From the NCBI GenBank assembly GCA_964572255.1, contig CAZNEE010000003.1, forward strand, positions 25,258-89,257: a stretch of 64,000 nt of DNA, read 5' to 3'. Shown piece by piece: positions 1 through 64,000 of the stretch. Within the stretch, counting starts at the first letter, position 1; each line of letters starts with the position of its first letter. The notes beneath the pieces are model-generated. The model ran no database searches, was not told the origin of the DNA, and saw only the letters and a list, made by a program, of their open reading frames with translations. Position numbers and translations under genes: made by a program. This stretch comes from an uncultured Planctomycetia bacterium. Lineage in GTDB: Bacteria > Omnitrophota > Gorgyraeia > Tantalellales > Tantalellaceae.

Positions 1-516
1 AGCAAACGTCTTCTCATGCTTCTGGGGAATAAAAAGAGGATCGTATCCGAATCCGCTTCTGCCTTTAGGGTTAAACGCTATTTTCCCTTTAGCTATCCCC
101 TCAAAATTCCCAAGCAGTATCCCGTCTTTAGCCAAAGCGATGTTGCAGACGAATTTTGCGCGCCTTTTTTTCTCGGAAGTATTTCCGAGAAGATTAAGGA
201 GTTTTTGGTTATTTTCCTTATCGGTAGCGTTTTTTCTTACAAACCTGGCGGATCTTACCCCCGGCCTGCCGCCGAGTGCTTCTACTTCAATCCCGGAATC
301 ATCCGCAAGGACAAGCCCATCAAAAAATCTCGATATAGTGACGGCTTTCTTGACCGAATTCTGGCGGAAGGTTCTCCCGTCTTCAACAATAATAGGCGGT
401 AAGACATCGAGGTCATCAAGATTCATGACTCTTATCCCTTTGAATTCTTTCAAAAGCGCTTTGATCTCGCTTCTTTTCTTACTGTTATGCGTAGCCACTA
501 ATATCTTTGTCTTCAT
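1..516 (-). CDS. rdgB: dITP/XTP pyrophosphatase RdgB/Ham1 (3' end outside window)
   Basis: Reverse-strand translation starts [22 protein letters not shown] and contains FGYDPLFIPQ, the Ham1 family signatures. It overlaps the rph stop by one nucleotide (ATGA), and rph-rdgB is a classic gene pair. Confidence 0.85.
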   Translation of the reverse strand, partial: MKTKILVATHNSKKRSEIKALLKEFKGIRVMNLDDLDVLPPIIVEDGRTFRQNSVKKAVTISRFFDGLVLADDSGIEVEALGGRPGVRSARFVRKNATDKENNQKLLNLLGNTSEKKRRAKFVCNIALAKDGILLGNFEGIAKGKIAFNPKGRSGFGYDPLFIPQKHEKTFA

Positions 517-1241
517 CAAAATACTCCTTTCAACGCTTCTTTTTGCTTGCTTATCAAGCTCTTTATCCCTTTTTGCGCTAAGCTCAACATACCATCCATT
601 TTATCAGAAGTGAAAGGTTCTCTTTCAGCCGTACCCTGCACCTCTATGAACTTGCCCTCTCCTGTCATGACAACATTCATGTCCACTTCAGCCTGTGAAT
701 CTTCATCATAAGTAAGATCAAGATAACTTTTATCTTCCACCACGCCAACGCTTATAGCGGCAACATAATCATTAACCGGTAGAGCATCAAATAATCCTTC
801 TTTTTTAAGCTTGTTAAGCGCCAGGCTCAACGCCACGAAACTGCCTGTAATACTCGCGCAACGCGTACCGCCGTCAGCTTGTATCACATCGCAGTCAAGC
901 CATATGGTCCTTTCCCCGAGCGCATCCAAGTCAACAACGCTTCTCATCGACCTGCCGATAAGCCGTTGTATCTCATGAGTCCTTCCGCCTGTCTTCCCTC
1001 TTGATGATTCTCTCATAACCCGCGTCTTGCATGAACGCGGGAGCATACCATACTCCGAAGTTATCCATCCTGTCTCCTGCCCGCGCAAAAAAGGCGGCAC
1101 GCCGTCCTCGATGCTGGCAGTACATATAACCTTGGTATTACCGATCTCTATAAGGCATGAACCTTCGGCATACTTTGTATAATTAGTTTTTATTGACACC
1201 TTCCGTATGCCGTTCGCCAGTCTTCCGTCGCTACGCATCAA
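516..1241 (-). CDS. rph: Ribonuclease PH
   Basis: The 241-aa ORF carries RNase PH motifs such as [31 protein letters not shown] and [13 protein letters not shown]. Confidence 0.9.
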
Positions 1242-1250
1242 ACCTCTCCT

Positions 1251-1835
1251 TTATATATCCCGGTAAATATCCCGGCCCTTTGAATCGATCCCTACTATAA
1301 CAGGAAAATCTTTTACTTCCAATCTATATATCGCTTCCGGCCCGAGATCACTAAACGCGACTACTTCGCTTTTTTTTACTTTCGTGCTCAAATAAGCACC
1401 CGCTCCCGCAGGCGCAACAAAATAAACAGCCTTATGTTTTTTTATGGAATTCCTCACCTCATCCGATCTTTTCCCTTTGCCGATCAACCCTTTGGCGCCT
1501 AATGAAAGGATCTTCGGGGTAAAAGGATCCATCCGGCCCGAAGTTGTAGGCCCGCAAGAACCGATGGGCCTATTGCGTGAAGGCGCCGGGCCGCAATAAT
1601 AAATGATCTGTCCTTCCAGATCGAACGGAAGTTCTTTTTTATTTTCCATCAGTTCGCACAACCTGAGATGCGCCTGATCTCTTGCGGTGTATATCGCGCC
1701 TGAAAGCAAAGCTTCATCCCCTGCCCTCAACGAGGAAATAGTTTTGTAGTCTAAAGGCGTTTGTATGTGTTTTACGTCTTTCATTTTTATGATTATTACA
1801 GTTTCCTGCTTGCGCTTCTCAGGGCATGGCAGCAT
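1251..1835 (-). CDS. Class I Fe-S fumarate hydratase (hydro-lyase), beta subunit
   Basis: Tartrate/fumarate-type Fe-S hydrolyase beta-region motifs are present (GQIIYYCGPAP, GKGKRSDEV, VYFVAPAGAGAYL). The true start is probably the internal MKDVKH near 1784, because the listed start overlaps the alpha subunit by 40 nt. Confidence 0.8.
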   Translation of the reverse strand: MLPCPEKRKQETVIIIKMKDVKHIQTPLDYKTISSLRAGDEALLSGAIYTARDQAHLRLCELMENKKELPFDLEGQIIYYCGPAPSRNRPIGSCGPTTSGRMDPFTPKILSLGAKGLIGKGKRSDEVRNSIKKHKAVYFVAPAGAGAYLSTKVKKSEVVAFSDLGPEAIYRLEVKDFPVIVGIDSKGRDIYRDI

Positions 1836-2638
1836 ATATTTATAGTTATCGGCAGACCCGCTATATGTGTCGGGGCTTCCAATATACCAACACCCAAAAC
1901 TGTTGCGCCCCCGCCAAGACCCATTACGCCTATATTAAGAGCATTGCACTTATCTTTTATCTCTTTTTCCAGTTCGGCGATATGCTCTTTAGGGTTAGCT
2001 TCATCAATAGATCTTAAAAGCGCTTTTTTTGCCAGGTAAGCGCTCATCTCCATTGTCCCGCCCAAGCCTATACCCATGACATACGGAGGGCATGCATCAG
2101 GACCAGCTGTTTTTACGGTTTCTACGCAAAAATCCACTATCTCTTTTTTGCCTGCTGTGGGATTCAACATGGCCATTTTACTTTTATTCTCCGCGCCAAA
2201 CCCCTTAGGTATAACAGATATCTCTATCTTTTCTCCGTCAACGATCTCTGTATGCAGAACGGCAGGCGTGTTATTGCCGGTATTTTTTCGTTTAATAGGA
2301 TCCTCAACAACAGAATTTCTGAAACACCCTTCAGCATATGCTTCGGAAACCCCTCTATTGATGGCATCATTAAGATTACCGCCTTTAATGGCCACGTCTT
2401 TGCCTATTTCCAAAAATATGGCTACCATGCCGGTATCCTGGCAGATAGGAAGCATTTCTTTTTCCGCTATTTCAGCATTTTCAAGAAGTATGCCGAGCAT
2501 TTCCCTGGCTTTTTCCTCGGTCTCTTGATCGTAAGCATTTTTAATGGCTTTTAACATATCGTTTCTTAAAACAGTATTAGCCTTTATGCAGAGATCTTTG
2601 ACTTCTTTCTCTATAACTGATACATCGACATCACGCAT
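1796..2638 (-). CDS. Class I Fe-S fumarate hydratase, alpha subunit
   Basis: The 280-aa ORF contains LPICQDTGMVAIFLEIG and other cysteine-ligand motifs of the FumA/TtdA N-terminal catalytic domain, and it sits adjacent to the beta subunit. Confidence 0.8.
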   Translation of the reverse strand: MRDVDVSVIEKEVKDLCIKANTVLRNDMLKAIKNAYDQETEEKAREMLGILLENAEIAEKEMLPICQDTGMVAIFLEIGKDVAIKGGNLNDAINRGVSEAYAEGCFRNSVVEDPIKRKNTGNNTPAVLHTEIVDGEKIEISVIPKGFGAENKSKMAMLNPTAGKKEIVDFCVETVKTAGPDACPPYVMGIGLGGTMEMSAYLAKKALLRSIDEANPKEHIAELEKEIKDKCNALNIGVMGLGGGATVLGVGILEAPTHIAGLPITINICCHALRSASRKL

Positions 2639-3446
2639 AATTATATAGATCCACCCTTTTTATATCGATCTTCTCTCTTAAGAATATATGAGCGACCTTG
2701 CGGAAAGCCTTTGGATCATCACTCACATAATAAACCGCTTTCCCTCTTTTCTTATTCCTGTCCGACTGCATATTCTTTGAGATAAGGATCTCCTTTACTC
2801 TTTTGGCCACAGCAGTTGAAGAGTCCACAAGTTTCACTCCTTTCATCGTCCTCCCGATAAGGCCTTTAAGAAGAGGATAATGCGTACAGCCGAGAATAAG
2901 AGCATCAATATTTTTTTTCATCAACGGTTTTAAGTATTTACGCACGACCTGTTCGGTAATCTCGCCATTAAGGAATTTATTTTCAACCAGCGGCACGAAA
3001 AGCGGACAGCTGGCTGAAAAAAGTTTATAGGATCTGCCGAGCCTCTTGAGCTCTTTATTATACGAACCGCTGGAAATAGTTGAATCTGTTCCTATAACAC
3101 CGATGCGCTTACTTTTTGTTGCAGCAATAGCTTCCTTAACTCCCGGATTTATAACACCTACGACCGGTATCGGGTAATGGCTCTTTAAAACGGATAAACT
3201 CAAGCTTGATGCGGTATTACAAGCCACGACTGCCATCTTAACCCGTTTCTTCATCATGAATTCCATTATCTCACGAGAAAAACGTATAATGGTCGAACGT
3301 GACTTGTTGCCGTAAGGAACTCTCGCAGTATCTCCAAAATATATAATATCCTCATTGGGAAGATACCTGCGTACGCTTTTAGCAACTGTCAACCCGCCGA
3401 CACCCGAATCGAATATACCGATCGGCCTGTTCCTTCCAGATTTCAT
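2631..3446 (-). CDS. murI: Glutamate racemase
   Basis: IGIFDSGVGGLTV, VVACNTAS and LGCTHYPLL are hallmark MurI motifs. Confidence 0.9.
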   Translation of the reverse strand: MKSGRNRPIGIFDSGVGGLTVAKSVRRYLPNEDIIYFGDTARVPYGNKSRSTIIRFSREIMEFMMKKRVKMAVVACNTASSLSLSVLKSHYPIPVVGVINPGVKEAIAATKSKRIGVIGTDSTISSGSYNKELKRLGRSYKLFSASCPLFVPLVENKFLNGEITEQVVRKYLKPLMKKNIDALILGCTHYPLLKGLIGRTMKGVKLVDSSTAVAKRVKEILISKNMQSDRNKKRGKAVYYVSDDPKAFRKVAHIFLREKIDIKRVDLYNYA

Positions 3447-3541
3447 TGGTTTATTATAATATAGGATATGTAAGAGGTAAAGGATATATAAGAATATAAG
3501 CGACGGGAGATTTGCTTAAGGCGATTATATCTTTTTCCGTT

Positions 3542-4204
3542 CTAAAGTTTCCGGTGCTTGACTACCTTTGCCTGGACCATGTATATGACGTCTTCGGCTA
3601 TGTTTGTGGCATGATCGCATATTCTTTCAAGGTGTCTCGCGACCAAAAGAAGCGGCACTGCCCTTGTAGCAGTTGTTCCGTCTTTGACCATATAATCGTT
3701 GATAAGTTCTTCCTGTACGGCCTTTTTCAGCGCGTTGGCTCGCGGATCCATCAGAATTATCTCTTTTGCAAGTTTCTCATCCATATTCACGAACGCATCT
3801 ATAGCGCCTTTTATCATTTTTCTTGCCATTTCCGATAGTTTAGGAATATCTATCATCGGTTTAAGTAAAGGTTTGTCGGCTATTTCTACAGCACGCTGGG
3901 CTATATTGACAGCCAGGTCCGCCATTCTTTCAAGTTCGGCGTTTATCTTCATCCCGGTGGTTATGAACCTGAGGTCCACGGCCATCGGCTGTCTTAATGC
4001 CAATAGTTCTATAGCGTTTTCCTCTATGATGTTTTCCATCTCATCTATCCTGTTGTCTCCGTCAATGACTTCCCGGGCCAGGAGTTTATCTCTGTTCTTT
4101 ATGGCTTCCACGGATTTATAGATAGCCTCCTCTACAAGGGAGTCCATCTTCATGAGGTTCATCTTGAGTTTTGTCAGTTCCTCGTCGAAATGTCTTTCTG
4201 CCAT
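3542..4204 (-). CDS. phoU: Phosphate transport system regulator PhoU
   Basis: The 220-aa ORF has the duplicated PhoU repeat architecture (DLRFITTGMKINAELERMADLA ... ARHLERICDHATNIAE). It lies directly downstream of pstB. Confidence 0.9.
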   Translation of the reverse strand: MAERHFDEELTKLKMNLMKMDSLVEEAIYKSVEAIKNRDKLLAREVIDGDNRIDEMENIIEENAIELLALRQPMAVDLRFITTGMKINAELERMADLAVNIAQRAVEIADKPLLKPMIDIPKLSEMARKMIKGAIDAFVNMDEKLAKEIILMDPRANALKKAVQEELINDYMVKDGTTATRAVPLLLVARHLERICDHATNIAEDVIYMVQAKVVKHRKL

Positions 4205-4236
4205 TATCCACCTGCCTTTTTAAAATGCCCGATAGG

Positions 4237-4995
4237 TCATCCGAACCTTCCGGTAATATATTCTTCTGTTATCTTTTTGGAGGGGCTGGTAAACATCTTG
4301 CTTGTGGCATCATATTCTACCAGTTCTCCCATCATGAAAAAAGCCGTATAATCCGAGATCCTTGCCGCCTGCTGCATGTTATGCGTGACTATGACTATAG
4401 TGTATTTTTCCTTAAGCTCCTGTATAAGTTCTTCTATCTTGGCGGTCGCGGTCGGATCGAGAGCGGACGCGGGTTCATCCATAAGGATGACTTCCGGCTC
4501 AACGGCTAAAGCCCTCGCTATACATAGCCTCTGCTGCTGCCCTCCAGAAAGATCAAAGGCGCTTTTATCTAGCCTGTCCTTCACTTCGCTCCAGAGAGCC
4601 GCGTCTTTAAGACTTTTTTCTACCCTCTCCGCGATGAAATTTTTGTCTTTCTTTCCGTTGATCTTAAGGCCATAAGCCACATTCTCAAAAATACTTTTCG
4701 GGAAAGGATTGGATTTTTGGAAAACCATTCCTACTTTGCGCCTTATCTCAACTACATCCACCCCGGGGTCGAATATATTCTGCCCGTCAAGTAGAACGGT
4801 CCCTTCATATCTTGACCCAAGTATCACATCGTTCATCCTGTTAAGACTCCGTAAAAACGTCGATTTCCCGCATCCTGACGGACCGATAATGCCCAATACT
4901 TTGTTCTTATAAATATCCACCGAGACATCAGAAAGGGCCTTATGGTCTCCGTAATAAAAATTAAATTTCTCGGCTTTTATCTTGGTGTCTTCCAT
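4237..4995 (-). CDS. pstB: Phosphate ABC transporter ATP-binding protein PstB
   Basis: Walker [10 protein letters not shown], signature [14 protein letters not shown], and the PstB-specific N-terminus. Confidence 0.92.
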
Positions 4996-4997
4996 GT

Positions 4998-5852
4998 CTA
5001 TTCCTTTTTTACTTTTCTTAGACGGTATCTCAACACTATCGCGAACAGGTTCATGGAAAATATAAGCGCAATAAGGACAAGCGCTGTCGCGTACGCAATG
5101 GGCCTCACTTGAGATATCGCGTGATGCTGGGTCGCCATTATATACAGGTGATACGGAAGCGCCATGAACTGGTCAAATAGCGACCTGGGCAGAAACGGCA
5201 GAAAAAAAGCCGCACCCGTAAACAGTATTGGAGCTGTTTCTCCGGCGGCGCGCGCCAAGCCCAGAATAGTCCCGGTAAGCATACCCGGCACCGCGTACGG
5301 CAATACATTCGTCCTTATAGCTTTCCATTTCGTAGCCCCTAATGCCAGAGCGCCGTCCCTGTAAGATTGAGGAACATTCTTAAGCGCTTCTTCACTTGCC
5401 GTAATCGTCCAGGGCAATGTCATGAGACCCAAAGTCAATCCTGCCGCCAGAACACAGGTCCCAAGATGCATAAGCTGTACAAAAAGAACTACGCCAAAAA
5501 GACCGTATACGATCGACGGCACTCCTGATAAGTTCCTTATGGACATCCTTATAAGCCTTGTCATTTTGCTGTCCCTGGCATATTCGTTAAGATAAATGGC
5601 GCATCCCATCCCCATCGGAACAGCCAAAAACGCGGTTATGACGGTTACCAGAAAAGTGCCAACTATCGCAGGTAAGATCCCGCCTTCGGTCATGCCTTTT
5701 CTCGGCGGTTCGGTCAAAAATTCCCAGCTTATTTTGCCTGCGCCTTTCGTTACTATGTCGAACAAGATGATCAAAAGAGCAATAACAACTATCCCCATGC
5801 ATAGCCTCAATATATTAAAACCGATATTTTCCGATATTCTTTTCCTGTTCAT
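4998..5852 (-). CDS. pstA: Phosphate ABC transporter permease PstA
   Basis: Polytopic permease with the ABC TMD EAA-like motif ([21 protein letters not shown]). It sits between pstC and pstB. Confidence 0.85.
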
Positions 5853-6733
5853 CGCACTTTGACCTTATATTTATGCAGTACAATATCCGAGACCATATTG
5901 ACCGTGAAAGTAATAATAAAAAGTACAAGTCCGACGCCAAAAAGCGCGTAATAATGCGTTGTATAGTAAGGCACTTCTCCCAGTTCAATAGCTATTGTGG
6001 ACGTCATAGTCCTTACGGAATCAAGGAAACCCCTTGGCATCGCCGGAGCGCAGCCGGTAGCCATTAAAACGGTCATGGTTTCTCCGACGGCTCTGCCCAT
6101 GCCCAGCATACATGCGGCGAAGATCCCGGATATTGCCGCCGGGATCTTGACTTTGATAATGGTCTGCCAATGACTGGCTCCCAAAGCAAGGGAAGCTTCA
6201 GTAAAAGATTTTGGCACACTGCCCAGCGCGTCCTCGGATATGCTTATGATGGTAGGCAGTGCCATGATAGCAAGAAGTATTGCCCCGTTCAATGCGTTCA
6301 GTCCGTTGGATATACCGAACACCTTTGCGATTACCGGCCCGACAAGCACTATGCCTAAAAACCCTATAACGACCGAAGGTATTCCGGCTAATATCTCGAT
6401 TACCGGTTTCGCTATTTCTCTCACTCTTGCGCTTGCTATGTCCGAAAGATACGCGGCTGTCCCTATTCCGAGCGGGATGGCGATAATAAGAGCGCCTACC
6501 GTTACCATGAAGGTGCTTACCAGCATGGAAACAATACCGTATGAGGACTTGACATATGAAGTCGGGTTCCAATCCGTGCTCGTAAAGAACTCTTTCAAGC
6601 TGATCTCCATGAAAGCCGGGACCGAAGTAAATACCAGGAGCGCAAATATACCGACGAGCACGATCACCACCAGTAAGCCGTTGAAAAAAAAGAGGCCGTG
6701 GATCATTTTCTCTTTAAATCTCTTTACCATCAC
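5849..6733 (-). CDS. pstC: Phosphate ABC transporter permease PstC
   Basis: The 294-aa polytopic permease carries ASLALGASHWQTIIKVKIPAA and overlaps the pstA start by 4 nt. Confidence 0.85.
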   Translation of the reverse strand: MMVKRFKEKMIHGLFFFNGLLVVIVLVGIFALLVFTSVPAFMEISLKEFFTSTDWNPTSYVKSSYGIVSMLVSTFMVTVGALIIAIPLGIGTAAYLSDIASARVREIAKPVIEILAGIPSVVIGFLGIVLVGPVIAKVFGISNGLNALNGAILLAIMALPTIISISEDALGSVPKSFTEASLALGASHWQTIIKVKIPAAISGIFAACMLGMGRAVGETMTVLMATGCAPAMPRGFLDSVRTMTSTIAIELGEVPYYTTHYYALFGVGLVLFIITFTVNMVSDIVLHKYKVKVR

Positions 6734-6757
6734 GGCCTCCTTCTTCCCTTACGCTGT

Positions 6758-7642
6758 TTAATGCCCTATAGTCTCTTTATTGAAATTGACGTACTCCTGC
6801 GATACCGAAACCGGAAAAAAACCCTCTTCTTCCACTATTCTTTGCCCCTCGGAGCTGAGCTCGAATTTAATAAAATCAAGAACATCTCCTGTCGGGTTTC
6901 CGTTTACATACTGATTAAGGGGTCTGGTCACCGGGTATTTCCCGCTCTTGACATCCTCTATATTAAGCGGACTTCCGTAAGGACCGGCCGTGCTGGAAGC
7001 AACTTTCAATATGGTCACTCCTTTCGCGGTCTTCACGTACCCTACGCCTACATAACCTACGCCTGTTCCATCTGACTTAACAGCTTCTACTATCTGCGCA
7101 TTCCCGTTCATTCTTCTCATCCGCGAAGAATGATCCCCCTTAAGCACCATTTCAACCATAAAGTCAAATGTACCGGAATTAGACTGCCTCCCGTAAAGCG
7201 TGATCGGTTTATTATCCCCCCCGACTTCTTTCCAGTTAGTGATCTCCCCCCTGAAGATCTTCCCTATCTGACCTACCGTAAGCTGTGTGACGGGATTATT
7301 CTCATTAACGATAATGCTTAGGCCGTCTATGGCTACCACTACCCTTTTCGGGGTTATGCCCGCATCAAGCGCCATGGTGACCTCTTTCGACTTCATGAGC
7401 CGTGACGCATCGGCTATATCGCATTTACCGTTAAGAAGAGCCGCTATTCCCGTTCCGGATCCGCCTCCGGTAACCGAGATATATTTACCGGGGTTCTCGC
7501 CCATATAGACCTCGCTCAGCCGCTGCACAAGATTTATCAGCGTGTCAGAACCTTTTATCTGTATCATATCCCTGGCATGCCCTTCCCCGCATAGGAAAAA
7601 GGTCAATGCCGCTACCAACATTAATCGCATATACCCTTTCAT
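6758..7642 (-). CDS. pstS: Phosphate-binding periplasmic protein PstS
   Basis: Signal peptide followed by GSDTLINLVQ ... VTGGGSGTGIAALLNGKCDIADASR, typical of the PstS/PBP superfamily. Confidence 0.88.
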   Translation of the reverse strand: MKGYMRLMLVAALTFFLCGEGHARDMIQIKGSDTLINLVQRLSEVYMGENPGKYISVTGGGSGTGIAALLNGKCDIADASRLMKSKEVTMALDAGITPKRVVVAIDGLSIIVNENNPVTQLTVGQIGKIFRGEITNWKEVGGDNKPITLYGRQSNSGTFDFMVEMVLKGDHSSRMRRMNGNAQIVEAVKSDGTGVGYVGVGYVKTAKGVTILKVASSTAGPYGSPLNIEDVKSGKYPVTRPLNQYVNGNPTGDVLDFIKFELSSEGQRIVEEEGFFPVSVSQEYVNFNKETIGH

Positions 7643-7689
7643 CGGTCCTCTCCTTTGTTATATATTTTAATATAATTATGTTTCTTGCC

Positions 7690-7721
7690 GGTTACAGTTA
7701 TGTGAACTTTATGTGAACTTA
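7690..7721 (-). promoter_or_regulatory. Pho-box-like array upstream of pstS
   Basis: Seen directly: TGTGAAC at 7701-7707 and 7712-7718, with a weaker third copy GTTACAG at 7691-7697, i.e. 7-nt half-sites at 11-bp periodicity. This sits about 45-75 nt upstream of the pstS ATG in the position expected for PhoB operators. Confidence 0.6.
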
Positions 7722-9050
7722 AAATTTTGTCTTAATATCCAGCTGCATAAGCTGGTACGGTTCATCATAGTCATTCGTTAATCCCTTGTTGATGCTTATG
7801 GGCTCCATCCAGTAGTATTCCGCGGAAAGAACCGTATTCTTGAATATCGCATAGTCAATCCCGCAATTTATGCCCTGGCCGCCGGTACCGCCAGCCCGTG
7901 GTCTACCCTGGGGAGTGAATCCATAGAAATCGGAGTCAGGCATAAAATCAGGCACTGCGTCGCGTTCTATATACCTGTATTCCCCCCAGAGCTTCCAATC
8001 TCCCGGCTTTTTCGGCTTTTTAGTGCCGAGATAACATCCAAGCTGCCAGGCAAGTTGATTTTTCGCAGCTTCGGTATTCCAGATAAAATCACCGTAAAGC
8101 CCGTGCCCTAATTCAAAATCAAACAGTTTCTTGCTGTCATAATTAAAGATGAGATCCAGCATGTGGAAGTCATACCTGTAAGTGTTTCCGAGAGCTCCTC
8201 CCCAGAGAGTATTAGTACCTGCCGAATAGTCGTAACCATAACTCTGGTTCCCCTTGATGTTAGCCAACCCGTAATATGCTGTCCCCAGGTTCAATGTCGC
8301 GTCCCAATCCTTTATTATGTCCATTTTCAGGCCGCCCTGCACAACCCACATTAAAGGATCCCTCTGGGAAGTCCCTATCTCGTCCAACCAGAACATTGCG
8401 CCATTGGCATAAAGGTTTGTAGGCACTTCACCGAAATTAAAATTAGGAGACATGTATTGCACAGCTACACCGCCCGGGCAGATATCTCCGTCCCAAAGAA
8501 GTTCTGACTTGACTAACGGATTCCCAAATTTTCCCAGCCAGAGATCACCTGTACCAACTCCTTCGGTAAGTTCCGGCGTCCAATGGATGTAATACTGATC
8601 CAAACGGAAATCGTATGTTTCGAAATCATCGTCCAGTGTCTGGTTGGTAGACCTTGGATCGTTATTTCCGGTTACGGCCAGAATGCCGGCAGACACCTGC
8701 TCGTTGACCTTCCCTTCAACGCCTAACCTGGCTCTTACTCTTTCCCTTATTCTCTCATGCGCAGGGCCCAGTCCTTTACCCCAGTCCGTCTGGGTCCTGA
8801 ACCTCACATCTCCTTTCAACTTTATTTTCTGTGTCCATTCAGGTGCCGTTATTGCCTTGCCTTCCGCCAACTCCTTGGCAGCTTCCTCTTTTGCCTGCGC
8901 CTTCAATATCTGGGCCTCGTATGGAGTAAGAATGCCCTTTTCCACAAGTTTATTAACCAGAATATCCATCTCGCTGGCCCGCGCGCTGCCCGAGCAGAAT
9001 CCAATAATTGAAACCAAAATAAGCATCATGATCGCAATTTTCCTCTTCAT
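7719..9050 (-). CDS. Outer-membrane beta-barrel porin, putative phosphate-selective (OprO/OprP-like)
   Basis: Signal peptide, about 440 aa, an aromatic-rich beta-strand pattern and a C-terminal F. It is located inside the Pho regulon between pstS and phoR. The N-terminus carries one KGILTPxEAQxLKAQ motif. Confidence 0.5.
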   Translation of the reverse strand: MKRKIAIMMLILVSIIGFCSGSARASEMDILVNKLVEKGILTPYEAQILKAQAKEEAAKELAEGKAITAPEWTQKIKLKGDVRFRTQTDWGKGLGPAHERIRERVRARLGVEGKVNEQVSAGILAVTGNNDPRSTNQTLDDDFETYDFRLDQYYIHWTPELTEGVGTGDLWLGKFGNPLVKSELLWDGDICPGGVAVQYMSPNFNFGEVPTNLYANGAMFWLDEIGTSQRDPLMWVVQGGLKMDIIKDWDATLNLGTAYYGLANIKGNQSYGYDYSAGTNTLWGGALGNTYRYDFHMLDLIFNYDSKKLFDFELGHGLYGDFIWNTEAAKNQLAWQLGCYLGTKKPKKPGDWKLWGEYRYIERDAVPDFMPDSDFYGFTPQGRPRAGGTGGQGINCGIDYAIFKNTVLSAEYYWMEPISINKGLTNDYDEPYQLMQLDIKTKF

Positions 9051-9086
9051 TTCTCTCCTTCCTTTTTTTGACGTTTTTCTGTCTTT

Positions 9087-9407
9087 TTATTTTTGCGCAC
9101 AAAGTTCCTTTTTTTTCAACTCTATTTGTGTACAGCTTTTTTCAAAATCCGCATATGTGAACTCGTTGGAACTGTCAATACCGAATATTCCCGGTTGCAG
9201 ATCTGGCCAGTTATCACCCCCTTCCTTTTCTGTGTCATTGCGGAATTTAATCGCGTTTATAAGATCTTCCGATATTTTTTTGCAATACCTAAGGTAGCCT
9301 ACCCCTGTAGCCAGAAATGCCAGTATAACGATTGCCGCGAAAAATCCATACTTTGCGGCGCTATACCACAAATGAAAATCTTCCACCCTGCAGATATTAA
9401 ACATTCC
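9087..9407 (-). CDS. Small membrane protein, hypothetical (Pho-box preceded)
   Basis: The ORF has one predicted TM helix (FFAAIVILAFLATGVGYL). AAGGAGGG precedes an internal MGMFNI start at about 9407. No family was recognised. Confidence 0.4.
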   Translation of the reverse strand, partial: GMFNICRVEDFHLWYSAAKYGFFAAIVILAFLATGVGYLRYCKKISEDLINAIKFRNDTEKEGGDNWPDLQPGIFGIDSSNEFTYADFEKSCTQIELKKKELCAQK

Positions 9408-9480
9408 CATTTTTTCCCTCCTTATATTGATGGTTCTCATCGAATTTCGCTTAAATTGTACATTTTTAATGTGGAGGATT

Positions 9481-9511
9481 TTTTACAAAAAAGTGAACTA
9501 TAAGTGAATTA
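9481..9511 (-). promoter_or_regulatory. Pho-box-like array upstream of small membrane protein gene
   Basis: AGTGAAC at 9492-9498 and AGTGAAT at 9503-9509, plus a weaker TTTTACA at 9481-9487, with 11-bp periodicity. This is the same TTCAC core (minus-strand sense) found upstream of pstS and phoB. Confidence 0.5.
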
Positions 9512-9567
9512 AAATACGGGCATATTTCACCCTGAGGGAAGTGAAAAGCATTAAAAAGATGATGGAA

Positions 9568-11340
9568 TTACGCTTTGGGAAGCGTAAAAGTGAAGGTGGA
9601 ACCCTGGCCAAGTATACTCTCAACGGAAACCTGGCCGCCGTGTTCCTCGACTATATGCTTGATTATCGAGAGGCCGAGCCCTGTCCCGCCGGCCTGACGG
9701 GAACGTGTTTTATCGGCGCAATAGAAACGTTCAAAAATACGGGGCAGGTCCTTTTCAGATATACCTACGCCATTGTCGGATATGCTGACCGTCACAAAAC
9801 CCGCCTGTTCCTTCGCGGTAAGCTTTATGAACCCGCCATTATCCGTGTATTTTATCGCGTTGTCTATCAGGTTATAAAAGACCTGCGCGATCATAGGCTC
9901 ATCGACCATTATATCCGGGATATCTTTATCCATGTTGTTCTCTATGTTTATGGATTTCTCTTTGGCCGCATTTTCCAGATCTTTTATCACTTTATCCGCG
10001 ATCGTACGCAGGGAACAGGATCTGAAATCTAATTTCAATTTTCCCGTTTCTATCTTTGAAAGGTCCAGAAGATCATCTATAAGCCTTACGAGCCTCTCGG
10101 CGTTCGCCTCTATTATCTTCACAAAGTCTTTGGCATGCTCTTTGTCTTCCAAGGCGCCGGCGCCAAGGGTTTCGGCAAAACCTTTTATATTGGAAGCCGG
10201 TGTCCTGAGTTCATGGGAAACATTAGCCACAAAATCTTTGCGGATATTTTCAAGACGCCTTATCTCCGTTATATCATGGAAAACAAGCACAGCTCCCTCT
10301 ACCTTGCCGTCCCGTATTACAGGTGTCCCGTGTATCATCAGTGCTTTCTTCTCCGGCATTAAAATAGATATTTCCCTCGACTCCATGCCGCTTGTCATTT
10401 TTAAAAGCCTGTCCACGGTTTCCTGCACTTCGATATTGCGTATGACCTCAAGAGGTTTCCTGCCGACGGGATCCTTACTTACCATGAACATGTCCTGAAG
10501 GGCTTTGTTCATGAGTAATATAGCGCCTTTTGCGTCAACGACTATCAACCCGTCAAACATGCTCAGAAAGACTGCCTCCAGCCTGGCTTTGTTGCCGGTG
10601 ATCTGGTCTATTTTTGAACGTATTTCTTCGGCCATATAGTTAAAACTAGCGGCAAGATCCCCGATCTCGTCGTTTGTCCTGATGAATATTTTTTTAGCGA
10701 GATTACCCTTGGCTATATCAGCCGCGGCAGTCGATATGTCCTTTATGGGTTTAGAGATAAAGAATGACGCGAAAAAACTTACCAAAACAGATACAAGGAA
10801 CGCTATCAATAAAGCATATAACAGCATCCTCTTGAGCTTGGCTGATACCATGTCCACATCCGATAGCGGCAGGGACATCCTTACGATCCCCTGAGGCTTA
10901 TCTTTTCCGAACACTGCCGCGATATACAGCATGTCCTTCTGAACGGTAGTGCTGAAACGCCTGCTTTTTCCTATACCCGATCTGAAGGCTTCCTGCACTT
11001 CCGGACGGTTGAAATGATTCTCCACAGCCTCAAGTTCAGCTCCGTTTAGGTCCGAATCGCCCAGGACCGTGCCGTCAAGACCTATTATCGTCACCCTTGT
11101 TTCAAGCTTCTCGCCCGCCCTGTCGGCTATATCATCTATTTCTTGTAAACGCGGATATCCGTGGAAATCTTTCTCCAGAAAAAGTTTGGCCAGCAAGACC
11201 TCTTTAGTCAAAGCAGTCTTTATCCTGGAGTAAATGTAATCTTTTAACGTGGTATTGAGGTACGAAAAGACCCCGATCAAAATGACGGCAAGTATCAGAC
11301 AGAAAATAATGGTTATTTTATAATGGATATTTATTCTCAA
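9568..11340 (-). CDS. phoR: Phosphate regulon sensor histidine kinase PhoR
   Basis: N-terminal TM helices, a PAS-like region, H-box HELRTPASNIKGFAETL and a HATPase_c G-box (GGTGLGLSIIKHIVE). It overlaps phoB by 4 nt. Confidence 0.85.
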   Translation of the reverse strand: MRINIHYKITIIFCLILAVILIGVFSYLNTTLKDYIYSRIKTALTKEVLLAKLFLEKDFHGYPRLQEIDDIADRAGEKLETRVTIIGLDGTVLGDSDLNGAELEAVENHFNRPEVQEAFRSGIGKSRRFSTTVQKDMLYIAAVFGKDKPQGIVRMSLPLSDVDMVSAKLKRMLLYALLIAFLVSVLVSFFASFFISKPIKDISTAAADIAKGNLAKKIFIRTNDEIGDLAASFNYMAEEIRSKIDQITGNKARLEAVFLSMFDGLIVVDAKGAILLMNKALQDMFMVSKDPVGRKPLEVIRNIEVQETVDRLLKMTSGMESREISILMPEKKALMIHGTPVIRDGKVEGAVLVFHDITEIRRLENIRKDFVANVSHELRTPASNIKGFAETLGAGALEDKEHAKDFVKIIEANAERLVRLIDDLLDLSKIETGKLKLDFRSCSLRTIADKVIKDLENAAKEKSINIENNMDKDIPDIMVDEPMIAQVFYNLIDNAIKYTDNGGFIKLTAKEQAGFVTVSISDNGVGISEKDLPRIFERFYCADKTRSRQAGGTGLGLSIIKHIVEEHGGQVSVESILGQGSTFTFTLPKA

Positions 11341-12032
11341 GCTTTTTCCTTGTCGCTGAAACGATACCCGACCCCTCTCACCGTTTCTATAAGAGAACCG
11401 GCCTTGCCCAGTTTTTCCCGAAGCCGTTTAATATGCGTGTCTACCGTGCGGGTCGTAACATCGGAGGCTATATCCCATACGTCTTGCAGAAGTTTTTCTC
11501 TCGATTGCACGCGTCCTTTCCTCTGCATAAGGACAACGAGCAGTTTGAACTCCATTGAAGTAAGCTCTATCTCTTTCTTATCGACAGTTACTTTATGCCG
11601 CGGCATATCAATCATGAGTTTTCCGGCCGCAAGCTTGTCTTTCTCGGGCTCCTCCGGCTTTTGCCTTCTCAATATCGCTTTTATGCGTAAGATAAGCTCC
11701 CGCGGACTGAAAGGTTTAACTATATAATCATCCGCTCCGAGTTCAAAGCCGACAATTCTATCCACTTCTTCCCCTTTAGCGGTAAGCATAATAATGAGCA
11801 TATCGGAAAGCGTCTTATTCTGCTTGATCTGTCTGGCCACCTCAAGACCGTCTATCCCGGGGAGCATTATATCAAGTATGACAAGATCAAAAGAATCTTT
11901 ATCCAGGATTTTCAATGCTTCTTCCCCGTTGAAACATGCCGTACAATGAAACCTTTCTTTTTCCAGATTATATTTGATCAATTTAGATATATTCTTGTCA
12001 TCCTCAACGATCAGCACTCTTTCTTTGGCCAT
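11337..12032 (-). CDS. phoB: Phosphate regulon response regulator PhoB (OmpR family)
   Basis: REC domain (ERVLIVEDD ... D in VILDIMLPGIDG) plus an OmpR-type winged helix (TRTVDTHIKRLREKL). Confidence 0.88.
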   Translation of the reverse strand: MAKERVLIVEDDKNISKLIKYNLEKERFHCTACFNGEEALKILDKDSFDLVILDIMLPGIDGLEVARQIKQNKTLSDMLIIMLTAKGEEVDRIVGFELGADDYIVKPFSPRELILRIKAILRRQKPEEPEKDKLAAGKLMIDMPRHKVTVDKKEIELTSMEFKLLVVLMQRKGRVQSREKLLQDVWDIASDVTTRTVDTHIKRLREKLGKAGSLIETVRGVGYRFSDKEKA

Positions 12033-12082
12033 TGTCCACTTCCTCCCGTTTATTTTATTTTACAACTAAATCTTACATTTTT

Positions 12083-12127
12083 TAAGTGAATTCGTCGTGA
12101 AAATATCGTGACTTTTTTGTGAAACCT
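12083..12127 (-). promoter_or_regulatory. Pho-box array (4 half-sites) upstream of phoBR
   Basis: AGTGAAT 12085, CGTGAAA 12097, CGTGACT 12108 and TGTGAAA 12119, spaced 12/11/11 bp, lying 50-95 nt upstream of the phoB ATG. This is consistent with PhoB autoregulation. Confidence 0.6.
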
Positions 12128-12265
12128 ATGCGACGGTTAAAATGCCCCAGGGCTGGAGACACCGGTAAAAACCCGCGTCGTTAACGGGGGCTTTAGCTTT
12201 TAAATGGCGGAGGTGCCGTAAAATGGGCACCATTTGGGCGCACGGATCAACCTCACTTGTCAGGG

Positions 12266-12736
12266 TTAAAGCCACATCCCTACAAACTTTTCAGCTATCT
12301 CTGCGAACTTTCTATTATTTATAAAATATACTCTATAAAAACTTATTCCATATTTGTCAGCAATTCCCCTAAAAACTCTGTTACTGTCTTCTTCCGTATA
12401 AGGTGGTGGGAGTCTTTGTCCTATCACGGCTAATAGTTGCCTGTCCCAGTCTGTGAGCTCATACGCGTTGGCCCTGTTTATGATGTTCTCAAGTTCACCA
12501 GGTGCAAGTCCATATTTTTGAGATACTTTTATATCTATCTCTTTATACCCTTCGTCCAGCAATCTAAAATACTCTTCATCGTCCTCCATAGTGTCGTCGA
12601 TATCCAAGGCTTCTGTTTCCTTGGTCCATTCGTGATATATCATCAACTCTCTATCTGTAAATGCTTTTGCCTGCGCAAAAGAATTATTTGTGAACATAAG
12701 AACAGATATTGCCAGTAAACTTATTATTTTATTCAT
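12266..12736 (-). CDS. Secreted hypothetical protein
   Basis: Signal peptide MNKIISLLAISVLMFTNNSFAQA and an acidic 156-aa body, preceded by an RBS AAGTGAGGTTGA. No family was recognised. Confidence 0.5.
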   Translation of the reverse strand: MNKIISLLAISVLMFTNNSFAQAKAFTDRELMIYHEWTKETEALDIDDTMEDDEEYFRLLDEGYKEIDIKVSQKYGLAPGELENIINRANAYELTDWDRQLLAVIGQRLPPPYTEEDSNRVFRGIADKYGISFYRVYFINNRKFAEIAEKFVGMWL

Positions 12737-12784
12737 TCAACCTCACTTGTTGGTTTTTAATAACTTGGAATTGGACAAAAAAAA

Positions 12785-12801
12785 TGGTGGAGGTGCCGGG
12801 A
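12785..12801. repeat. 17-bp direct repeat identical to tmRNA 3' end (candidate attR of ssrA-integrated islet)
   Basis: TGGTGGAGGTGCCGGGA at 12785-12801 is identical to 20237-20253, the reverse complement of the tmRNA T-arm/acceptor/CCA end. The orientation is that expected for an element integrated at the 3' end of ssrA. Confidence 0.55.
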
Positions 12802-12832
12802 CTATCGGATTTCGTGCTCAAATCGCCCTTTT

Positions 12833-12855
12833 CACCACGATTCCACCACGATTTG
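12833..12855. repeat. Tandem 11-bp direct repeat CACCACGATT x2 (copy A)
   Basis: TTCACCACGATTCCACCACGATTT. A near-identical tandem pair recurs at 20073-20096. Both lie just inside the islet's direct repeats. Confidence 0.6.
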
Positions 12856-12868
12856 TTCACTAATTTTG

Positions 12869-13351
12869 CTATTTTATCCTTGTCTTTGGTGGAATCTTGC
12901 CTTTTTTGAAATGCTTTTCCACCCAGCCGTTCTTAACACCGGTCCGGCTATCAAAATAGCCGATATAGGGCTTGATATCCAAAAGAGGCGTTCCGTCAAG
13001 GATGTCCACTTCAGAGAAAATGATTTCGGAACCTTTTACCTTTTTGAGTTTCACTATTGAGAACCCGATATGATTAGGACGATGCGGGCTTCTTATGGCG
13101 AATATCCCATGCACCACATCCTCAAGGAACGGTTTTCCAGAGAGCTTTTCTTCTTTCGATCGGTTAAAATAATATATCAGTATGACATGGGAAAACCTTT
13201 CGATATCCTTTAACCCCGCCTTATATTCCGGAAATATCCTGGCAGTACCGGTAACTCCCTTTTTAAACTTACCCTGAATAGGCATGCCCTTCGGTTCTTT
13301 ATACGGCGTATTGATGACACCTATGGGCTTGATCGTAATAGGTTTCTTCAT
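12869..13351 (-). CDS. TsaA/YaeB-like SAM-dependent tRNA methyltransferase family protein
   Basis: RSPHRPNHIGFSIVKL and GTPLLDIKPY match the TsaA (UPF0066) signature region, and the length fits at about 160 aa. Confidence 0.6.
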   Translation of the reverse strand: MKKPITIKPIGVINTPYKEPKGMPIQGKFKKGVTGTARIFPEYKAGLKDIERFSHVILIYYFNRSKEEKLSGKPFLEDVVHGIFAIRSPHRPNHIGFSIVKLKKVKGSEIIFSEVDILDGTPLLDIKPYIGYFDSRTGVKNGWVEKHFKKGKIPPKTRIK

Positions 13352-13368
13352 TTAAAACACTCATCTTC

Positions 13369-13701
13369 CTATTTATGCCGATATTTTATTACCCTGACCT
13401 TTTCAAGGGTGATCAGTCCTTCCAGCACAGTTTCATCCAAAAAAGGCAAGAGCTTGTTTAAATTCTCTTCGGTATCCACAAGCTCAATAACTATGGGAAG
13501 GTCCTCGGAAAGTCTGAGAATCTTGGCCGAATGCATACGGCTATCCGCGCCAAAACCCATCAGGCCCCTCAAAACTGTGGCTCCGGCCAAGTGAAGTTCT
13601 CTGGCTTTCAAAACGATCTGCTCATATAACGGCTTGCCCTCGTATTTATCAGATTCCCCTATGAATATCCTCAGCAATGTTCCTTCTTCAGGCAATTTCA
13701 T
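13369..13701 (-). CDS. DUF190 (PII-like) protein, CrcB-associated
   Basis: GATVLRGLMGFGADSRMH matches the DUF190 motif. The gene sits immediately downstream of crcB, as is common in fluoride-riboswitch regulons. Confidence 0.65.
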   Translation of the reverse strand: MKLPEEGTLLRIFIGESDKYEGKPLYEQIVLKARELHLAGATVLRGLMGFGADSRMHSAKILRLSEDLPIVIELVDTEENLNKLLPFLDETVLEGLITLEKVRVIKYRHK

Positions 13702-13715
13702 GATCAGTCCCTCCT

Positions 13716-14102
13716 TTAACGCGCTATGTTAAACAAAAAACGGCTTAAAAAATAACCGGCAAATACAAGCGCTATGCCAAGTATAAAGCTCGATACTATG
13801 TTCGCGAAGAAAAGGCTGTATTCACCGTCCCGGATCAAATGAAAGCTTTCAAGCGAAAACGTTGAGAATGTTGTGAAAGAACCGAGAATTCCGATAAAAA
13901 TCAAAATTCGCGTATTCTGGGAAACAATTACGGATTCAAACATTCCCCATAGAAAACCTATGAGAAACGACCCTGTCAGGTTGACACTCAATGTCCCCCA
14001 CGGAAAACTACTACCTCCGATCCTGTGTGCTAACCCTGAAGCCCAATACCGTAACAAAGCTCCCGAGGCACCCCCTACAGCAATATAAAAAAACCTCGAC
14101 AT
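13716..14102 (-). CDS. crcB: Fluoride ion channel CrcB/Fluc
   Basis: The 128-aa four-TM protein carries GTLSVNLTGSFLIGF and GILGSFTTFSTFS (Fluc signatures). Confidence 0.88.
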   Translation of the reverse strand: MSRFFYIAVGGASGALLRYWASGLAHRIGGSSFPWGTLSVNLTGSFLIGFLWGMFESVIVSQNTRILIFIGILGSFTTFSTFSLESFHLIRDGEYSLFFANIVSSFILGIALVFAGYFLSRFLFNIAR

Positions 14103-14126
14103 AAACAGATACCTCCTTTCGTTTAA

Positions 14127-14174
14127 GTAGGAGTTATCAGCCGGTTGAGGCGGTTAACGGCGAACCCCATCGCC
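14127..14174 (-). ncRNA. Fluoride riboswitch (crcB motif)
   Basis: Minus-strand sequence GGCGATGGGGTTCGCCGTTAACCGCCTCAACCGGCTGATAACTCCTAC matches the conserved crcB-motif core (GGCGAUGG..UUCGCC..AACCGCC..CUGAUxACUCCUAC) immediately 5' of crcB. Confidence 0.85.
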
Positions 14175-14181
14175 AATTCAA

Positions 14182-14502
14182 TCAAAACGTCACTACCTTC
14201 TCGGATTCTTTAACAATATCGTACATATCTTTCATTGTAGATATGGGACACAGATCAGAACCTTCCTGCTCTCTTGATTTGATACAGCTCCCACAGGCAT
14301 AGATCTTCCCGCCTGCCTGAATAAGCTTTTCCGCCTGCTCAATTGTGTTAAATTTATCCATACTGATCTGCTGATACTCAACGCCCTTGCCCATGAAAAA
14401 TACTTTTACATCATCTTTTTGTGCCAGAGCAAAGTTGGCGTACCTTAAAGCGTTCCAACAGGTTTCCGCGTCATTGCTCGCGATAACAATTCCTATTTTC
14501 AT
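14182..14502 (-). CDS. DsrE/DsrF-like (YchN-like) family protein
   Basis: The 106-aa ORF begins MKIGIVIASNDAETCWNALRYANFAL and contains a YACGSC cysteine motif, the pattern of DsrE-fold proteins. Confidence 0.5.
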   Translation of the reverse strand: MKIGIVIASNDAETCWNALRYANFALAQKDDVKVFFMGKGVEYQQISMDKFNTIEQAEKLIQAGGKIYACGSCIKSREQEGSDLCPISTMKDMYDIVKESEKVVTF

Positions 14503-14528
14503 GATAGCGTCTCCTTTAAGAGCCTGTT

Positions 14529-15050
14529 TTACAACTTAACAAGTAGGCCTAACATTATACCACCGATTACGGTGAAGATAGGGTTAATCCTGAAGACCGC
14601 TGTTAACACAATAACGATAACAGCGATAAGAGCGGCCCTTACGTCCGTAATTGAAGTTTTAAATAATTTTAAAATAGCTACCGTAATGAATCCTATAGCC
14701 ATGGGCCGCGCAACCCTCATTATCCTCTGGATCACGGCATATTCCTTGAACTTATCGTAGTGGATCGAAATTATATAAAGACAAAGAAAGGGTATCGCTA
14801 CAAGCCCTACTGTCGCGCATATAGCTCCCTTCAGTCCGGCTACCCTCGAACCGACGAACGTAGCAAGGTTTATCATGATAGGTCCGGGGGTGACCTCAGC
14901 TACCGATACGACATCCGTAAACTCTTCCATTGTCAGCCACCGGTAGTTTTCGACTATATATCGTTGGGCAAGAACCAGCATCGAGTACCCGCTGCCAACG
15001 GTAAAAAGGCCTACTTTTACGAATGTAATGAACAACTTAAGCAGGATCAT
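14529..15050 (-). CDS. chrA: Chromate transporter ChrA (short single-domain form)
   Basis: FVKVGLFTVGSGYSMLVLAQ ... EVTPGPIMINLATFVG matches the CHR-family motif region, and the 173 aa length fits a half-size ChrA. Confidence 0.7.
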   Translation of the reverse strand: MILLKLFITFVKVGLFTVGSGYSMLVLAQRYIVENYRWLTMEEFTDVVSVAEVTPGPIMINLATFVGSRVAGLKGAICATVGLVAIPFLCLYIISIHYDKFKEYAVIQRIMRVARPMAIGFITVAILKLFKTSITDVRAALIAVIVIVLTAVFRINPIFTVIGGIMLGLLVKL

Positions 15051-18000
15051 GCCCGTACTCCATGAAAAACCGTATAAACGCTCGGGATCACAAACAAAGT
15101 CAGGAACATTGAAACGGCCAGGCCTCCGACTACGGTTATCGCCAAAGGTCTAAGCATCTCAAGACCCTCCCCCCATCCCACGGCCAGAGGAAGAAGTCCG
15201 ATTATCGTGGTCAAACTTGTCATCAGGATAGGCCGGACTCTCAGTGACGCCCCTTCGATAACCGCTTCTTTTACGGAAAGCCGCCCTTCCTTCCTGAGAT
15301 TGTTAATATACTCTACAAGCACGATGGCGTTATTGACGACGATCCCGACCAAAAGGATAAGACCCAGGAAAACCGTGGCGCCAAAAGGAGTTCCTGTAAC
15401 GGCCAGGAATAAAAGCGACCCCATGACAGCTAAAGGGAGGGTGACCATTATGATAAGCGGATCTATTAAAGATTCATATTGCACCGCCATTACAACGAAC
15501 ACGAGGAATATCGCGATCAGTATTACCATCAAGAGCTGTAAGTTTGATTCTTTTGCCGCTTCCTCTTCTCCCCCGTACTCCAGAAAATATCCGTCAGGCA
15601 ACGATATATCTTTAAGCCGGTCTCTGACCGCATCGGTTACCTTGCCCACATTCATCCCGACGGCATCTCCCGTTACCTCAATAAGACGCACCTGGTCTTC
15701 TCTGTTTATCTCGACCGGGCCTTCAGATATCTTCACGCGCGCTACCTCTTTGAGCTTTACGGGAACTCCGCTTGGAGGATAGAGCGGGGTGTCTTCTATC
15801 GCTTCTTTCGTGCTTATAACAAAAGGATCCGCCATAACTCTGATATCATAATCGACATTCCGTTCTGTATCCGTAAACTGCGTATTCACAAGGCCATCCA
15901 CGGAAGCCCGCATAACATCAGTAACGTCTTTCGCGCTAAGACTGAAATCATTCAATCTTTCCCTGTCAAGGAATATGTGTATCTCCGGCCTCGAGAAATC
16001 TATCGAAATATCCAGGTTCCCCAACCCATGCACACCTGATATCCGCGACCTTATATCTTTAGCGAGGCCAAAAAGCCTGTCTAGATTGTGTCCTCGTATA
16101 CGTATGTCCACATCTGAAGTGGATGTTTTTTTAATTCCCCTTAAGGGGGTTTTCATGACTTTTATCCGGGCTCCCTTTACAGGATCGTCTTTTATCGATC
16201 TCTGGAGTTTTCTGATAAAATTATCGGTTGAGACAGGCCGTGCGGATTTTTTAACAAGCTCTATCGTTATGTCAGCTTCATTGGCCTTTTCGTATACATT
16301 CTTTCTCTGCCAATACCCTCCTACCATGGAATACACTTTCGCGACACCGGGCATACCATTGATCCTGTTTTCGAGTTCTTTTACGACCATATCGGTCTTT
16401 TCAACGGCCGAACCGACAGGAAGCTTCACCTTTACCGTGACCCTTCCGTCGTCTATCTGCGGCAGGAATTCCCGCCCGAGCTTTCCCGCCAGTATTATGC
16501 TGATCACAAACAATGCCGCTACAAGGCCACCTATGGCTACTCTATGCCCAAGAGCCCGGGTAAGGATCTTTCTGTATATAACTATGCTCTTGTCAATGAG
16601 CTTTTTAGTAAGATCGTTCTCAACGGAAGATCGTTTGAATTTAAACCAGTGCGCGGACAGGCAGGGCACAACAGTAAGGCTCACTATAAGTGAAATAACG
16701 AACGCCACCGAGATGGTCACGACCATATCCCTGAAAAGTAGTGACGCTATCCCCGAAATAAAAAAGAACGGTATTATCGCCGCCAGGTTCGTCAGAGTGG
16801 ACGCTGTTAACGCGCTGGTGACCTCTCCGCTGCCTATATGCGCGGCTTCTTCCATACAGGAAGCGTCTTTCTGATGCCGTGTTATGTTTTCAAGCATCAC
16901 TATGGAGTTATCGAGAAGCATGCCTACCGCGAGAACGAGCCCGCCGAGCGAGAATATGTTCAGCGTGACATCCGCCAGCCCCATCAGGATAAAAGTTCCC
17001 AGGATACTTACCGGCACGGCTATAGCTATTATGACAGTCCTCTTTAAATTATGAAGAAAAAACCAGATCATCAGCATGGCCAGAAACCCGCCTATTATGG
17101 CCGTAATACCCACATTTTTTATCGAGTTCTCTATGTAAACCGCCTGGCTTGACGCGACATCGCTTCTTACGTCTTCCGGTATTATCTTCTTTACGATAAG
17201 TTCCCTCGTGCGCTTGTTGATGTTTGATACTATCTCGACCGTATTAGCGTTGGGCTGTTTCAGGAAACTCAGCATAACACAGGGCTTTCCATTGAAACGG
17301 GTTAAGATCCTTTGCTCTTCATAGGCGTCGGCGACCCGGGCCACGTCTTTTATCTTTAAGAAACGTCCCTCACGATTAGCAATTATAATGTTCTCTATTT
17401 CAGCCACATCCTTGAACTTGGCAAGTATCCGAACACTGTATTCCTTTTCAGTATCCGTTATCCTTCCGGCGGGAAACTCCGTATTCTCCTGGCTTAAAAT
17501 ATCAAGTATCCTGCCGGTTGAAAGCTCGTACGACTCGACTTTCTGCCTGTCGAAAAGGATCTGTATCTCCCTGACCCTGCCGCCCGAAGTTACAACAGCT
17601 CCGAGTCCCGGTATGCCCAGATAATAATTGCTAAGATCGTTCTCAGCCCAGTCGCGAAGCTCCCTTTCGCCCTTTGTCCCAGAGGAAAGGGCGATTTCTA
17701 TTATGGGAAGCTGGGAAGGGTCCGCCTTGTATATTTTAGGTTCATCGGCGTCAGGAGGAAGATCGTTCCTCACAAGATCAAGCTTGGCCCGGGTATCGGC
17801 GAGCGCCGCATCCATGTCTTTCCCGTACTCGAAATAGACTTCTATCGAGGCGTTCCCTTCTATCGCGGAAGATATAACCTGTATGGCGTCTTCGGTCGTG
17901 GCTACGCTGGACTCCACCCTCTTTAGAATATTTTCCTCGATCTCTTCGGGGCTTGCGCCTTTCCAATCGATAACAATACGGACCAGTGGATAGGTTATCC

Positions 18001-18115
18001 TGGGAAGGAGGTCAACTGAAAGGCTTTGCAGAAAAAAAAGCCCAAGGACTACCACCATCAAGGTAAGCACAAAAACACCAACGGGCCTTTTTATGGAAAT
18101 ATCACTTAACGTCAT
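15047..18115 (-). CDS. RND family efflux transporter (AcrB/HAE-like)
   Basis: The 1022-aa ORF has a 12-TM topology with two large periplasmic loops, and contains MLLDNSIVMLENI and AITVVGGLAVSMFLTLFVIP, which are characteristic of RND pumps. Confidence 0.85.
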   Translation of the reverse strand: MTLSDISIKRPVGVFVLTLMVVVLGLFFLQSLSVDLLPRITYPLVRIVIDWKGASPEEIEENILKRVESSVATTEDAIQVISSAIEGNASIEVYFEYGKDMDAALADTRAKLDLVRNDLPPDADEPKIYKADPSQLPIIEIALSSGTKGERELRDWAENDLSNYYLGIPGLGAVVTSGGRVREIQILFDRQKVESYELSTGRILDILSQENTEFPAGRITDTEKEYSVRILAKFKDVAEIENIIIANREGRFLKIKDVARVADAYEEQRILTRFNGKPCVMLSFLKQPNANTVEIVSNINKRTRELIVKKIIPEDVRSDVASSQAVYIENSIKNVGITAIIGGFLAMLMIWFFLHNLKRTVIIAIAVPVSILGTFILMGLADVTLNIFSLGGLVLAVGMLLDNSIVMLENITRHQKDASCMEEAAHIGSGEVTSALTASTLTNLAAIIPFFFISGIASLLFRDMVVTISVAFVISLIVSLTVVPCLSAHWFKFKRSSVENDLTKKLIDKSIVIYRKILTRALGHRVAIGGLVAALFVISIILAGKLGREFLPQIDDGRVTVKVKLPVGSAVEKTDMVVKELENRINGMPGVAKVYSMVGGYWQRKNVYEKANEADITIELVKKSARPVSTDNFIRKLQRSIKDDPVKGARIKVMKTPLRGIKKTSTSDVDIRIRGHNLDRLFGLAKDIRSRISGVHGLGNLDISIDFSRPEIHIFLDRERLNDFSLSAKDVTDVMRASVDGLVNTQFTDTERNVDYDIRVMADPFVISTKEAIEDTPLYPPSGVPVKLKEVARVKISEGPVEINREDQVRLIEVTGDAVGMNVGKVTDAVRDRLKDISLPDGYFLEYGGEEEAAKESNLQLLMVILIAIFLVFVVMAVQYESLIDPLIIMVTLPLAVMGSLLFLAVTGTPFGATVFLGLILLVGIVVNNAIVLVEYINNLRKEGRLSVKEAVIEGASLRVRPILMTSLTTIIGLLPLAVGWGEGLEMLRPLAITVVGGLAVSMFLTLFVIPSVYTVFHGVRA

Positions 18116-19400
18116 ACCCTCTTCCTGATATTTTCTCTATCTCCGCCTTTGCGAGGCGCATCTCCAGAATAGACAACGCGTACCTGACCTGTGCGAGTGA
18201 AAACGCTTTTTGAGCGTCAAGAAGGTCAAGACTGGTAACAAGCGTATCCCTGTAACGCGCTTCGAATATGTTCAGGCTCTCACGAGCCTTCTCAAGGCTT
18301 TTACGTGCTATCTCGAAGCTTTTCCGTGCCGCCTCGCCCTTAAGGCGTGCCGCCTCTAGATCCAGATCAAGCTGTTGTTCCACAAGTTTCTCATACGAAT
18401 CAAGTTCTTCTTTGTAGGCCTTAGCCTCTCTTACCTCGGCCATGGTCTTACCCCAGTCCCATACATTGAGATCTACAGCTATCCCGGCCGCCCAGTCATT
18501 ATCCCCTCCGGGTAATCTTGCCCATTCGTATCCATACCTGTAATACGAGTTGACCTGGGGGAAAAACCCGCTTCTCGCGGATATTATCATCTCTTCGGCC
18601 GCTTTTTTATCCATGGATATTCTGCGAATCTCCGGATTTTCATACAAATTTACAGTCCCGCGATCATCAAGTACCGGCTCGTCTTTGATATCTTTTATCT
18701 CTATCTCGGCGTTAAGATCGAGACCCATCGCGTTGAGAAGGGTCTTTCTTGATATACCTAAACTCTCCCTCGCCGAGATTAATTCCTGTTCTACCTCGTT
18801 TACCTGGACCTCAAGCCGCAAAAGGGTCTCCTGTCTGGGGACTTTTGTCCGCCTGTTAAGATCGACAGCCGTGTCATATGACGACCTTGTGTATTCAAGA
18901 AGCTCTTCCTTGCTCAGCACTATATCCCGGGCGAAAAGCATCTTGTAATACGCCTCTTTCACGTTAAAGATAACATCTTCCCTGGCGGCAAGGTATCCCT
19001 GTTCCGCGGCGTCAACAGCGTATCTCGCCGACTTCTGTTCAGAAAATATCTTCCCTCCGGTAAACAGGGGCTGGGTAACCTCCATGTACGCCTGGAAATC
19101 GTCTTTTGAATCACCGAGATAACGTTTTTTCCCGGGAATTACATAAGACAATCTGTCATAACTGAAAGTAGCGTCGACCCGTGGAAGATTATCGGAAGTG
19201 ACAGCGCGCAGGTTCTCTTTTTTCTGGTCGGTCTTGTGGTCGTAAATCCCCAGCTTTGGATGCTTTTTAAGCGCTTCCGATATACACTCTTCCAGGGATA
19301 ACGTGTCCTGTTCAACGTAATTTTCCTGCGAATGCGAAATACCCGCGGCAAACAGGGCAAAACCGATCATTAAAAGACATATACTTGCTTTCTTATTCAT
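18102..19400 (-). CDS. Outer membrane efflux protein (TolC-like OMF)
   Basis: It has a signal peptide (start likely MNKKASICLLMIGFALFAAG at about 19400) and the repeated coiled-coil/beta pattern of the OEP family. It is adjacent to the RND pump. Confidence 0.7.
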   Translation of the reverse strand: MNKKASICLLMIGFALFAAGISHSQENYVEQDTLSLEECISEALKKHPKLGIYDHKTDQKKENLRAVTSDNLPRVDATFSYDRLSYVIPGKKRYLGDSKDDFQAYMEVTQPLFTGGKIFSEQKSARYAVDAAEQGYLAAREDVIFNVKEAYYKMLFARDIVLSKEELLEYTRSSYDTAVDLNRRTKVPRQETLLRLEVQVNEVEQELISARESLGISRKTLLNAMGLDLNAEIEIKDIKDEPVLDDRGTVNLYENPEIRRISMDKKAAEEMIISARSGFFPQVNSYYRYGYEWARLPGGDNDWAAGIAVDLNVWDWGKTMAEVREAKAYKEELDSYEKLVEQQLDLDLEAARLKGEAARKSFEIARKSLEKARESLNIFEARYRDTLVTSLDLLDAQKAFSLAQVRYALSILEMRLAKAEIEKISGRGYDVK

Positions 19401-19788
19401 GTTTGGCATGTTTATCATAAAACCTGAGAAACCTCCCAAGGGAATCACGGTTGGCTTTTATAACCCTCACCCAGTCCCGCAAAAACCTTTTCCCCGACGG
19501 AGTTATCTCATATATCCTTTTGGCCGCACCTTTCTGTCCGGTATCCCACTTTGACCTTACAAGACCTTCTTTTTCGAAGGCCCTGAGCGCCCGGTATACC
19601 GCTCCCGCGTCCGGGTCCCTTTTCAGGAAACCTTTTTTCTTTAAATCGTCCATCAGTTCATATCCATGTGACGGGCGGCATAGTAATAACGCCAGAAGAC
19701 AAGGCTGTATAAAACGGCGGGTTCTGCCCGAAGTGGCTCCGGAGACAGCTTTCAGGGTAAAGCGTGATACCTTTTCCTTCATGAACAT
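19393..19788 (-). CDS. PadR family transcriptional regulator
   Basis: LLALLLCRPSHGYELMDDLKK ... GAVYRALRAFEKEGLV is the PadR winged-helix signature. Confidence 0.8.
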   Translation of the reverse strand: MFMKEKVSRFTLKAVSGATSGRTRRFIQPCLLALLLCRPSHGYELMDDLKKKGFLKRDPDAGAVYRALRAFEKEGLVRSKWDTGQKGAAKRIYEITPSGKRFLRDWVRVIKANRDSLGRFLRFYDKHAKHE

Positions 19789-20072
19789 CTCCTCAATAAG
19801 TTCTGCATATATATGTTTTTAACATATATATTGAGAAAAGTCAACCATGTTCACTTTAATACTTGCTTACCCGGTATAAAGTTGTTTTTTCTGACATACA
19901 ATCACCCTCTTCTTTTTTCTTTAGTAACTGCCCATCATTATCTCAGACCTTATTTATTACGGATAGAAAGAATTAAATACCTTTGACCAAATTGTGACTA
20001 TAGAGAAGTGAATTTGAGTTGATAGGACAATAGCGATAGGAATTAACATCATGTTGTTCGTTTATAATAAAT

Positions 20073-20096
20073 TCCACCACGATTTCACCACGATTT
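20073..20096. repeat. Tandem 11-bp direct repeat CACCACGATTT x2 (copy B)
   Basis: TCCACCACGATTTCACCACGATTTT, in the same orientation as the copy at 12833-12855. It lies 140 bp inside the tmRNA-proximal repeat. Confidence 0.6.
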
Positions 20097-20189
20097 TTCT
20101 TAAAAATGACCATTTTACCACTGACTATAACTGACGGTGTCTGTACATATATTCTTATCTATGTGCCTGTGATTTAAGGCATTTACAGC

Positions 20190-20225
20190 AAAAAAGGCGA
20201 CTCTATATTCAGAATCGCCTTTATG
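20190..20225 (-). terminator. Rho-independent terminator 3' of tmRNA
   Basis: Minus-strand sense GCATAAAGGCGATTCTGAATATAGAGTCGCCTTTTTTGCTG: a GGCGA...TCGCC stem followed by T6. Confidence 0.65.
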
Positions 20226-20236
20226 CTAAAACAAGG

Positions 20237-20623
20237 TGGTGGAGGTGCCGGGATTCGAACCCGGGTCCATGAACTCGAACCTGACAGTATCTACATGCTT
20301 AGTCTACCTTTGATCTTTTTCCCGAAATGTCCGATAGGCGGGAAATTCCGGGAAGCAATCCCCTGATACTACCTGAGGTTAGGAGATATTACCCCAGGAG
20401 TCCTTGCGTAGCTTAAGTCCTATTAGTATCCCAAGGCACTTACTAATGGACCGGTTCCTGCAAATTGAGGAACACTTAACGCATCCTCAGCCAAAATAGC
20501 TTCGGCTTCGGCTACTGGATTGTATCCTGCGTTTATGTTTTTGCCAGGTTTTTAAAGAGGCCGCCTGACAACCTCTGCATGCTGCTCCCAAGTTAAAAGA
20601 ACATGTCGAGACCTTTCACCCCC
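20237..20623 (-). ncRNA. ssrA: tmRNA (ssrA)
   Basis: The reverse complement ends GGACCCGGGTTCGAATCCCGGCACCTCCACCA (T-arm, acceptor, CCA) and begins GGGGGTGAAAGGTCTCGAC. A 7-bp acceptor stem pairs the 5' GGGGGUG with the 3' CACCUCC. It sits immediately 3' of smpB. The tag reading frame was not resolved. Confidence 0.85.
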
Positions 20624-20624
20624 A

Positions 20625-21083
20625 TTATCTCTTGCGCTTGCGGTGGAGTTCTCGTTCTGTCTCTTTCTTGACTTGTTTTTCTTTTAGAGCCATTCTCTTA
20701 TCAAAGAGCTTTTTGCCTCTTGCTATGCCGACTTCCACTTTAGCGTATCCGCGCTTGAAATATATCTTTAAAGGAACTAACGTGAACCCTTTTTGGGACA
20801 GATTGGTTTCGATCTGTCTTATCTGCATCTTGTGCAAAAGAAGTTTTCTCGGCCTTAAAGGATCATACTCGTCACGTGAAAACTTATAAGGGCTTATGTG
20901 TAAATTATAAAGGAATAACTCGCCCGCTTCAATTCTCGCGAAACTTCCTTTTAAATTGGCTTTCCCGGCGCGTAATGATTTTACCTCAGAACCTATAAGC
21001 TTCAGCCCCGCCTCATAAGTCTTTTCAATATGATAATCCCTGAAAGCCTGGCGGTTTGTTACAACAACCCGTTCTTCTTGCAT
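20625..21083 (-). CDS. smpB: SsrA-binding protein SmpB
   Basis: FRDYHIEKTYEAGLKLIGSEVKSLR ... LLLHKMQI match SmpB family motifs, and the basic C-terminal tail is present. Confidence 0.9.
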   Translation of the reverse strand: MQEERVVVTNRQAFRDYHIEKTYEAGLKLIGSEVKSLRAGKANLKGSFARIEAGELFLYNLHISPYKFSRDEYDPLRPRKLLLHKMQIRQIETNLSQKGFTLVPLKIYFKRGYAKVEVGIARGKKLFDKRMALKEKQVKKETERELHRKRKR

Positions 21084-21148
21084 ATATTTCTACCTTTATT
21101 ATAACATAATCTTTTACTGTATTTCAACTTAGTCAAATTTGCAAATAA

Positions 21149-21227
21149 AGAGTACAGTATACTTCCTACCAGGGCCCCTCCGCCCGGTGTGGATCCTCCC
21201 TGTACGGAAGCATACTGTACTCTTAAA
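21149..21227. repeat. Extended imperfect inverted repeat (18-bp arms) embedding a 38-bp element that recurs at 35754-35791
   Basis: AAGAGTACAGTATACTTCC (21149-21167) pairs with GGAAGCATACTGTACTCTT (21206-21224). A GC-rich segment of about 38 nt lies between the arms. The region is upstream of smpB. Confidence 0.5.
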
Positions 21228-21294
21228 AAGCAAAATTTCCTATTAATTGACTCAGATAACACTTTATAGTATAATTCAGTTTGCCAAATGTCAA

Positions 21295-21381
21295 GCGGGC
21301 GTGGCGGAATTGGCAGACGCGTATGGTTCAGGTCCATATGGAGGAAACTCCTTGGGGGTTCAAGTCCCTTCGCCCGCACCA
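21295..21381 (+). tRNA. tRNA-Leu (anticodon CAG)
   Basis: The sequence folds by eye as a cloverleaf with acceptor GCGGGCG/CGCCCGC, D-arm TGGCGGAATTGGCAGACGCG, anticodon loop TTCAGGT, a long variable arm and T-arm GGGGGTTCAAGTCCC. CCA is encoded. Confidence 0.8.
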
Positions 21382-21404
21382 AAAAATCCCCATCCCAGAA
21401 ACAC

Positions 21405-22262
21405 TTACCCTTCTACCGCTTCTTTATGTGTAATAAGCTGAATTCCCGAAGAGTCTACAGATCTTTTAAATCCCGGATCTTTTAGTATTTCCAACTCTAC
21501 AGCGCCGTTGCGGTACCATGGATATTTTTTAAAAAATTCTTCAGATCCCACGCATGGATGGACAGCGAGCTCATTGACCCCGTCATTTAATTTATTCAAA
21601 GTATATCTGAATACCTCTTCATTCAAACGTCCGGCATGAAAATGCCCGAAAAAGGCATCATTGCTTTTAAGTCCTAAATTTAAAATATTCTTTTTCCTGC
21701 CCGCGGTGAATACTTTTAATGAAACATGCCTGAAAAGATCACGTGCGGCGAATTGCTTGAAAATAACAGAGGTTTTTTCCAAAGGCAGTCTTACGTAAGG
21801 TATTCCAAGTTCACAAGCGATCCGTAAAACTACTTTAAATATCCTCGGGAACATGTGAACATGTTCGTGGCTATCGAGATGCGTGACCCTAAAGCCTTCA
21901 TCCAGCACTTTTCTCGCCTGGGAAGAAAGTTCTCTATAAAGTTCATCTTCCCTGATGCCTTTAAGAAAATATCTCGATGCCAGATCTTTAAATCCATTAA
22001 AAAAATTTTTATCTTTATCGACCAGTGACTTTATCTCTTCCGGATCTTTTGTAGCGGGGGCAAGTTTCCCTGTAAGCGTAAGATGCACGCCCGCTTCAGT
22101 CCTCCCCATTTGGCGCAGCATGGAAACAGCTTCCCGGAAACAGTCCCCGCACGCCATGATGCTTACGCCGGTAACAGCCCCTCCAAGAAGACACTCCTCT
22201 ATGCCTTTATTTATTTCGTCGGAAAATCCAAGGTCATCTGCGTTAATAATAAGTTTTTTCAC
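21405..22262 (-). CDS. YdjC/ChbG-like carbohydrate deacetylase family protein
   Basis: The N-terminal INADDLGFSDEINKGI and HLDSHEHVH match YdjC-family metal-binding motifs. Confidence 0.7.
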   Translation of the reverse strand: MKKLIINADDLGFSDEINKGIEECLLGGAVTGVSIMACGDCFREAVSMLRQMGRTEAGVHLTLTGKLAPATKDPEEIKSLVDKDKNFFNGFKDLASRYFLKGIREDELYRELSSQARKVLDEGFRVTHLDSHEHVHMFPRIFKVVLRIACELGIPYVRLPLEKTSVIFKQFAARDLFRHVSLKVFTAGRKKNILNLGLKSNDAFFGHFHAGRLNEEVFRYTLNKLNDGVNELAVHPCVGSEEFFKKYPWYRNGAVELEILKDPGFKRSVDSSGIQLITHKEAVEG

Positions 22263-22296
22263 TTTCTCCTCACCTGTAACTTGCGGCTTACTTTAT

Positions 22297-22995
22297 CTAT
22301 CTTGATAAAAACCACACCTTGATCATATCGACCAGTGTAGCCCATACGATAGACGGGTGCGCAATATGCGATCTTCCTGCAGTGCGGGAAATAAAAATGA
22401 GCGGATATTGATATATTCGCCCTTTCTTCTTTTTGGCATGAAGAAAAAGTTCAACATCAACGAACGGACTGTGAGAGATAAATTTAATGTCTTTAATAAA
22501 ATCTCGTTTTATTATCTTATACCCTGAATTTATATCTACTATATCCAGGTTGAAAAATATCTGTACGAGTAAATTATATGTTCCGGAAATAATTTTCCTC
22601 TTAAGCGTATCACCTTTTCTTATTTTACTGCACCCTGTCACTATATCATGTTCTTTAATGAGCGGCAGAGAATCTTTAATGTCCTCGATCCTGACAGGCA
22701 TATCCGAATCCATGTAAATTATGATGTCCTTTGTTGAGCGGCGGAAACCTTCAGCGAACGCCCCGCCGAACCTTGTGTTCTTTTTCATGTGGAAAGATCT
22801 TACCAGAGGATCATGCAGGGCCATTTCATCGATGATCTCGCCGCTTCCGTCCGTGGAGGCGTCATCGACTATGATGATCTCATATTCATCCGTAAGTTCA
22901 CGGGCTATGGATCTCATCGCACTGACCGTGTTATCGATATTATCCTTCTCGTTAAACATCGGAAGTACAAATGATATACTGTAAATTTCCTTCAT
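22297..22995 (-). CDS. Family 2 glycosyltransferase (polyprenyl-phosphate sugar transferase, ArnC/DPM1-like)
   Basis: SFVLPMFNEKDNI ... IIIVDDASTDGS ... YMDSDM (a DXD-type motif) indicates a GT-A fold GT2 enzyme. Confidence 0.75.
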   Translation of the reverse strand: MKEIYSISFVLPMFNEKDNIDNTVSAMRSIARELTDEYEIIIVDDASTDGSGEIIDEMALHDPLVRSFHMKKNTRFGGAFAEGFRRSTKDIIIYMDSDMPVRIEDIKDSLPLIKEHDIVTGCSKIRKGDTLKRKIISGTYNLLVQIFFNLDIVDINSGYKIIKRDFIKDIKFISHSPFVDVELFLHAKKKKGRIYQYPLIFISRTAGRSHIAHPSIVWATLVDMIKVWFLSR

Positions 22996-23000
22996 ATGTT

Positions 23001-24605
23001 TTATCTTACTTCTGCAGATTCGTTTGAAATAATAATATAGTCCCCGGCTTCAAATAGAGGCTCAGAGACAAGCTCAGGTTTATTTTCTTTTATCTGCTGG
23101 TAATGTTTTTTCTGGATCACTCCCCACACACGTTTTTCGCTTGAAAGAAAACTTATAAGATCATTATAAGAATGGATATCCGCCACATTTACTCTGTCAG
23201 AATAAAAAGCTATCCCCCGCCTGTGATCACATTCTCCTCCAATAGCCTCGTCCTTGCCAGCCAATTCCTTTAATTTATATGAAATGGCTTTGCTAGTTTC
23301 AAATTCCTCTATTACTGGAAGAACAAAAGCGACTATTGGTACTATTGAAATAGCACCAGATAAAATTAAAATATAAAAAGAGACCAGGAACTTTTTTCTT
23401 ACATATAAAACAATAGAAATACCTGCAAAGGCAATAAAAAACACACTGGCAATCAATGCTCCCTTAAGAACCTGCGGATATACTGTTTGTATAACAAAAT
23501 AACCGCCTACAAAAGCAAGAACACAAACCAAAGCAAAAAGAACATATGAATAATTCATTAAACGCCTCAGGTGTATATCCTGGTCATTTTCCAGAAACCT
23601 TTCCCAGAACCTACCTATCACGATAGATAGCACGGGAAAAAGCGGAAATACATATGTTACAAGTTTTGTGCTGCTTGCAGAAAAGAATAAAAATATAAAA
23701 AAGAACCATAAAGCAAGGAACAACCTCGGGGCTTTTATGGCTGACTCACCCACCTCACTTTTAACCATATACCATGTGCCGAAGATAAGAAAAGGTGTCC
23801 ACGGCAGGAAACCGCCAAGAATAGCCGGTATATAAAAAAACGGTGAACTGCCTATTCTATGTTCGGGTTCCAGAAAACGAATTATATTATGAAGGCCGAA
23901 AAACTCACTTGTAAAAGCACTCCCGTGTAATTTAAAAACAATAATATACCAGGGTAAACTGATCGCAAGAAAAACCAAGATACTAAGAATAAATGGGATT
24001 TTCTTAAAAGCTTCCCACTGTCTAGTAAAGATCATATATAAACCTATAATAACAGCAGGAATAAAAACTCCTATAGGCCCTTTCGTTAAAACGGCTAAAG
24101 CTGCCATTACCGCAGAAATTATATAAAAAAGCTTATTTTCTTTTTCAAGGCCGAGTAAAAAGAACAGAAAACATAATGTTATAAATGCAGTTAGGACCAC
24201 GTCTGTTACGCAGGCCCTTGTAATTATAATGTACTGTGTGCATGTTGCTGTAAAAAGGCTAGCAATCAAACCGCTCAAGGAGGAAAATAATATCCTGCCT
24301 ATAAAGTATATTGCCAAACAGCCGATTATACCGAATAAGGCTGAAGGAAACCTTGCAGCAAACTCGTTTACCCCAAAAAACTTAAAGCTTAATTCCACCA
24401 ACCAGTAATATAGGATAGGTTTTTCAAATTGAGGTTTTCCGAATATTAAAGGGGTAATCCATTCATTAGCTTTTAACATCTCTTTTGCGGTTTCGGCATA
24501 AAATGTCTCATCCGGATCGGTCAAGGCCATGTTGCCGAGGCCATAAAAAAAGATGAATATACAAACAATGGTAAGTATGATTATATTCCGGGAATCCCGC
24601 ATCAA
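23001..24605 (-). CDS. GT39/ArnT-like membrane glycosyltransferase (polyprenyl-P-sugar dependent)
   Basis: The 534-aa polytopic membrane protein has an N-terminal LTDPDETFYAETAKEML motif of the PMT_2/ArnT family. Its stop overlaps htpX. Confidence 0.7.
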   Translation of the reverse strand: MMRDSRNIIILTIVCIFIFFYGLGNMALTDPDETFYAETAKEMLKANEWITPLIFGKPQFEKPILYYWLVELSFKFFGVNEFAARFPSALFGIIGCLAIYFIGRILFSSLSGLIASLFTATCTQYIIITRACVTDVVLTAFITLCFLFFLLGLEKENKLFYIISAVMAALAVLTKGPIGVFIPAVIIGLYMIFTRQWEAFKKIPFILSILVFLAISLPWYIIVFKLHGSAFTSEFFGLHNIIRFLEPEHRIGSSPFFYIPAILGGFLPWTPFLIFGTWYMVKSEVGESAIKAPRLFLALWFFFIFLFFSASSTKLVTYVFPLFPVLSIVIGRFWERFLENDQDIHLRRLMNYSYVLFALVCVLAFVGGYFVIQTVYPQVLKGALIASVFFIAFAGISIVLYVRKKFLVSFYILILSGAISIVPIVAFVLPVIEEFETSKAISYKLKELAGKDEAIGGECDHRRGIAFYSDRVNVADIHSYNDLISFLSSEKRVWGVIQKKHYQQIKENKPELVSEPLFEAGDYIIISNESAEVR

Positions 24606-25441
24606 GCCATACTCCTAAGCCTTTTGACCCTCTCCTCTGTCGGCGGATGGGTGGAGAACAGCCCCGCTACAAAACTTCCCCTTAAAGGGGATACGATAAA
24701 TAGATGCGCTGTTTGCGGCGCCGCATCAAACTTGTAACGCTTGGATACTTTTGACATGCTTTCAAGCGCGCTTGCCAGCCCTAAAGGGTTCCCGGCTATT
24801 TTTGCGCCTGTCGCGTCAGCTCCGTATTCACGGGAACGCGAGATCGCCAACTGAACGAGTAAAGCCGCCATAGGCGCGATTATGCTTACGGCAAGAAGCC
24901 CTATTATGTTGCCGGAATCCCTGCGATTCCTGTCAAATCCCCCCAAAATAGCACCCCAGCGCGCCATGTTAGCTATCAGCATGATAGCGCTTGCGAGGGC
25001 GGCAGTAACCGTCATGATGAGGGTGTCCCTGTTGCGTATATGCGCTAATTCATGCGAAATGACCCCCCGGATCTGGTCTTTATCCAAAAGTTCAACAATA
25101 CCTCTTGTCAGGCATAAAACACCTTTTTCGGGGTTTCTGCCGGTAGCAAAAGCGTTGGGAACACCTGTTTCAACCATGTATATCCTTGGGCACGGAATAC
25201 CTGCATTCTTACTCAAGTCCCCAACCATCTCATAGATTTCATTAAATCTTTCACGCTCAAGTTCATGGGCCTTATACATCGCCAAAACTATCTTGTCGCT
25301 ATACCAATAGCTGACCCCATTAAGAACTAATGCGAACATGAACGCTATTAACGCGCCCCGGGCGCCTCCCAATAAGCTGCCCATCCATACCAGCAGTAAA
25401 GACAATATGACCAAAAGTAAAGCCGTTTTTGTGTAATTCAT
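24602..25441 (-). CDS. htpX: Zinc metalloprotease HtpX (M48)
   Basis: HELAHIRNRD zincin motif, N-terminal TM helices and C-terminal GLFSTHPPTEERV. Confidence 0.85.
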   Translation of the reverse strand: MNYTKTALLLVILSLLLVWMGSLLGGARGALIAFMFALVLNGVSYWYSDKIVLAMYKAHELERERFNEIYEMVGDLSKNAGIPCPRIYMVETGVPNAFATGRNPEKGVLCLTRGIVELLDKDQIRGVISHELAHIRNRDTLIMTVTAALASAIMLIANMARWGAILGGFDRNRRDSGNIIGLLAVSIIAPMAALLVQLAISRSREYGADATGAKIAGNPLGLASALESMSKVSKRYKFDAAPQTAHLFIVSPLRGSFVAGLFSTHPPTEERVKRLRSMA

Positions 25442-25586
25442 AAGTAACCCTCCCGTTGGAATAAGTATAATATATAATAACCCCCCGTTAAGTCAATCCT
25501 TATTTACCTTGACTAAGCAATTGTTGTAATATAAACTATAAAACGTTTATCATCCTTATTCAAACCTGTTAATAAAAAGTAAGATA

Positions 25587-25871
25587 ATGAGTTTCTTAAA
25601 GAATATTTCCGGGATTTTCAGAAGAAAAAAAGGCTCCAGGTTCGGAGAGATCGCCGTCAAAAAGGGGCTTGCCTCAGAAAAAGACATCGAGGAAGCTCTC
25701 AAGGCGCAGCGGGAATACGACCAAATGCATAAGACCCATAAAAAGATCGGAGCGATCCTCACGGAAAAAGGGATCCTTACTCCCGATGATGTCACGCTGA
25801 TCCTGGAAGAACAGAGGAAAGACCAGAGCCTAATGGCCTGGTTTTACGCTTTCTTTAATCTTAGTCATTGA
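25587..25871 (+). CDS. Small protein with two MshEN/T2SSE_N-like motifs (putative c-di-GMP-binding fold), hypothetical
   Basis: Two copies of the G(E/A)I(A/L)xxKG(L/I)x(S/T)xxD(I/V)xxxLxxQ pattern (FGEIAVKKGLASEKDIEEALKAQ and IGAILTEKGILTPDDVTLILEEQ) resemble the tandem 24-residue MshEN motif. Confidence 0.4.
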   Translation: MSFLKNISGIFRRKKGSRFGEIAVKKGLASEKDIEEALKAQREYDQMHKTHKKIGAILTEKGILTPDDVTLILEEQRKDQSLMAWFYAFFNLSH

Positions 25872-25940
25872 CATTTTTTTATTTTGCTATAAACTTAATA
25901 GTAATTACCTTAAGTAAAGAACTATAAATAGGAGGACAGG

Positions 25941-26819
25941 ATGAAAAAATTAGGTATTTTATTATTAGCAGCGTTAATCACTTTTTTCTTCACCGCTACT
26001 TCTTATGCAGGACCATGGACTCTCAATAAGGGAAAACTATGGACAGAAGTATTCACGAGATACTATTTCGCTAAGGAAAAATTCGACTCAGAAGGGAACA
26101 GAAGCCGCTGGCCTAACGACGGACATTCCAGGATATATGACCTTGAAGGTAAGGCTGAATATGGTTTAACAGACAGGCTTAACCTGCAGCTCGGCGTTCC
26201 TTATGCCTGGTCCCGTTGGAGCAATGATTACGGCAAACTCAAACATGAAGGATTTAAAAGGATAAATATCGGCGCCAAATATAAATTCATGGACAATCCT
26301 GTCTGCGCGGCGATCCAGGCCAAGGCTATGATCCATCCCGGTGATGTCGATAAGGTTAAACAACCCGACCTTTTTGAATACGGCAGCGCTCTTGAAGCCC
26401 GTCTTATGGTCGGTAAATCCTTCAGCGTTTTCAAAAGACCCAGCTATTTCTCCACAGAAGTCGGTTATGAGTTAAAATCAAACTGGATAAACGAAGCCGA
26501 ATATGGAAATAAGGTCCCGATCTTCGCCGAACTCGGTTTCTCCCCTTTTGACTGGCTTATGCTTAAGGGCGAAATTGATATTTCAATAACACATCGCGGT
26601 ACAGGTAAGATCAAAGACACTTATACATGGCGCGCCGGCCCGATCATAAATTTAATGGGCAAAGGATTCAGCAGTATTGAAAAAGGCGGCGATTCCAGTT
26701 TGAACGTGGAATTTTTATATGGCCGTACTTTTTACGGGCAGGGAGATGAATCTTACGCGAAGTATCGCGACGTAAGCGCCGCTGATGAATACATAGCAAA
26801 AGTTCAAGTACTTTGGTAA
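25941..26819 (+). CDS. Outer-membrane beta-barrel protein, hypothetical (MetA/phenol-degradation-like transporter fold suspected)
   Basis: Signal peptide MKKLGILLLAALITFFFTATSYA, alternating aromatic/hydrophobic strands and a C-terminal W. Confidence 0.45.
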   Translation: MKKLGILLLAALITFFFTATSYAGPWTLNKGKLWTEVFTRYYFAKEKFDSEGNRSRWPNDGHSRIYDLEGKAEYGLTDRLNLQLGVPYAWSRWSNDYGKLKHEGFKRINIGAKYKFMDNPVCAAIQAKAMIHPGDVDKVKQPDLFEYGSALEARLMVGKSFSVFKRPSYFSTEVGYELKSNWINEAEYGNKVPIFAELGFSPFDWLMLKGEIDISITHRGTGKIKDTYTWRAGPIINLMGKGFSSIEKGGDSSLNVEFLYGRTFYGQGDESYAKYRDVSAADEYIAKVQVLW

Positions 26820-26842
26820 TTTTGCAAATTTTATATCACATA

Positions 26843-26878
26843 AAAAAAAGAGGCTGTTTAGAACAGCCTCTTTTTTTA
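26843..26878. terminator. Bidirectional rho-independent terminator between convergent genes
   Basis: AAAAAAAAGAGGCTGTTTAGAACAGCCTCTTTTTTTAT: a perfect 8-bp stem flanked by an A-run and a T-run. Confidence 0.8.
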
Positions 26879-26904
26879 TCCAAATATCATTTTTGAAAAA
26901 GGGA

Positions 26905-28143
26905 TTACTTTCGTGCCTTATCGATCTCTTTCTGCATCTCGATCGTAGCTTTCTTGAGTTCAGTTTCAGCGTCCGCTTTCTTCAAGATCACCATCTGAAC
27001 AGCATGATTGACAAATCTTGTCGCCGCATCCCATCCCAAGACCGGAGGAGGCCCTTTTGAATCCATAGCTTGTAATTCTAAAACACGCTTGAATTCATAA
27101 TCCATCGGCAGGTCCTTCCACGTATCCATATTCGGAGGAAGATAAGCGTCCTCTTTTTCAAGAGAAGATTCGTATATCTTTATCTGATTTTCGGGTTTGA
27201 ACAGGAATTTTATAAATTCCCAGGCTTCCTGTTTCTTGGATGATCTTGAAAATATGCCCATTATCCTGCCGCCTATAAAAGCGGTATGTTTGCCTGAGGG
27301 GCCTTTGGGAAGGGTCGCGATCGCCCACTTGCCCTCTATTTCAGGCGCTCCCACGGAAAGGCTGATGATCTTCCAGTTCCCTGACATCGCCATGGGATAA
27401 TCGCCCGTTCTCATGCCCTGTTCTATCGGCACCGCAGTTTTAGGTACGCCTTCAGAATACAAGGTCGCAAGAAAATTCAGAGCTTCAGCGGCTTGAGGGG
27501 TATCTAAAGTGACTTTGGAATAATCGGCGTTAAAATAATCTCCTCCGGCCTGCCAAAGAAAAGGCGAATACCCTATCCAGTCAAGTGATCCCCAGTCTAT
27601 GATCATACCTTTATTTCGCGCTTTCAGATCACGCAGGACTTTTAAGAGTTCATTCCAGGTTCTGGGAGGGTCCGGGATTATATCGCTGCGATAATAAATA
27701 ATATGTTCAGTTAGATCAAAGGGTATACCATAGACTTTATCTTTCAATTTGGCAGATCTTAGAATGCCGGGGAAAATTTTTGCTTCAAGTGCGGCAACAT
27801 CTTCAGGGAATTCTGTACCAAGCTCTACCATGGCACCAAGTTCGCCGAATTCCATCCCCCACGTTAAACCCATCGTACCGATATCAGGCGTTACATCGCC
27901 TGCTATCGACGTAAGATATTTACTGTGAGCGTCTCCCCAGGAAATAGCCTGACACACGACTTTTACGCCGGTTGCTTGGGTGAACTCCTCTGAGATCCTC
28001 ATTATGGTCTTTGCCTGCGCTTCGGACCCGACCAGCCACATTATGAGTTCATTTTTTCCTGCCCCAACGCCGCCGCATCCTGAAACACCGAGCGCATAAA
28101 CTGCAACAAGCGCTAAAGCTAACGCCCTCTTGAAAACTTTCAT
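26905..28143 (-). CDS. ABC transporter extracellular solute-binding protein (family 1, carbohydrate)
   Basis: Lipoprotein signal peptide (LGVSGCGG) and the SBP_bac_1 pattern. Confidence 0.75.
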   Translation of the reverse strand: MKVFKRALALALVAVYALGVSGCGGVGAGKNELIMWLVGSEAQAKTIMRISEEFTQATGVKVVCQAISWGDAHSKYLTSIAGDVTPDIGTMGLTWGMEFGELGAMVELGTEFPEDVAALEAKIFPGILRSAKLKDKVYGIPFDLTEHIIYYRSDIIPDPPRTWNELLKVLRDLKARNKGMIIDWGSLDWIGYSPFLWQAGGDYFNADYSKVTLDTPQAAEALNFLATLYSEGVPKTAVPIEQGMRTGDYPMAMSGNWKIISLSVGAPEIEGKWAIATLPKGPSGKHTAFIGGRIMGIFSRSSKKQEAWEFIKFLFKPENQIKIYESSLEKEDAYLPPNMDTWKDLPMDYEFKRVLELQAMDSKGPPPVLGWDAATRFVNHAVQMVILKKADAETELKKATIEMQKEIDKARK

Positions 28144-28187
28144 AAATCTCTTTCCCGCTTATTATCGCAGCTGAACTGCCGCCAAAT

Positions 28188-29447
28188 TTACATATTGATA
28201 AACATATCCTGAGCAATAACCGCCGCTGCTCCTATAGCTACAGCATCTTCACCCAGACTGGTTGGAAGTATTTTTGAAACTTTTACCGATTCTTCATATC
28301 CCCATCTGCGGACTGTTTTTCTTACCGATGAGAGAAAAATATCGCCTGCCTTTTCAATGCCTCTTCCGATAACCACGATCTCCGGATTGAAGAGATTGAT
28401 AAGAAAAGCTATTTTTGTCCCAAGATATTCCCCCGCTGAATCAAGAGTATTCTTTGAGACTTCATCTCCTTTTTCGGCCGCATCGACTATCATTTCAAAA
28501 TTTATCTTTTGAGGATCTCCCCCCGCGGCATCCTTCGCGGCTGATGTTTCATCAGGATGTTCGGAAATGTACCTCTTTACCCTGTCAATTATACCGAGAT
28601 CCAATCCCCTGGAACGCAAGCAGCACCCATAATCATAAGTCGCCCAGCAGGTTTCGGGGTTTGCTTCTTCCCCCGGACGAGGCGGATTAATGTTAAGCTC
28701 TCCCGCGCTCTTGCTTGCGCCGTTATAAAGCTCTCCCTTTATGATAAGACCGCAGCTCGAATCAGAACACATGAAAACCATGTTCTCAGCAGCGCTTGAC
28801 GCGCCTATACCGGACCATTTTTCCCCGAACGCCGCCAACGCCGCATCATGCTCTATGGCAACAGGCATACCGAACTCGTCTTCAAGCTGGTTTAAAAGGT
28901 TTGTGTAACTTATTATCTGCTCTTCCTCGATCGCATATCTGACCATCCCGCGGTATCTATCCAACACGCCCCAAATACCTACACCGATACCTTTTATAGA
29001 CGCATGCGGGATGCCTGAACTGGCGATAAGCTTCTCCGTCATCTCAACAACTCTCTCCGATAACTTTTCAAAAGATTCCTTTTGCTTCAGGAATTTTTCT
29101 TTTGCTACAACCTTGCCGTTGATATCCAATATCACGCCTATAACAGACGCTCCTATCGTCAGATGCGGAGCTCCCAGATCTATGCCTATGGTATAAGCAT
29201 ATTCGCGATTTAGCATCAATAGCTCCGGCCTTCTTCCTCCTGAGGAAATATCCAATCCCGTCTCCAGGACTAGTTTATCTTTCACATATTTAGTGACATA
29301 GTTAGAAACCGTAACTATATTTAGATCTGTTAATTTTGATATCTCGGCGCGGGATATTTCATTGTTCCTGCGTATCGAATCAAGTATGCTGAGATTTCTC
29401 CGCTGCTTCTCAGATAATCTATTTTCTTTAAAAATAAGTTCTTTCAT
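28188..29447 (-). CDS. ROK family transcriptional regulator (NagC/XylR-like)
   Basis: N-terminal winged HTH (ISRAEISKLTDLNIVTVSNYV) plus a ROK sugar-kinase-like domain with a Zn-binding HxxxxCxCGxxGC-type cysteine cluster (HASIKGIGVG ... CSDSSCGL). Confidence 0.75.
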   Translation of the reverse strand: MKELIFKENRLSEKQRRNLSILDSIRRNNEISRAEISKLTDLNIVTVSNYVTKYVKDKLVLETGLDISSGGRRPELLMLNREYAYTIGIDLGAPHLTIGASVIGVILDINGKVVAKEKFLKQKESFEKLSERVVEMTEKLIASSGIPHASIKGIGVGIWGVLDRYRGMVRYAIEEEQIISYTNLLNQLEDEFGMPVAIEHDAALAAFGEKWSGIGASSAAENMVFMCSDSSCGLIIKGELYNGASKSAGELNINPPRPGEEANPETCWATYDYGCCLRSRGLDLGIIDRVKRYISEHPDETSAAKDAAGGDPQKINFEMIVDAAEKGDEVSKNTLDSAGEYLGTKIAFLINLFNPEIVVIGRGIEKAGDIFLSSVRKTVRRWGYEESVKVSKILPTSLGEDAVAIGAAAVIAQDMFINM

Positions 29448-29480
29448 TTCGGCACTCCTTCTATCCGGGTATGTGCTGCT

Positions 29481-30569
29481 TCAGCGCTTTGCGCTTTTGG
29501 AATACCATTCCTTAATAACCTGCTCTGCAGGTTTATTCTGCGGAGTAAAACCTCGATTATGTTTACCGCCCATATTAACATTTGTTCCCCAGTACCACCA
29601 ATAGAGGCCGTAAAACCATTCCTTTTCCCAGAAAGTCTCTACAAGCGCTTTGTAAAAATCTTTCTGAAGCCTGAGATTAACTTCTTTTCTCGGGGCATGT
29701 TCCCAGGGCCTTATTGCGGCTCCGTCCGCCGAATTACATCCGGCTTCCGGAAATATGATAGGCTTGCCTACTTCTATCTGAAAGGCCTCTATTTCATCAA
29801 GCCATTTATCCCAGGCCTCCTTCAATTCCATGTACGATGGGTCCATCTCCTGCGTCAAAGGAAAATACGCGTTGACCCCCACATAGTCTAAAAGATCCCA
29901 AAAGCGTATATCAAGATACCTGTCCCAATGAGCCGCATAAGTAAGAAGTCCCGGGTATTTTGATCTTACCTTCTTTATAAGACCCCTCCAAAGATATCCT
30001 TTAGAGGTCGCTGTTGTTGAAAGTTCTGTACCTATACAGATCATCTCAACTCTTTCTTTTTTTGCTATGTTTACGTAATACATAATATATTCTTCATACT
30101 GACGGAACCAATCTTCCCAACCGGCTTCTTTCAGGCAACCTATCTCACCCCTCCAGCTGCCGTCGGAAGTATCCAAAAGATCAAGATGGGGCTTAAGCAT
30201 GACTTTAAGGCCCAATTCGTGCGCTTTACGAATAGCGTGAATAATGGATTCATCCGAAGGAGTTCTATTGGTTCTGTGTATATCGTTCGACCAGCAGTTG
30301 GTCTGATACCACGTCACGAGAATACTCACCCAATCCGCACCCAACTCTTTCACCTGCGCCAATGATTCATCTGACTCTGGATTGATATACCCCTCCATTG
30401 ACCACGTTACATAGCCTATGCCCTTTTGAAACTCAATTTCGTATCTTGGCTGCATGAAATACTTAGCTCCGAATATCGCGGCAGCAGCAACAAGGGCAAT
30501 AACAATAATTATGCCGATGAACCTTCCGGGACCTTTTCCAGCACTTTTTGACGATTTACTCTTTGCCAT
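29481..30569 (-). CDS. Clan GH-A TIM-barrel glycoside hydrolase (GH5/GH113/GH26-like, possible beta-mannanase), membrane-anchored
   Basis: N-terminal TM anchor, candidate acid/base ICIGTELS and candidate nucleophile IIFPEAGC on beta-strands. It is paralogous to the catalytic domain at 32166-33827. Confidence 0.55.
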   Translation of the reverse strand: MAKSKSSKSAGKGPGRFIGIIIVIALVAAAAIFGAKYFMQPRYEIEFQKGIGYVTWSMEGYINPESDESLAQVKELGADWVSILVTWYQTNCWSNDIHRTNRTPSDESIIHAIRKAHELGLKVMLKPHLDLLDTSDGSWRGEIGCLKEAGWEDWFRQYEEYIMYYVNIAKKERVEMICIGTELSTTATSKGYLWRGLIKKVRSKYPGLLTYAAHWDRYLDIRFWDLLDYVGVNAYFPLTQEMDPSYMELKEAWDKWLDEIEAFQIEVGKPIIFPEAGCNSADGAAIRPWEHAPRKEVNLRLQKDFYKALVETFWEKEWFYGLYWWYWGTNVNMGGKHNRGFTPQNKPAEQVIKEWYSKSAKR

Positions 30570-30619
30570 TTTTCTCTCCCTTTCTTTTTAAATTATAAAA
30601 GGTTTAATAAACAATGATT

Positions 30620-30697
30620 TATCAGACGATTTTAAACGCAGATACCCAAATATCAGACGCATATTTACCTTGCGAAAGATTAGTGAATATCTGCGTT
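30620..30697. promoter_or_regulatory. Candidate operator region upstream of GH gene (inverted and direct repeats)
   Basis: Inverted repeat AACGCAGATA (30635-30644) / TATCTGCGTT (30688-30697), plus direct repeat TATCAGACG at 30620 and 30651. The region is 5' of the 29481-30569 gene in a locus encoding a ROK regulator. Confidence 0.3.
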
Positions 30698-30714
30698 AAC
30701 TGTTATTCTTAAAT

Positions 30715-31476
30715 TTACCTACCAACCCTCACATTGTCAATATAAATGGGGCCGGTATATTTAGGTTTTCTGTTAGACTCTACTCTTATTGCTATTTTTC
30801 TTACATCTTCGGCAAACTTTGCATCCGGTACGACTCTTTTCCAGTCGTAACTGCCCGGTTCTATAACACCTGTAACAGTAACCCATTCTCCCGGAACAAG
30901 AGGCACGCTGCGGCTCATCTCAACGAACTTCCAGTTATCGCCGACGGTAAGTATTATCTTAGCCTTAAGCCCGACAGGGGCATCTTCCGGGATGTACATG
31001 TCAAGGCTGATAACGCGATAAGAGCTGAGATCAAGATACTGCTGTATTTCCACCAAAGAAGCAGTCCAAGTGCCGCCCGGAAAATCTGACATTACCTTCA
31101 ACGAAGCGCTGCCTTTAGAAGCGACATCCTTGGATACCATGATATCCTGGGCGACATAATCGGTTTTTCCTTCTGTCCAAGTGGGTATCTCCCAGCCGGA
31201 GAGGTTTCTTTCAAAATCATAATAGGTTCTTTCTTCTGTAATAGGCTCATCGGAAGGAGTTGGAACTGCTTCTTCCATGACTTCAGCAGCTTCTTTAACG
31301 ACAGGAGTAAAGGCCCTTTTCCCTTCTTCGGGTTTTCCGCACCCATAAAGACCAAGCATAATAACACAAAACCCAACCACGAGCAGCCCAAGAGTACTTG
31401 TACGGAGATACCTCATCATTCTTCCTTTCATTTTAGGCAGAAGGTAATAGGTAAAAGGTTGCAAGACTCTGAACAA
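30715..31476 (-). CDS. Secreted lipoprotein with CBM-like beta-sandwich domain (paralog 1)
   Basis: Probable real start MMRYLRT ... LYGCGK (lipobox) near 31419. The C-terminal 170 aa are highly similar to the product of 31535-32125 (GWEIP.W ... MYIPEDAP.GLKAKIILTVGD.WK.VEMSRS ... IRVESN..P.YTGPIYIDN.RV). Confidence 0.55.
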   Translation of the reverse strand: MFRVLQPFTYYLLPKMKGRMMRYLRTSTLGLLVVGFCVIMLGLYGCGKPEEGKRAFTPVVKEAAEVMEEAVPTPSDEPITEERTYYDFERNLSGWEIPTWTEGKTDYVAQDIMVSKDVASKGSASLKVMSDFPGGTWTASLVEIQQYLDLSSYRVISLDMYIPEDAPVGLKAKIILTVGDNWKFVEMSRSVPLVPGEWVTVTGVIEPGSYDWKRVVPDAKFAEDVRKIAIRVESNRKPKYTGPIYIDNVRVGR

Positions 31477-31534
31477 CTCGAGCCCGCTTCCCTTTACCTA
31501 TTATATTGCCCCTCAACCAAATATTTTAAATCGA

Positions 31535-32125
31535 TTATTCTATGACTCTTATATTATCGATATAGATCGGTCCGGTGTATGCAGGACGATTGTTCGATTC
31601 TACTCTGATGTCGATCTTTCTTACATCCTGTCTGAAAGCGTCATCAACCTGCACCCTTCTCCAATCGATACTTCCTTCTTTTAGATCGGCTTCTACTGTT
31701 ACCCACTGGCCGGGCTTTAAAGCATAGGATCTGCTCATCTCTACCCATTTCCAGGAATCTCCAACAGTCAATATGATCTTCGCTTTAAGACCAAGCGGTG
31801 CATCTTCAGGTATGTACATATCGCATGCCAATCCGCTGAAATCTGTCCAATCAAAATACTGCATTATCTCGATAATGGCACCGGTCCATCTGCCGCCCGG
31901 AAAATCGACCATGATCTCAAGGCTGCTTTCACCCTGGCTCGCAAAATTATTGGAAACATTGATCTCTTGCTGCACGTGATCCGGTTTTTCATAAGCCCAA
32001 TCCGGGATTTCCCATCCCTGTAAACCGTCCTCAAAATCAAAAAGAACAGTTTGCTGTGCAAAACCAAGAGCCGCTCCGCTGAAAACCAAAAGCGCAGCTG
32101 AAATCGCTAATAGTACTTTCTTCAT
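31535..32125 (-). CDS. Secreted CBM-like beta-sandwich domain protein (paralog 2)
   Basis: Signal peptide, then a domain about 55% identical to the C-terminal domain of 30715-31476. The pattern resembles non-catalytic carbohydrate-binding modules of glycanases. Confidence 0.55.
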   Translation of the reverse strand: MKKVLLAISAALLVFSGAALGFAQQTVLFDFEDGLQGWEIPDWAYEKPDHVQQEINVSNNFASQGESSLEIMVDFPGGRWTGAIIEIMQYFDWTDFSGLACDMYIPEDAPLGLKAKIILTVGDSWKWVEMSRSYALKPGQWVTVEADLKEGSIDWRRVQVDDAFRQDVRKIDIRVESNNRPAYTGPIYIDNIRVIE

Positions 32126-32165
32126 CTTAACTCCTCCTCTTTTTTAGTTTAAAACCTTATTTATA

Positions 32166-33827
32166 TTATAACTTTTTTAGCCAATTTTTTACAACATTTT
32201 CTGCTTTTTTATCATTAAGCGTAAATCCTAAAGGACTCCAGCGTTTTTGAGGGAAATATTGCCATATATAGTAGCCTTTGAACCAGGGACGCTTCGAAAG
32301 CACCTGAAAAAGAGCCTCAAAACAGTCTGCCTGCTCCTGCTGATCTTCTATCCTGCTTATAGCGACCCAAGGCTGACGATTAGTGCCATCAGTTGAGGTA
32401 TATCCTATCTCGGTCAAAAGAATACCTTTTTCCGTTAAACCCTTCTCATTTAGCCAGGCCTCTATCTCGTCAGCCTGAGCGTTCCATGCCGCTATAAGAT
32501 CTTCCAGGGTAGGATCATCTTCACCGGTTAACGGGAAATATGCGTCTATACCGATGAAGTCCATTTTATCCCAAAACGGCACTTCTTTATATTCCGTCCA
32601 GTTAGCCGAATAAGTGAGTACGCCGTCATACACTTCCTTGGTCTTATCTATTACTCTATTCCATCTTTCCGCCCACGCGGAAAAGGTTGTCGCTTCGAGC
32701 TCTGTTCCTATGGAAAACATCTCTACATTATTCTCCTGGGAAAATACAGCATACCTTAAAATAAACTCCTCATAAGAATCGAACCATGCTTCTGACGGCA
32801 TTATGTTTATGCGCGCTTCATCTGTTCTTGGGTCAACATGAGGTTTTATCATGACTCTAAGGCCTATCTTATGACATGTTTCAACAGCATGCTTCAGGGA
32901 TTCCATTGTAGGGGTATCTCCGCCCGGTTCATCGTTTGTAAATATCACTTCGGAATCAAGATCATCCTGATATGCGGGAACCATGATAGCTACCGTATCA
33001 AACCCTATTTCTTTAATTCCAGCAAGAGTCAGGTCGGATGCCACTGAATCTAATTCATCTGCCATCCATGATGTATAAACTATGCCATGCTGGAATACTT
33101 TATCTTTAATCGGAATGGGCGCTTGAGCAAGACTATCAAGAATTTTTTTCACTTTTTCTTTCTCTTCCTCCTCCTCACCTTTACCTAAATATGCTGCTTT
33201 TGTAGCTATTGCATGAGGATTCTGACTGGAAGGACCGTATATTTCTACCTCCCATATAGATATTCCCCAATTATCCTCAACTCTCTCAAGGCCGAGTATT
33301 TTTATGTATCTGCATTTAACCGGCGTGAAATCAGCTTCCATTCCTCCGCCTTGCCCGTTTTTTTCATGATACACTTCTTTCCATGTCTGGGCATCATTTG
33401 AAACCAGTATCTTATAATCTGTCGCATACGCTCTTTCCCATCTGATGATAATATTGGAAACCGCGCTTTCTTCTCCAAGATCAAAGTATATCCATTGCTC
33501 ACCGGCTTCATAACTGCTCGACCAACGTGTAAGCATGTCGCCGTCAACCGGTGCCATCGGGTTAGGTTCGGGAGCCCAATCGGGAGTTTCATCAAAACTT
33601 GAAGCTTCCGCGGCTACAACCTTAATATACGCAAGTTCATCTCCTTCAGCCACTTCAACTGTTTCTACTTCCTCGTCTATTTCAACTATGTCAACAGCAG
33701 CACCGGTTTTTTCAGCCGGCTTCCCGGCCTCTTTTTCGGCTTCCGGGGTTTTTGCCACGCCGCAACCCGCTATTAAGTTGACCGATAAAAATAAAATAAC
33801 CAATAATCCGAAAATTTTTCTCATCAT
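32166..33827 (-). CDS. Lipoprotein: F5/8 type C (discoidin) domain + clan GH-A glycoside hydrolase
   Basis: Lipobox LIAGC; a discoidin-like segment (DGDMLTRWSS ... YKILVSNDAQTWKEVYHEKNG ... WEVEIYGP); then a TIM barrel with IGTELE and LTEIGYTS motifs homologous to 29481-30569. Confidence 0.6.
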   Translation of the reverse strand: MMRKIFGLLVILFLSVNLIAGCGVAKTPEAEKEAGKPAEKTGAAVDIVEIDEEVETVEVAEGDELAYIKVVAAEASSFDETPDWAPEPNPMAPVDGDMLTRWSSSYEAGEQWIYFDLGEESAVSNIIIRWERAYATDYKILVSNDAQTWKEVYHEKNGQGGGMEADFTPVKCRYIKILGLERVEDNWGISIWEVEIYGPSSQNPHAIATKAAYLGKGEEEEEKEKVKKILDSLAQAPIPIKDKVFQHGIVYTSWMADELDSVASDLTLAGIKEIGFDTVAIMVPAYQDDLDSEVIFTNDEPGGDTPTMESLKHAVETCHKIGLRVMIKPHVDPRTDEARINIMPSEAWFDSYEEFILRYAVFSQENNVEMFSIGTELEATTFSAWAERWNRVIDKTKEVYDGVLTYSANWTEYKEVPFWDKMDFIGIDAYFPLTGEDDPTLEDLIAAWNAQADEIEAWLNEKGLTEKGILLTEIGYTSTDGTNRQPWVAISRIEDQQEQADCFEALFQVLSKRPWFKGYYIWQYFPQKRWSPLGFTLNDKKAENVVKNWLKKL

Positions 33828-33840
33828 ATCCTTTCTTTTT

Positions 33841-34713
33841 TTATCCTTTTAGTCCGATCATCGCTATACCTCTAATAAAATATTTCTGGAACACCAGATA
33901 CACAACAAGCATGGGAAGCGTAGCCACGACCGCTCCGGCCATGACCATACCAAAGTTCGCTCCGAACTGCCCCGTCAAGACCGCTAAGGCAAGCGGGATG
34001 GTCCTCATGCTGCTGGTATGAATAATTACTAAAGGCCAAACAAAGTTATTCCACTGCTGCAAAAACGTGAAGACAGCCAAAGTGGCAATAACGGGTTTTA
34101 TCAAGGGTAAAATAACATGCAAGTATATCCTGAACTCATTACATCCGTCTATTCTCGCAGCATCGATAAGATCATCCGGGATGCTATATATGTACTGCCG
34201 GTTGAGGAATATTCCGAACGCGCACCATGCCATCGCGGGGATAATAAGACCCTTATAAGTATTAAGCCATCCTAAATTCTTTACAATAACAAACCCCGGA
34301 ATTATATTTACCTGCCAGGGGATCATGAGTGACCCTAAAAATATAAAGAAAAGTTTATCCCTGCCCCAGAACTTATGTTTTGCGAACGCGTAACCCGCAA
34401 GTGAGGTCGCAAAAACATTAAAAATGGTAATAGATCCCGCGACAAAAACACTGTTAAACAGGACCCTGACCATGGGTACCATGCGGAAAAGATCCGTATA
34501 AGGTTCTATGGTAGGATCCTTAACGATGAAGCTCGGCGGATAAGACTGTATTTCCGAAAGAGGTTTAATTGATGTAACGAACATCCATACATAAGGAACA
34601 GCCATTGTAAGCGCCCCTATAATAAGGAAAGCGTATATGAAAGTCTTTATAATGGCCGGATCTTTTCTTATTCCTGCCCCGCGAGATAGATCTGTTTTTT
34701 CTGTTTCAAGCAT
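33841..34713 (-). CDS. Carbohydrate ABC transporter permease (MalG-like)
   Basis: Six TM helices and an EAA-like motif DAARIDGCNEFRIYLHVILPLIKP. Confidence 0.8.
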   Translation of the reverse strand: MLETEKTDLSRGAGIRKDPAIIKTFIYAFLIIGALTMAVPYVWMFVTSIKPLSEIQSYPPSFIVKDPTIEPYTDLFRMVPMVRVLFNSVFVAGSITIFNVFATSLAGYAFAKHKFWGRDKLFFIFLGSLMIPWQVNIIPGFVIVKNLGWLNTYKGLIIPAMAWCAFGIFLNRQYIYSIPDDLIDAARIDGCNEFRIYLHVILPLIKPVIATLAVFTFLQQWNNFVWPLVIIHTSSMRTIPLALAVLTGQFGANFGMVMAGAVVATLPMLVVYLVFQKYFIRGIAMIGLKG

Positions 34714-34726
34714 ATTCTTCCTATTA

Positions 34727-35638
34727 TTAGTAATCTACGGTCGTTCTCATCAAGCGCTTATTGATCATCGTAAGCATAAAAATGCAAAGGAAAATGATAT
34801 ACGCAAGAGCCGAAGCGTACCCCATCTGAAACTTCTGGAAGCCTTTGTCATAAAGATAAGCGACTATTGTAAGAGCGCTGTTAAGCACTCCGCCTATGCC
34901 GCCCTGCCCGCCTGTCATGATATATACCTGTTCAAATACCTGAAAACTGAATATAAAACTCATCATGGTAACAAATACGATCGTGGGCTTAAGAAGAGGA
35001 AGCGTCACCTTGAAAAACTTCGTCCAAAATCCCGCTCCGTCGATCTCCGCCACCTCATACATGACATGCGGTATGGTCTGAAGGCCCGCCAGAAAGAGTA
35101 TCATGTTATACCCTACACCGGCCCATATAGACATCATCATGATGGAAGGAAGCGTCCAGGCGGTGCTTGCCAGCCAATCAATAGGCTGGAACCCGAATTT
35201 CATTATAACATAATTTAAAAGACCATACTTTTCCCCCGCATAAAGCCATTTCCATATAACGGACACCGCTACGATCGCGGTAACGGTAGGCAGGAAAAAT
35301 ACGGACTTGAAAAAATTCTTTAATTTTATCTTCTGATCTATGGCGACAGCCAGAAGAAGTGATATGCATATGCCTATGGGAACAACTCCGATAACATAGA
35401 CTACCGTGTTCCTCATGGCCTTCCAGAAAAGAGGATCGTTGAACAGGATGCCGGTGTAATTTTTGAAGCCTACAAATTTCGGGGAATGGACGACATCGTA
35501 TTCGGTAAAAGACCAGAAAAAGGAGATAACTACAGGGGCTAATTGGAAGATGAAAAATAATAGAGCCGGCAATGCGATAAACAGGTATGAGACCTTCTGT
35601 TTGCTTAGCTCCTGCCAAAAAGACTCTGGTTTTTCCAT
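34727..35638 (-). CDS. Carbohydrate ABC transporter permease (MalF-like)
   Basis: Six TM helices and the motif EVAEIDGAGFWTKFFKVTLPLLKP. Confidence 0.8.
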   Translation of the reverse strand: MEKPESFWQELSKQKVSYLFIALPALLFFIFQLAPVVISFFWSFTEYDVVHSPKFVGFKNYTGILFNDPLFWKAMRNTVVYVIGVVPIGICISLLLAVAIDQKIKLKNFFKSVFFLPTVTAIVAVSVIWKWLYAGEKYGLLNYVIMKFGFQPIDWLASTAWTLPSIMMMSIWAGVGYNMILFLAGLQTIPHVMYEVAEIDGAGFWTKFFKVTLPLLKPTIVFVTMMSFIFSFQVFEQVYIMTGGQGGIGGVLNSALTIVAYLYDKGFQKFQMGYASALAYIIFLCIFMLTMINKRLMRTTVDY

Positions 35639-35753
35639 CCCACCTCGTTCGTTATATTTATAATATTAAGGAAAAGAACCTGAAAAAGGGTAGTCACATT
35701 TTACATAAATTTGACATTCCTGTCAAATAATTTACATTTGCTGAATTTTTATG

Positions 35754-35791
35754 TGGATCCTCCCTGTACGGAAACATACTGCACTCTTAAA
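35754..35791. repeat. Second copy of 38-bp conserved intergenic element
   Basis: TGGATCCTCCCTGTACGGAAACATACTGCACTCTTAAA matches 21190-21227 with 2 mismatches. It lies between the giant gene 1 stop and the ABC permease operon start. Confidence 0.55.
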
Positions 35792-35839
35792 TTCAAAATC
35801 AGCAAGATAAGTTGTGTTATTTACAGCTATGAGCAGCGA

Positions 35840-38800
35840 TTATGCTGACAATAGAAGCTGTCTTCTAGTATGAAGCCTGTCTTCCTTAAAAGGCCTTATC
35901 GGCATATTAAGCATAACGTTCCTGATAAGGAATAAAAGGTGCCCAAAAGCCTGGGCCTTAAGTTCTTCAGGAAGAATTTTCATGGCTCCGCTCGAAATTT
36001 CCTTGCGCGGCAGCATAAAATATAATGCCTCTCTTTTCATGGATCTGCCTGTCAACTGCTCTATGAATTTCTGAAGATCATCGGCAGCATTGCCTTCGTC
36101 TTTCTTGCTGATGTCTTCAGGCGTCACCGCCGCCAATAATATTGCCGTTCCCTCCACTTCTCTGGTGAAGTACCATCCTTTACCCTCGAGATCTTTCTCC
36201 TGATCGATATCCGGTATGACCAGTATTCTTATGTTGCCCTCCTCAAGCATCTCTCTGACTTCCGGATTTGTGCTGTTAACCGCATCCTGGATGTTGGCTT
36301 TAGTGCCTACCAGAACATTTATCTCGTCATCTTTCAGATCCATTTCAGCTACCTTATCAAGCCCTAACTTTGCCTGATAAGTCCTGATGGTAATGTTAGG
36401 ATTAACATTTTCTCTTAACTGCTGCTGCTCCCATTTATGCGAGCCCACATCATTTGAATCATCTCCCGGCGCGAACATCTCAACAGGCTGGATCAAGTTT
36501 ATTGTCTTGCCGGCCGTGACCGAGACATGTTTTCTGAGATTTTCATACGATGTATATACTATATTCTCATCTCTTGTTTTTTCATACATCACTTTAACTA
36601 CGGCACGTTCCGTTCCGGTTTCAGGCTTTATTATATAATCCTGATCCTGCGGTATATTATACTTACCTATAGCCACCGGCTCTATGGGTGTGCCTTCCGG
36701 CGTCTCTACTTTTATCTTACCTTTTTGAACAATCAGACTGTGAGCTCTCGCGGCTAAAATCTCCGGCCTCCCAACAGGTTTTATGATATCGAGTCTGTCA
36801 AAAGTATCGCCGTTCTTCAAAAACACTATTTTTTCCAGCCATTCAAATTCATCTACTGCAGGCACCTCGGGCCCTTTAGCCATAGGTTTCGGGAATTCAC
36901 GCTCTTCCAGCTGCGGCGTGAAAACATCGACGATCTTTGTTCCCGCCTCGGCTATGATCTTATAACCACCGGCGCTCGCAGGCACGAACAACATGCCTTT
37001 CCCTGGAACGGCGCGCGGTATATGATAAGCTGTGCCATCTACTCCTGCCACGCTGGCTTCGCCGCCCTCAATGAGCCAAAATCTATGCAGGCTGGCAATA
37101 TCGGAAACTTCTATTACGCCTGATCCGGTAAAAGTTATTACATGCGCTTCCAAACCCTTGCTTTCAAAATTGCCCGGCATGCGTTCGATCTTGTATGTAT
37201 CAGTAGCCTCGATAACTTCCATGGACGTTATCTTGCCGACCACCGGTATAGATTCATGGATCCTGTCAAGATCAAGACCTTTTTTAGCTTCGGGATACCA
37301 TGAACGATACCTTAATCTGTCAAAATCATCAGTTGATTGAGTCGTGCCGGGGATCTGCGGCTCTACGACCGTGACTCCCGGACCAAGAGCATGCAGCATC
37401 CCGGCTTTTACGGGAATAACATCGCCCGGTTTCACTTCAACATAGTTGTAAAATTTTTCCATCTCATTCCGTAAAACTTCTATAGTTTTTATATGCACAC
37501 CGAGATGTTCGTTTTTAGGCGAAGAGGCTCTTGCCATTCTGGCGACAGGAAGGACCCTGCCGACTTTCTCAAGCTGTTTTTCATATCCCAAGTGTACGAG
37601 AACTTCGTAAAGATCTTTTAATTTACTATCGTACGCATTTGCTATGTTCTGATAAGCCTCGCTGACGCCGATCTTTTGGCCTTCGTGTTCCTCTATTGCT
37701 TCTTCGCTGAAACCGAATATGATCCTGGCTCCCTCTTCCGCTTCCGTAACAAGCCAGGATTCATTCTTTGTTTCGTGGAACTGGACTGAAAGCCATTCCT
37801 GCGGTGTAAGGAGTTTTACCAGCGGCATTTCAGCGCCATAATCCATTACGGGTTTTTCGCCAAGTGCTTCTTTTGGAACTTGAGCAATAACACCGAACAT
37901 GGGAGCTGCCTCATCCTCTATTTTCAACAAAGCGGTCTTAGGTGCCATGAAACCGTCCCAATATTCTCCTATTTTGACGCTGACTATCTGATCTTCTCTT
38001 CCCCATTCCTTGGCTTCCCTGTAAGGTTCGCTGTAAACCGGTTTACCTTCTTTAAGCGCAGTAGCTATAAGGCCTTCAGGCGTGTTTTCATCAATTGTCC
38101 TTGCGGCCCAAACGCCGGGTGATTGTGTTTGAGGCGGCGCATCTTTTTTAAGCGCCTTATCGACCATCTTTTGTACGATCGCGACTCTCTTAGCAAGCAT
38201 TTCCGTACAGCGATCCGATGTTTTTGCGCCTACATAAAATCTGAAAATGGGTTCATTGCCCGAAGGACGCAAATGAACAACATCGTCATTGGCGAATGTC
38301 ATCCTTATTCCGTCAATAAGGTTCAACATCACGATCTCATCTTCAAATCCCATTTCGCTTGTGAAATAACCTTTAATGTTCTTTCTGATCTCCAAAAGCT
38401 CATCGAGCTCATCATCTGTAAGTTTATATTCAGCCTCATCTTTATCTATCGCAGTAACGCCTTTTTCGTCATCAAACTTTACCTCACCTATTTTACTTTT
38501 CTTATCTTTCGGAGAAAACATCGCCACTATCGCTTTCCCGACATCAGGAGTATATTCCGGTATTTCCCCTTTTTCAATAATATTGCCGCTCTTATCTTTT
38601 TTGTCGCCTGAAACTTTGCTTGCGTCAGTTTGATAAGAAGCAAGCCTTGAGGCTATGAGTTCTGAAGCTTTCTGGCCCTCAGCGATCTGTCCTATAGCAA
38701 GAAGAAGCGGAAGCGCGGCATCCCGTGATGGGATCGGAAGCAGTTCTTTATTGCCTCCGGGGATCTTGAAATTGGTTGCCGTGAGAAAACCTCCGTTCGA

Positions 38801-41800
38801 TTCCCAGCTGATAACTTTTGCTTTCTTCTTGTCTTTATCGGAAAGCGGAACACGATAATCATTCATGGCTTTAATGACATACGGCGAACCGATCTTTGTT
38901 CTTTTCACTTTTATTTTTTTACCTTTAGCGGATTTCATGTTTTTAAGATCTTTAACCATCTCCGGATTAGCGCTTGTGGCTATCGCTATAAAGTCCGGTT
39001 TTAGAAACTGTGCGGCTAAAGCGCCGAGTTTATCGCCCGGCAGGAAATTCCCGTTCTCATCCGCGAAAAGAGGCCTGTCAGAATCACCGTCTGTTGAAAT
39101 AATAACATCCGGGCTATACTCCTCTGCAAACTGTTTAAGAAGATCCCTTGTTTCGTCCGAAAGCTTTTCCGTATCAACAGGAATAAATTTATCATCACTT
39201 CTTTCAACAGGTATAATCTCAGCACCTAAAGCCGCCAATATTTTCTCTAATATATCCCTGCCGACGGCTGAATGCTGGTAAAGCACTATTCTTTTGCCTT
39301 TCAAGAAATCTGCCGGGAATGAATCAATATAACGCTGTATATAAGCTTCTCTTGCCTTCTCATTCACGGATTTAAACTCGGCAGGAGCCATCTTAAATAT
39401 GCCGTCTCCGCTGAACTGGAGTTCATCCCAGTCTTTAGCGTATATTTTCTTTCTTATATTTTTAACATTCGCAAGAATGCCCGCCTCGTCGTCTTTTAAA
39501 ACCTCGCCGTTTGGTTTGACGAACTTGATCCCGTTCCTATCATCGGGAATATGGCTTCCTGTTACCATGATACTCGCGCGTCCGTTCTGCATCCCCCAGT
39601 AAGTAATTGCAGGCGTCGGCAGTTCGCCGCAATAATCGACCGCGCAACCCGCCTCTTCTATAGCTTTAGCGACCGCTTTAAGGATCCTGCCGGTACTTGA
39701 ACGGCGGTCTCCGGCGATGGAAATGGTATCGCCGCGTTTTATATCCTCAGAATTTATAAGATACTCGATGTAACCGCGTGTGTTGATATAACACTCCATG
39801 TCGGTCATATTAACGACTTCATCCCTCAACCCGCTTGTCCCGAAGGTGAGTGTTTTAAATTTTTCCATTTTTTCATCAATTCTTGCGATCTCCCCCAGCG
39901 CTTCCTGACGTCTCCTTTCGAGTTCTTCCATGCTTACGCCCGCCATGACCTCATGCGTTTCTTTGAATGACAATTCATTGTTATATATAGGTACATTGTA
40001 AGTGTTATTTTTATCTCTCAGATTGGTGTCTTCGGAAACCATCATACCGACAGGCCCATTATCTGTCAAGACAGTTCCATGCCTCATTTTTTCATCAAGC
40101 GCGAGATCATCCAGCTTGCTGCCCAACGATTTATAGATACCACTATGCTGGTTTAGAACAGTTTTTCCTGTTCTGGAACTGGATACAGCAAAAGAATCCG
40201 TTATCTCCACATCCCCAAGCGTGGAGTCCTTAATTACACTTCCGTTTACTTTGCCCGCACCCGTGATCTTGCTGTTTATGATAACGGAATTTCTGACCTT
40301 AACATCTTCGCTTATCTCTGAATTAATTATGATATTGCCGTTTGCATCCCTTACTCCGGAAATACCTTCGATCTTACGCGCAACAATGCCGTCCGGACCG
40401 TCGTCATTTATAGCCAGATATTTTTCTCTCATGGCTTCATGCTGACCTATATCGGGCCAGTAAACATTATCCCCGAGATCGAATATTTTTAGACTTAACT
40501 CTCTGCCGTATTTTTCTTTGAATATTTCTTTTACTCTTTGCACTTTTTCAAAGAACCAGGGAACCATCTTAACAAGTTCCTCTAGTTTTCCGTCAGCTTC
40601 AACAGCCTTGCCCCACTTATCAGTATCATTATCCATCGCAAGCGCCATCAAAAAATAAGGATCAAAATCAAAATATACTCCATCCTTTTTTATCTCTTTA
40701 TCAAAAACCTCTGAAGCGATGTCAAGCACATCATATGACACGGCTACAGGCCCAAGACTTATGCCGACTCTATCCGAATCAATGCCAAGCTCCTGCATTT
40801 TAGCTTTCAGGTCTTCGCGCAAAGCCTCAGCTCCATTCGGATTACGAGCCACCTGCGCCAGCATGTTGCCTTGCTCGTCAAAAATAACCCAATCCTTTTG
40901 CTTCGCTTTTTCATCGGAGATCTCATCAAGTTCCATTACCGAAACAACTTTCATCACGTCTCTTTCGGCCAGCGATTCGCCTTCTTCCGGGGCCGCAAAA
41001 AGATCGACCGAAGCGACCTGGGTTTCATCTCCCCATTTATCAAGTATGCCCCTGAATCCTCTTGCCTCAAGATATTTAGCCACAGGACCAAAATACAAAA
41101 GCGCTTCCTCAATGGCTGATATGGACTCTTTGGATCCATCAATATCCATGCTTGCCGCGGTGGAAGCGATAGCCGGTTTACGCACAGCCTCTACATCCGT
41201 AAAAGGCGACATCCTCTCGCCCTGGCCGAAAAGCATGCCTATTAAAGTCACATAATCCCTATAATTGATCTTAGCTTTTTTAGCCGCTTTTTTAATGTAG
41301 TCATAAGCGAGCAGTGTGCCTAAAAAGTTCCCCTCTCTTGTCTTTTTTTCTATTTTTCCTTTTTTTGTCTTTGTTTCTATTTGTTCCTTCAACGCGAGCA
41401 TCAAAGTGCTGTTATCGCTGTTAAACAGGCTTTTGGCCGTCTGGTCAAACCTTTCCTGCCAATCTTTTTGGTCACGTTCCATGGAAACAACAGCGACGAT
41501 CTTCACATTATCGTTCGCTTTAATGGCTTTATGAGTGTTGTCTATATTTTGAAGATTTGTCCTAAGCCCGGAATTTTCAGCTATTAATCTCTCTTCGTCC
41601 AACTTCGTCCTTTCTTCAGCTTCTTTTTTCCTTTTTTCGCCTATCTTTCGGCGTATGTCCATGATATTGACTTTCTCACGGACTTCCTTCTCTGTCATCC
41701 CATATACTATATGATAAATTTCGTGTAATGCCAAGCGCTGAATTTCATCCTCTGTCAGAATTTCGAAATCTTCGGCATCCATGTACATGTTAGGGGTCAA

Positions 41801-44128
41801 AGATGTGTGGCCCGGAAAACGTCCGGGATGAGCTATCAGGTCGAGCGGGATCTTATCTTCGTCATTTTCGACCGCTTCATTGAATTTTTCATATATTTTC
41901 AACAGCCCGGGGATAGAATATAACTTGATGCTGATATCCTTGACCGTATGGTTCTTGACATTTACATCGATTTCCTGAACATCATCATCGTACCCCAGGT
42001 CCCGGCCAAGGCCCTGACTTAACATGCCGCCGAGCACAACATTAATATTTTTATGCTGTTTATCGGTAAGAGCTTCTACCCTGACAAGAACACTCGCGGC
42101 TTCATTGCCCGGTGAAAATCTGTTCTTGAATACCACCCTTATAACATTTTTGGTCGCTTCGCTGAGCTCATGTCCTGTCCATTCAGCACTGATCTCGCAC
42201 TTACGGATGTATGCTTTTAAAATATCTTTCCATTCATCCGACGCTTTCTGCCAAACTCCCGGATCGGCGTTCTTCTCTACTTCTTTAAGCCATTCCTCCA
42301 CCAGTTTTATTACCACACCGTCATGGAAGTCTTTGGCTATTTTTTCATAAGGTATAACTTCTTCGCCGGCCTGCTGCATCTTTTCATAAACATCCTTGAG
42401 CTCCTCGTCTATTTCTTTAAGCTGATCAGGATGTTCAAGAAAAAGCGGTGTAAGATAGACCGCTCTCATCAAGGGGTTCATCATTCCGCTTTCCGGCTTG
42501 GCAACCTCTTCACTTGATTTTTTGACGTCGCTCATGCCGGCTATCGCGGCGCTTTCAGTGATAATATCTTCAATGGAAGTTCTCTGGTTAGTAAGTACTT
42601 TTATGTAAGGAGTTTCAACATCTTTTGTGATCTTGGGAGTAATAACAACGTAAGATATGCCTTTTTTCTCGAGTATATCTTTCATGCCTCTTGTGTGGAA
42701 CCCTCCAGCTATCATGACACATGCATTTTCTCCGGATTTTTCCATTTCCTTAAGGGTGTTCTCGATCAGTACATTGTCTCTTTTCATCGCTATCTCGTAA
42801 AAACTTACCATGTCAGGAAGATTTTCACTGACCTGAAGAGGTATCCCGTTCAGGGAATAATTCAGCGCATATTTATTGCACAGATCCCCAATAAAAGCGG
42901 CAACGTCATCTAGAGTAAATTCATCCTGATATTTTTTGAAAGTGTCATAATCGCCGTTGGTAAGTTCGATATTCACAAGATCCAGATACAGATCGATCAT
43001 GTGCGCGTATTTATCAAGCGTTCGCTGCGCCTCATCGGTAAATAATTTGTCTTTGATCCTTGTTTTCGCGATCTCTATCTCATGAAAAAGCCCTTCATTA
43101 TCGATCATGTCATAAAGTTTGGTGTAAAGGTAATAGTAAAAAAGATTGGGATATTCCTGGACTATCGGCAGATTATGTGTTTTGGCAAGTTCTCTTAAAT
43201 AAGTGTAAAATTCAACCGCCTTTATGTGCCCCTTTTTGAATCTTATGCTCTCTCCGACAAGCGCTGTCATCTCTTCTTTGGTGAGTTTATCGCTTAAAGC
43301 GTCGATATAACGGCTTCTTTCCTGATCGACTATATCAAAATCTATTTTTTGTTCATATTCCAGAGTCTCTATGAGCTTTTTTAAATTGGCAAGATCTTCC
43401 AGTTTAACGCCTTTTTTCGACGCATTCTTATAGAGATAATCCGCGAACGCGCTAAGTTCCAGTTCCTTTTCTCCAAACGCCGTGATTCTCTGGTCAAGCT
43501 CTTTTAATTTTGGAGGATAAATAATTGATTTGAGCCTGCTTACTACTGTCTTTAGATCGGTAAAATAATTCTCTATATTATTTTTATGAGGGTAAACTTT
43601 GGTGAAGGCTTTAAGGTTCTTAATGTAATAATCTCTCGTTTCAGCACCGAATATCGTGCCGTTATAATTTGATGTGATCGAATAAAACTCCGTACCGGTT
43701 ATCTCGCCTTTTTTCATGAAATAATCGGCGACTTCCTTGCGGATCTCAGCATCCGGAAAGGCCCTGAACCAGCTTGTATCTACCAGGCCTTCGGCACCTT
43801 CCACTGAAATAACATCAACACCGCATTCGGTATGAAGCTGATCGAGCATTTTGTTGATATTGTGCTGGGCTTCATAATTACAGTGGGCATCCTGGATGTG
43901 AATTATGATCTTGTCTGTCTTACCTTCGAATTTTTCCTTAACAATCCCGTAATCAAGAGCAACTCCGATATCCTCAACAGTAAGCTTATCTGTTATCTCT
44001 TGAACTTCGGGCGCGGTTACTTTGTTTTCCGGCACCGTGTAACCGATACTGTAGAAAGAAAATGTAAATAAGACAAAAAATGTCGCAAGTTTAAATAATA
44101 ATGTTTTTTTCATCCCTTCACCAAACAT
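35840..44128 (-). CDS. Giant multidomain protein 1 (2762 aa)
   Basis: Single uninterrupted ORF; the likely start is MKKTLLF at about 44113 after GGTGAAGGG. Domains in order: N-terminal signal/TM; a TraB/GumN/Tiki-like module (nt 42540-43920); a GMP-like nucleotidyltransferase tail (YWPDIGQ) with left-handed beta-helix repeats (about 40200-41000); a four-domain phosphohexomutase (FGTSGLR, TGSHIP, DGDSDR, RPSGNEP; 38200-39845); a type-I mannose-6-phosphate isomerase cupin (GDVIPVKAGMLHALGPG; 36900-37900); and a C-terminal region of unknown function. Confidence 0.75.
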   Translation of the reverse strand: MFGEGMKKTLLFKLATFFVLFTFSFYSIGYTVPENKVTAPEVQEITDKLTVEDIGVALDYGIVKEKFEGKTDKIIIHIQDAHCNYEAQHNINKMLDQLHTECGVDVISVEGAEGLVDTSWFRAFPDAEIRKEVADYFMKKGEITGTEFYSITSNYNGTIFGAETRDYYIKNLKAFTKVYPHKNNIENYFTDLKTVVSRLKSIIYPPKLKELDQRITAFGEKELELSAFADYLYKNASKKGVKLEDLANLKKLIETLEYEQKIDFDIVDQERSRYIDALSDKLTKEEMTALVGESIRFKKGHIKAVEFYTYLRELAKTHNLPIVQEYPNLFYYYLYTKLYDMIDNEGLFHEIEIAKTRIKDKLFTDEAQRTLDKYAHMIDLYLDLVNIELTNGDYDTFKKYQDEFTLDDVAAFIGDLCNKYALNYSLNGIPLQVSENLPDMVSFYEIAMKRDNVLIENTLKEMEKSGENACVMIAGGFHTRGMKDILEKKGISYVVITPKITKDVETPYIKVLTNQRTSIEDIITESAAIAGMSDVKKSSEEVAKPESGMMNPLMRAVYLTPLFLEHPDQLKEIDEELKDVYEKMQQAGEEVIPYEKIAKDFHDGVVIKLVEEWLKEVEKNADPGVWQKASDEWKDILKAYIRKCEISAEWTGHELSEATKNVIRVVFKNRFSPGNEAASVLVRVEALTDKQHKNINVVLGGMLSQGLGRDLGYDDDVQEIDVNVKNHTVKDISIKLYSIPGLLKIYEKFNEAVENDEDKIPLDLIAHPGRFPGHTSLTPNMYMDAEDFEILTEDEIQRLALHEIYHIVYGMTEKEVREKVNIMDIRRKIGEKRKKEAEERTKLDEERLIAENSGLRTNLQNIDNTHKAIKANDNVKIVAVVSMERDQKDWQERFDQTAKSLFNSDNSTLMLALKEQIETKTKKGKIEKKTREGNFLGTLLAYDYIKKAAKKAKINYRDYVTLIGMLFGQGERMSPFTDVEAVRKPAIASTAASMDIDGSKESISAIEEALLYFGPVAKYLEARGFRGILDKWGDETQVASVDLFAAPEEGESLAERDVMKVVSVMELDEISDEKAKQKDWVIFDEQGNMLAQVARNPNGAEALREDLKAKMQELGIDSDRVGISLGPVAVSYDVLDIASEVFDKEIKKDGVYFDFDPYFLMALAMDNDTDKWGKAVEADGKLEELVKMVPWFFEKVQRVKEIFKEKYGRELSLKIFDLGDNVYWPDIGQHEAMREKYLAINDDGPDGIVARKIEGISGVRDANGNIIINSEISEDVKVRNSVIINSKITGAGKVNGSVIKDSTLGDVEITDSFAVSSSRTGKTVLNQHSGIYKSLGSKLDDLALDEKMRHGTVLTDNGPVGMMVSEDTNLRDKNNTYNVPIYNNELSFKETHEVMAGVSMEELERRRQEALGEIARIDEKMEKFKTLTFGTSGLRDEVVNMTDMECYINTRGYIEYLINSEDIKRGDTISIAGDRRSSTGRILKAVAKAIEEAGCAVDYCGELPTPAITYWGMQNGRASIMVTGSHIPDDRNGIKFVKPNGEVLKDDEAGILANVKNIRKKIYAKDWDELQFSGDGIFKMAPAEFKSVNEKAREAYIQRYIDSFPADFLKGKRIVLYQHSAVGRDILEKILAALGAEIIPVERSDDKFIPVDTEKLSDETRDLLKQFAEEYSPDVIISTDGDSDRPLFADENGNFLPGDKLGALAAQFLKPDFIAIATSANPEMVKDLKNMKSAKGKKIKVKRTKIGSPYVIKAMNDYRVPLSDKDKKKAKVISWESNGGFLTATNFKIPGGNKELLPIPSRDAALPLLLAIGQIAEGQKASELIASRLASYQTDASKVSGDKKDKSGNIIEKGEIPEYTPDVGKAIVAMFSPKDKKSKIGEVKFDDEKGVTAIDKDEAEYKLTDDELDELLEIRKNIKGYFTSEMGFEDEIVMLNLIDGIRMTFANDDVVHLRPSGNEPIFRFYVGAKTSDRCTEMLAKRVAIVQKMVDKALKKDAPPQTQSPGVWAARTIDENTPEGLIATALKEGKPVYSEPYREAKEWGREDQIVSVKIGEYWDGFMAPKTALLKIEDEAAPMFGVIAQVPKEALGEKPVMDYGAEMPLVKLLTPQEWLSVQFHETKNESWLVTEAEEGARIIFGFSEEAIEEHEGQKIGVSEAYQNIANAYDSKLKDLYEVLVHLGYEKQLEKVGRVLPVARMARASSPKNEHLGVHIKTIEVLRNEMEKFYNYVEVKPGDVIPVKAGMLHALGPGVTVVEPQIPGTTQSTDDFDRLRYRSWYPEAKKGLDLDRIHESIPVVGKITSMEVIEATDTYKIERMPGNFESKGLEAHVITFTGSGVIEVSDIASLHRFWLIEGGEASVAGVDGTAYHIPRAVPGKGMLFVPASAGGYKIIAEAGTKIVDVFTPQLEEREFPKPMAKGPEVPAVDEFEWLEKIVFLKNGDTFDRLDIIKPVGRPEILAARAHSLIVQKGKIKVETPEGTPIEPVAIGKYNIPQDQDYIIKPETGTERAVVKVMYEKTRDENIVYTSYENLRKHVSVTAGKTINLIQPVEMFAPGDDSNDVGSHKWEQQQLRENVNPNITIRTYQAKLGLDKVAEMDLKDDEINVLVGTKANIQDAVNSTNPEVREMLEEGNIRILVIPDIDQEKDLEGKGWYFTREVEGTAILLAAVTPEDISKKDEGNAADDLQKFIEQLTGRSMKREALYFMLPRKEISSGAMKILPEELKAQAFGHLLFLIRNVMLNMPIRPFKEDRLHTRRQLLLSA

Positions 44129-44341
44129 GATTATCTCCTCTCATTATATACGTTTATGTAGTTTACTATTAATATATACAAGATAAAATCACCCCAAAAA
44201 GTAGTATTCTGACTTTTTTTTATGTTTACATTTGTTAGATGTATTATATAAGAAAACCATGTTAAAGTCAATATTATATACTCTAACTATTTTATATCTT
44301 AATACCAGTTTTGTTTGTTTAACTTTATATAAATAAAGAAC

Positions 44342-47300
44342 TTACATACTTATTAATGCAGCTTCATAGCTCATTCTTTCCGCTTCAAGTTCTTCATCAA
44401 TAGCTATCGGCTTTATTCGGAAAATATAATAGCCTAATATATCCTTTTCCAGGACGGCATTCTTGTTCATGAATTCCGGAATTTTGTTATCATTTACCAT
44501 TAGTGAAATGATCACGTTGTAAAGCTGGGATTCCAGGCCTTTTTCCATCTTGACAAAAAGCATCTTGTCCTCGTTCAAAAGGTGCATACCTTTTTCGTCA
44601 TTCTGTAGCATAAGATCCCTTGTGTCGCCTATCGCTATATCTTTTGCTTCGGCCCCGTATTTTTCATTTATAAGGGTATAGATCTTGCTCACGCTGTCTG
44701 AGTCCCTGAACGAAATATCATCTTTTGATATAACATCATCCACTCCGGCCAGCTTGAGAATCCCGTCAATATTATCTTTCGTAATATCTTCACCTTCCAG
44801 TCTTTCGCGCAGTTCCCCTGCTATTCTTATATGGAGTTTTACGGGATATTCGCCTTTGCCGAGTTTCCTGTAATCATCGATCGCTTTTCTATGCTCGTTG
44901 GCAAGCCAGCGAAGCCCGTTAATATCTTTAACTCTGAATGTAGCTATCTTTGTGCCCTCAAGCTTTGATAGTTTTGCTTGAAGGTTCTCTGCGTCTTTTG
45001 CCTGAAGCCTGTTCATCTCGGCGATCCTGTCAAATTTATACTCATATACCTTTAAGTCCGAGGACCTTAAAGACCTTAATACCGCAAAGCGGTTTGATAT
45101 GATATCCAAGACTTGCTGAATTTCGCCCATGCTTTTTCCGCTAAGTGAGGTCATTTCCGGACTTCTATTAAATTCGCTTATAAATTTTGCCTTATCTTTC
45201 TCTTCAATATCCGTTATAAATTCATGTAATACTTCCTGGAAATCTCCTTCCGCGCCCTGGATCAAACCGGCGGTATACGCACCGTACTCCCTCCTGAATG
45301 CTTCTAATTTTTCCAGATTTTCTTCCTCGCTGCCTGCGCTTAAAGCCACGCCTTTTATGCCTCCTATATTGCTTTTGAGCATTTCTTCATCTATTCTCTC
45401 CTGCGAAACTCCGATAACTCCGATAACTATGCCGATCGATTCTTTCTGATGAATATAGTCATTTATTTCTTTAGGCAATTCATCGTATTTTGGACAATGG
45501 ATGCCATTAGCTATAAGGCCTATTTTTTCATGAGCTACAAGAGCTTTTCCGAGATTATAAAGTCCTTCCATCTCTGCACCGCGCTGAAGGGCTAACTTTA
45601 TGAAATCTCCTCTTAACGTGCCCGGAGCCGCTTCGAAAGCCTTGGTCGCGCCTACGACAACCCTTTTGAAGATGTCCTGGAAGGGGATGGATTCAAGCTT
45701 TTCATCATCAGGATATTCCGAATCGGCGCCAAAATCTCTAACAAGCTGTCTGCGGGATACACGCGACCTAAGAATCACCATCTCAACGCCGCGGTTAAGG
45801 CATTCTATCGAGTATTTCAGCAGCCTTACTGATTCAAGATCAGGATGTTCTTTATCCACCTTCATGAACCACGTGTAGAACTTTTCTCCGTTTCCTGTTT
45901 CAAGGGCTTCTCTTGCGTCTTTTACATCAATACCCTCTTTTTCGATATCATTAACGGAATATTCAAGTCCGCTGCCCGCGCCCCAACGTTTCAACACTTC
46001 ATCCATTCCTATAGGGCCGATCTTCTTTCCTACGCGCCCTACGTCAAAACCTTTTTCTTCCAAGTATCGTACGATACGCAGGCGAAGTTCTTCCGGTATC
46101 CCCATCTTGAACAGCATGACCGCATGATTTTCTTCTCCTGGATCTTCCTCAAGGCCTTCCCGCAAGGTTTTGTTCAAGATCTCCGCTTTGTCCTGGTCTG
46201 TGGAATATATCTCTTTTTTTAATCTCTCGAGAACATCTTTTTCAGTTACGGTTTCACCGTCGATAACACTGCCGTATGAAGATATGATCTCCCTCAGAGC
46301 TTCTTTTTTCTTCTTAAAAAGATCCACGGTTTCAGATCTCGAAAATGAATCCACAAAAAGAAGATAAATATCCGCGAACAGATCATCCGAAAGTTCTATC
46401 CCTTCCGGGAATTCAATTTCCCTTCTCACCTCAAAAAACAAAAAATCCTCAAAATCGCTTACGCTCAAAAGGACTTTTTCCGCATTTAAGAACGACGGCT
46501 GTATCTCGTTGGTTTCCTCTAGGATCATATCGTTATAGAACTTCTCGCGGTCATTCTCAGACATGCTGCGTGTTATTCTGTTCGTGCGAAGACGGCGCAT
46601 CAATTTTACTTTTCTCATTTGAGACCTGGTCCACACGGCAACTAGACTATCGAACAGTTTCTCTCGTTCCCCTTCAAGAAACGCTTCATTACTGCCGAAA
46701 AGGCGTCCGGTGATAATATAGACATCTTTCTTGTTCGGTATGATCTTCTCGACGAAATCACCTGTAATGAAAGTCCCGTTCTTTCTCTCCGTAATATCAA
46801 CATACAGGTTTTTCCTGTCAAATTTTCTGTCACTGTACTTTTCAATATCTTTTATTCTTTGGACCACTTGTTCCTTGAGGGCTTTATCTTTTACAAGCCA
46901 ATTGCCTTCCTCATCAAATAGCTGCTGCAGGAGCAGGGTCTCTTTGACCCTTATGACCCGCGCTCCGTTTTTCTTAAGATCGTCAACCAATTTCCTTATA
47001 GCCTCGGTAAGCTCTTTCTCTTTCACCTTGCCTGACCCGTCTAAATACGCGTTCGATCCTATAGTGTCTATAATGCGGATCCTCTTGCTCTCTTCCGGAA
47101 CGTAAAAAGGCATGAAAAGCTCGTCATGACCGCCGCGGCCATTTCTTAGGTTGTGTATGAAGCTCCTGAATCCAAGAGTTCCTTTGAAGCCGAATTTCCC
47201 GGAAATCCCCAAAGGCGTCTCTCTTCGCGAGTGATCCAACAGCCATCCCGATTCCATGGAAATGCGGTTGACTTTAACACTGTCCCCCATTTTTTCCTTC

Positions 47301-50300
47301 AGTTTATGGGCTATACAATTAGATACGTATTCCTTTCCTACGTCACGGCCGCCGAACAAGCCGATTATAGTAACCCTCCCCTCGTTAAGATTGGTCTGGT
47401 AAGAATTTTCGACCTCTTTCACTATATCCTCTATTCCCTCATCAAAATCGTTTTCGCTTATCTTTCTAAGAACGCTGGACTCATGTAAAAGACCCGCTAT
47501 TTGCTCTTCCAGCGTAAGGGATTTATCCGCATCGTAGAAAAAATCCTCGTGGAGTTCTGCCAGTCTTTTCAGCACAAGACGTCTAACTTCAGAATACGGG
47601 CTTTTTGCGGCCTGCATAAAGATAGGTATGCTTTTATAAAGCCCCTTGACCTCCGCCTTGACCTCCTCTTTGTTTTGCTCCTTACTTTCCTCGATATTAC
47701 GGGCCACCTGGCGTTCTATTATATCGGATACGGATCTGCTTGCCGCTTCCAGGACCGACTTGTCTTCCTCGGTACCGGCTATTTCATTGAGAACTTCCTT
47801 GGCTTTTTCCTCGAATATCTCCACATCTACTTTCGATAAAGCCAAGGCAGCGGCTTTACGGATCTCCGGACTCGGGTCCTCCTTCAGGAGTTTTTCCAGA
47901 GGATAAAAAACTATCAGATCATGATATTCAAGTAATCCGTTTATGCCCAACAAAGCATTTAAGAAGCTGCTTACAAGAACGTCGCTCTCTTCCAATCTTA
48001 TCCGGAACCTGTTCTTGGTTGCCGGTATCTTGGCATTATGGTGTACCATAACGGGATGAGGCTGAAAATCGGCAAGTTTTGAAACCGCGGTTTTGATCCT
48101 TCGCGCTCTCTCGCTTACCATGCCGTAATCTCTTTCGATTATATCCTGCTGCAAGACCGGATATTCGCGCAGGTTTTCGCGCGCATCCCCTATAAATATA
48201 TCTACATAGATCGGCGCGACAACGGCCTTCACTTTGGCTTCGGCCTCTTCTCTGGACTCTTTATATTTATCCATGCGGAACTGGATCGAATCCTCCCGCT
48301 TTTTAATGGATTCTTCCAGGCTCTTCTTTTCAACGATATATTTGAACATATAGTCATATGTCCCCACCGCTATTTCATCCACCACGCTGATATGTTCTCC
48401 GTATTTTACTCCATTCAGTATCCCTGACGTTTTAAGCTGCCACCAGATCCCGTCGAGGACTTCCCGCCACCGTTCTTCTCCTGACGTGTATTTTTGGTCC
48501 AGGTCCTCTAATACCTTTTTTTCAAGTTCGGGATAAATACCCTCATATTTATCCTCTTCTTCCCTGATCTCTTTTAAAGAACTTATGACAAAATGTCTGT
48601 ATTCATAATAATCGCCTAAAGTGTCGCGCGAAATGAAGAACATCTCATGGTTTGATTTTTCCTCACCGCGGATCTGATCCATTATAAAAGCGGTCTGGAA
48701 AACGCTTCCCGCGGCCCTTGCAAGATACACCCATTTTTTTATGCCTTTAACTTCTTTTACGGTTTTAGATGCATATTCTCCCTCAGGATTAAAGTAATAG
48801 GTCCTGTAAAAGCTCCCATCGGCCCTTTTAGCGACATAAGACCTTAAATACCAGTCTTTTTCTATATTTTCCATGAAATGTGTAAAATACGGGTTGGAAC
48901 GAGTGACCCTGACTATATCATTAAAAGAACAAAGCGGGGTCATTTTCCATTTCTCGCCCGAATCCTCGACTACCGTTCTTTCGATCGATTCGGTCCTTAT
49001 AATAGGGGAATTGCCGTAACTTATATATTTTTCCCCGTCTATCATTGTGATCATCGAATCGACGCCGTAATGCGTTCTTTTGTACCATTTATATTCCTTG
49101 TCGCTCAAAGGACGCAATTGGTCGGGATGCTTTATGATATTTATAAGTCCGGGATTGGTTTCCGTACCGTCCCCGTAAACAAAAAATTTAAGATCACGAT
49201 ACTCGTTATACTTCTCTTCATAAAGATCAGGATCTTTATCCATAACCCCGTTTGATTCCATTTCCAGCAGCTCTATTTCCAGACCATCAAGGAACATATC
49301 GGCCCTTTTTTCCACCTTCTCCACTATCTCGTACATTGTGAAAGGCCTGTAGTATTTACCGTCTTTAGTGAACCTAAAATCCAGGCTTCCCAGTGCTCGC
49401 CAGAATTTCGTTAGATTTTCAGAATAAGGATCTATCTTTACCCCTATCATGTTCGAGGAATGGCTCATTTCGACCACAACGCCCGCTTTCTTGAAATCCT
49501 TGCCTATCTCATTTTTAAGATCTTCAATGCCTATCGGCAGGTCTTCGGGATCTAATTCTATTTTTATTTCGTGATAAGGCCCGATGATCCTGGATTTTTT
49601 TCTTAAACCGTACTTTTCCAGGCGTTTATTGATTATCCCCATTATACTTGAAGGGCTTTTTTCCGCATCTTTCTTGGGCAGGGGAACTCTTTTAAGCTCC
49701 GCCAGGGCTTCGATGATCTCTATTTTTATCTTATTATTTATATTTACATCGCTAAGCGCTTTTATCAGTTCAGATATGGCCTCCGGCATGCCCAATGCCT
49801 TAAGCGCTCTTGCCCCTTTGATCTTTTTCTTTTCGTCGCTGCTTTTCAGGTTTTTAACAGCATTGTTAAACTTCCTTTTATTCGACTGTATCTTTTTCTT
49901 CTCTTCCTCGGCCGATAATGCCCCAAGAGCTACGAGTCCTCCCAGCGAAAAAATTCCCGCAAAAAGATCCGGATGATCAGCTTTTAATTTTTCGATGCGG
50001 CTCTTATATTTTTCTCTTATTACCTTGTCTTTCAGGCAATCTTCGAGCATTTCTTCTACCAAAGGATATAACCAGCCCTTGCCTGTCTTGAATTCAAGAT
50101 ATCTTAAAAGAAAATGTGCAGCCTCCTCCTTTTTACCTTCAGAATAATAGCGTTCAGCACAAATATAGCATGAAAATGATGCTCTGCGGGGATTACCCTT
50201 AATCATCTCTATAGCCTTTTTTCTATCTTCAATTACGCCTTTATCAGAATAAATCTTCCAAAATATGAAAGTATCGCTTTTTTCTAGGGCTTCCCTTATT

Positions 50301-53300
50301 TTTTTCATTCTTTCTTGTATATCCTCAACCCTGTTAAATTTTCTATAACAATTAAGAAGAAATGAGTTGGACACTATATAAGTTTCTATAAGCCACTTGC
50401 TCTCTCCGCTTTTGCGTTTTTCCAACAGTTCGACAGCTTTCTCATAATCTCCCATAATAAAATAACTAATGCTTACCGCCATAACAATTGCGTGGTGATC
50501 TTTTACATTTACATCCGTTATTTTATTATACTCATCAATACATTCCTGATAACGCCCACGCAAAGCAAGTATTTCAATATTCCCCCATTTACATATTTGA
50601 TCATTATTTTCACTACGCGGATATTTTTCTTTATCATCAAGAACTTCTTTGAATACTTTTTTCGCTTCATCTAATTCAAAATTATTCGACATCCACCACC
50701 CCATATATGCTTTCATTCTATTGACCTCATATAAATCTTCTGGGGGATACTCGAGGTACTTTTTAGCTATCCGAATAGCATCTGATAAATTATTATTGTA
50801 TGAAAATTCAAAAGCAATTTTTTCATAAAACATACTTAATTCTTTTCTTACTTCATTATTATCTTTATATTTTTCTTCAATTAAATCCGCACATTTCAAC
50901 GCTTCCTCAACATTCTTCTGTTTGTAATAAATCTTTGCCAGATGTAAAAGTGCGTGAGGGGCAAATTCCTCACCCGGATGGTCCTGAGATAATTTTTTAA
51001 ATGTATCGATGGCATCCTGTTCCGATCCTATTTCCAGATACGCAAGTCCCATATTGTAAGCCGCGTATACGGCAAAATCTGTACCCGGATATGCCATGAT
51101 TATCTTCTTGCATTCGGTAATCGCCTCATCATATTTTTTATCTTTAATAAAATCCTCTATTTTGCCTTCAAGCTGAAGACGTTTAATGCGTGCTTCTTCT
51201 TCAAGTTTTTTGCGTTCTTCTGCAATACGCTGCCTTTCTTTTTCGGCTTCCTCAGCGGTTTTTCTTTTTTCTTCTTCAAGACGTTTTTGCTCTTCCTGCA
51301 AAGCAAGTTCCTTTTGTTTTGCTTCTTCAGTTTCTTTCTTTATGTAAATAAACGTACTTATGCCTGCTATAATCACCGCAATAAACAGAATTAATCCGGG
51401 AATAAAGAGTTTTTTATTTCTTTTTAGATACCGCTTGAATTTTTCTCCTCTTGATAAAGGCCTTGCTTTGATCTCACGGCCTGCCAGATACCGTTGGATG
51501 TCTTCCGCTGCTTCCTGCGCGGTCTGATAACGGTCCTCCGGGAACTTCTCTATCATTTTCATGATAATAGTGTTCAGGTCCTCATCCTTCCTTATCCCCC
51601 TGTAAATCCTGCTTCTTCTTTTTTTTACAGGAACCGGTTCTTCGTGTAAGATCTTGTTTAAAACCTCCATGACTTCTTTCCCTACAAAAGGCGGATGACT
51701 TGCGAACATTTCATATAGCATCGCACCGGTTGAATAGATGTCATTCCTCCGGGTCGGATCATTGCCTCTTGCCTGCTCCGGAGGCATATAGGAAGGCGTG
51801 CCCATTGCTGAACCTGTTTGGGTAAGCTTTACGGATGATTCGATATTTTTAGCCAGACCGAAATCCATTATCTTGATCTGACCTTTTTTATCTATGAGTA
51901 TATTGGACGGCTTTATATCGCGATGGATTATCCCCTTGCTGTGCGCGTATTCCAGCGCCTCCAAAACATCAACTATTATATTCAAAACCTGTTCTTTGCT
52001 TTCAAGCTCCTTATTTTCCATCAACTTATCCAAAGTGGTTCCTTCCACATATTCCATGGTAAAATACGGATACTCGTTGCCGTTATCTCTCAAGGTACCG
52101 AAATCATAGATCTGAACGATCCCGGGATGGGTCAATTTCGCTACCGATTGAGCTTCTTCTATGAATCTTGCGATATCTTTTTCGCTCGCATTTTCAAGGT
52201 TTTTCATCAGTTTCAACGCCACGTAACGGTCCAGTTTCGGATCATACGCCTTATAAACCACGCCCATTCCGCCTTCACCCAGTTTTTGAACAAGCTCATA
52301 CTGGCCTAACTGGCCTATTGATTGAACGTGCTTGCTTGTTGTGCGCCGGTATTTATCCAATATAGTTCCGCCGGGCGTTTCTTTAAGGTGCCTTTCTGAA
52401 GCAGGTGTTTCATCCGCCATTGTAGCGTCCGGATCACGGACTATGGTCTCTGTGAAACCGACACTTGCTTCAAATTGTTTTTTGCAGCCGGGGCAAGTGA
52501 AATTCTTGCCGATATCAGATGATTTTATACGGAGTAATTTGTCGCAATGCGGGCAATTGATGTTTATTTTCTCCGGAGCAGCCGGTTTTTGGACAGCAGC
52601 TTCTACGAACTGCTGATCTTGGGCTTCATCTTCTCTTATCCTGGTAAGCGCTGCGTCTTCACCTTTAGTTTCGGGAACCTTTTGCTCGCCCAGAACAAAT
52701 GGTTCATGGCATACAGGGCACTCCGCCTGCTGTCCTAATAGTTCCTTTTTTACGGAAAGTTTTTTCTCGCAATGCGGACATTCTATCTGGACTTTTTCCT
52801 CTCCGACCGGTTTCTGTTGAACCGGCTTCTGTTTTTGTTGTACCGGTTGTCCCGGCTTGAACCTGGTTTCAACGAACCTGCGCATTGTATCATTCGCTTT
52901 ATGGCTATCACGTATTGCGACTCTCTTGCCCAGTTCCTGTTCTTTATCATATTTTGTTGTTGCGTGCCTCTTCTCATCATGAATGAGCTTTCTTAAAAAC
53001 TTTTTATCATTTTCAGAGGAAGACATAGCTAAACTTCTGAAAGCCTTCTCGCTAAGGTAAATATATTTACCCCGAGGTTTTTTTGTCTTCGGGTCAAATC
53101 GTGCGCCAGCATGTGAAAATACCCATTTGTCCTGAGCGGGATCCACAAGTATAAAATTCGGGTCCGTAAGCGACTTGCTCTCTATTAAAATCACGCTTAT
53201 ATCGCTCGGAAGTTCTGTATACAAGTCTTTTCCGTACAGTTCTATAAGCATATTTGTAAGGCCCAGATCGCTGGAAGTATATTTATTTTGAGCGATCCCT

Positions 53301-55555
53301 TCTCCCCAGATCTCTCTTTTTGCGGCCTGCTGAATGATCCTGTTGATCTCCTGGTGAGTTTCCGGATCATACGAATTTGTTGAGCCGAGATTGGTTGAAG
53401 AGATCTCCTCTTCTCCGCCTTCGGCCGCAGTTCCGCGCTCAAGGCCTGATCCCTTGTCCTGTTCAGGAACATTCTTCTCCGATCCCCTCTCTTTTCCTCT
53501 TATACGTTCGATCCTCTCGAGGATTTCACGTCCCTGGCTGGACGATATTTCTTCATAACCCCGGCGAAGCGGCGATCCCTGGGGGGATTCCATTTTTCCG
53601 CTATCGCCGGGTTTTGAAACAAAATAGGTAACATTGCCGTCTTTTGTTCTGACCATCAGAAAAGACCCGTCTTCCACGACATAACCATCTTCCAACCTCA
53701 TTTTCTTTAACCTTATACGTTCCAGTTGCCCTCGACCCCTATATTCTTTTACGCCGAGTATCCTGGCGGCCTTAGCAGGATGGATCGTGTTAGCAATTTT
53801 CTCCGGCGAGATTTTTTCGTCCGCGAAATACTGTTTCGCATATCCGTCAAGCCATGTTTCGGCTTCACGAGACCAGCTGCCCATATCCCGCGCTTCTTTA
53901 CCCGGAAGCCAGCGAAATGCCAGGTCCAAAAGATCTTCCTCGCCGATATCCCCGGAATAAGGCTGGGCCGCAAGCTGGTATTTCCCGGTTTCTAAAAGTT
54001 TCTGGTAGGGTTTCTTCTTGTTGGTAAGAATAGCTATGTAAGGTCTTTCAGTATTATCTTCGAACTTAGGCGATACGATTAAGTAAGACAGTTTATTCTC
54101 ACGCATGAGCTTAGCAAGCCCCTTGGAGTGATAACCTCCCGTTACAAGCACAGCTACATGTTTTCCCTCTTCATGCATGCGTCTGAGTGTGTTAGAGAGC
54201 ATTGCTGAATCACGTGACTCCGCAATACGGTAAAATTCCAAAGCCTTGCTTATCCCTTTAAAAATATTGCCGAGATCATACCCCTCTTCTATTGAAACAA
54301 CGTACTTACGGCATGTTCCTTTTATGAATTCAGCGCATTTTTCAGAATTAAACTCATCCCTTTGCACCGTTAAACTTAAATATCCATCATTGTCAAGCTC
54401 TGCGCTGTAAAGGCCTTTTAATAACCCCGCGAATCTGATCCATTCGCTTAAGCGCCTTTCGTCGTTATTTCGATATAGCTTGCTTCTAATGTTCTCTTCC
54501 AGACCGGAGATCTCTTTATAAAGCGAAAAGATATCGATCTGTTCATATGATGAAACATACTTAACAAACTTTGCGAGATCTTCATAACCATCGGCATTTA
54601 ATCCGTAGGAGGAAGCGAGATTTATCAAGTGCCAGTGAAAATCGGCCTGGGAGATCTTGTTCTGCTTGAATTGAATGGATTCCAGGACAAGGATCTCAAG
54701 GTCTTTTTTATTAAGGGTGCCGCTTAACTCATCGATAAGCCTTTTTCTTTCATTATTCGCCTTGATGAAATTTATCTCTTTCTCGGCCTTTATGGTCTGG
54801 ATAAGTCTGGTGATGTTGGTATATTTTTCCGTAGAGATGCCTTTTTTTGCCGCTATTTTCTCGATGGTGCCCCAATAGTCCGAAAACCCTATTCCGCCTT
54901 CTTTATGCAGTTTTGATGCATCTTCGAGTGCTTTTAATCCGCTGCTGTAAACCTTCTTGGAAAGCTCTTCCAGCTGGAAAAGCAAATTATCGACCTGGCT
55001 TACATAAAATGCGCGCTCCTCGACGATCTTTCTGAAACTTTCAACATTTTTGTTATAAAGTTCCTCATTTTCCACACCATAAAGCGCGATATCATCTTCA
55101 TCCGAGATTATCGTGAAAAATTCACCCGCGCTCATTCTGCCTTCAGCGAGAAGCTCCCCGGCGATCCTTTCTCTCGCATCCTTATCGGGTATGGCTTTGA
55201 TCAAAGACGTGTTTAAATACCCTTCCGCGCCCTCCAAAGCAATGAGCTTTACGTCGTAATTTGCCACCAGTTCATCAATTATCTGTGTTATTGAATACTG
55301 CGCTGAAAGTGACGCGTGTGCATCCTGTATGTTTATGATAGTATCCTTACCGCCGTTAAGTAAGATCTCATTTACCTTGCCGGCATTATAAGAAATATCT
55401 ATGTGATTTGAGTTTGATTGTGTTTGGAGGTTGTAAAAACTCTTAAGATCTGACCAAACCGGCTGCCCTTCTTGCACCCAGCCGATCTGCTCATGAGTGA
55501 AGACCAGTATTATTATTATAGATATTATTCTAAAGAGTTTGCTTCTTCGAAGCAT
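44342..55555 (-). CDS. Giant multidomain protein 2 (3737 aa)
   Basis: Single ORF. Domains in order: N-terminal TM; a TraB/GumN/Tiki-like module homologous to giant 1 (nt 53995-55345); a low-complexity linker; a double zinc ribbon (CPHCEKK..CPVC and CPHCDK..CPGC; 52480-52800); a Hanks-type kinase (GEGGMGVVYKA, HRDIKPSNIL, DFGLA, GTPSYMPPE; 51480-52310); a TM helix; a K/E coiled coil; TPR-like repeats; and about 1800 aa of unknown function. Confidence 0.75.
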   Translation of the reverse strand: MLRRSKLFRIISIIIILVFTHEQIGWVQEGQPVWSDLKSFYNLQTQSNSNHIDISYNAGKVNEILLNGGKDTIINIQDAHASLSAQYSITQIIDELVANYDVKLIALEGAEGYLNTSLIKAIPDKDARERIAGELLAEGRMSAGEFFTIISDEDDIALYGVENEELYNKNVESFRKIVEERAFYVSQVDNLLFQLEELSKKVYSSGLKALEDASKLHKEGGIGFSDYWGTIEKIAAKKGISTEKYTNITRLIQTIKAEKEINFIKANNERKRLIDELSGTLNKKDLEILVLESIQFKQNKISQADFHWHLINLASSYGLNADGYEDLAKFVKYVSSYEQIDIFSLYKEISGLEENIRSKLYRNNDERRLSEWIRFAGLLKGLYSAELDNDGYLSLTVQRDEFNSEKCAEFIKGTCRKYVVSIEEGYDLGNIFKGISKALEFYRIAESRDSAMLSNTLRRMHEEGKHVAVLVTGGYHSKGLAKLMRENKLSYLIVSPKFEDNTERPYIAILTNKKKPYQKLLETGKYQLAAQPYSGDIGEEDLLDLAFRWLPGKEARDMGSWSREAETWLDGYAKQYFADEKISPEKIANTIHPAKAARILGVKEYRGRGQLERIRLKKMRLEDGYVVEDGSFLMVRTKDGNVTYFVSKPGDSGKMESPQGSPLRRGYEEISSSQGREILERIERIRGKERGSEKNVPEQDKGSGLERGTAAEGGEEEISSTNLGSTNSYDPETHQEINRIIQQAAKREIWGEGIAQNKYTSSDLGLTNMLIELYGKDLYTELPSDISVILIESKSLTDPNFILVDPAQDKWVFSHAGARFDPKTKKPRGKYIYLSEKAFRSLAMSSSENDKKFLRKLIHDEKRHATTKYDKEQELGKRVAIRDSHKANDTMRRFVETRFKPGQPVQQKQKPVQQKPVGEEKVQIECPHCEKKLSVKKELLGQQAECPVCHEPFVLGEQKVPETKGEDAALTRIREDEAQDQQFVEAAVQKPAAPEKININCPHCDKLLRIKSSDIGKNFTCPGCKKQFEASVGFTETIVRDPDATMADETPASERHLKETPGGTILDKYRRTTSKHVQSIGQLGQYELVQKLGEGGMGVVYKAYDPKLDRYVALKLMKNLENASEKDIARFIEEAQSVAKLTHPGIVQIYDFGTLRDNGNEYPYFTMEYVEGTTLDKLMENKELESKEQVLNIIVDVLEALEYAHSKGIIHRDIKPSNILIDKKGQIKIMDFGLAKNIESSVKLTQTGSAMGTPSYMPPEQARGNDPTRRNDIYSTGAMLYEMFASHPPFVGKEVMEVLNKILHEEPVPVKKRRSRIYRGIRKDEDLNTIIMKMIEKFPEDRYQTAQEAAEDIQRYLAGREIKARPLSRGEKFKRYLKRNKKLFIPGLILFIAVIIAGISTFIYIKKETEEAKQKELALQEEQKRLEEEKRKTAEEAEKERQRIAEERKKLEEEARIKRLQLEGKIEDFIKDKKYDEAITECKKIIMAYPGTDFAVYAAYNMGLAYLEIGSEQDAIDTFKKLSQDHPGEEFAPHALLHLAKIYYKQKNVEEALKCADLIEEKYKDNNEVRKELSMFYEKIAFEFSYNNNLSDAIRIAKKYLEYPPEDLYEVNRMKAYMGWWMSNNFELDEAKKVFKEVLDDKEKYPRSENNDQICKWGNIEILALRGRYQECIDEYNKITDVNVKDHHAIVMAVSISYFIMGDYEKAVELLEKRKSGESKWLIETYIVSNSFLLNCYRKFNRVEDIQERMKKIREALEKSDTFIFWKIYSDKGVIEDRKKAIEMIKGNPRRASFSCYICAERYYSEGKKEEAAHFLLRYLEFKTGKGWLYPLVEEMLEDCLKDKVIREKYKSRIEKLKADHPDLFAGIFSLGGLVALGALSAEEEKKKIQSNKRKFNNAVKNLKSSDEKKKIKGARALKALGMPEAISELIKALSDVNINNKIKIEIIEALAELKRVPLPKKDAEKSPSSIMGIINKRLEKYGLRKKSRIIGPYHEIKIELDPEDLPIGIEDLKNEIGKDFKKAGVVVEMSHSSNMIGVKIDPYSENLTKFWRALGSLDFRFTKDGKYYRPFTMYEIVEKVEKRADMFLDGLEIELLEMESNGVMDKDPDLYEEKYNEYRDLKFFVYGDGTETNPGLINIIKHPDQLRPLSDKEYKWYKRTHYGVDSMITMIDGEKYISYGNSPIIRTESIERTVVEDSGEKWKMTPLCSFNDIVRVTRSNPYFTHFMENIEKDWYLRSYVAKRADGSFYRTYYFNPEGEYASKTVKEVKGIKKWVYLARAAGSVFQTAFIMDQIRGEEKSNHEMFFISRDTLGDYYEYRHFVISSLKEIREEEDKYEGIYPELEKKVLEDLDQKYTSGEERWREVLDGIWWQLKTSGILNGVKYGEHISVVDEIAVGTYDYMFKYIVEKKSLEESIKKREDSIQFRMDKYKESREEAEAKVKAVVAPIYVDIFIGDARENLREYPVLQQDIIERDYGMVSERARRIKTAVSKLADFQPHPVMVHHNAKIPATKNRFRIRLEESDVLVSSFLNALLGINGLLEYHDLIVFYPLEKLLKEDPSPEIRKAAALALSKVDVEIFEEKAKEVLNEIAGTEEDKSVLEAASRSVSDIIERQVARNIEESKEQNKEEVKAEVKGLYKSIPIFMQAAKSPYSEVRRLVLKRLAELHEDFFYDADKSLTLEEQIAGLLHESSVLRKISENDFDEGIEDIVKEVENSYQTNLNEGRVTIIGLFGGRDVGKEYVSNCIAHKLKEKMGDSVKVNRISMESGWLLDHSRRETPLGISGKFGFKGTLGFRSFIHNLRNGRGGHDELFMPFYVPEESKRIRIIDTIGSNAYLDGSGKVKEKELTEAIRKLVDDLKKNGARVIRVKETLLLQQLFDEEGNWLVKDKALKEQVVQRIKDIEKYSDRKFDRKNLYVDITERKNGTFITGDFVEKIIPNKKDVYIITGRLFGSNEAFLEGEREKLFDSLVAVWTRSQMRKVKLMRRLRTNRITRSMSENDREKFYNDMILEETNEIQPSFLNAEKVLLSVSDFEDFLFFEVRREIEFPEGIELSDDLFADIYLLFVDSFSRSETVDLFKKKKEALREIISSYGSVIDGETVTEKDVLERLKKEIYSTDQDKAEILNKTLREGLEEDPGEENHAVMLFKMGIPEELRLRIVRYLEEKGFDVGRVGKKIGPIGMDEVLKRWGAGSGLEYSVNDIEKEGIDVKDAREALETGNGEKFYTWFMKVDKEHPDLESVRLLKYSIECLNRGVEMVILRSRVSRRQLVRDFGADSEYPDDEKLESIPFQDIFKRVVVGATKAFEAAPGTLRGDFIKLALQRGAEMEGLYNLGKALVAHEKIGLIANGIHCPKYDELPKEINDYIHQKESIGIVIGVIGVSQERIDEEMLKSNIGGIKGVALSAGSEEENLEKLEAFRREYGAYTAGLIQGAEGDFQEVLHEFITDIEEKDKAKFISEFNRSPEMTSLSGKSMGEIQQVLDIISNRFAVLRSLRSSDLKVYEYKFDRIAEMNRLQAKDAENLQAKLSKLEGTKIATFRVKDINGLRWLANEHRKAIDDYRKLGKGEYPVKLHIRIAGELRERLEGEDITKDNIDGILKLAGVDDVISKDDISFRDSDSVSKIYTLINEKYGAEAKDIAIGDTRDLMLQNDEKGMHLLNEDKMLFVKMEKGLESQLYNVIISLMVNDNKIPEFMNKNAVLEKDILGYYIFRIKPIAIDEELEAERMSYEAALISM

Positions 55556-55726
55556 CTAATCCCCCCAGTTAAGGAAAAATGGTTATATCTTGCTCTTTAT
55601 TATTTTAACTTCTTAGGTATATATAATATAATAAATACTAAGTTTTGTCAATTCTAATCTATCTAACTTTTTTAATACTTAATATAGCTTATCTCCTTCT
55701 AAATAAAGTACTTACATAAAACGTCC

Positions 55727-55772
55727 CTATCTCCGGCCGCTTGGCATTACCGAAGAATAGGGACGCTTTTGG
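55727..55772 (-). terminator. Rho-independent terminator 3' of giant gene 3
   Basis: Minus-strand sense CCAAAAGCGTCCCTATTCTTCGGTAATGCCAAGCGGCCGGAGATAGGGACGTTTTATG: an 8-bp stem GTCCCTAT/ATAGGGAC followed by a T-run. Confidence 0.5.
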
Positions 55773-55877
55773 GGGTTGGGTCTTCTATATTTCTTTATTT
55801 CCCCTCGGGTTTTTGGCCCTCAACCAAATTATCTATCTAACCGATCCCAGACCCCGTTCGGGATCGAATTTCTAACA

Positions 55878-58800
55878 TTACGCCATGATGGCTAACTGTT
55901 CGTATATCTCCTTCTCTTCATCAAGTCTCTTCATGTCGATCTTTTCGATATTCGGCAGATATACGTACCAGCTGTCGTATCCTTGCTTCTGGATGACCCG
56001 ACCCAAACTTGCAGGTATCTTGCCGTCATTGGCTATGATCTCTATGGCTGTAAAGAGAAGCTGTGATACTATTCCGGCACCCTGCATCTGGACATATACA
56101 GGTTTCTCCTGTTTCAGTATATTGAAGTCGGTCTGCGACACCAGGAGATTCTCGGTATCGGCTATAATAACATCGCTTGCATCCTTAACGTTAAATCTTC
56201 CCTTCGCAAGTTCCAAAGTCCTCTCAAGCGTCATGTCCTCTTTAGTCACTATCGTCACATTTGATATATCCAGGTACATATCCAGCTCTGTTGATTTCAT
56301 GGCACCGGCAAGGTTCTTATCGGTTATATTTTCATCCAGGATCCTTACCTGTATGAACTCTGATGCAGCTTCTTTAGTGATGCCCATGTCTTTTATGGCC
56401 TGTCCGATGAACCTCATATCTGCTCCGCTCTTGGCCAGGATGCTTATATAGTTGGCTTCTCCGTCATTTGGCCCTTGAACGGCGTATCTTTCAGCTTCGC
56501 TTGAGATCTCATATCTTGAAAGCACTTTGCCGTGTATATTGTTGAACCTGAGGTCATAGATGTTCTTCTTGGCCACGCCGTAAGAGACCGCCTCAGGCAT
56601 TACTATTGTATAAGCTTCCAATATATTCTTTATCTCTTCTTCCAGCTCGTCGATCTTCTTGAGCTTTTCGTTTATCAGCTGTGTCGTTAAGTTGAAAACA
56701 GCCGGGTTGACAAGCGTGAATACGGCCCTGAGTAAAGGAGCTGCCGCTTCAAGAGATTTTTCAAGCTCCTGGAGTTCTTCCATCTTGCCTGCGATCTCTT
56801 CCGGTGAAAGCTCGAATACATCGGGGTGTCCAAGGACATAAGCGTTCCTTTTAACATCCCGGGCTTTCGTGATAAGTTCAGCCGCGATATCGATCACTTC
56901 CTTGTCTTCAAGATTATCGAAATCGGTATCAAGAAGAACACCGACACCGTTCTTCGCGCTTATGTCTTTTTTCTGCATGAGGACCCTGAGATTTTCCATC
57001 ATCTCTTCTGCATCAGCACCGGCAACTCTCACAACCTCAATAACCCCGTTCATGTCCCTTATTCCCTTTACTATATCTTCTTTGACATCCGCGTTTTCGG
57101 AAATAGCGACTATTACAGGGAATTCCGGCATGGATCCTTTAGTCCTGATGCCTGCCGCGGCAAACGGAGCAAATACACCTATGCCTATGCTTGCGATAAT
57201 TATGTCGATTATATCTCCGTTTGTATCGTACTCTATAGTTTGAATAAGAGTGCCTGTATCGTCATATTCGTATTGAAAATGCACCTGCTGGGCATCCGGA
57301 TCGGGATAATACTCAAACGTCCTGTAAGTGTTATCGGGCCTTGTTTCCTGCTGGAGCCTTCCGTACCACTCGCCTGTATCCGGATTCTGGAAGAAATCCT
57401 CATCTATGTGAAGATATACCGTACCGTCCGCAAGGGTTGTTGTCTCGACACGGCCTGACGGATAATAGGTATATAACCTGTCCGCTAAAAAGTCCTGCAC
57501 GTTATTTATCGAACCGTCATTGTTATATTCTATGATCTTGACAAGCGTGCCGTCGGCGGCATACTCCCTTTCATACTGTTTCTGGGCATCATCCGGAAAC
57601 GGGAAGTATTCGAACGTCCTGTAAGTGCCGTCGGTCCTTGTCTCCCGCTGGAGCCTTCCGTACCATATGCTCGTATCGGGATTCTCATAAAAATCCTCAT
57701 CCAAATATCTATGGATCGTTCCGTCGTCAAAAGTCGTGCTCTGAATGCGTCCTGAAGCGTAATATGTATATATCTGATTTAACGTAAGGTCCTGCACGCT
57801 GTTTATTGTTCCGTCCGGATTATACACGATCACTTTCAGGAGATTATCGACCGCATCGTATTCTCTTTCGATATAGATCTGGTCAGTTCCTACATAGTAT
57901 TCAAATGTCCTGTAAGTGTTGTCGGGCCTTGTCTCCCGCTCAAGCCTTCCGTACCAGATCCCTGTATCCGGGTTCTGATAGAAAGCTTCATCCATGTGAA
58001 GATATACCGTACCGTCCGCAAGGGTTGTTGTAGCAATGAGGCCTGATACCGGATAATAGGTATATACTCTGCCCGCCAACAGATCCTGCACGCTGATTAT
58101 CGAACCGTCTGTATCATACTCGGTGATCTTGACAAGCGTGCCGTCGGCGGCATAATCATACTCGAAATGCGCCTGATGGGCATCCGGATCGGGATAATAT
58201 TCAAATGTCCTGTAAGTGCCGTCGGGCCTGTTCTCTCTTTCGAGTCTTCCGTACCAAACTTCCGTATTCGGATCCTGGTAGAAAGCTTCGTCTATGAGTA
58301 TATGTACGGTGCCGGCCGCTATATCATCAGTCGTACCGAAAACCAGGTCAATACCCGGGTCATCAACATGGTAAGTGATACTCTGTATGCGCCTTGAACC
58401 AAAATAATACTGGATCGTCCTTTCATGCGTACCACCAGCAGTATATAAGTTTTCTTGGTATATATGGTCGGTCCTTTTGCCCGTAGTAGGATGACTGTAA
58501 TATGTAAATGTATTATAAGTACCGTCCGGATTGATTATCTTTGTAATCCGGCCGTATCCGTCATTGTAGAAGTCATAGTCTTCACGGTAGATAACGGTGC
58601 CGTCCGGATGTTCTTCCTTTCTTACCAGGCCGGAATCGTAAAGATGGTACGTGATGCCGTTTTCCGTGAAAGTCTTGGCTTTCCACTCACCGTAATCTCC
58701 ATCACAACCGAACGGGAACGGTGCTCTACCGTCTCTCATGATCATTGCCGGAGCTACGATGAAGAAGTAAACTATTAAGAACAATCTGCTGAGAGTCCTT

Positions 58801-61800
58801 GTCGGGTTGCCGCTGGTTTTAGCGACTTTGTATATCGAATATCCTAAAAGACTTACGCCGGCAATACCTAAGCCTACGTACCATGAACCGGCAAGCACGG
58901 CCGCTGTAACACCTGAGATCGCAGCTACCGCCGCAAGAAATCCAACACGCACAGATCCTTTCTCGCCAGCTTTTGCATCCGGGCTCGTTTCTGTCTTTTC
59001 CTCAACCCTTCCGTACCGGTCGCCTGTATCCGGATCCTGGTGAAAATCTTCATCTTTAAATTTATAAGTTGTCCCGTCCTCGATCTCTTCCTTTTCCTCT
59101 TTTTCTTTTTCATCCATCTTTTCAAGCTGATCCAGGGTCTTTATGAGGAGAGATCTTCCTTCGCCTGAATAGATATCATAACCGAGATCCCAGATCTTCT
59201 TTATTCTTTTCTTAAGCTCATCTGCGGATATCTCCTCCGAAGCGAGGATGTTCTTTATATATTTCGGAGCCTCTTCGCTTGTGTTGACCCCTATGATCTT
59301 TAAGATCTCCTCTTTTGTCTCGGCTCTTGCAACCTGTTCCTCTTTCTCTAAAGGTATAACAGCTTCGGCGCCGGCTTCCTTCAAAAGCGCGATGACCTTG
59401 TTTTCTATATCCTTCTTTAAAGCGTTATAGCTGGCTTCCGACATCGTAAGGTTCTTCAGGTTGCCCAATATGACAAATTCCACCGGATATGTCTTATCAG
59501 AAAAAACCTCCAGGAATCGCTTCTGCGTCCTTGTATTGAACGCGACCATGTCATCTTTTCTTTCGGCGATCCTATCAAGCTGTTCCGGTGTCTTTGAAAG
59601 AAGCGTTCTTCCTTCGGCTTTTTCGTATATCTTGTAGCCAAGATCGGCTATCTTTGTTATTCTCGTCCTCAGGTCATCGACCGTGACCGCATCTGAGGCC
59701 AGCAATTCCTTGATGTAATTCGCGGCGTTCTCGCCTGTCTCTATCCCCAAATCCTGGAGGACCTCTTCTTTGGTCAGTGCTCCTTCAATAAGCTGTACGG
59801 CTTCTTCTTTAGAGACATATGCATCTTCTTCGATCATCTTGAATGCCGGGACCCGCTTATCAAGTGAAGGTCCCTGCTGAATGCGCGGAGCTTTGACCTC
59901 CACATATCCTTCATACTTTCCTCTGGTGTATGTGCCCACGCCTATCTTTATCTTGACCCATTTAACTTTGGACGGATCGAACCGGCTGTCTTCCTTGACC
60001 TGGGGCTTGATCCTCAGAATAACCCATTTGTTGACGTTGTCCCTGTCGATCTCGATAACGTCGCCGTAATCTTCCTCGTAATCTTCGTCAACGGTAACAA
60101 CATGCATCCAATTCCTCTGGCCGTCCAGATCATTAAGGAATGATTCAGGGACTCTGACGAAACAGATATATTCTTTACCGGTCATGTCGATAGAAGGTTT
60201 GCCAAAATCATAAGTAGCATAACCGGCTCTTTTCTCTTCGTCTGCGGCATCAAGTTTCACTTCCAGCTTGAACTTATCGCTCGCCGTCGTGGTCACGATG
60301 CTTGAGACAGCTTTATCGCCTTCGGTGGAATTTGTCCAACCGCTTGCGTCTAAAGTATTTGTGATATTGATGTCCAGCTGTTCATTAAACTTCTCGCCCG
60401 CTTTTATGGATTCCATGAGTTCTGACACAGCGCCCACAGCCGTAGAGTACTGGCGTTCCGCTTCGGTCCTTGTAATATTGCCTTCGAGAAAAGTATGGTC
60501 GACCCTTTCTAAAAGAAGCTTCCTGAAATCCTCAAGCGCCATGTTGAGTATTTCCCACTGGGATTTTGCATACTCGGGATTCCTGTTTACGTTCTTCTTA
60601 CACTCTTGTGCCTGGGAAATTATCCATCCCATATAATAGCTTGTGGATTTTCCCGTAACTTTGAGAACCAACATGTCTTCCCATGTCCTCAATCCTTCTT
60701 GAGTCCTTCCTATCGCGTAGTCTTTATTTTTCTGGGCCTTTTCAATATATTCGATCTCCTCCGGAGAAAGAGCTCTCTGATTTCCGATGCCGAACCTCAC
60801 TCTGGCGGCATCCGTGGAACCCTTGCCTTCAATGTAGGCATCGACGTAGGGCTGGACCTCCTGGCCGTATTTGAGATCCATGTATTCGTTCACAGACCAC
60901 TTATATCCCGGCCAAAGCGCAATAATATAGAAAGGTATGAATATGAACATTATCCACAACCAGCCTCTTTGGCCCTGCCATTCTTTTTCCTCCATGAAAT
61001 AATGATTTACAGAATTGGTCCATTTGCTGATTTTACCCGGCACATCTTTCAGCCATCTGAATGTAATGATGCACCATAAAAAGCTGAATGAGCCTTTAAG
61101 CCTGTCGGTTATTTTTTCAGCAAAAGACCTTTGTTTGATCAACTTTTCGACCCTTTTCAGTTCTTCTTTAAGATCATCTATCAGATCTTGGGTTATGCCC
61201 TCATAAACGCCTTCCGGCACAGCGGTTCTCTGCTCGAGCTTACGTAAGCGTTTTTCCAGAACTTTTATGGCTTTCTTGTTATAACTTATGTCGCCGAAGA
61301 ACCCTCTTACTTTATAGACTTCGTTAGCGGCTACCGCGGCTTTTATGTTCGCGAATTTATTCCTTACCCTCTTCATCATTCTTTCTGAGAATGTCTTGCT
61401 TATACGCACCTTCTGGGCGCCTAACTCTTTCTCAACCGGTGTATGGCTGGTCTTGGGCCAATAGCCGTCATCGACATCCTTGCTTAAGATCTGGTGCAGT
61501 GTGATGATGGACGACGGTAAAGCGTTCAGATAATACTTGGGAGTAAAGAATGCGTTCAAAGTGTAATACAGCCTGTAATACGCGACGGAGCCGACCTTGA
61601 GCCCCAGGTATCTGTCAAGTATCCTGCCTAACCACGGGATCCTCCCCATCAAGTATAAAACGGTCGTTATCGCATAAAGCGCGCATAAGGTGCCGCCTAT
61701 ACCCAAAAGGGCTATTGAGGCGAAAAGGCCTACAGGCCCGAACATCGCTATCAGGAAAGTCGTGTACTTTACGCCTAAAAAGAGCATGATGCCGCCGTAA

Positions 61801-64000
61801 AATGCCGGCCTCCATATAAGGTACACCTTTCCTTTTAATATCCTGTCATTTCTTTTAAGCGTTCTGTTTATCTCTTTTCTGACCTCTTTGAGGAGTACGA
61901 TCATCTCCGGATCCTGTTCCCTGTTAGAATTGCTTTTGCTAAGTTTTTTATCGATAAGCGCGATGATATACCTTGCCACGCTTTCTATTTCTTCGTAAGG
62001 AACAGTGGTTTCCTCTTTTGACTTGTTCTTCGCTATGATGCGCTTTAGAGATTCGACCTTGTAATTATCATCTTTTAAGATATACGGCAATATCTTGTTC
62101 TTTTTGGGCCTGGTCGGATCGCTTTCCCAGTCTTTATCCGCAAGATGCGATAAAGTATCCTTCAGCCCCTGGCTCAGTCCTTCTCTTATCAGTGCATCGT
62201 CATCCGGTGCTTCCTTTAATGTCGCGATCACGGCCATGACGATCTGAATTACCGGAAAAAGAACGAACAGGACAACACCGACCAAAGTTGTCGGGATCCA
62301 TCCCAGGACCTGCGGAATCACCGTCTTGAGCCATACCGCGAGAGAAGCCAGCATCGGGCCTATACCGCCCATGTTGGGTAAAATGGGGAATATCGTTATG
62401 GCCAGAAAGTAAGCTATTGTTATACCGAATGTTACGGCCGTAAAGAGGCCCATCGCCTTACCGCTTATAAGGTACACTGAATGGAAAAAGTTTATCGGGC
62501 CCATCTGCCTCACGGCGTCTCTCTGCCACTCTTCATTCTGTACCAGCGGTTTCATGCCTTGCGTCATGCCGAAAAGCTGGCCCAATGCCGTCCCGATAAG
62601 GCCCACTAATATAGAGCCGCCGAGAACGGCCAAAAGAGCGCCTAATACCGGAGCGAGGCCGATCGAAGCTATGGAAGCAACGCCTGACAATGCGGCAGTT
62701 ATAGCCGGAGCGGCCAATGTGTGCCCCAGAAAACCTCCGATGACGCCGAACACTGTACCGGAAACCACACCGGCAGCATTTAAACTCCAGCTTATCAATA
62801 ATCTATTGACGGCTCTTCCTAATTTATAGAACATGTAGCCGCCCAGGACAAAACCTATTAATGCGGCTATGATGCCTACTCCTATCAGGCCGGGTCCGCC
62901 GAAAACAGCCCAGGCCCATCCGGCAGCCAGATGTGCTCCCCACAACAACCATGCTGACGCTATGGACGCAATGATGACTGAAAGTGTCTGGAGCGTCTTC
63001 CAGCGTGAATCCTGCTTCCACCAGCCTGTTCCCTCCGGAGGCCTTGCATCTTCAAATGTCGAGGACCTGAATCCCAGAAGCCTGTAAACCCTCATACCGA
63101 CAACATCAGAGCCCGGTTTTGCCACAAATATAACGCCTGCCACAAATGCCATGCCGGCTCCAAGGATAACGAACGCAGGCAGTGAGATGACGCTTGAAAC
63201 AGCTGCCGCAACAACGGTAACCTGTGTAAGCAGGTACAATATCGATCCTATGAATCCGGAAAATATTAAACCGCCTAAAAATACGCCGATCTCATGCCAG
63301 AAGCCCTTGCCCAATCCGGGTAAGCCCTTTTCGCTTGCGTTCTGTCCGTGATCAGAGTCTTCGATAATGTTATATTGAGGATGATATCCCAAATGGCTGA
63401 GCCAGTTAAGATAATCCCGCAGCATTCTCTTTGCCGCGGCCATCTCCTTCTTCTCTGATCCTGCGATAAGCTGCTGGCCGCTCTGCTGCCTTTGCAGCCT
63501 TCTTTTTATCTCGACGATCTTATGGTCAAATTCGGCACGTTTTACATGGCCGTCCCGAAGCCTTCCATCCTGATCGGCAGCGGTCTTATGGCCGGTATAC
63601 ATATCCCATCTGAAAGTATTGGTCGTGCCGCCGAGGAAGAACACCGGCGAATATTGTATCCAGCCGATCTTCTTGCCTATGACCGCGCCTATAAATCCGC
63701 CGACAAACCCCGAAATTATAAGCCCTAAAATGACTGCTCCAGGCGGTGTAATGGCCGCGCCGAACAAAGCACAGCTTATAAATGCGCCTGTAACAGCGGA
63801 GACCAGGCCCATTATTACGGCAAGAGGCGTACGATGCGCCACTAACCCGTCCTGGACATCTTTCCATGTACGATAGTCCAGATTAGAAAGGGTGTTTTCC
63901 TGGAAAGGCAGAAGGTGCTGAACTCCCTGTGTGATCGCGGGAACGCATCTTACATCAAGTTCGCTCTTCACATACACATCCTCATCATGATATATGGATA
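55878..64000 (-). CDS. Giant membrane protein 3 (at least 2699 aa, N-terminus probably outside window)
   Basis: The reading frame stays open to the window edge upstream of the listed GTG start. It has more than 12 glycine-rich TM segments in two clusters, coiled-coil regions, and four tandem 100-aa repeats with YD/RHS-like spacing (TYRTFEYY ... EYDxxGTL). Confidence 0.7.
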   Translation of the reverse strand, partial: SIYHDEDVYVKSELDVRCVPAITQGVQHLLPFQENTLSNLDYRTWKDVQDGLVAHRTPLAVIMGLVSAVTGAFISCALFGAAITPPGAVILGLIISGFVGGFIGAVIGKKIGWIQYSPVFFLGGTTNTFRWDMYTGHKTAADQDGRLRDGHVKRAEFDHKIVEIKRRLQRQQSGQQLIAGSEKKEMAAAKRMLRDYLNWLSHLGYHPQYNIIEDSDHGQNASEKGLPGLGKGFWHEIGVFLGGLIFSGFIGSILYLLTQVTVVAAAVSSVISLPAFVILGAGMAFVAGVIFVAKPGSDVVGMRVYRLLGFRSSTFEDARPPEGTGWWKQDSRWKTLQTLSVIIASIASAWLLWGAHLAAGWAWAVFGGPGLIGVGIIAALIGFVLGGYMFYKLGRAVNRLLISWSLNAAGVVSGTVFGVIGGFLGHTLAAPAITAALSGVASIASIGLAPVLGALLAVLGGSILVGLIGTALGQLFGMTQGMKPLVQNEEWQRDAVRQMGPINFFHSVYLISGKAMGLFTAVTFGITIAYFLAITIFPILPNMGGIGPMLASLAVWLKTVIPQVLGWIPTTLVGVVLFVLFPVIQIVMAVIATLKEAPDDDALIREGLSQGLKDTLSHLADKDWESDPTRPKKNKILPYILKDDNYKVESLKRIIAKNKSKEETTVPYEEIESVARYIIALIDKKLSKSNSNREQDPEMIVLLKEVRKEINRTLKRNDRILKGKVYLIWRPAFYGGIMLFLGVKYTTFLIAMFGPVGLFASIALLGIGGTLCALYAITTVLYLMGRIPWLGRILDRYLGLKVGSVAYYRLYYTLNAFFTPKYYLNALPSSIITLHQILSKDVDDGYWPKTSHTPVEKELGAQKVRISKTFSERMMKRVRNKFANIKAAVAANEVYKVRGFFGDISYNKKAIKVLEKRLRKLEQRTAVPEGVYEGITQDLIDDLKEELKRVEKLIKQRSFAEKITDRLKGSFSFLWCIITFRWLKDVPGKISKWTNSVNHYFMEEKEWQGQRGWLWIMFIFIPFYIIALWPGYKWSVNEYMDLKYGQEVQPYVDAYIEGKGSTDAARVRFGIGNQRALSPEEIEYIEKAQKNKDYAIGRTQEGLRTWEDMLVLKVTGKSTSYYMGWIISQAQECKKNVNRNPEYAKSQWEILNMALEDFRKLLLERVDHTFLEGNITRTEAERQYSTAVGAVSELMESIKAGEKFNEQLDINITNTLDASGWTNSTEGDKAVSSIVTTTASDKFKLEVKLDAADEEKRAGYATYDFGKPSIDMTGKEYICFVRVPESFLNDLDGQRNWMHVVTVDEDYEEDYGDVIEIDRDNVNKWVILRIKPQVKEDSRFDPSKVKWVKIKIGVGTYTRGKYEGYVEVKAPRIQQGPSLDKRVPAFKMIEEDAYVSKEEAVQLIEGALTKEEVLQDLGIETGENAANYIKELLASDAVTVDDLRTRITKIADLGYKIYEKAEGRTLLSKTPEQLDRIAERKDDMVAFNTRTQKRFLEVFSDKTYPVEFVILGNLKNLTMSEASYNALKKDIENKVIALLKEAGAEAVIPLEKEEQVARAETKEEILKIIGVNTSEEAPKYIKNILASEEISADELKKRIKKIWDLGYDIYSGEGRSLLIKTLDQLEKMDEKEKEEKEEIEDGTTYKFKDEDFHQDPDTGDRYGRVEEKTETSPDAKAGEKGSVRVGFLAAVAAISGVTAAVLAGSWYVGLGIAGVSLLGYSIYKVAKTSGNPTRTLSRLFLIVYFFIVAPAMIMRDGRAPFPFGCDGDYGEWKAKTFTENGITYHLYDSGLVRKEEHPDGTVIYREDYDFYNDGYGRITKIINPDGTYNTFTYYSHPTTGKRTDHIYQENLYTAGGTHERTIQYYFGSRRIQSITYHVDDPGIDLVFGTTDDIAAGTVHILIDEAFYQDPNTEVWYGRLERENRPDGTYRTFEYYPDPDAHQAHFEYDYAADGTLVKITEYDTDGSIISVQDLLAGRVYTYYPVSGLIATTTLADGTVYLHMDEAFYQNPDTGIWYGRLERETRPDNTYRTFEYYVGTDQIYIEREYDAVDNLLKVIVYNPDGTINSVQDLTLNQIYTYYASGRIQSTTFDDGTIHRYLDEDFYENPDTSIWYGRLQRETRTDGTYRTFEYFPFPDDAQKQYEREYAADGTLVKIIEYNNDGSINNVQDFLADRLYTYYPSGRVETTTLADGTVYLHIDEDFFQNPDTGEWYGRLQQETRPDNTYRTFEYYPDPDAQQVHFQYEYDDTGTLIQTIEYDTNGDIIDIIIASIGIGVFAPFAAAGIRTKGSMPEFPVIVAISENADVKEDIVKGIRDMNGVIEVVRVAGADAEEMMENLRVLMQKKDISAKNGVGVLLDTDFDNLEDKEVIDIAAELITKARDVKRNAYVLGHPDVFELSPEEIAGKMEELQELEKSLEAAAPLLRAVFTLVNPAVFNLTTQLINEKLKKIDELEEEIKNILEAYTIVMPEAVSYGVAKKNIYDLRFNNIHGKVLSRYEISSEAERYAVQGPNDGEANYISILAKSGADMRFIGQAIKDMGITKEAASEFIQVRILDENITDKNLAGAMKSTELDMYLDISNVTIVTKEDMTLERTLELAKGRFNVKDASDVIIADTENLLVSQTDFNILKQEKPVYVQMQGAGIVSQLLFTAIEIIANDGKIPASLGRVIQKQGYDSWYVYLPNIEKIDMKRLDEEKEIYEQLAIMA
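57150..58500 (-). repeat. Four tandem about 300-bp coding repeats inside giant gene 3
   Basis: Near-identical DNA blocks (for example CGAACGTCCTGTAAGTG..GTCGG.CCTTGT.TCC.GCTGGAGCCTTCCGTACCA) recur at 57311, 57611, 57911 and 58211. They encode the repeat DE(A/D)FYQ(D/N)P(D/N)T..WYGRL.RE.R.D.TYRTFEY. Confidence 0.8.

Follow-up and report, generated by a model that had tools for sequence, protein, structure and literature searches.

Bifunctional type II PMI-GMP enzymes (AlgA/XanB/WbpW type) combine in a single polypeptide two enzymes of the GDP-mannose route, a PF00483 nucleotidyltransferase (NT) and a small C-terminal type II cupin phosphomannose isomerase (PMI), and they contain no mutase. The protein described here, in contrast, has a type I-like PMI, an NT of a different family and a mutase between the two.

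In the β-mannan locus of Roseburia intestinalis (MULL; La Rosa et al. 2019, PMC6385246), PMM and PMI take part in mannan breakdown alongside GH113 and an ABC importer. As at the present locus, GH113, an ABC importer with its solute-binding protein, PMM/PGM (M1P to M6P) and PMI (M6P to F6P) are encoded together there, and the MULL PMI is also fused to another domain. The Roseburia proteins are, however, separate cytoplasmic enzymes without an NT, and their regulator is of the LacI type, whereas here it is of the ROK type. The Man-1-P of the Roseburia locus is supplied by GH130 phosphorylases and an epimerase, neither of which was found in the syntenic loci or among the ORFs of at least 150 aa scanned in the window (the whole 64,000-nucleotide stretch of DNA analyzed in this work).

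Large multi-domain proteins have been described from the Omnitrophota as giant "Archaeovorins" (West-Roberts et al. 2023, bioRxiv 10.1101/2023.11.21.568195) and as "Module 2 sugar metabolism" long proteins (bioRxiv 10.64898/2026.06.07.730766). As far as the accessible text of these two preprints goes, they share with the present protein the phylum, the tiling of sugar-metabolism domains including PGM/PMM on one chain, the signal peptide or TM segments and the question of where the enzymes are located; they reach 10 to 147 kaa and were analyzed by Pfam co-occurrence, whereas members of the family described here have 2-5.5 kaa. The same text contains no description of a TIKI-like N-module family, an HExxH peptidase, a C-module, an unprofiled NT family, an NT-PMM-PMI cassette or a link to a mannan cluster. 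It does describe, in general terms, Omnitrophota multi-enzyme sugar-metabolism giants with PGM/PMM, which limits the novelty that the initial annotation expected of a nucleotide-sugar megaenzyme.

Domain organization

The uninterrupted ORF 35840..44128 on the minus strand encodes an Omnitrophota protein of 2762 aa, in exact agreement with the coordinates first given for it. We could confirm that three enzyme folds (NT, phosphohexomutase and PMI), a TIKI-like module and a hydrophobic N-terminus are all present on this chain (Table 1). The motifs quoted for them were all recovered, namely WPDIGQH (residues 1224-1230), FGTSGLR (1429-1435), TGSHIP (1523-1528), DGDSDR (1680-1685), RPSGNEP (1954-1960), GDVIPVKAGMLHALGPG with H2246, and FDRLRY (2269-2274). 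The enzymes follow one another along the chain as NT, mutase and PMI, so that both the order in which they had been listed and that of the pathway are reversed.

Table 1. Features of the fusion protein and its surroundings (positions in the window)
Feature	Residues	Position	Strand	Basis or remarks
Conserved C-terminal module	~2430-2762	35843..36841	-	Conserved tail
Divergent type I phosphomannose-isomerase-like cupin	~2030-2410	36899..38041	-	Family profile
Four-domain α-D-phosphohexomutase, PMM/PGM type	~1425-1990	38159..39856	-	Pfam, NCBIfam, PDB
Sugar-1-phosphate nucleotidyltransferase fold with left-handed β-helix	880-1420	39869..41491	-	Motifs
HExxH domain	~690-830	41639..42061	-	Probable minimal zinc metallopeptidase, minigluzincin-like
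N-module	~55-500	42629..43966	-	TIKI/TraB/ChaN/erythromycin-esterase-like α/β core
Putative Sec-type signal sequence	1-29	44042..44128	-	MFGEGMKKT, hydrophobic core aa 10-28, then ..YSIG|Y; hydropathy scan
Promoter-like site TTGACT-17-TATAAT		44243..44271	-	11/12; consensus scan only; within the 213-bp gap that precedes the giant gene
Upstream neighbor giant	3737 aa	44342..55555	-	N-module aa 2-521 shared; Ser/Thr kinase, TPR, HEAT cargo (Pfam)
Promoter-like site, similar		35698-35726		11/12; consensus scan; before ABC permease gene
β-Mannan cluster, downstream of the giant gene		26905..35638	-	Pfam, NCBIfam, N-termini

An identical 2762-aa protein occurs on contigs of at least four independent assemblies, and full-length collinearity extends to homologues at 32-49% identity, so that the fusion is neither an assembly nor a frameshift artefact. 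The fact that PMI and NT score below curated profile cut-offs might point to a pseudo-enzyme scaffold, a decayed fusion or a mis-assembly, but this is ruled out for practical purposes by the multiple assemblies, the collinearity down to 32% identity and the catalytic signatures, which are intact in all three enzymes and conserved across the family. The domains are thus not pseudo-enzymes.

The three enzyme domains

The mutase was correctly recognized at the outset as an α-D-phosphohexomutase with all signature loops. Its four Pfam domains are collinear, with PGM_PMM_I (1.5e-19) and PGM_PMM_II (9.9e-14) far above the cut-offs and PGM_PMM_III (18.4 bits) and PGM_PMM_IV (20.7 bits) just under them. 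The best PDB match (2.7e-70 with the whole protein, 1.3e-73 with the mutase segment) is 4hjh, a phosphomannomutase according to its depositors' annotation. In the full-length alignment to 4hjh, the phosphoserine loop TGSHIP (S1525), the metal loop DGDSDR, the sugar loop WESNGG and the phosphate loop RPSGNEP each pair with their counterpart; all four loops are also found in the family consensus, and a PROSITE-type phosphoserine pattern matches residues 1519-1533. The best NCBIfam models are those of GlmM and PMM (3.5e-45 for Arch_GlmM), all scores lying far below the equivalog cut-offs.

The PMI domain did not reach curated thresholds when the query alone was submitted (PF20511, 16.6 bits vs 22, E = 0.0087; TIGR00218, 19.9 bits vs 116.2), but the family profile A2 gave significant matches in the PDB to 1qwr (1.4e-12), ManA structures (about 6e-10), 1zx5 (2.8e-7) and 1pmi (1.4e-6). 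The profile search proposed as a check on this domain is therefore positive at the level of the family and falls short at that of the single sequence. Residues Q2116, H2118, E2123 and H2246 (columns Q106/H108/E113/H236 of A2) are invariant in 64 sequences, and we take them, from the PMI structures known for C. albicans and Salmonella, to be the Zn ligands. "LSVQFH" pairs with "LSIQVH" of ManA, and "GtLHALG" with the same motif in 1qwr. The assignment of a type I PMI-like cupin with an FDRLRY motif is thus supported by profile-level homology to solved type I PMIs and by the invariant Q/H/E/H set. Stand-alone homologues of this domain are ~390 aa long and often annotated as type I PMI, and many carry PF20511.

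The NT has the nucleotidyltransferase α/β fold, a C-terminal left-handed β-helix and the GxGxR...K signature, and its motifs include, besides WPDIGQH, GQGERMSP (968-975), K984, KWGDE (1031-1035) and DFDPY (1154-1158). GxGxR...K as well as the acidic and His residues are invariant among homologues, which points to an active enzyme. The closest structure is a GDP-fucose pyrophosphorylase of the FKP type, Bacteroides fragilis FKP (PDB 9iis/9iit; PMC11982464) being an L-fucokinase/GDP-fucose pyrophosphorylase. This closest fold match shares only 15% identity with the NT and has a GHMP kinase as partner, whereas the partners here are a mutase and an isomerase; neither a match to the Pfam Fucokinase family in the NT nor a fused GHMP fucokinase was found. 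The isolated NT segment gave no Pfam match to PF00483 or Hexapep even at E ≤ 10, NCBIfam returned nothing for it and no ManC match, and the NT family profile retrieved only spurious CodY and LSD1 matches from the PDB sequences, the family having neither a Pfam nor an NCBIfam model. Of the GMP-like NT tail with hexapeptide β-helix that had been proposed, the NT fold, WPDIGQH and the left-handed β-helix are retained, but the ManC-type relation and the expected PF00483/Hexapep matches are not, the FKP type being closer. In Spirochaetales and Pacearchaeota, the genes around stand-alone homologues of the NT gave no functional hint.

Provided that they are specific for mannose, the three activities would link Fru-6-P, Man-6-P, Man-1-P and NDP-mannose. 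One reading of this is a dedicated membrane-bound biosynthetic megaenzyme that would lead from Fru-6-P to GDP-mannose (PMI, PMM, GMP) and feed nearby glycosyltransferases. The three required enzyme classes are indeed present and catalytically competent by sequence, and the bifunctional PMI-GMP enzymes offer a precedent, but the sequence of the NT is not ManC-like, and its nearest structural relative is a fucose-1-P guanylyltransferase. Together with the genomic evidence given below, this makes such a megaenzyme rather unlikely in our judgement.

Conserved N- and C-terminal modules

A hydropathy scan identified residues 10-28 as the sole hydrophobic segment of the whole protein. The N-termini of the family are alike, combining an n-region with K/R, a hydrophobic core, a c-region of the form "..N[IV]SFA" and small residues at -3 and -1. 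Judged by eye, the N-terminus resembles a Sec signal peptide of the cleavable type more than it does an anchor. The hydrophobic segment of the formerly proposed N-terminal anchor is therefore real, but membrane tethering is doubtful. A signal-peptide-like N-terminus predicts export, and this is hard to square with NTP- and sugar-phosphate-dependent enzymes whose substrates are cytoplasmic.

Members of the TIKI superfamily include Tiki, TraB/PrgY, ChaN, the erythromycin esterases, HopBA1 and the RRSP effector of MARTX toxins, and their 2His/2Glu catalytic constellation is represented by H85/E113 in Bcr135 and H3902/E3930 in RRSP (PMC6254334). The N-module has the parallel β-sheet core with flanking helices of the TIKI/TraB/ChaN/Ere superfamily, in line with the TraB/Tiki-like module of the initial annotation, and D80-x-H82, E110 and H478 are invariant in the family alignment. 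H82 and E110 lie 28 residues apart, as do the His and Glu of Bcr135 and RRSP, and it is this spacing, rather than a superposition, that suggests their correspondence to the 2His/2Glu constellation. In contrast to the superfamily, the module contains a helical insertion of ~300 residues (aa 165-465) inside its core and has Asp in place of the first Glu. A Foldseek search of the PDB with a model of aa 1-878 gave no significant match, and Pfam gave no match of the N-module to the TIKI superfamily at significance. In the following HExxH domain, H767-P768, H802, E803 and H806 are invariant, and the domain is probably a minimal zinc metallopeptidase similar to minigluzincins.

The C-module, which ends with the family consensus MPIxPFDxxxxLxxRRxVLWSV, is common to about half of the homologues among the matches listed. 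It has no PDB or Pfam match, and its HMM found no match in the two neighboring giants.

These terminal modules raise the question whether the protein is an exported or effector polyprotein, whose signal peptide would export the chain, whose TIKI-like and HExxH peptidases would process it and whose enzymes would work in the periplasm, or else inside a host or prey cell or at its surface. Sec-type signal peptides are found family-wide (by eye) with no further hydrophobic segment, two peptidase-like modules are present, and N- and C-modules around a variable cargo are loosely reminiscent of MARTX toxins, among whose effectors RRSP is a TIKI-fold match; in addition, Omnitrophota have been proposed as predators or parasites, and the literature notes the same localization puzzle. 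On the other hand, one would not expect to find NTPs and sugar phosphates beyond the cytoplasm, the window has no secretion-system genes beside the giant gene, the signal-peptide assignment was made by eye and the processing is predicted. We consider export of this kind improbable.

Family and modularity

The family comprises 8,330 cluster representatives (3,153 at E ≤ 1e-30), in which the N-module is always found at about aa 30-530, and it is essentially Omnitrophota-specific, modular and multi-enzyme. Its members share the Sec-type signal sequence and the TIKI/TraB-like N-module of ~500 aa with its putative His/acid constellation, many of them also have the small HExxH peptidase and the ~330-aa C-module, and an exchangeable sugar-phosphate enzyme cassette lies between the conserved modules. 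The N-module also recurs in the 3737-aa giant upstream (BLASTP E = 1.6e-69 against the query N-module). Other cargo in the family includes PFK, PGI, PGK, FBA (aldolase), FBPase, UDPGP, transaldolase and ROK.

The NT-mutase-PMI fusion is one permutation within this family. Relatives carry NT-PMM, PMM-PMI or PMM alone, the order NT, PMM, PMI being never altered, and the freedom with which PMI or NT is lost speaks against a three-step machine of fixed composition. NT-PMM lacking PMI occurs more often, which suggests that NT and mutase work together. In other genomes, a stand-alone PMI (P0227, in one relative) and a stand-alone NT (P0135) adjoin orthologous giants.

A far-reaching extension of the export idea would see in the family Sec-exported modular polyproteins with blocks of sugar-phosphate, nucleotide-sugar and glycolytic enzymes, cut by an active TIKI-type hydrolase and often a minigluzincin. 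The mannose-phosphate node would then operate extracytoplasmically, or else inside a host or prey cell or on its surface, and the 8,330 representatives would form an unrecognized enzyme-delivery system. We regard this as a long shot.

Genomic neighborhood and proposed role

The genes downstream of the giant encode two ABC permeases, a GH113+F5/8C lipoprotein, two CBM27/Mann_GBD proteins, a membrane-anchored GH113, a ROK (NagC/Mlc-like) protein and a sugar-binding lipoprotein. In three other genomes, the orthologous giant is followed by these genes in the same order, so that the synteny of the giant and the β-mannan cluster covers four diverged genomes (38-49% identity). The giant gene and the mannan cluster each have a promoter-like site of their own, so that their co-transcription is conjectural.

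The nearby glycosyltransferases that the biosynthetic reading relies on are a polyprenyl-phosphate-sugar-type GT2 and a GT-C (PMT_2) within the window (22297-24605), which resemble ArnC and ArnT. They lie more than 11 kb from the giant gene, beyond unrelated genes and outside the conserved synteny, and a functional link with them was discarded as the principal interpretation. What is conserved beside the giant gene is a cluster for β-mannan binding, hydrolysis and import and not a glycosyltransferase cluster, and the suggestion that the protein could feed adjacent glycosyltransferase and glycan machinery is not supported.

Because the giant gene heads this conserved cluster for β-mannan capture, hydrolysis and ABC import, its most likely role is in Man-6-P handling. 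We lean, with little more than even confidence, towards a family member whose NT-mutase-PMI cassette acts at the Man-6-P node on mannose phosphates that stem from imported manno-oligosaccharides. Through PMI, Man-6-P would pass via Fru-6-P into glycolysis, while mutase and NT would convert it to Man-1-P and NDP-mannose (salvage). The fusion would keep the enzymes co-expressed at a fixed ratio, and the embedded peptidase-like modules may cleave the chain into separate enzymes. Domain identities, conserved catalytic residues, the size and modularity of the family and the synteny are observed; we infer the mannose specificity, the nucleotide used and the direction of flux, as well as any processing and the cellular site of action. 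The substrate specificities of all three enzymes are putative: the mutase falls under every NCBIfam equivalog cut-off, and the nearest structure to the NT makes GDP-fucose and not GDP-mannose.

Neither a mannose kinase nor a GH130 mannoside phosphorylase was found among the scanned window ORFs of at least 150 aa, which leaves the source of Man-6-P and Man-1-P unaccounted for within the window. The ROK gene is a doubtful candidate for a mannose kinase, as its product can be aligned from end to end with NagC/Mlc regulators and carries an HTH-like region at the N-terminus. A purely catabolic function, in which mutase and PMI would, as in Roseburia, funnel mannan-derived Man-1-P or Man-6-P into glycolysis and the NT would act on another sugar or be regulatory, appears to us quite unlikely: the invariant GxGxR...K and acidic and His residues point to an active NT, the prevalence of NT-PMM without PMI does not suit it, and no GH130 was found among the scanned ORFs. 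The very large modular family and the adjacent β-mannan cluster thus probably indicate processing of imported mannose by the cassette rather than a dedicated GDP-mannose factory.

Implications

If its domains act on mannose phosphates, this one chain would cover the entire branch point at Man-6-P, for which other bacteria use two or three genes. That related genomes encode these domains fused in some cases and split in others provides a clear functional link for the unprofiled NT family and the divergent PMI family, both poorly annotated. The family context outweighs the single protein, since thousands of Omnitrophota proteins share the signal-peptide-bearing TIKI-like N-module and swap central sugar-enzyme cassettes. 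With 2-5 kaa, this family is a tractable entry to the questions posed by giant proteins, that is, where their enzymes are located and whether the chain is cleaved into separate enzymes.

Integrity and N-terminus of the giant protein

The query giant is encoded by a single uninterrupted ORF (see table). Since the identical protein occurs on contigs of at least four independent assemblies (ENA ERZ27256770, JGI 3300017987, JGI 3300029267, Logan SRR14699969) and homologues with identity down to 32% are collinear with it across the entire length, the long ORF is genuine and not artefactual. The initial annotation had proposed a fused GDP-mannose pathway on a membrane-anchored chain, and each motif that it quoted is found at the expected position. 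Its anchor is doubtful: the sole hydrophobic segment of the 2762 residues belongs to a signal-peptide-like start, and the counterparts of this region in the family have the form of a textbook Sec signal peptide with '..N[IV]SFA' at the end, so that the N-termini instead resemble cleavable signal peptides.

Features of the query locus and of the surrounding window
Feature	Position	Strand	Details
Pst-type phosphate uptake block	3542-12032	-	complete: binding protein, two permeases, ATPase, PhoU; porin and PhoR/PhoB-like two-component pair upstream
Fluoride riboswitch	14121-14183	-	59 bits; between a chromate-transporter-family gene (14529-15050) and ORFs at ~12.3-13.4 kb
smpB and tmRNA region	20237-21083	-	tmRNA gene (150 bits) immediately downstream of smpB
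tRNA-Leu(CAG)	21295-21381	+	near tmRNA gene
PMT_2/GT2/YdjC trio	21405-24605	-	ArnT-like GT-C (PMT_2), ArnC-like GT2, YdjC-family protein, side by side
Query giant	35840-44128	-	2762 aa
HExxH domain	41639-42061	-	aa ~690-830; invariant H767-P768 and H802-E803-x-x-H806
Signal-peptide-like segment	44042-44128	-	aa 1-29; K-rich short start, hydrophobic aa 10-28, then YSIG↓Y
Upstream neighbour giant	44342-55555	-	3737 aa; same putative TIKI-like N-module at aa 2-521 (29% identity, E = 1.6e-69)
Third giant ORF	55878-63977	-	at least 2699 aa; begins 23 nt from window edge

Sugar-phosphate domains

The segment aa ~1425-1990 is a complete alpha-D-phosphohexomutase, as first annotated: Pfam PGM_PMM_I-IV are present, and the match to the phosphomannomutase 4hjh (1.3e-73) aligns each of the four active-site loops. 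The preceding segment (aa 880-1420) matched nothing in Pfam, NCBIfam or PDB-sequence searches. Its stand-alone homologues of ~555 aa (36-60% identity; Omnitrophota, Spirochaetales, Pacearchaeota), none of them annotated, provided the alignment for an AF2 model with pLDDT 90.9 and pTM 0.89, and a GxGxR...K signature, two acidic motifs and WxDIGxH are invariant. These are of the same kind as Gly75/76, Arg80, Lys89, Asp136 and His272 identified in FKP, the Bacteroides fragilis L-fucokinase/GDP-fucose pyrophosphorylase (PMC11982464). The earlier reading as a nucleotidyltransferase (NT) with a hexapeptide helix was thus right at fold level, but the domain belongs to an unprofiled family closer to FKP than to ManC.

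The proposed PMI domain (aa ~2030-2410) falls under the curated Pfam/NCBIfam cut-offs when searched alone; however, the profile of its stand-alone homologues (~390 aa, many of which bear the annotation type I PMI) reaches solved PMIs at 1e-12 to 1e-6, and Q2116, H2118, E2123 and H2246 are invariant. The chain ends in a conserved C-module (aa ~2430-2762), for which no relatives were detectable in PDB or Pfam searches.

Peptidase-like modules

The N-module (aa ~55-500) is modelled by AF2 (pLDDT ~85) as an alpha/beta core split by a helical insertion of ~300 residues. We assign it a TIKI-like fold with only moderate confidence, because Foldseek and Pfam gave no significant match. Residues D80-x-H82, E110 and H478 are invariant across the family, and H82 and E110 lie 28 residues apart, a spacing equal to that between the catalytic His and Glu in Bcr135 and RRSP (PMC6254334). 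The HExxH domain is a probable small zinc peptidase, judging from its invariant HP and HExxH residues, the family-profile match to the minigluzincin projannalysin MJ1213 (E = 0.005) and matches to Pfam PhageMetallopep in 11 of 22 members; the conserved HPG...HExxH domain was found in 23 of the 30 members examined over this region. It may process the polyprotein; by inference, the two peptidase-like modules may both cut the chain.

A modular protein family

The N-module is common to all 120 homologues among the matches listed, the C-module to about half, and the cargo between them differs among relatives. Precomputed Pfam annotations of the latter include PFK, PGI, PGK, class II aldolase, FBPase, UDPGP, PF00483 NTs, CofD, transaldolase, ROK, epimerases and cupin-type isomerases. 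When the N-module by itself was used for an exhaustive search, 8,330 cluster representatives were recovered (3,153 at E <= 1e-30), each with the module at ~aa 30-530, in proteins of 519 to 5,568 aa; nearly every named source belongs to Omnitrophota, and Elusimicrobiota contribute distant relatives. A local census covered 162 fetched members (>= 1,500 aa), a sample biased to relatives of the query; among them we found PMM alone, NT-PMM, PMM-PMI and NT-PMM-PMI, with the order invariably kept and all three domains in only six proteins.

The upstream neighbour carries a Ser/Thr protein kinase, TPR and HEAT repeats as cargo (Pfam) and has two internal hydrophobic segments. The third giant ORF, which may be truncated given its closeness to the window edge, contains ~16 hydrophobic segments, and DUF2963 is all that Pfam recognises in it. 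Over its last ~30 residues it is similar to the neighbour's C-terminus (..KIP.. / ..P-I..D....L...E..Y/L..A.I/S-M), and by eye these residues are also loosely like the conserved tail of the query C-module; this likeness might reflect a shared C-terminal signal.

Genomic context

Directly downstream of the query gene, on the same strand, lies a mannan cluster encoding, in order, two ABC sugar permeases, a GH113+F5/8C lipoprotein, two CBM27/mannan-binding proteins, a membrane-anchored GH113, a 419-aa ROK protein aligning full-length with NagC/Mlc, and a sugar-binding lipoprotein. This gene order recurs downstream of the orthologous giant in three further genomes (38-49% identity). The giant of GCA_043823005.1 has no PMI, and its locus carries a separate 398-aa PMI homologue between giant and ABC genes. 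The giant of GCA_043822245.1 has a stand-alone NT homologue as its direct downstream neighbour. This alternation of fused and split forms links both PMI and NT in function with the giant gene and the mannan cluster. GCA_043823005.1 also has an extra 1111-aa PGM/PMM-containing protein between giant and PMI gene (6259-9594 of syntenic region L002), a further reshuffling of the same modules. In GCA_043822245.1 a second protein, of 563 aa and without Pfam domain, directly follows the NT homologue (11629-13320 of region L001) and may be an NT-family paralogue.

The supposed link to adjacent glycosyltransferases is disfavoured, as the ArnC-like GT2 and ArnT-like PMT_2 genes lie >11 kb from the query gene, beyond an M48 peptidase and outside the conserved synteny. 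The PMT_2 GT-C matches the L-Ara4N transferase model at 4.4e-54, and the trio resembles a set of genes for lipid or glycan modification of the polyprenyl-phosphate-sugar type. Elsewhere in the window, ARAGORN predicts an unusual tmRNA tag peptide, VPQFAGTGPLVSALGY.

Proposed function

Long Omnitrophota proteins tiled with sugar-metabolism domains, including PGM/PMM, have been reported (bioRxiv 10.1101/2023.11.21.568195; 10.64898/2026.06.07.730766). The portions of these preprints that were consulted describe neither this mid-size TIKI-headed family or the HExxH peptidase, nor the unprofiled NT family, the NT-PMM-PMI cassette or the conserved association of this cassette with mannan genes. Neither a mannose kinase nor a GH130 phosphorylase was found among the window ORFs scanned. 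The more serious gap is one of localisation: the signal-peptide-like N-terminus predicts export, for query and family, of enzymes that depend on NTPs and sugar phosphates, substrates belonging to the cytoplasm, a puzzle that both preprints also pose. A role of the family as an exported polyprotein system that processes itself and delivers enzymes seems improbable.

The query locus is like the biochemically characterised beta-mannan locus of Roseburia intestinalis in uniting GH113, an ABC importer and PMM- and PMI-type enzymes; there, PMM/PGM converts M1P to M6P and PMI converts M6P to F6P, feeding glycolysis (PMC6385246). Folds, conservation of catalytic residues, modularity and synteny are shown by the analysis. 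In the best-supported reading, the query giant would handle the mannose-6-phosphate branch point for mannose entering via the adjoining mannan system: its PMI domain would connect Man-6-P with glycolysis, and its mutase and NT domains would channel Man-6-P towards an NDP-mannose, with mannose and GTP as the presumed specificities and this as the presumed direction of flux.

Follow-up and report, generated by a model that had tools for sequence, protein, structure and literature searches.

A probable Tiki-fold hydrolase head at the N-termini of long multi-domain proteins of Omnitrophota

Members of the Tiki/TraB/erythromycin esterase/ChaN (TIKI) superfamily, to which PrgY, GumN, HopBA1 and RRSP also belong, share a site of two histidines and two glutamates near strand ends together with a conserved basic residue (PMC6254334). 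In RRSP, a metal-independent endopeptidase specific for Ras/Rap1, this site comprises E3900, H3902, E3930, R4001 and H4030, and the pair described for Bcr135 is H85/E113; the superfamily also includes non-proteases, e.g., erythromycin esterases and the heme-binding ChaN (PMC6254334). The Omnitrophota are characterized by long and giant proteins, which are considered to underlie a host-dependent or predatory lifestyle. According to published surveys, the giant open reading frames of this phylum possess few annotated domains, and their N-terminal regions are mostly devoid of identifiable ones. C39 and S8 peptidase domains were reported near the N-termini of Omnitrophota giants, with the proposal that they might cut the giants or some other substrate (West-Roberts et al. 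2023 preprint). A further class, the "multi-enzyme metabolic cluster", comprises very long proteins with several enzyme Pfams (including PGM/PMM) and a signal peptide and/or TM helices (10.64898/2026.06.07.730766). The published Omnitrophota surveys that were searched contain no mention of the Tiki-fold head described here.

The window, i.e., the entire analysed stretch of 64,000 nucleotides, harbours three tandem long open reading frames, all on the minus strand (ORF listing and translation):

35840-44128, minus strand: giant 1 (G1), 2762 amino acids
44342-55555, minus strand: giant 2 (G2), 3737 amino acids
55878-63977, minus strand: G3, 2699 amino acids

A 2762-residue representative identical to G1 (P0267) is present in the public protein library. 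The common N-terminal module of G1 and G2 claimed by the original prediction was confirmed: BLASTP of the first 600 residues of G1 against G2 yielded one collinear alignment (residues 6-523 versus 2-521; 29% identity, 54% positives, E 2e-79), which was also the only significant match in the whole-protein comparison, and tblastn located exactly two copies in the window. The four motif pairs on which this claim had rested (IIHIQDAH/IINIQDAH, VISVEGAEG/LIALEGAEG, AGGFHTRG/TGGYHSKG and ISYVVITPK/LSYLIVSPK) are all present and mutually aligned. The proposed extents, 42540-43920 and 53995-55345, agree with residues ~70-530 and 71-520, respectively, but the module (termed head in the following) proved slightly larger, reaching from residue 1 to near residue 540. 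Since no nucleotide similarity between the two copies was found by blastn, the heads are considered old paralogues; in view of this and of 29% identity at an E-value of 2e-79, their likeness is far beyond chance and not due to recent duplication. Orthologues of both heads occur in Ca. Tantalella remota in the same tandem order, conservation of G2 with its orthologue extending to approximately residue 680 (53516), and in tandem arrays every gene opens with a head. With orthologues for each copy in other genomes and invariant residues (see below), a recent duplication devoid of conserved catalytic positions is not the case.

The AF2 model of the G1 head displays a helix at residues 5-26, an alpha/beta core and an all-helical insertion. 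The parts of both heads are as follows:

42509-44128, minus strand: G1 head including the N-terminal hydrophobic helix (residues 1 to ~540)
44045-44128, minus strand: N-terminal hydrophobic helix of G1 with a Lys-Lys n-region (residues 1-28; hydrophobicity scan, AF2 helix 5-26)
43637-43966, minus strand: N-terminal half of the G1 core (residues 55-164; AF2 secondary structure, invariant columns)
43889-43891 and 43883-43885, minus strand: D80 and H82 of the G1 QDAH motif, at the end of strand 74-80
43799-43801, minus strand: E110 of the G1 VEG motif, after strand 106-109
42734-43636, minus strand: all-helical insertion of ~300 residues between the G1 core halves (residues 165-465; AF2)
43124-43126, minus strand: Tyr335 in the G1 helical insertion
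42779-42781, minus strand: conserved Arg450 of G1, located together with Asn457 on the last insertion helix, just upstream of the C-terminal core half
42509-42733, minus strand: C-terminal half of the G1 core (residues 466-540), carrying the GGFH motif
42695-42697, minus strand: H478 of the G1 GGFH motif
53936-55555, minus strand: G2 head (residues 1-540)
55322-55324, 55316-55318 and 55232-55234, minus strand: candidate catalytic residues D78, H80 and E108 of G2
54212-54214 and 54128-54130, minus strand: candidate catalytic residues R448 and H476 of G2
Residues 164-463 of G2, minus strand: helical insertion

Judged by eye from the sequence, residues 1-28 of G1 appear signal-peptide or signal-anchor like. 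Of 207 family heads, 194 possess an N-terminal hydrophobic segment whose N-side is enriched in K/R, and many of these segments end in AxA-like sites (e.g., FSNIAFA|E). The helical insertion of G1 is modelled with pLDDT >90 over most of its length and contains Tyr335, which is kept in 216/217 ungapped family sequences; weak PAH_ZNF598/DUF1722 matches recur at head residues ~276-324.

Three residues highlighted by the original prediction, namely the histidines of QDAH and GGFH and the VEG glutamate, belong to an essentially invariant constellation (D80-x-H82, E110, R450 and H478 in G1) with the order and spacing known from RRSP and Bcr135. The distance from H82 to E110 (+28) equals that in both proteins, and R450 and H478 are separated by 28 positions versus 29 in RRSP. 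In the AF2 model, the candidate residues all lie either at C-terminal strand ends or on the helix before the strand. All five columns are invariant in 51 family sequences and virtually so in a set of 221 (D 219/220, H 219/220, E 220/220, R 211/212, H 211/211), and the constellation is retained in sequences as little as ~20-25% identical to G1. Mapped by sequence order and secondary structure, the head thus possesses the superfamily's 2His/2Glu arrangement plus basic residue, with Asp replacing the first Glu; the first motif, QDAH, is devoid of the Gly of GxxH, while the second, GGFH, conforms to it. The label "metalloprotease" is not established, since RRSP is metal-independent (PMC6254334).

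The head is predicted to adopt the central parallel beta-sheet with flanking alpha-helices that constitutes the TIKI common core (PMC6254334). When two independently built head models were compared with 48,164 chains, an identical set of seven TIKI-superfamily structures ranked highest for both, with structural alignments to erythromycin esterase-like proteins at only 9-15% identity. Sequence searches gave a different picture. PF01963 matched neither G1 nor G2 nor a single one of 51 members at E <= 10, PF05139 and PF04187 yielded nothing above threshold in the head family (all by Pfam scan), and no model of Pfam or NCBIfam above threshold covers the head. Phmmer and hmmsearch against the PDB produced nothing relevant for the head, chimeras with the helical insertion removed performed no better, and hhalign against a narrow E. 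coli YbaP/TraB profile was not significant (E 0.03 over 25 columns). A subthreshold match to PF04187 (ChaN) over the R...GGxH region was observed in 8/51 members (best E 0.054 among these members; PF04187 results overall, E 0.03-0.17), with positions ~163-205 of the model aligning to the R450...GGFH478 stretch of G1 (weak match at residues 438-480); these partial C-terminal matches score 12-15 bits compared to a gathering score of 27.7 bits. The anticipated match to the TraB/Tiki superfamily was therefore obtained with predicted structure, but not with sequence profiles, and no significant sequence or profile similarity to any TIKI-superfamily family was detected. The Tiki/TraB reading of the head is supported on the basis of the models.

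The family search (E <= 1e-3) retrieved 10,170 clusters at 50% identity, distributed among Omnitrophota and a few Auribacterota; the nearest relatives of G1 and G2 all stem from Omnitrophota MAGs. Among the best 150 matches, the head begins no later than residue 54 in 149 and is never internal, 131 of the proteins exceed 700 aa and 105 exceed 1500 aa (longest, 5568 aa). Fusion into a long open reading frame was found in ~70 of 80 genome loci. Comparison of loci and of the best-match architectures strongly bears out the proposal that one conserved leader is combined with different cargo: across loci, G1-type heads share 59-69% identity, whereas their cargo shares 24-44%, is only partly alignable or is unalignable. 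Likewise, the G2 head and its orthologue share 47% identity, but the ~3000-residue cargo is without similarity, the kinase/TPR/HEAT cargo of G2 being non-homologous to the unrelated 3104-residue protein behind the orthologous head. Stand-alone forms of ~500-620 aa, which end exactly at the domain boundary, are common. They often adjoin giant genes, with direct neighbours encoding 2792, 3040, 2918, 3083, 3300 and even 57,421 aa; others (L074, L080) have no giant neighbour, indicating that the function of the head is not giant processing alone.

The cargo of the two giants is organized as follows:

G1, in order: signal-like helix, Tiki-fold head, minigluzincin-like HExxH mini-domain, hexapeptide/NDP-sugar-transferase-like region, then PGM/PMM
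41711-41830, minus strand: HPGR...HEIYH mini-domain of G1 (residues 767-806), with a minigluzincin (selecase-like) HExxH motif
Residues 1428-1980 of G1: PGM/PMM domains I-IV (Pfam scan)
G1 after PGM/PMM: weak phosphomannose-isomerase-like match, then a conserved C-terminal domain
G2, in order: signal-like helix, head, two zinc ribbons, Ser/Thr kinase (residues 1086-1348), TM helix, then TPR
G2 after TPR: another TM helix, HEAT repeats and additional regions without annotation

G1-type cargo has a coherent theme, sugar-phosphate metabolism (PGM/PMM, PGI, hexapeptide transferases), and both giants, with their enzyme domains and N-terminal hydrophobic helices, agree with the description of long multi-enzyme metabolic cluster proteins of Omnitrophota. 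Many giants with a head carry the HExxH mini-domain as well, at a distance of ~250-290 residues behind the head: the HPGR...HEIYH pattern is present in 44/121 long representatives and any HExxH in 50/121, as compared to 9/105 control windows. In the mini-domain alignment (A3), H41, G43, H76, E77 and H80 are invariant, and the derived profile matches selecase MJ1213 (4qhf/4qhi; E 6e-4 over 37 residues) and, more weakly, proabylysin, projannalysin and HtpX. Carried by many G1-type giants, this minigluzincin-like domain is at least as good a candidate for proteolytic processing as the head itself. In G2, the zinc ribbons and the Ser/Thr kinase come after the signal-like helix but before the TM helix that follows it, an arrangement that is difficult to square with an exported head.

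Taken together, the head is most likely a very divergent, previously unannotated hydrolase of the TIKI superfamily, probably serving in maturation or processing as well as in export or anchoring. The complete catalytic-type constellation argues for an active hydrolase, and the N-terminal position, export/anchor signal, stronger conservation, non-homologous cargo and giant neighbours point towards a role tied to the long protein. Processing, anchoring or export of the cargo would be consistent with this architecture. In the scheme we infer, which covers catalysis and substrate as well as topology and the connection with cargo processing, the His-Glu pair would activate water for attack on a peptide or ester bond, the helical insertion with Tyr335 might act as a lid or substrate platform, and the head could operate in cis or in trans as a membrane-proximal maturation or processing hydrolase, while forming the conserved end, for export/anchoring, of proteins built from a head plus variable cargo.

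A rather unlikely alternative, though one to be taken seriously, is a hydrolase or a cofactor/small-molecule binder (e.g., an Ere-like esterase or a ChaN-like ligand binder active at the membrane) whose job is unrelated to the cargo. The fusion would then reflect the Omnitrophota habit of forming multi-enzyme polypeptides, and the N-terminal place would be due to the head's own signal or anchor. Common stand-alone heads, some of them (L074, L080) lacking a giant neighbour, agree with this, as do the non-proteases of the superfamily and the coherent G1-type cargo resembling the multi-enzyme metabolic cluster class. However, for an ordinary enzyme module one would not expect N-terminal placement in 149 of 150 cases without a single internal occurrence; non-homologous cargo, tandem repetition at gene starts and a head better conserved than its cargo likewise speak against this alternative.

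With considerable caution, one may also speculate about a phylum-wide system of head and swappable cargo following the logic of MARTX and polymorphic toxins, by which Omnitrophota (and Auribacterota) would export cytoplasmic-type enzymes and kinases behind a Sec-targeted hydrolase head that undergoes autoprocessing at the cell surface, releasing or activating cargo for delivery to, or manipulation of, host or prey cells. Autoprocessing could perhaps involve the minigluzincin-like peptidase and a conserved M-L-A-P junction motif.

The head may instead be a non-catalytic leader for export, sorting or membrane anchoring, comparable to the trafficking domains of polymorphic toxins or the dead TIKI-fold C1-C2 of Pasteurella toxin (PMT), its conserved residues serving folding or binding. 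Such a leader agrees with the variable cargo, the signal-like N-terminus and the strictly N-terminal placement, and inactive superfamily members do exist, PMT being devoid of the 2His/2Glu motif (PMC6254334). This is nevertheless improbable: unlike PMT, the head family keeps the catalytic-type constellation essentially invariant, and polar His, Asp, Glu and Arg retained at strand ends are typical of active sites rather than scaffolds. Finally, even though the motifs are short and sequence profiles remain below significance, a G1/G2 likeness due to recent duplication or compositional artefact, together with a Tiki likeness due to chance motifs on a Rossmann-like fold, is effectively refuted by 29% identity over 520 residues (E 2e-79) without DNA similarity, orthologues per copy, more than 10,000 clusters, agreement of two models on seven TIKI structures and the five-residue match.

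The probable hydrolase head represents a large family (~10,000 clusters at 50% identity) that is not covered by Pfam and NCBIfam, and may serve as a sequence marker to find and classify such genes, fragmented ones included. H82, E110 and H478 provide a first concrete, mutable handle on possible maturation, anchoring or export. The superfamily would gain an architecture in which the core is split by a 300-residue helical domain and stands strictly N-terminal to variable cargo. Should the head turn out to function as a processing protease, the seemingly odd appearance of cytoplasmic-type enzymes among exported proteins would translate into a testable effector-delivery hypothesis.

Among known systems, the RRSP C2 domain of Vibrio vulnificus MARTX (PDB 5W6L) resembles the head in acid-x-His, Glu at +28, Arg and a His ~28-29 positions later, and in belonging to a very long, exported, multi-domain bacterial protein. 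In contrast, RRSP occupies an internal position and reaches host cells as a delivered effector, its first acid is Glu instead of Asp, it possesses an N-lobe membrane-localisation domain where the head has a 300-residue helical insertion inside the core, and sequence similarity is undetectable. TraB/GumN/PrgY/Tiki proteins (PF01963; YbaP, Tetrahymena TraB 8bqs_DQ) share the His motif after the first strand, the Glu after the second, the R(D/N)xx... helix and a GxxH near the C-terminus (GSIH, VEAD, RNLAW and GALH in YbaP versus QDAH, VEG, RDNVL and GGFH in the head), and many of them are proteases, anchored in the membrane or extracytoplasmic, that act on signalling proteins or peptides (Tiki, PrgY). 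The head differs from them by the missing Gly in the first motif, by the core split by a ~300-residue helical domain and by fused cargo of 1.5-5 kaa. Erythromycin esterase-like proteins (EreC, 6XCQ; B. cereus Bcr135/136-like, 2RAD and 2QGM) have the same 28-residue His-Glu distance (H85/E113 versus H82/E110) and carry an extra helical region beside the core, but Ere proteins are soluble enzymes of ~400 aa acting on macrolide lactones, and the insertion of the head is larger and unrelated in sequence. ChaN (Campylobacter jejuni, 2G5G; PF04187) is the only superfamily family with a sequence echo in the head, albeit below the gathering score; it is an exported, membrane-tethered heme-binding lipoprotein of 255 aa, and signs of heme binding are absent from the head. 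The C39 and S8 heads occur in the same phylum, likewise at the start of very long proteins and next to predicted signal peptides, but differ from the Tiki-fold head in fold and catalytic type and belong to giants of >30 kaa as compared to 1.5-5.6 kaa.

The right-hand third of the window comprises three tandem long minus-strand ORFs (ORF listing), encoding the giant proteins G1, G2 and G3:

35840-44128, minus strand: G1, 2762 aa
44342-55555, minus strand: G2, 3737 aa
55878-63977, minus strand: G3, 2699 aa, with a GTG start just inside the window end

Their closest relatives are found in metagenome-assembled Omnitrophota genomes. Pfam coverage of each giant is partial: (i) G1 contains phosphoglucomutase/phosphomannomutase domains I-IV (residues 1428-1980) and a weak phosphomannose-isomerase-like match, (ii) G2 contains zinc ribbons, a Ser/Thr kinase (1086-1348) as well as TPR and HEAT repeats, and (iii) in G3, which contains numerous hydrophobic stretches (at least 14 of them strongly so), Pfam recognises almost nothing. 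A search of the three genes revealed no tandem repeats at the DNA level. At the protein level, G3 carries about five diverged repeats of ~100 residues, with a recurring DGTYRTFEYY motif at residues about 1790-2250, and its residues 2227-2261 match DUF2963. Directly downstream of G1, a putative sugar uptake/degradation cluster (26905-35638, minus strand) was read from translations; it would encode two ABC sugar permeases, a solute-binding protein, a ROK-family-like regulator and glycoside-hydrolase-like proteins, one of which begins with a discoidin-like stretch.

Residues 6-523 of G1 and 2-521 of G2 form a single collinear alignment (29 % identity, 54 % positives, E 2e-79; BLASTP of the first 600 residues). 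This N-terminal head is the sole significant similarity between the two whole proteins, and no likeness was found outside it. The original prediction had the two giants align at residues ~70-530; this alignment was confirmed and contains every motif named there, but the true unit is larger, extending from a hydrophobic helix at residue 1 to about residue 540. Exactly two copies of the head are present in the window, sharing no nucleotide similarity. In Ca. Tantalella remota, genes with a G2-like and then a G1-like head (3104 and 3060 aa) are arranged in tandem in this same order, and two head-bearing genes in succession also occur at several other loci. On these sequence grounds, the G1 and G2 heads are ancient paralogues, each with its own orthologues.

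Affiliation with the Tiki/TraB/GumN/erythromycin esterase (TIKI) superfamily, as originally predicted, found support in the predicted structure but not in sequence profiles. Pfam and NCBIfam scans of both heads (E <= 10) yielded nothing above threshold, only noise and a weak ChaN trace, in which G1 residues 438-480 matched the C-terminal portion of PF04187 (ChaN, "Tiki superfamily") with 12 bits (E 0.17). In per-member Pfam scans, this weak match recurred in 8 of 51 homologues (best E 0.054), and none of the 51 matched TraB or Ere (erythromycin esterase). Core-only chimeras, from which a helical insertion had been deleted, scored no better against Pfam, and PDB searches with the single sequence or the family profile retrieved nothing relevant. 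Alignment (hhalign) to a profile built on YbaP from E. coli (TraB family, PF01963) was not significant (E 0.03 over 25 columns); since this profile is narrow (Neff about 2, all listed homologues being close Enterobacteriaceae sequences), the result represents a weak test rather than a refutation. By sequence alone, the head was thus not assignable to PF01963, PF05139 or PF04187.

An AlphaFold2 model of G1 residues 1-540, built from the 51-homologue alignment, reached a pLDDT of 88.3 and a pTM of 0.81, and a second one with G2 as target 84.8 and 0.77, respectively. The order of elements is identical in both models: N-terminal helix, disordered linker, half-core, helical insertion and second half-core. 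The predicted elements are:

Strands 61-67, 74-80, 106-109, 113-115 and 158-162: first alpha/beta half-core
Residues 165-465: all-helical insertion of about 300 residues
Strands 469-475 and 492-498: second half-core

Structure matches of the head (two scores per match)
HopBA1 (5t09): 10.2 and 9.1
TraB-family protein (8bqs_DQ): 9.8 and 9.1
2rad: 9.7 and 9.7
ChaN (2g5g): 9.1 and 9.7
2qgm: 8.9 and 9.0
EreC (6xcq): 8.9 and 8.4
RRSP (5w6l): 8.3 and 8.8

The assignment of a TIKI fold is therewith very likely right, and on predicted structure the head belongs to this superfamily, yet outside every existing Pfam family therein. In the helical insertion, weak matches to PAH_ZNF598 (31 of 51 members, best E 3e-6) were obtained around G1 residues ~276-324 (window about 43157-43303) and, for the same region, to DUF1722 (27 of 51, best E 1e-6); centrin-like PDB matches to the insertion (E about 0.02) are weak and were regarded as chance. 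Such matches may reflect a paired-amphipathic-helix-like sub-domain or mere helical composition.

The functional set of the TIKI superfamily comprises a conserved basic residue together with two His and two Glu located near strand ends; it is represented in RRSP by E3900, H3902, E3930, R4001 and H4030, and the His-Glu pair of Bcr135 is H85/E113 (PMC6254334). Columns invariant in the 51-homologue alignment of the head include Q79, D80, H82, Q88, E110, G111, G475, G476 and H478, while R450 and N457 are nearly invariant.

Catalytic-type residues of the head (G1 numbering) and of described TIKI members
Acid-x-His: D80-x-H82 in the head, E3900-x-H3902 in RRSP
Spacing from His to Glu: +28 in the head (H82 to E110), +28 in RRSP and Bcr135
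Spacing from Arg to second His: +28 in the head (R450 to H478), +29 in RRSP

The His/Glu and GxxH motifs pointed out beforehand therefore correspond to essentially invariant positions with the order and spacing of RRSP/Bcr135: across 221 heads aligned with hmmalign, including 138 representatives of clusters at 50 % identity, Asp is kept in 219/220, His in 219/220, Glu in 220/220, Arg in 211/212 and the second His in 211/211. Tyr335 of the helical insertion is kept in 216/217, and G2 retains the entire set (D78, H80, E108, R448, H476). Compared to the canonical TIKI pattern, Asp replaces the first Glu, and the first "GxxH" lacks its Gly (QDAH). From their strand-end positions in the model, the five residues would cluster in space.

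A profile search of 1.84 billion representative proteins retrieved 10,170 head clusters at E <= 1e-3 (7,062 at E <= 1e-30). Among the best 150 of the 10,170 matches, the longest protein has 5568 aa, and the head starts at or before residue 54 in 149.

Protein lengths among the best 150 matches
>2500 aa: 72
1501-2500 aa: 33
701-1500 aa (many truncated): 26
<=700 aa: 19

A scan of one genome per GTDB species yielded 370 relatives, essentially all from Omnitrophota plus a few from Auribacterota (e.g., Ca. Auribacter fodinae). At about 70 of 80 fetched loci the head runs on into a long ORF (700 to >3300 further residues), and at six the ORF ends within 22 residues after it. The head is far better conserved than the cargo, i.e., the polypeptide behind it: G1-type heads share 59-69 % identity, while their cargo either shares 24-44 %, aligns in part or does not align. 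Likewise, residues 1-680 are 47 % identical between G2 and the first giant of Ca. Tantalella remota, but the following ~2500-3000 residues show no detectable similarity, which bears out the notion of a conserved leader on different cargo.

Stand-alone copies stop exactly at the domain boundary and in 6 of about 9 informative loci adjoin a same-strand gene of 2792, 3040, 2918, 3083, 3300 or 57,421 residues; two stand-alone heads (loci L074 and L080) are without such a giant neighbour. The largest of these genes, as called, resides on a 176-kb Omnitrophota contig, where a 502-aa stand-alone head is located 460 bp downstream (locus L085, 1-9538; GCA_049293575.1, JBAQBM010000021.1), showing that the head also accompanies truly giant genes. 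At further loci (L002/L003, L073, L087), a stand-alone head followed by a giant is preceded by a conserved neighbourhood with a Glucosamine_iso family gene, a 638-aa DUF4954/hexapeptide (GMPPB_C-like) gene and a HAD phosphatase gene, which fits the sugar-phosphate/nucleotide-sugar theme of G1-type cargo.

A hydrophobic 17-mer from around residue 10 is present in 194 of 207 complete heads, with Lys/Arg enriched on its N side (80 % have more there, 6 % fewer). Judged by eye, many of these N-termini resemble Sec signal peptides that end in an AxA-type site (e.g., FSNIAFA/ETPK). This agrees with a 2026 preprint, according to which a signal peptide and/or TM helices are present in 94 % of long Omnitrophota proteins (10.64898/2026.06.07.730766). 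The cargo represents enzyme types that are usually cytoplasmic. In G2, this poses a topology puzzle (window 51400-52600, residues about 985-1405), since the signal-like helix and head are separated from the following TM helix (1381-1403) by two Cys4 zinc ribbons plus a Hanks-type Ser/Thr kinase; should the N-terminus direct export, such typically cytoplasmic modules would reside outside the cell.

Established findings are the paralogy of the two heads, their intact invariant catalytic-type constellation, the strictly N-terminal placement after a signal-like helix, the attachment to cargo lacking homology and, for unfused copies, the location next to giants; the TIKI fold is established at the level of prediction. 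The head may accordingly be viewed as a predicted hydrolase, in which water would be activated by the His-Glu pair, a mechanism put forward for both Ere enzymes and TIKI proteases (PMC6254334), and the helical insertion could form a lid or substrate platform; catalytic activity is somewhat favoured. The fusion and neighbourhood tie to long proteins, together with the sharp contrast between head conservation and fast-evolving cargo, suggests that the head serves the giant, most likely as membrane-proximal maturation/processing hydrolase and constant export/anchor end. That the giant itself is the substrate appears rather doubtful. Alternatively, the head could be just another enzyme of the chain, or a ligand binder, with a task independent of the cargo, and owe its fusion to the multi-enzyme tendency of the phylum; stand-alone copies that lack a giant neighbour speak for this, while the strict N-terminal position, the recurrence of the head at the beginning of successive genes and the absence of homology between cargos speak against it. 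The invariance of the polar residues argues against a non-catalytic leader; PMT, by contrast, has lost the motif (PMC6254334). Chance likeness or recent duplication of the two heads is refuted by the BLASTP E-value, the >10,000 clusters, the lack of nucleotide similarity and the orthologous tandem elsewhere, the copies being old with catalytic-type positions kept.

For a processing role in the giants, a further element comes into consideration:

41711-41830, minus strand: HPGR...(about 30 aa)...HEIYH mini-domain (HPGRGG...HExxH type), G1 residues 767-806

This mini-domain lies about 250-290 residues after the head in many G1-type giants and was detected by regex in 44 of 121 representatives (any HExxH: 50/121 versus 9/105 control windows); in G2, the mini-domain is degenerate (IHDEKRH). 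A profile of the region matches selecase MJ1213, a minigluzincin (4qhf/4qhi; E 6e-4), and, weakly, proabylysin, projannalysin and HtpX. The mini-domain is a second candidate for a releasing/processing metallopeptidase, and perhaps a better one than the head. Among the representatives P0202-P0339, 55 of the 126 fused ones show a junction motif, [ML]-L-[AG]-P (usually K-G-M-L-A-P-Y), about 61 residues after GGxH and just past the end point of stand-alone proteins, compared with 0 control windows; G1 has the variant M-M-N-P (GMMNPLMRAV, residues about 570-580, window about 42390-42420). The motif may be a site of processing or the beginning of the domain that follows.

The last ~300-400 residues of G1 (window 35843 to about 37040, minus strand) are conserved to the stop codon in 24 related loci (22-46 % identity), with no Pfam or PDB sequence match. 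Since the middle of the proteins is variable, G1-type giants have two conserved ends and a variable middle. G3, which lacks the Tiki-fold head, has another type of C-terminal domain in common with G2, about 120 residues long (26 % identity, E 2e-7):

44462-44812, minus strand: G2 residues 3582-3698
55998-56354, minus strand: G3 residues 2542-2660

This domain ends with NDGKIP...Y.Y/F...I..D...E...Y/E..A.I/M before the stop; Pfam yielded no match within the final 300 residues of G2.

Assigning the head provides an annotation for the best-conserved portion of a very large, otherwise opaque protein class and yields specific residues to test. TraB, Tiki and GumN are unmentioned in two preprints on Omnitrophota giant proteins (West-Roberts et al. 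2023; 10.64898/2026.06.07.730766), and within the literature searched, papers naming both "Omnitrophota" and "TraB" concern other topics. From all described TIKI members, the head differs by (i) a 300-residue helical domain inserted in the core, (ii) the Asp-for-Glu and QDAH variations, and (iii) its occurrence as obligatory N-terminal head of 1.5-5.6 kaa proteins.

Follow-up and report, generated by a model that had tools for sequence, protein, structure and literature searches.

Why does a complete Ser/Thr kinase lie deep inside a protein of 3737 residues? Could such a protein be a dedicated signalling scaffold of unprecedented size, as an earlier note on this DNA had suggested, or does it belong to something already known? 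We address these questions for gB, an open reading frame in a stretch of 64,000 nucleotides from an Omnitrophota contig (the window, by which we mean the whole stretch analysed). gB runs on the minus strand from ATG to stop (44342..55555), and its frame is uninterrupted over 11.2 kb, across all domain junctions. It is a real gene.

The gB kinase and its neighbourhood

The kinase core, placed by the earlier note at about residues 1080-1350, is indeed intact. Pfam Pkinase (PF00069) matches residues 1086-1348 (51512..52300, minus strand) with E=1e-58 and 199.2 bits against a cutoff of 31.7, identifying a Hanks-type Ser/Thr kinase domain, and every motif quoted in that note is found there: GEGGMGVV (1093-1100), VALKLM (1112-1117), HRDIKPSN (1211-1218), DFGLA (1231-1235) and GTPSYMPPE (1252-1260). 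When aligned with M. tuberculosis PknB (1MRU; E=2e-60), K1115, E1134, D1213, N1218 and D1231 of gB fall on the catalytic residues of PknB; the VALK lysine and the HRD and DFG aspartates, which we checked for mutation, are among them. The glycine loop G1093-x-G1095-x-x-G1098 and the APE-equivalent E1260 match PknB residues as well, and T1244/T1246 correspond to its activation-loop threonines. The gB enzyme is an RD kinase in which both activation-loop threonines are kept, and with all catalytic residues present it is predicted to be an active Hanks-type kinase. By itself it is ordinary. After the domain comes a basic juxtamembrane stretch, RYLKRNKK. The NCBIfam equivalog PknB_PASTA (NF033483) reaches 321 bits, below its cutoff of 450, over profile positions 7-280 of 563, which represent kinase and juxtamembrane; Pfam detects no PASTA repeats in gB.

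Two zinc ribbons precede the kinase, as had been noticed, and are marked by four CxxC pairs (926/929, 946/949, 1001/1004 and 1021/1024). The first (CPHC...CPVC, residues 920-955, 52691..52798, minus strand) is matched by Zn_ribbon_4 (E=0.0019), the second (CPHC...CPGC, residues 995-1030, 52466..52573, minus strand) by DUF7836 (E=3e-4) and YnfU (1.3e-4); these, like all matches of zinc-ribbon models in Pfam and NCBIfam to gB, are below threshold. Kinases of anti-phage systems (PD-T4-6, MADS mad6, BREX PglW) were also considered. The PADLOC and NCBIfam matches are confined to residues ~1034-1437 and remain below the curated NCBIfam cutoffs, and we dropped the defence reading because the PADLOC matches are generic ones, to the kinase domain and the residues next to it. 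No defence partner genes were found in the window.

gB is one of three adjacent giants. Downstream lies gA (ORF 35840..44128, 2762 aa), and upstream lies gC (ORF 55878..63977), which is open to the window end and encodes at least 2699 aa. gA begins with a paralogous head (42560..44113, minus strand; 29% identity to the gB head, E about 1e-70), followed by PGM/PMM and manA-like domains, and adjoins a mannan-utilisation operon. gC ends in a paralogous tail (55887..56669, minus strand) that matches the gB tail in sequence. About 6 nt upstream of the gB ATG is an SD-like, G-rich GGGGGGA, and about 70 nt upstream is a candidate sigma-70-like promoter, TTGACA-17-TATTAT (55623..55651, minus strand), identified by consensus match only (11/12). 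The regional total of promoter-like sites does not exceed that of shuffled sequence; the two 11/12 sites are those of the two gaps between the giants. The earlier note had proposed looking for cognate FHA or phosphatase genes nearby; no FHA or PP2C gene was found in the window, in a search of the giants and 20 neighbouring ORFs; the other 11 ORFs of at least 150 aa were judged to be housekeeping genes from their N-terminal sequences alone.

A family of head-cargo-tail proteins

What surrounds the kinase? The head of gB (residues ~55-520, 53996..55393, minus strand) was thought to be TraB/Tiki-like. Structure modelling supports this, in that its core resembles the alpha/beta fold of the TIKI superfamily (EreA/ChaN/TIKI/TraB-like hydrolases), split by a helical insert of ~300 aa (residues 164-462); the best Foldseek match has E=0.06, which is not significant. 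Pfam yields no match of TraB_PrgY_gumN, erythromycin esterase or Cofac_haem_bdg to residues 1-560 even at E<=5, and sequence and profile searches of the PDB with the head return no TIKI-superfamily member. D78-x-H80, E108 and G473-G474-x-H476 are invariant in 28 sequences. E108 follows H80 by 28 residues, the spacing seen in Bcr135 (H85/E113) and in RRSP, whose 2His/2Glu motif is E3900, H3902, E3930 and H4030; the first acidic residue of gB is Asp (D78) rather than Glu, and the correspondence is one of spacing, not of superposed residues. The head is conserved, hydrolase-like in fold and apparently catalytic. PDB profile matches of the helical insert to troponin-C/EF-hand proteins (E 0.008-0.05) were discarded as helical-pattern noise because the loop has no Ca-ligand Asp residues. 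Beyond the head, a G/E/S-rich low-complexity region (residues 521-720) and a further segment (721-915) form an extension (52811..53995, minus strand), with relatives in P0165, which aligns to gB residues 20-686, and in an L025 ORF, which matches residues 561-691.

The C-terminal half begins with a module that we call C1 (residues 1883-2680, 47516..49909, minus strand; HEAT_2 by Pfam), in which HEAT repeats (~1900-1960), two conserved submodules and further HEAT repeats (2540-2650) follow one another. C1 occurs in 21 large proteins and also as stand-alone proteins of 800-1000 aa. Its PDB matches cover the HEAT part only, and seven smaller C1-containing relatives carry no Pfam family. One submodule, C1b (YLARAAGSVF ... 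VVDEIAVGTYDF), may be a type I phosphoribosyltransferase-like domain, a lead that gained no support, its profile matching HEAT/alphaRep proteins only.

C1 is followed by a putative uridine-kinase/PRK-like P-loop module (residues 2682-3116, 46208..47512, minus strand). The glycine-rich segment suspected of being a degenerate P-loop, GLFGGRDVGKEY (residues 2732-2743), proves to be a conserved Walker-A-like loop, which in gB departs from canonical GxxxxGK[ST] (G2735-GRDV-G2740-K2741-E2742); relatives have GK-R, GK-K or GK-S, and the motif is canonical in P0165 only. The likeness to the URK fold comes from a low-confidence model (pLDDT 60.6), and as a single sequence the module finds no relevant PDB relative and no Pfam match. 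A possible NDK-like domain with an insert (LFKMG...; GATKAFEAAPGTLRGDF; NGIHCP; residues ~3148-3335, 45551..46114, minus strand) is a sub-threshold lead: NCBIfam NDK matches weakly (E=0.0045, 16.8 bits against a cutoff of 155), and 9 of 13 weak profile matches in the PDB (E 0.4-2.3) are NDKs. NGIHCP keeps the His of the NDK catalytic motif NxxHGSD, and a copy of the segment with 49% identity stands at a different place in P0165. The tail (residues 3370-3737, at the extreme C-terminus; 44345..45448, minus strand) has no PDB or Pfam relative. It closes 14 ORFs at their C-terminus, among them gC and four complete head+tail proteins (L025, L028, L049 and L079). When six non-kinase segments of gB were searched against Pfam at E<=5, HEAT alone was returned, with nothing for the head, the linker, residues 2886-3385 or the tail.

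Head and tail together delimit what we define in this analysis as the head-cargo-tail family, which is large and whose members are long and mosaic. The best 30 protein matches to gB residues 1-560 share 37-55% identity with it and are all from Omnitrophota where labelled; of 41 head matches, a single one bears an Elusimicrobia label, and the other 40 come from Omnitrophota or are metagenome proteins without a label. Judged by these matches, the family was found only in Omnitrophota, this one label aside. The head is present in at least 567 genome loci and is N-terminal in 81/81 ORFs. Relatives with the same head extend to 7272 aa (P0163), and C1 plus the P-loop module is common to gB, P0163, P0165 and P0042. 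None of 80 head-bearing loci or 21 C1-bearing proteins has a kinase. The best 120 matches to the kinase cassette include no Omnitrophota-labelled protein, metagenome contigs offer at most 42% identity to it and no orthologue, and no orthologue with the same fusion was found in any collection searched. Because head, C1, P-loop and tail recur in kinase-less relatives, the kinase unit looks from these comparisons like an addition to the mosaic architecture of the family, and gB does not appear to be a dedicated signalling scaffold.

Could the head instead be a processing peptidase, cutting head-cargo-tail precursors into separate proteins by the logic of MARTX toxins? From gB this would free a zinc-ribbon STK-TM-TPR receptor of ordinary size, together with separate C1, P-loop and tail products. 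The head does keep the catalytic motif of its superfamily, with Bcr135/RRSP spacing and invariant in the 28 sequences, and it always stands N-terminal in long ORFs; C1 exists alone, the kinase-TM-TPR part by itself resembles complete stand-alone STKs, and the possibility that N-terminal peptidases of other kinds (C39, S8) cleave Omnitrophota giants has already been raised in print. Peptidase activity does not follow from the fold, however, because the superfamily spans esterases and non-enzymes (ChaN, PMT). The motif opens with Asp instead of Glu, some head-bearing proteins measure just 540-1100 aa and leave little to process, and there is no sign of cleavage sites or of products. We consider a polyprotein unlikely. 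It is likewise doubtful that the head is a cis-acting processing hydrolase of polyprotein genes in which the gB kinase serves as a built-in regulator, phosphorylating co-encoded modules; if true, it would explain, in a form open to testing, how the giant proteins of Omnitrophota mature and are controlled.

Proposed membrane topology and operation

Where does the kinase stand relative to the membrane? Hydropathy calls three hydrophobic segments in gB, not the single TM helix described earlier. The first, LFRIISIIIILVFTHEQIG (residues 7-25, 55481..55537, minus strand), is preceded by MLRRSK, is modelled as a helix (6-29) and resembles a signal anchor. Its basic n-region, hydrophobic core and acidic flank are a family feature; the helix is also present in P0163, P0166 and gA, where it is the sole hydrophobic segment. 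TM2 (residues 1387-1405, 51341..51397, minus strand) is strong, with a mean hydropathy of 2.57. The TM3 candidate, LFAGIFSLGGLVALGALSA (residues 1864-1882, 49910..49966, minus strand; hydropathy 1.96), is moderately hydrophobic only, Gly-rich, and followed by EEEKKKIQSNKRK. Hydrophobic helices also precede the homologous C1 module in P0163 and P0164.

Between TM2 and TM3, as the earlier note had it, a TPR domain follows the membrane segment. The chain first passes through a charged ER/K-rich helix, recognised by composition (residues 1406-1475, 51131..51340, minus strand), of which 60% is E+K+R, with nine E(i)-K/R(i+4) pairs; it may form a coiled coil or, alternatively, a stalk made of a single alpha-helix. 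The TPR array (residues 1476-1713, 50417..51130, minus strand) is matched above the Pfam cutoff by TPR_19, TPR_6 and TPR_2, together covering residues 1472-1713, and helical sequence extends beyond it to about residue 1860. The array is YbgF/CpoB-like (NCBIfam tol_pal_ybgF, E=1.7e-16, 60.9 bits against a cutoff of 90.1) and BamD/YfiO-like as well. Because a second helix follows TM2, the TPR region (residues 1406-1863) is most likely an extracytoplasmic loop.

Building on the domain identities, catalytic residues, hydrophobic segments and family membership given above, we propose a topology, a sensing step and substrates for gB, and hold with moderate confidence that it is a membrane-anchored head-cargo-tail mosaic whose cargo includes a complete Hanks Ser/Thr kinase unit of the receptor type. 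Residues 26-1386, with the TIKI/EreA-like hydrolase head, the two zinc ribbons and the kinase, would be cytoplasmic. TM2 would cross outward, the ER/K stalk and YbgF/CpoB-like TPR domain (1406-1863) would form a periplasmic loop, and TM3 would bring the chain back, so that HEAT/C1, the degenerate uridine-kinase-like P-loop, the possible NDK-like domain and the tail (1883-3737) would again lie in the cytoplasm. An envelope or partner-protein cue bound by the TPR loop would promote kinase activation through activation-loop phosphorylation at T1244/T1246, and the kinase would then phosphorylate nearby targets, most economically modules of gB itself or of the two adjacent giants.

The positive-inside rule supports a cytoplasmic kinase and a periplasmic TPR domain, as there are seven K/R in the 15 aa before TM2 and six after TM3. 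Folds that depend on nucleotides (the kinase on one side, the URK-like P-loop and the NDK-like lead on the other) flank the TM2/TM3 pair, which fits both sides being cytoplasmic; the likeness of the loop to the periplasmic TPR proteins YbgF and BamD/YfiO was counted in the same direction. In gA the cargo behind the same head is PGM/PMM and manA-like, and this argues for phosphosugar work in the cytoplasm. Counted on the other side were the only moderately hydrophobic, Gly-rich TM3, the lack of a partner gene in the window and of an orthologue with the same fusion in the collections searched, and the deviant codons of the TM2-TPR part.

Could the N-terminal helix truly act as a signal anchor or as a signal peptide, with head, zinc ribbons and kinase outside the cytoplasm and the TPR segment inside? 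By the positive-inside rule this helix looks N-in, which would indeed put head and kinase outside, and its signal-like build is conserved in the family. One homologue (P0019) is annotated 'secreted', most domains of giant proteins are extracellular according to published predictions, Omnitrophota are described in print as predatory or episymbiotic, and TIKI-fold proteins include the secreted or injected RRSP, HopBA1 and ChaN; head, zinc ribbons and kinase might then be delivered to the cells of a host or of prey, and the kinase would behave there as effector kinases do. Yet the kinase and the P-loop/NDK-like folds require nucleotides, it is unusual to find Cys4 zinc ribbons outside the cytoplasm, and the basic stretches before TM2 and after TM3 favour the cytoplasm for both. 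gA would, moreover, have to export phosphosugar enzymes, and the authors of the published giant-protein study themselves doubt such localisation predictions. We regard export as improbable. As a manageable 3.7-kaa member with an intact receptor kinase, gB offers a means to test disputed topology predictions for the family, through the ATP need on the kinase side.

Codons ~1380-1800 (50156..51418, minus strand), which coincide with TM2, the ER/K helix and the TPR loop, deviate in usage: their GC3 is 0.23-0.35, against 0.48 +/- 0.07 elsewhere in gB, and their NNT:NNC ratio 105:16, against 405:316 in the rest (Fisher p=2e-11). The deviant block ends at domain boundaries, and therefore domain acquisition fits better than a random mis-join. 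That a chimeric join introduced the kinase/TPR part, or that a sequencing error fused separate genes, is very improbable: the deviant codons and the singleton status of the fusion in all collections searched would agree with it, but the 11.2-kb frame crosses every junction uninterrupted, the block is bounded by the two TM helices, the kinase itself has native-like GC3 (0.49-0.51), the family modules on either side of the kinase/TPR part occur together within one protein in P0163 and P0165, and two other window genes (ORF 23001..24605 and ORF 32166..33827) have GC3 as low as the block. The differing codon usage of TM-TPR sensor loop and kinase points to mosaicism at the level of domains.

Comparison with known systems

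gB shares the order of kinase, basic juxtamembrane stretch, TM and TPR with STK-TM-TPR receptor kinases (PknB-type, ~1000-1250 aa, in Planctomycetota and Bacteroidota), and stand-alone bacterial STK-TPR proteins are the best matches of its kinase unit (40-46% identity in the kinase). Unlike PknB-type receptors, it has no PASTA repeats, and its kinase lies 1085 residues from the N-terminus instead of at it. It also differs from STK-TM-TPR proteins in that a second TM would return a further 1850 residues across the membrane, and in that its TPR block shows no likeness in sequence to the TPRs of the kinase matches. Compared with the TIKI/TraB-PrgY/EreC/ChaN superfamily (Bcr135-136, RRSP, HopBA1), the gB head has no profile match, a ~300-aa insert and Asp in first place; compared with the uridine kinase/phosphoribulokinase/pantothenate kinase clade, the P-loop module has Glu for the Walker A Ser/Thr, Asp and Arg in the loop, and a large insert.

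A further parallel is with the Omnitrophota giants (West-Roberts et al. 2023, doi 10.1101/2023.11.21.568195; Nielsen & Lui 2026, doi 10.64898/2026.06.07.730766), which reach 85,804 and 147,155 aa. By word search, the main texts of these two papers mention neither a Ser/Thr kinase domain nor a TIKI/TraB/erythromycin-esterase-like head, nor the family that head and tail delimit; giant-gene function, domain placement and processing are questions that they pose. With its 3.7 kaa gB falls below their cut-off of >=10 kaa, and SecA_DEAD, C39/S8 and dockerin/TSP3, known from giants of the archaeovorin/dockerin type (West-Roberts 2023; >=30 kaa), are absent from gB, gA and gC by Pfam. Given three adjoining giants, a longer relative with the same head and published proteins of this length, its size is not unprecedented. 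Yet gB comes from the same phylum and is likewise anchored in the membrane and pieced together from unrelated enzyme and scaffold domains (HEAT and TPR, with PGM/PMM in its neighbour gA), and it shares with those giants several long genes side by side, sequence that for the most part has no Pfam match, and a near-singleton architecture. gB is thus an unusual member of a known phylum-wide oddity rather than a new signalling machine of record size.

The gB kinase and its neighbouring giants

Three very long ORFs lie side by side on the minus strand of the window: gA (35840..44128, 2762 aa), the ORF studied here, gB (44342..55555, 3737 aa), and gC (55878..63977, at least 2699 aa), which lacks its N-terminus because the reading frame runs off the end of the window. 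The translation of gB is continuous, without interruption, and every motif quoted for it in the earlier note lies where that note had placed it. Pfam assigns a protein kinase domain (aa 1086-1348, E=1e-58), TPR repeats (aa 1472-1713) and HEAT repeats (near aa 1900-1960 and 2552-2608); two zinc ribbons (aa 923-953 and 997-1031) score below threshold only. The closest solved structure to the kinase is M. tuberculosis PknB (1MRU, E=2e-60). In this alignment K1115, E1134, D1213, N1218 and D1231 coincide with the catalytic residues, and the activation-loop threonines of PknB correspond to T1244/T1246. Mutation of the catalytic Lys or Asp had been named as a finding that would speak against an intact kinase; neither is mutated, and the gB kinase therefore looks active. 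Unlike PknB, with which it shares catalytic and activation-loop residues, gB lacks PASTA repeats and scores 321 against the NCBIfam PASTA-kinase model (cutoff 450); the two are not orthologues. A defence-kinase identity was likewise rejected, as PADLOC/NCBIfam matches do not reach beyond the kinase domain and the residues immediately next to it. As for cognate FHA or phosphatase genes nearby, a Pfam scan of the giants and of 20 ORFs around them detects neither FHA nor PP2C.

Directly downstream of gB, gA contains PGM/PMM domains I-IV (aa 1428-1979) along with a weak match to mannose-6-phosphate isomerase (manA-like; aa 2046-2257). A mannan-utilisation operon follows it directly (gA and operon together, 26905-44128, minus strand), encoding two ABC permeases, GH113 with F5/8-type-C, two CBM27-like proteins, GH113, ROK and a solute-binding protein, so that the gA cargo fits its neighbours' pathway. 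The two best sigma-70-like matches of the region, each 11/12 and on the minus strand, lie one in each of the short intervals that separate the giants (55623-55651, ~70 nt upstream of the gB start codon; 44243-44271, ~115 nt upstream of that of gA); each giant may thus have its own promoter. The gap upstream of gB also holds an inverted repeat, GTCCCTAT...ATAGGGAC, followed by GTTTTAT (about 55717-55762), with a loop longer than the terminator scan could flag. Elsewhere in the window lies an apparently complete phosphate regulon cluster (3542-12032, minus strand): PhoU, PstB, PstA, PstC, PstS, a porin, a PhoR-like sCache-HAMP-PAS histidine kinase and a PhoB-like regulator, of which Pfam confirms the porin and histidine kinase, the others being putative assignments from N-terminal sequences.

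Membrane segments and topology

On which side of the membrane does the kinase lie? The single TM helix described earlier gives way, in the hydropathy profile, to three hydrophobic segments: aa 7-25, TM2 (aa 1387-1405, very strong) and TM3 (aa 1864-1882). The outer flanks of TM2 and TM3 carry seven and six Lys/Arg residues, respectively. The 458 residues between them comprise 70 aa of 60% Glu/Lys/Arg and then the TPRs, whose best family matches are periplasmic YbgF/CpoB (E=1.7e-16, below cutoff) and BamD, and ATP- or NTP-dependent folds stand on both outer sides of the pair. Given these features, the most coherent topology would place the TPR loop outside and both the kinase and the C-terminal 1850 aa inside.

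The N-terminal helix is at odds with this arrangement. With its basic start and acidic flank it resembles an N-in signal anchor; on that reading the N-terminal module and the kinase would lie outside the cytoplasm. Topology calls are unreliable for these proteins, according to published work on Omnitrophota giants. In gA the N-terminal helix is the sole hydrophobic segment, yet the PGM/PMM and manA-like domains are carried behind it. Such enzymes act on phosphosugars, and the gA case therefore favours a cytoplasmic bulk. In the upstream giant gC the first 750 residues hold some 15-20 hydrophobic segments, and further ones occur at ~1005, 1680-1750 and 2260; gC shows no significant Pfam domain.

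Recurrent head, tail and C-terminal modules

The N-terminal module of gB (aa ~55-520, the head) recurs in gA (29% identity, gB aa 2-521 against gA aa 6-523). A database search with aa 1-560 matched 41 proteins, most ending at contig ends (best 55% identical); 40 are Omnitrophota or unlabelled metagenome proteins, one is labelled Elusimicrobia, and in none of them does Pfam assign a domain to the head. Scanning one genome per species gave at least 567 head loci; the best 80 all come from MAGs of Omnitrophota or from MAGs whose sole label is 'uncultured Planctomycetia bacterium', and among these several loci often share one contig. All 81 ORFs have a head that starts no more than 103 codons from the upstream stop, and the majority, as they extend past the 10-kb flank, exceed 3800 aa. 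The invariant residues D78-x-H80, E108 and G473-G474-x-H476 would correspond, by their spacing and with Asp as the first acid, to the 2His/2Glu motif of the TIKI/TraB/EreA/ChaN superfamily; the His-to-Glu spacing of 28 residues equals that of the catalytic positions of Bcr135 (H85/E113) and RRSP (H3902/E3930) (PMC6254334). The earlier 'TraB/Tiki' label is hence backed at the level of fold and, through residue spacing, of motif, but not of sequence profile.

Far from being orphan sequence, the last 1850 residues are built from modules that recur across the family. C1 (aa 1883-2680; HEAT, two conserved submodules, HEAT) is present in 21 cluster representatives, together with the head in proteins of 7272, 4067 and 4001 aa, and also as stand-alone proteins of 800-1000 aa; no Pfam family covers it in seven relatives. 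Its part C1b (aa 2261-2680; window 47516-48775, minus strand) strongly conserves YLARAAGSVF, MFFISRDT, VVDEIAxGTYDF and ADFxPHPVKV. C1b is probably an enzymatic module; the stand-alone proteins bearing it are without any Pfam match, and its likeness to the PRPP loop of phosphoribosyltransferases was an impression for which no support was found. NDK-like motifs at aa ~3148-3335 score below threshold only. The tail (aa 3370-3737) forms the extreme C-terminus of 14 ORFs, among them gC (window 55878-64000, minus strand); Pfam and PDB searches found no known relative. The 14 also include complete head-and-tail proteins, which measure 2205-3085 aa counted from the head. In other Omnitrophota genomes, cargo varies even among the nearest heads, and tail-ending genes lie directly 5' of head-bearing genes (L025, L028, L079 and L049, the last from Ca. 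Omnitrophus magneticus; L003, L020, L026, L032, L036), so that tandem head-to-tail arrays are common.

Origin of the kinase unit and comparison with Omnitrophota giants

The kinase unit is an add-on to the family architecture. A kinase is absent from all 80 head-bearing loci and all 21 C1-bearing proteins; the nearest kinases, from Planctomycetota, Bacteroidota and others, are STK-TPR or STK-WD40 proteins that stand alone (40-46% identity), and a metagenome scan found no relative closer than 42%. The fusion is therefore a singleton so far. Codons ~1380-1800 of gB (window 50156-51418, minus strand), spanning TM2, the charged ER/K helix (aa 1406-1475) and the TPRs, have a GC3 of 0.23-0.35 versus 0.48 +/- 0.07 in 201 windows of other ORFs, and a ratio of T- to C-ending codons five times that in the remainder of gB (Fisher p=2e-11); ATT:ATC is 22:3 in codons 1380-1863 and 44:88 elsewhere in gB. 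The adjoining kinase has native-like GC3, which suggests that this putative sensor loop was acquired separately and more recently. An assembly chimera could yield such a block but is unlikely, since the frame is intact, both TM helices bound the block and other genes of the window are equally low in GC3. The PMT_2 glycosyltransferase gene (23001..24605; segment 22001-24605, minus strand) has the lowest GC3 outside gB, 0.25-0.37, and this segment may have been laterally acquired.

How does gB compare with known proteins of the phylum? Its size, called unprecedented in the earlier note, is exceeded by far in published Omnitrophota proteins of up to 85,804 and 147,155 aa (10.1101/2023.11.21.568195; 10.64898/2026.06.07.730766). 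In the same two studies, long mosaic proteins that are associated with membranes and combine HEAT, TPR and PGM/PMM with many enzyme domains are a hallmark of Omnitrophota, and gB and gA share this build. The idea of the head as a hydrolase that processes polyproteins, with the gB kinase regulating co-encoded modules, we regard as a long shot. By word searches of the two long-protein texts, three features appear to be new: the TIKI/EreA-like head, the tail that with it forms the termini defining the family, and a Hanks receptor kinase carried as cargo.
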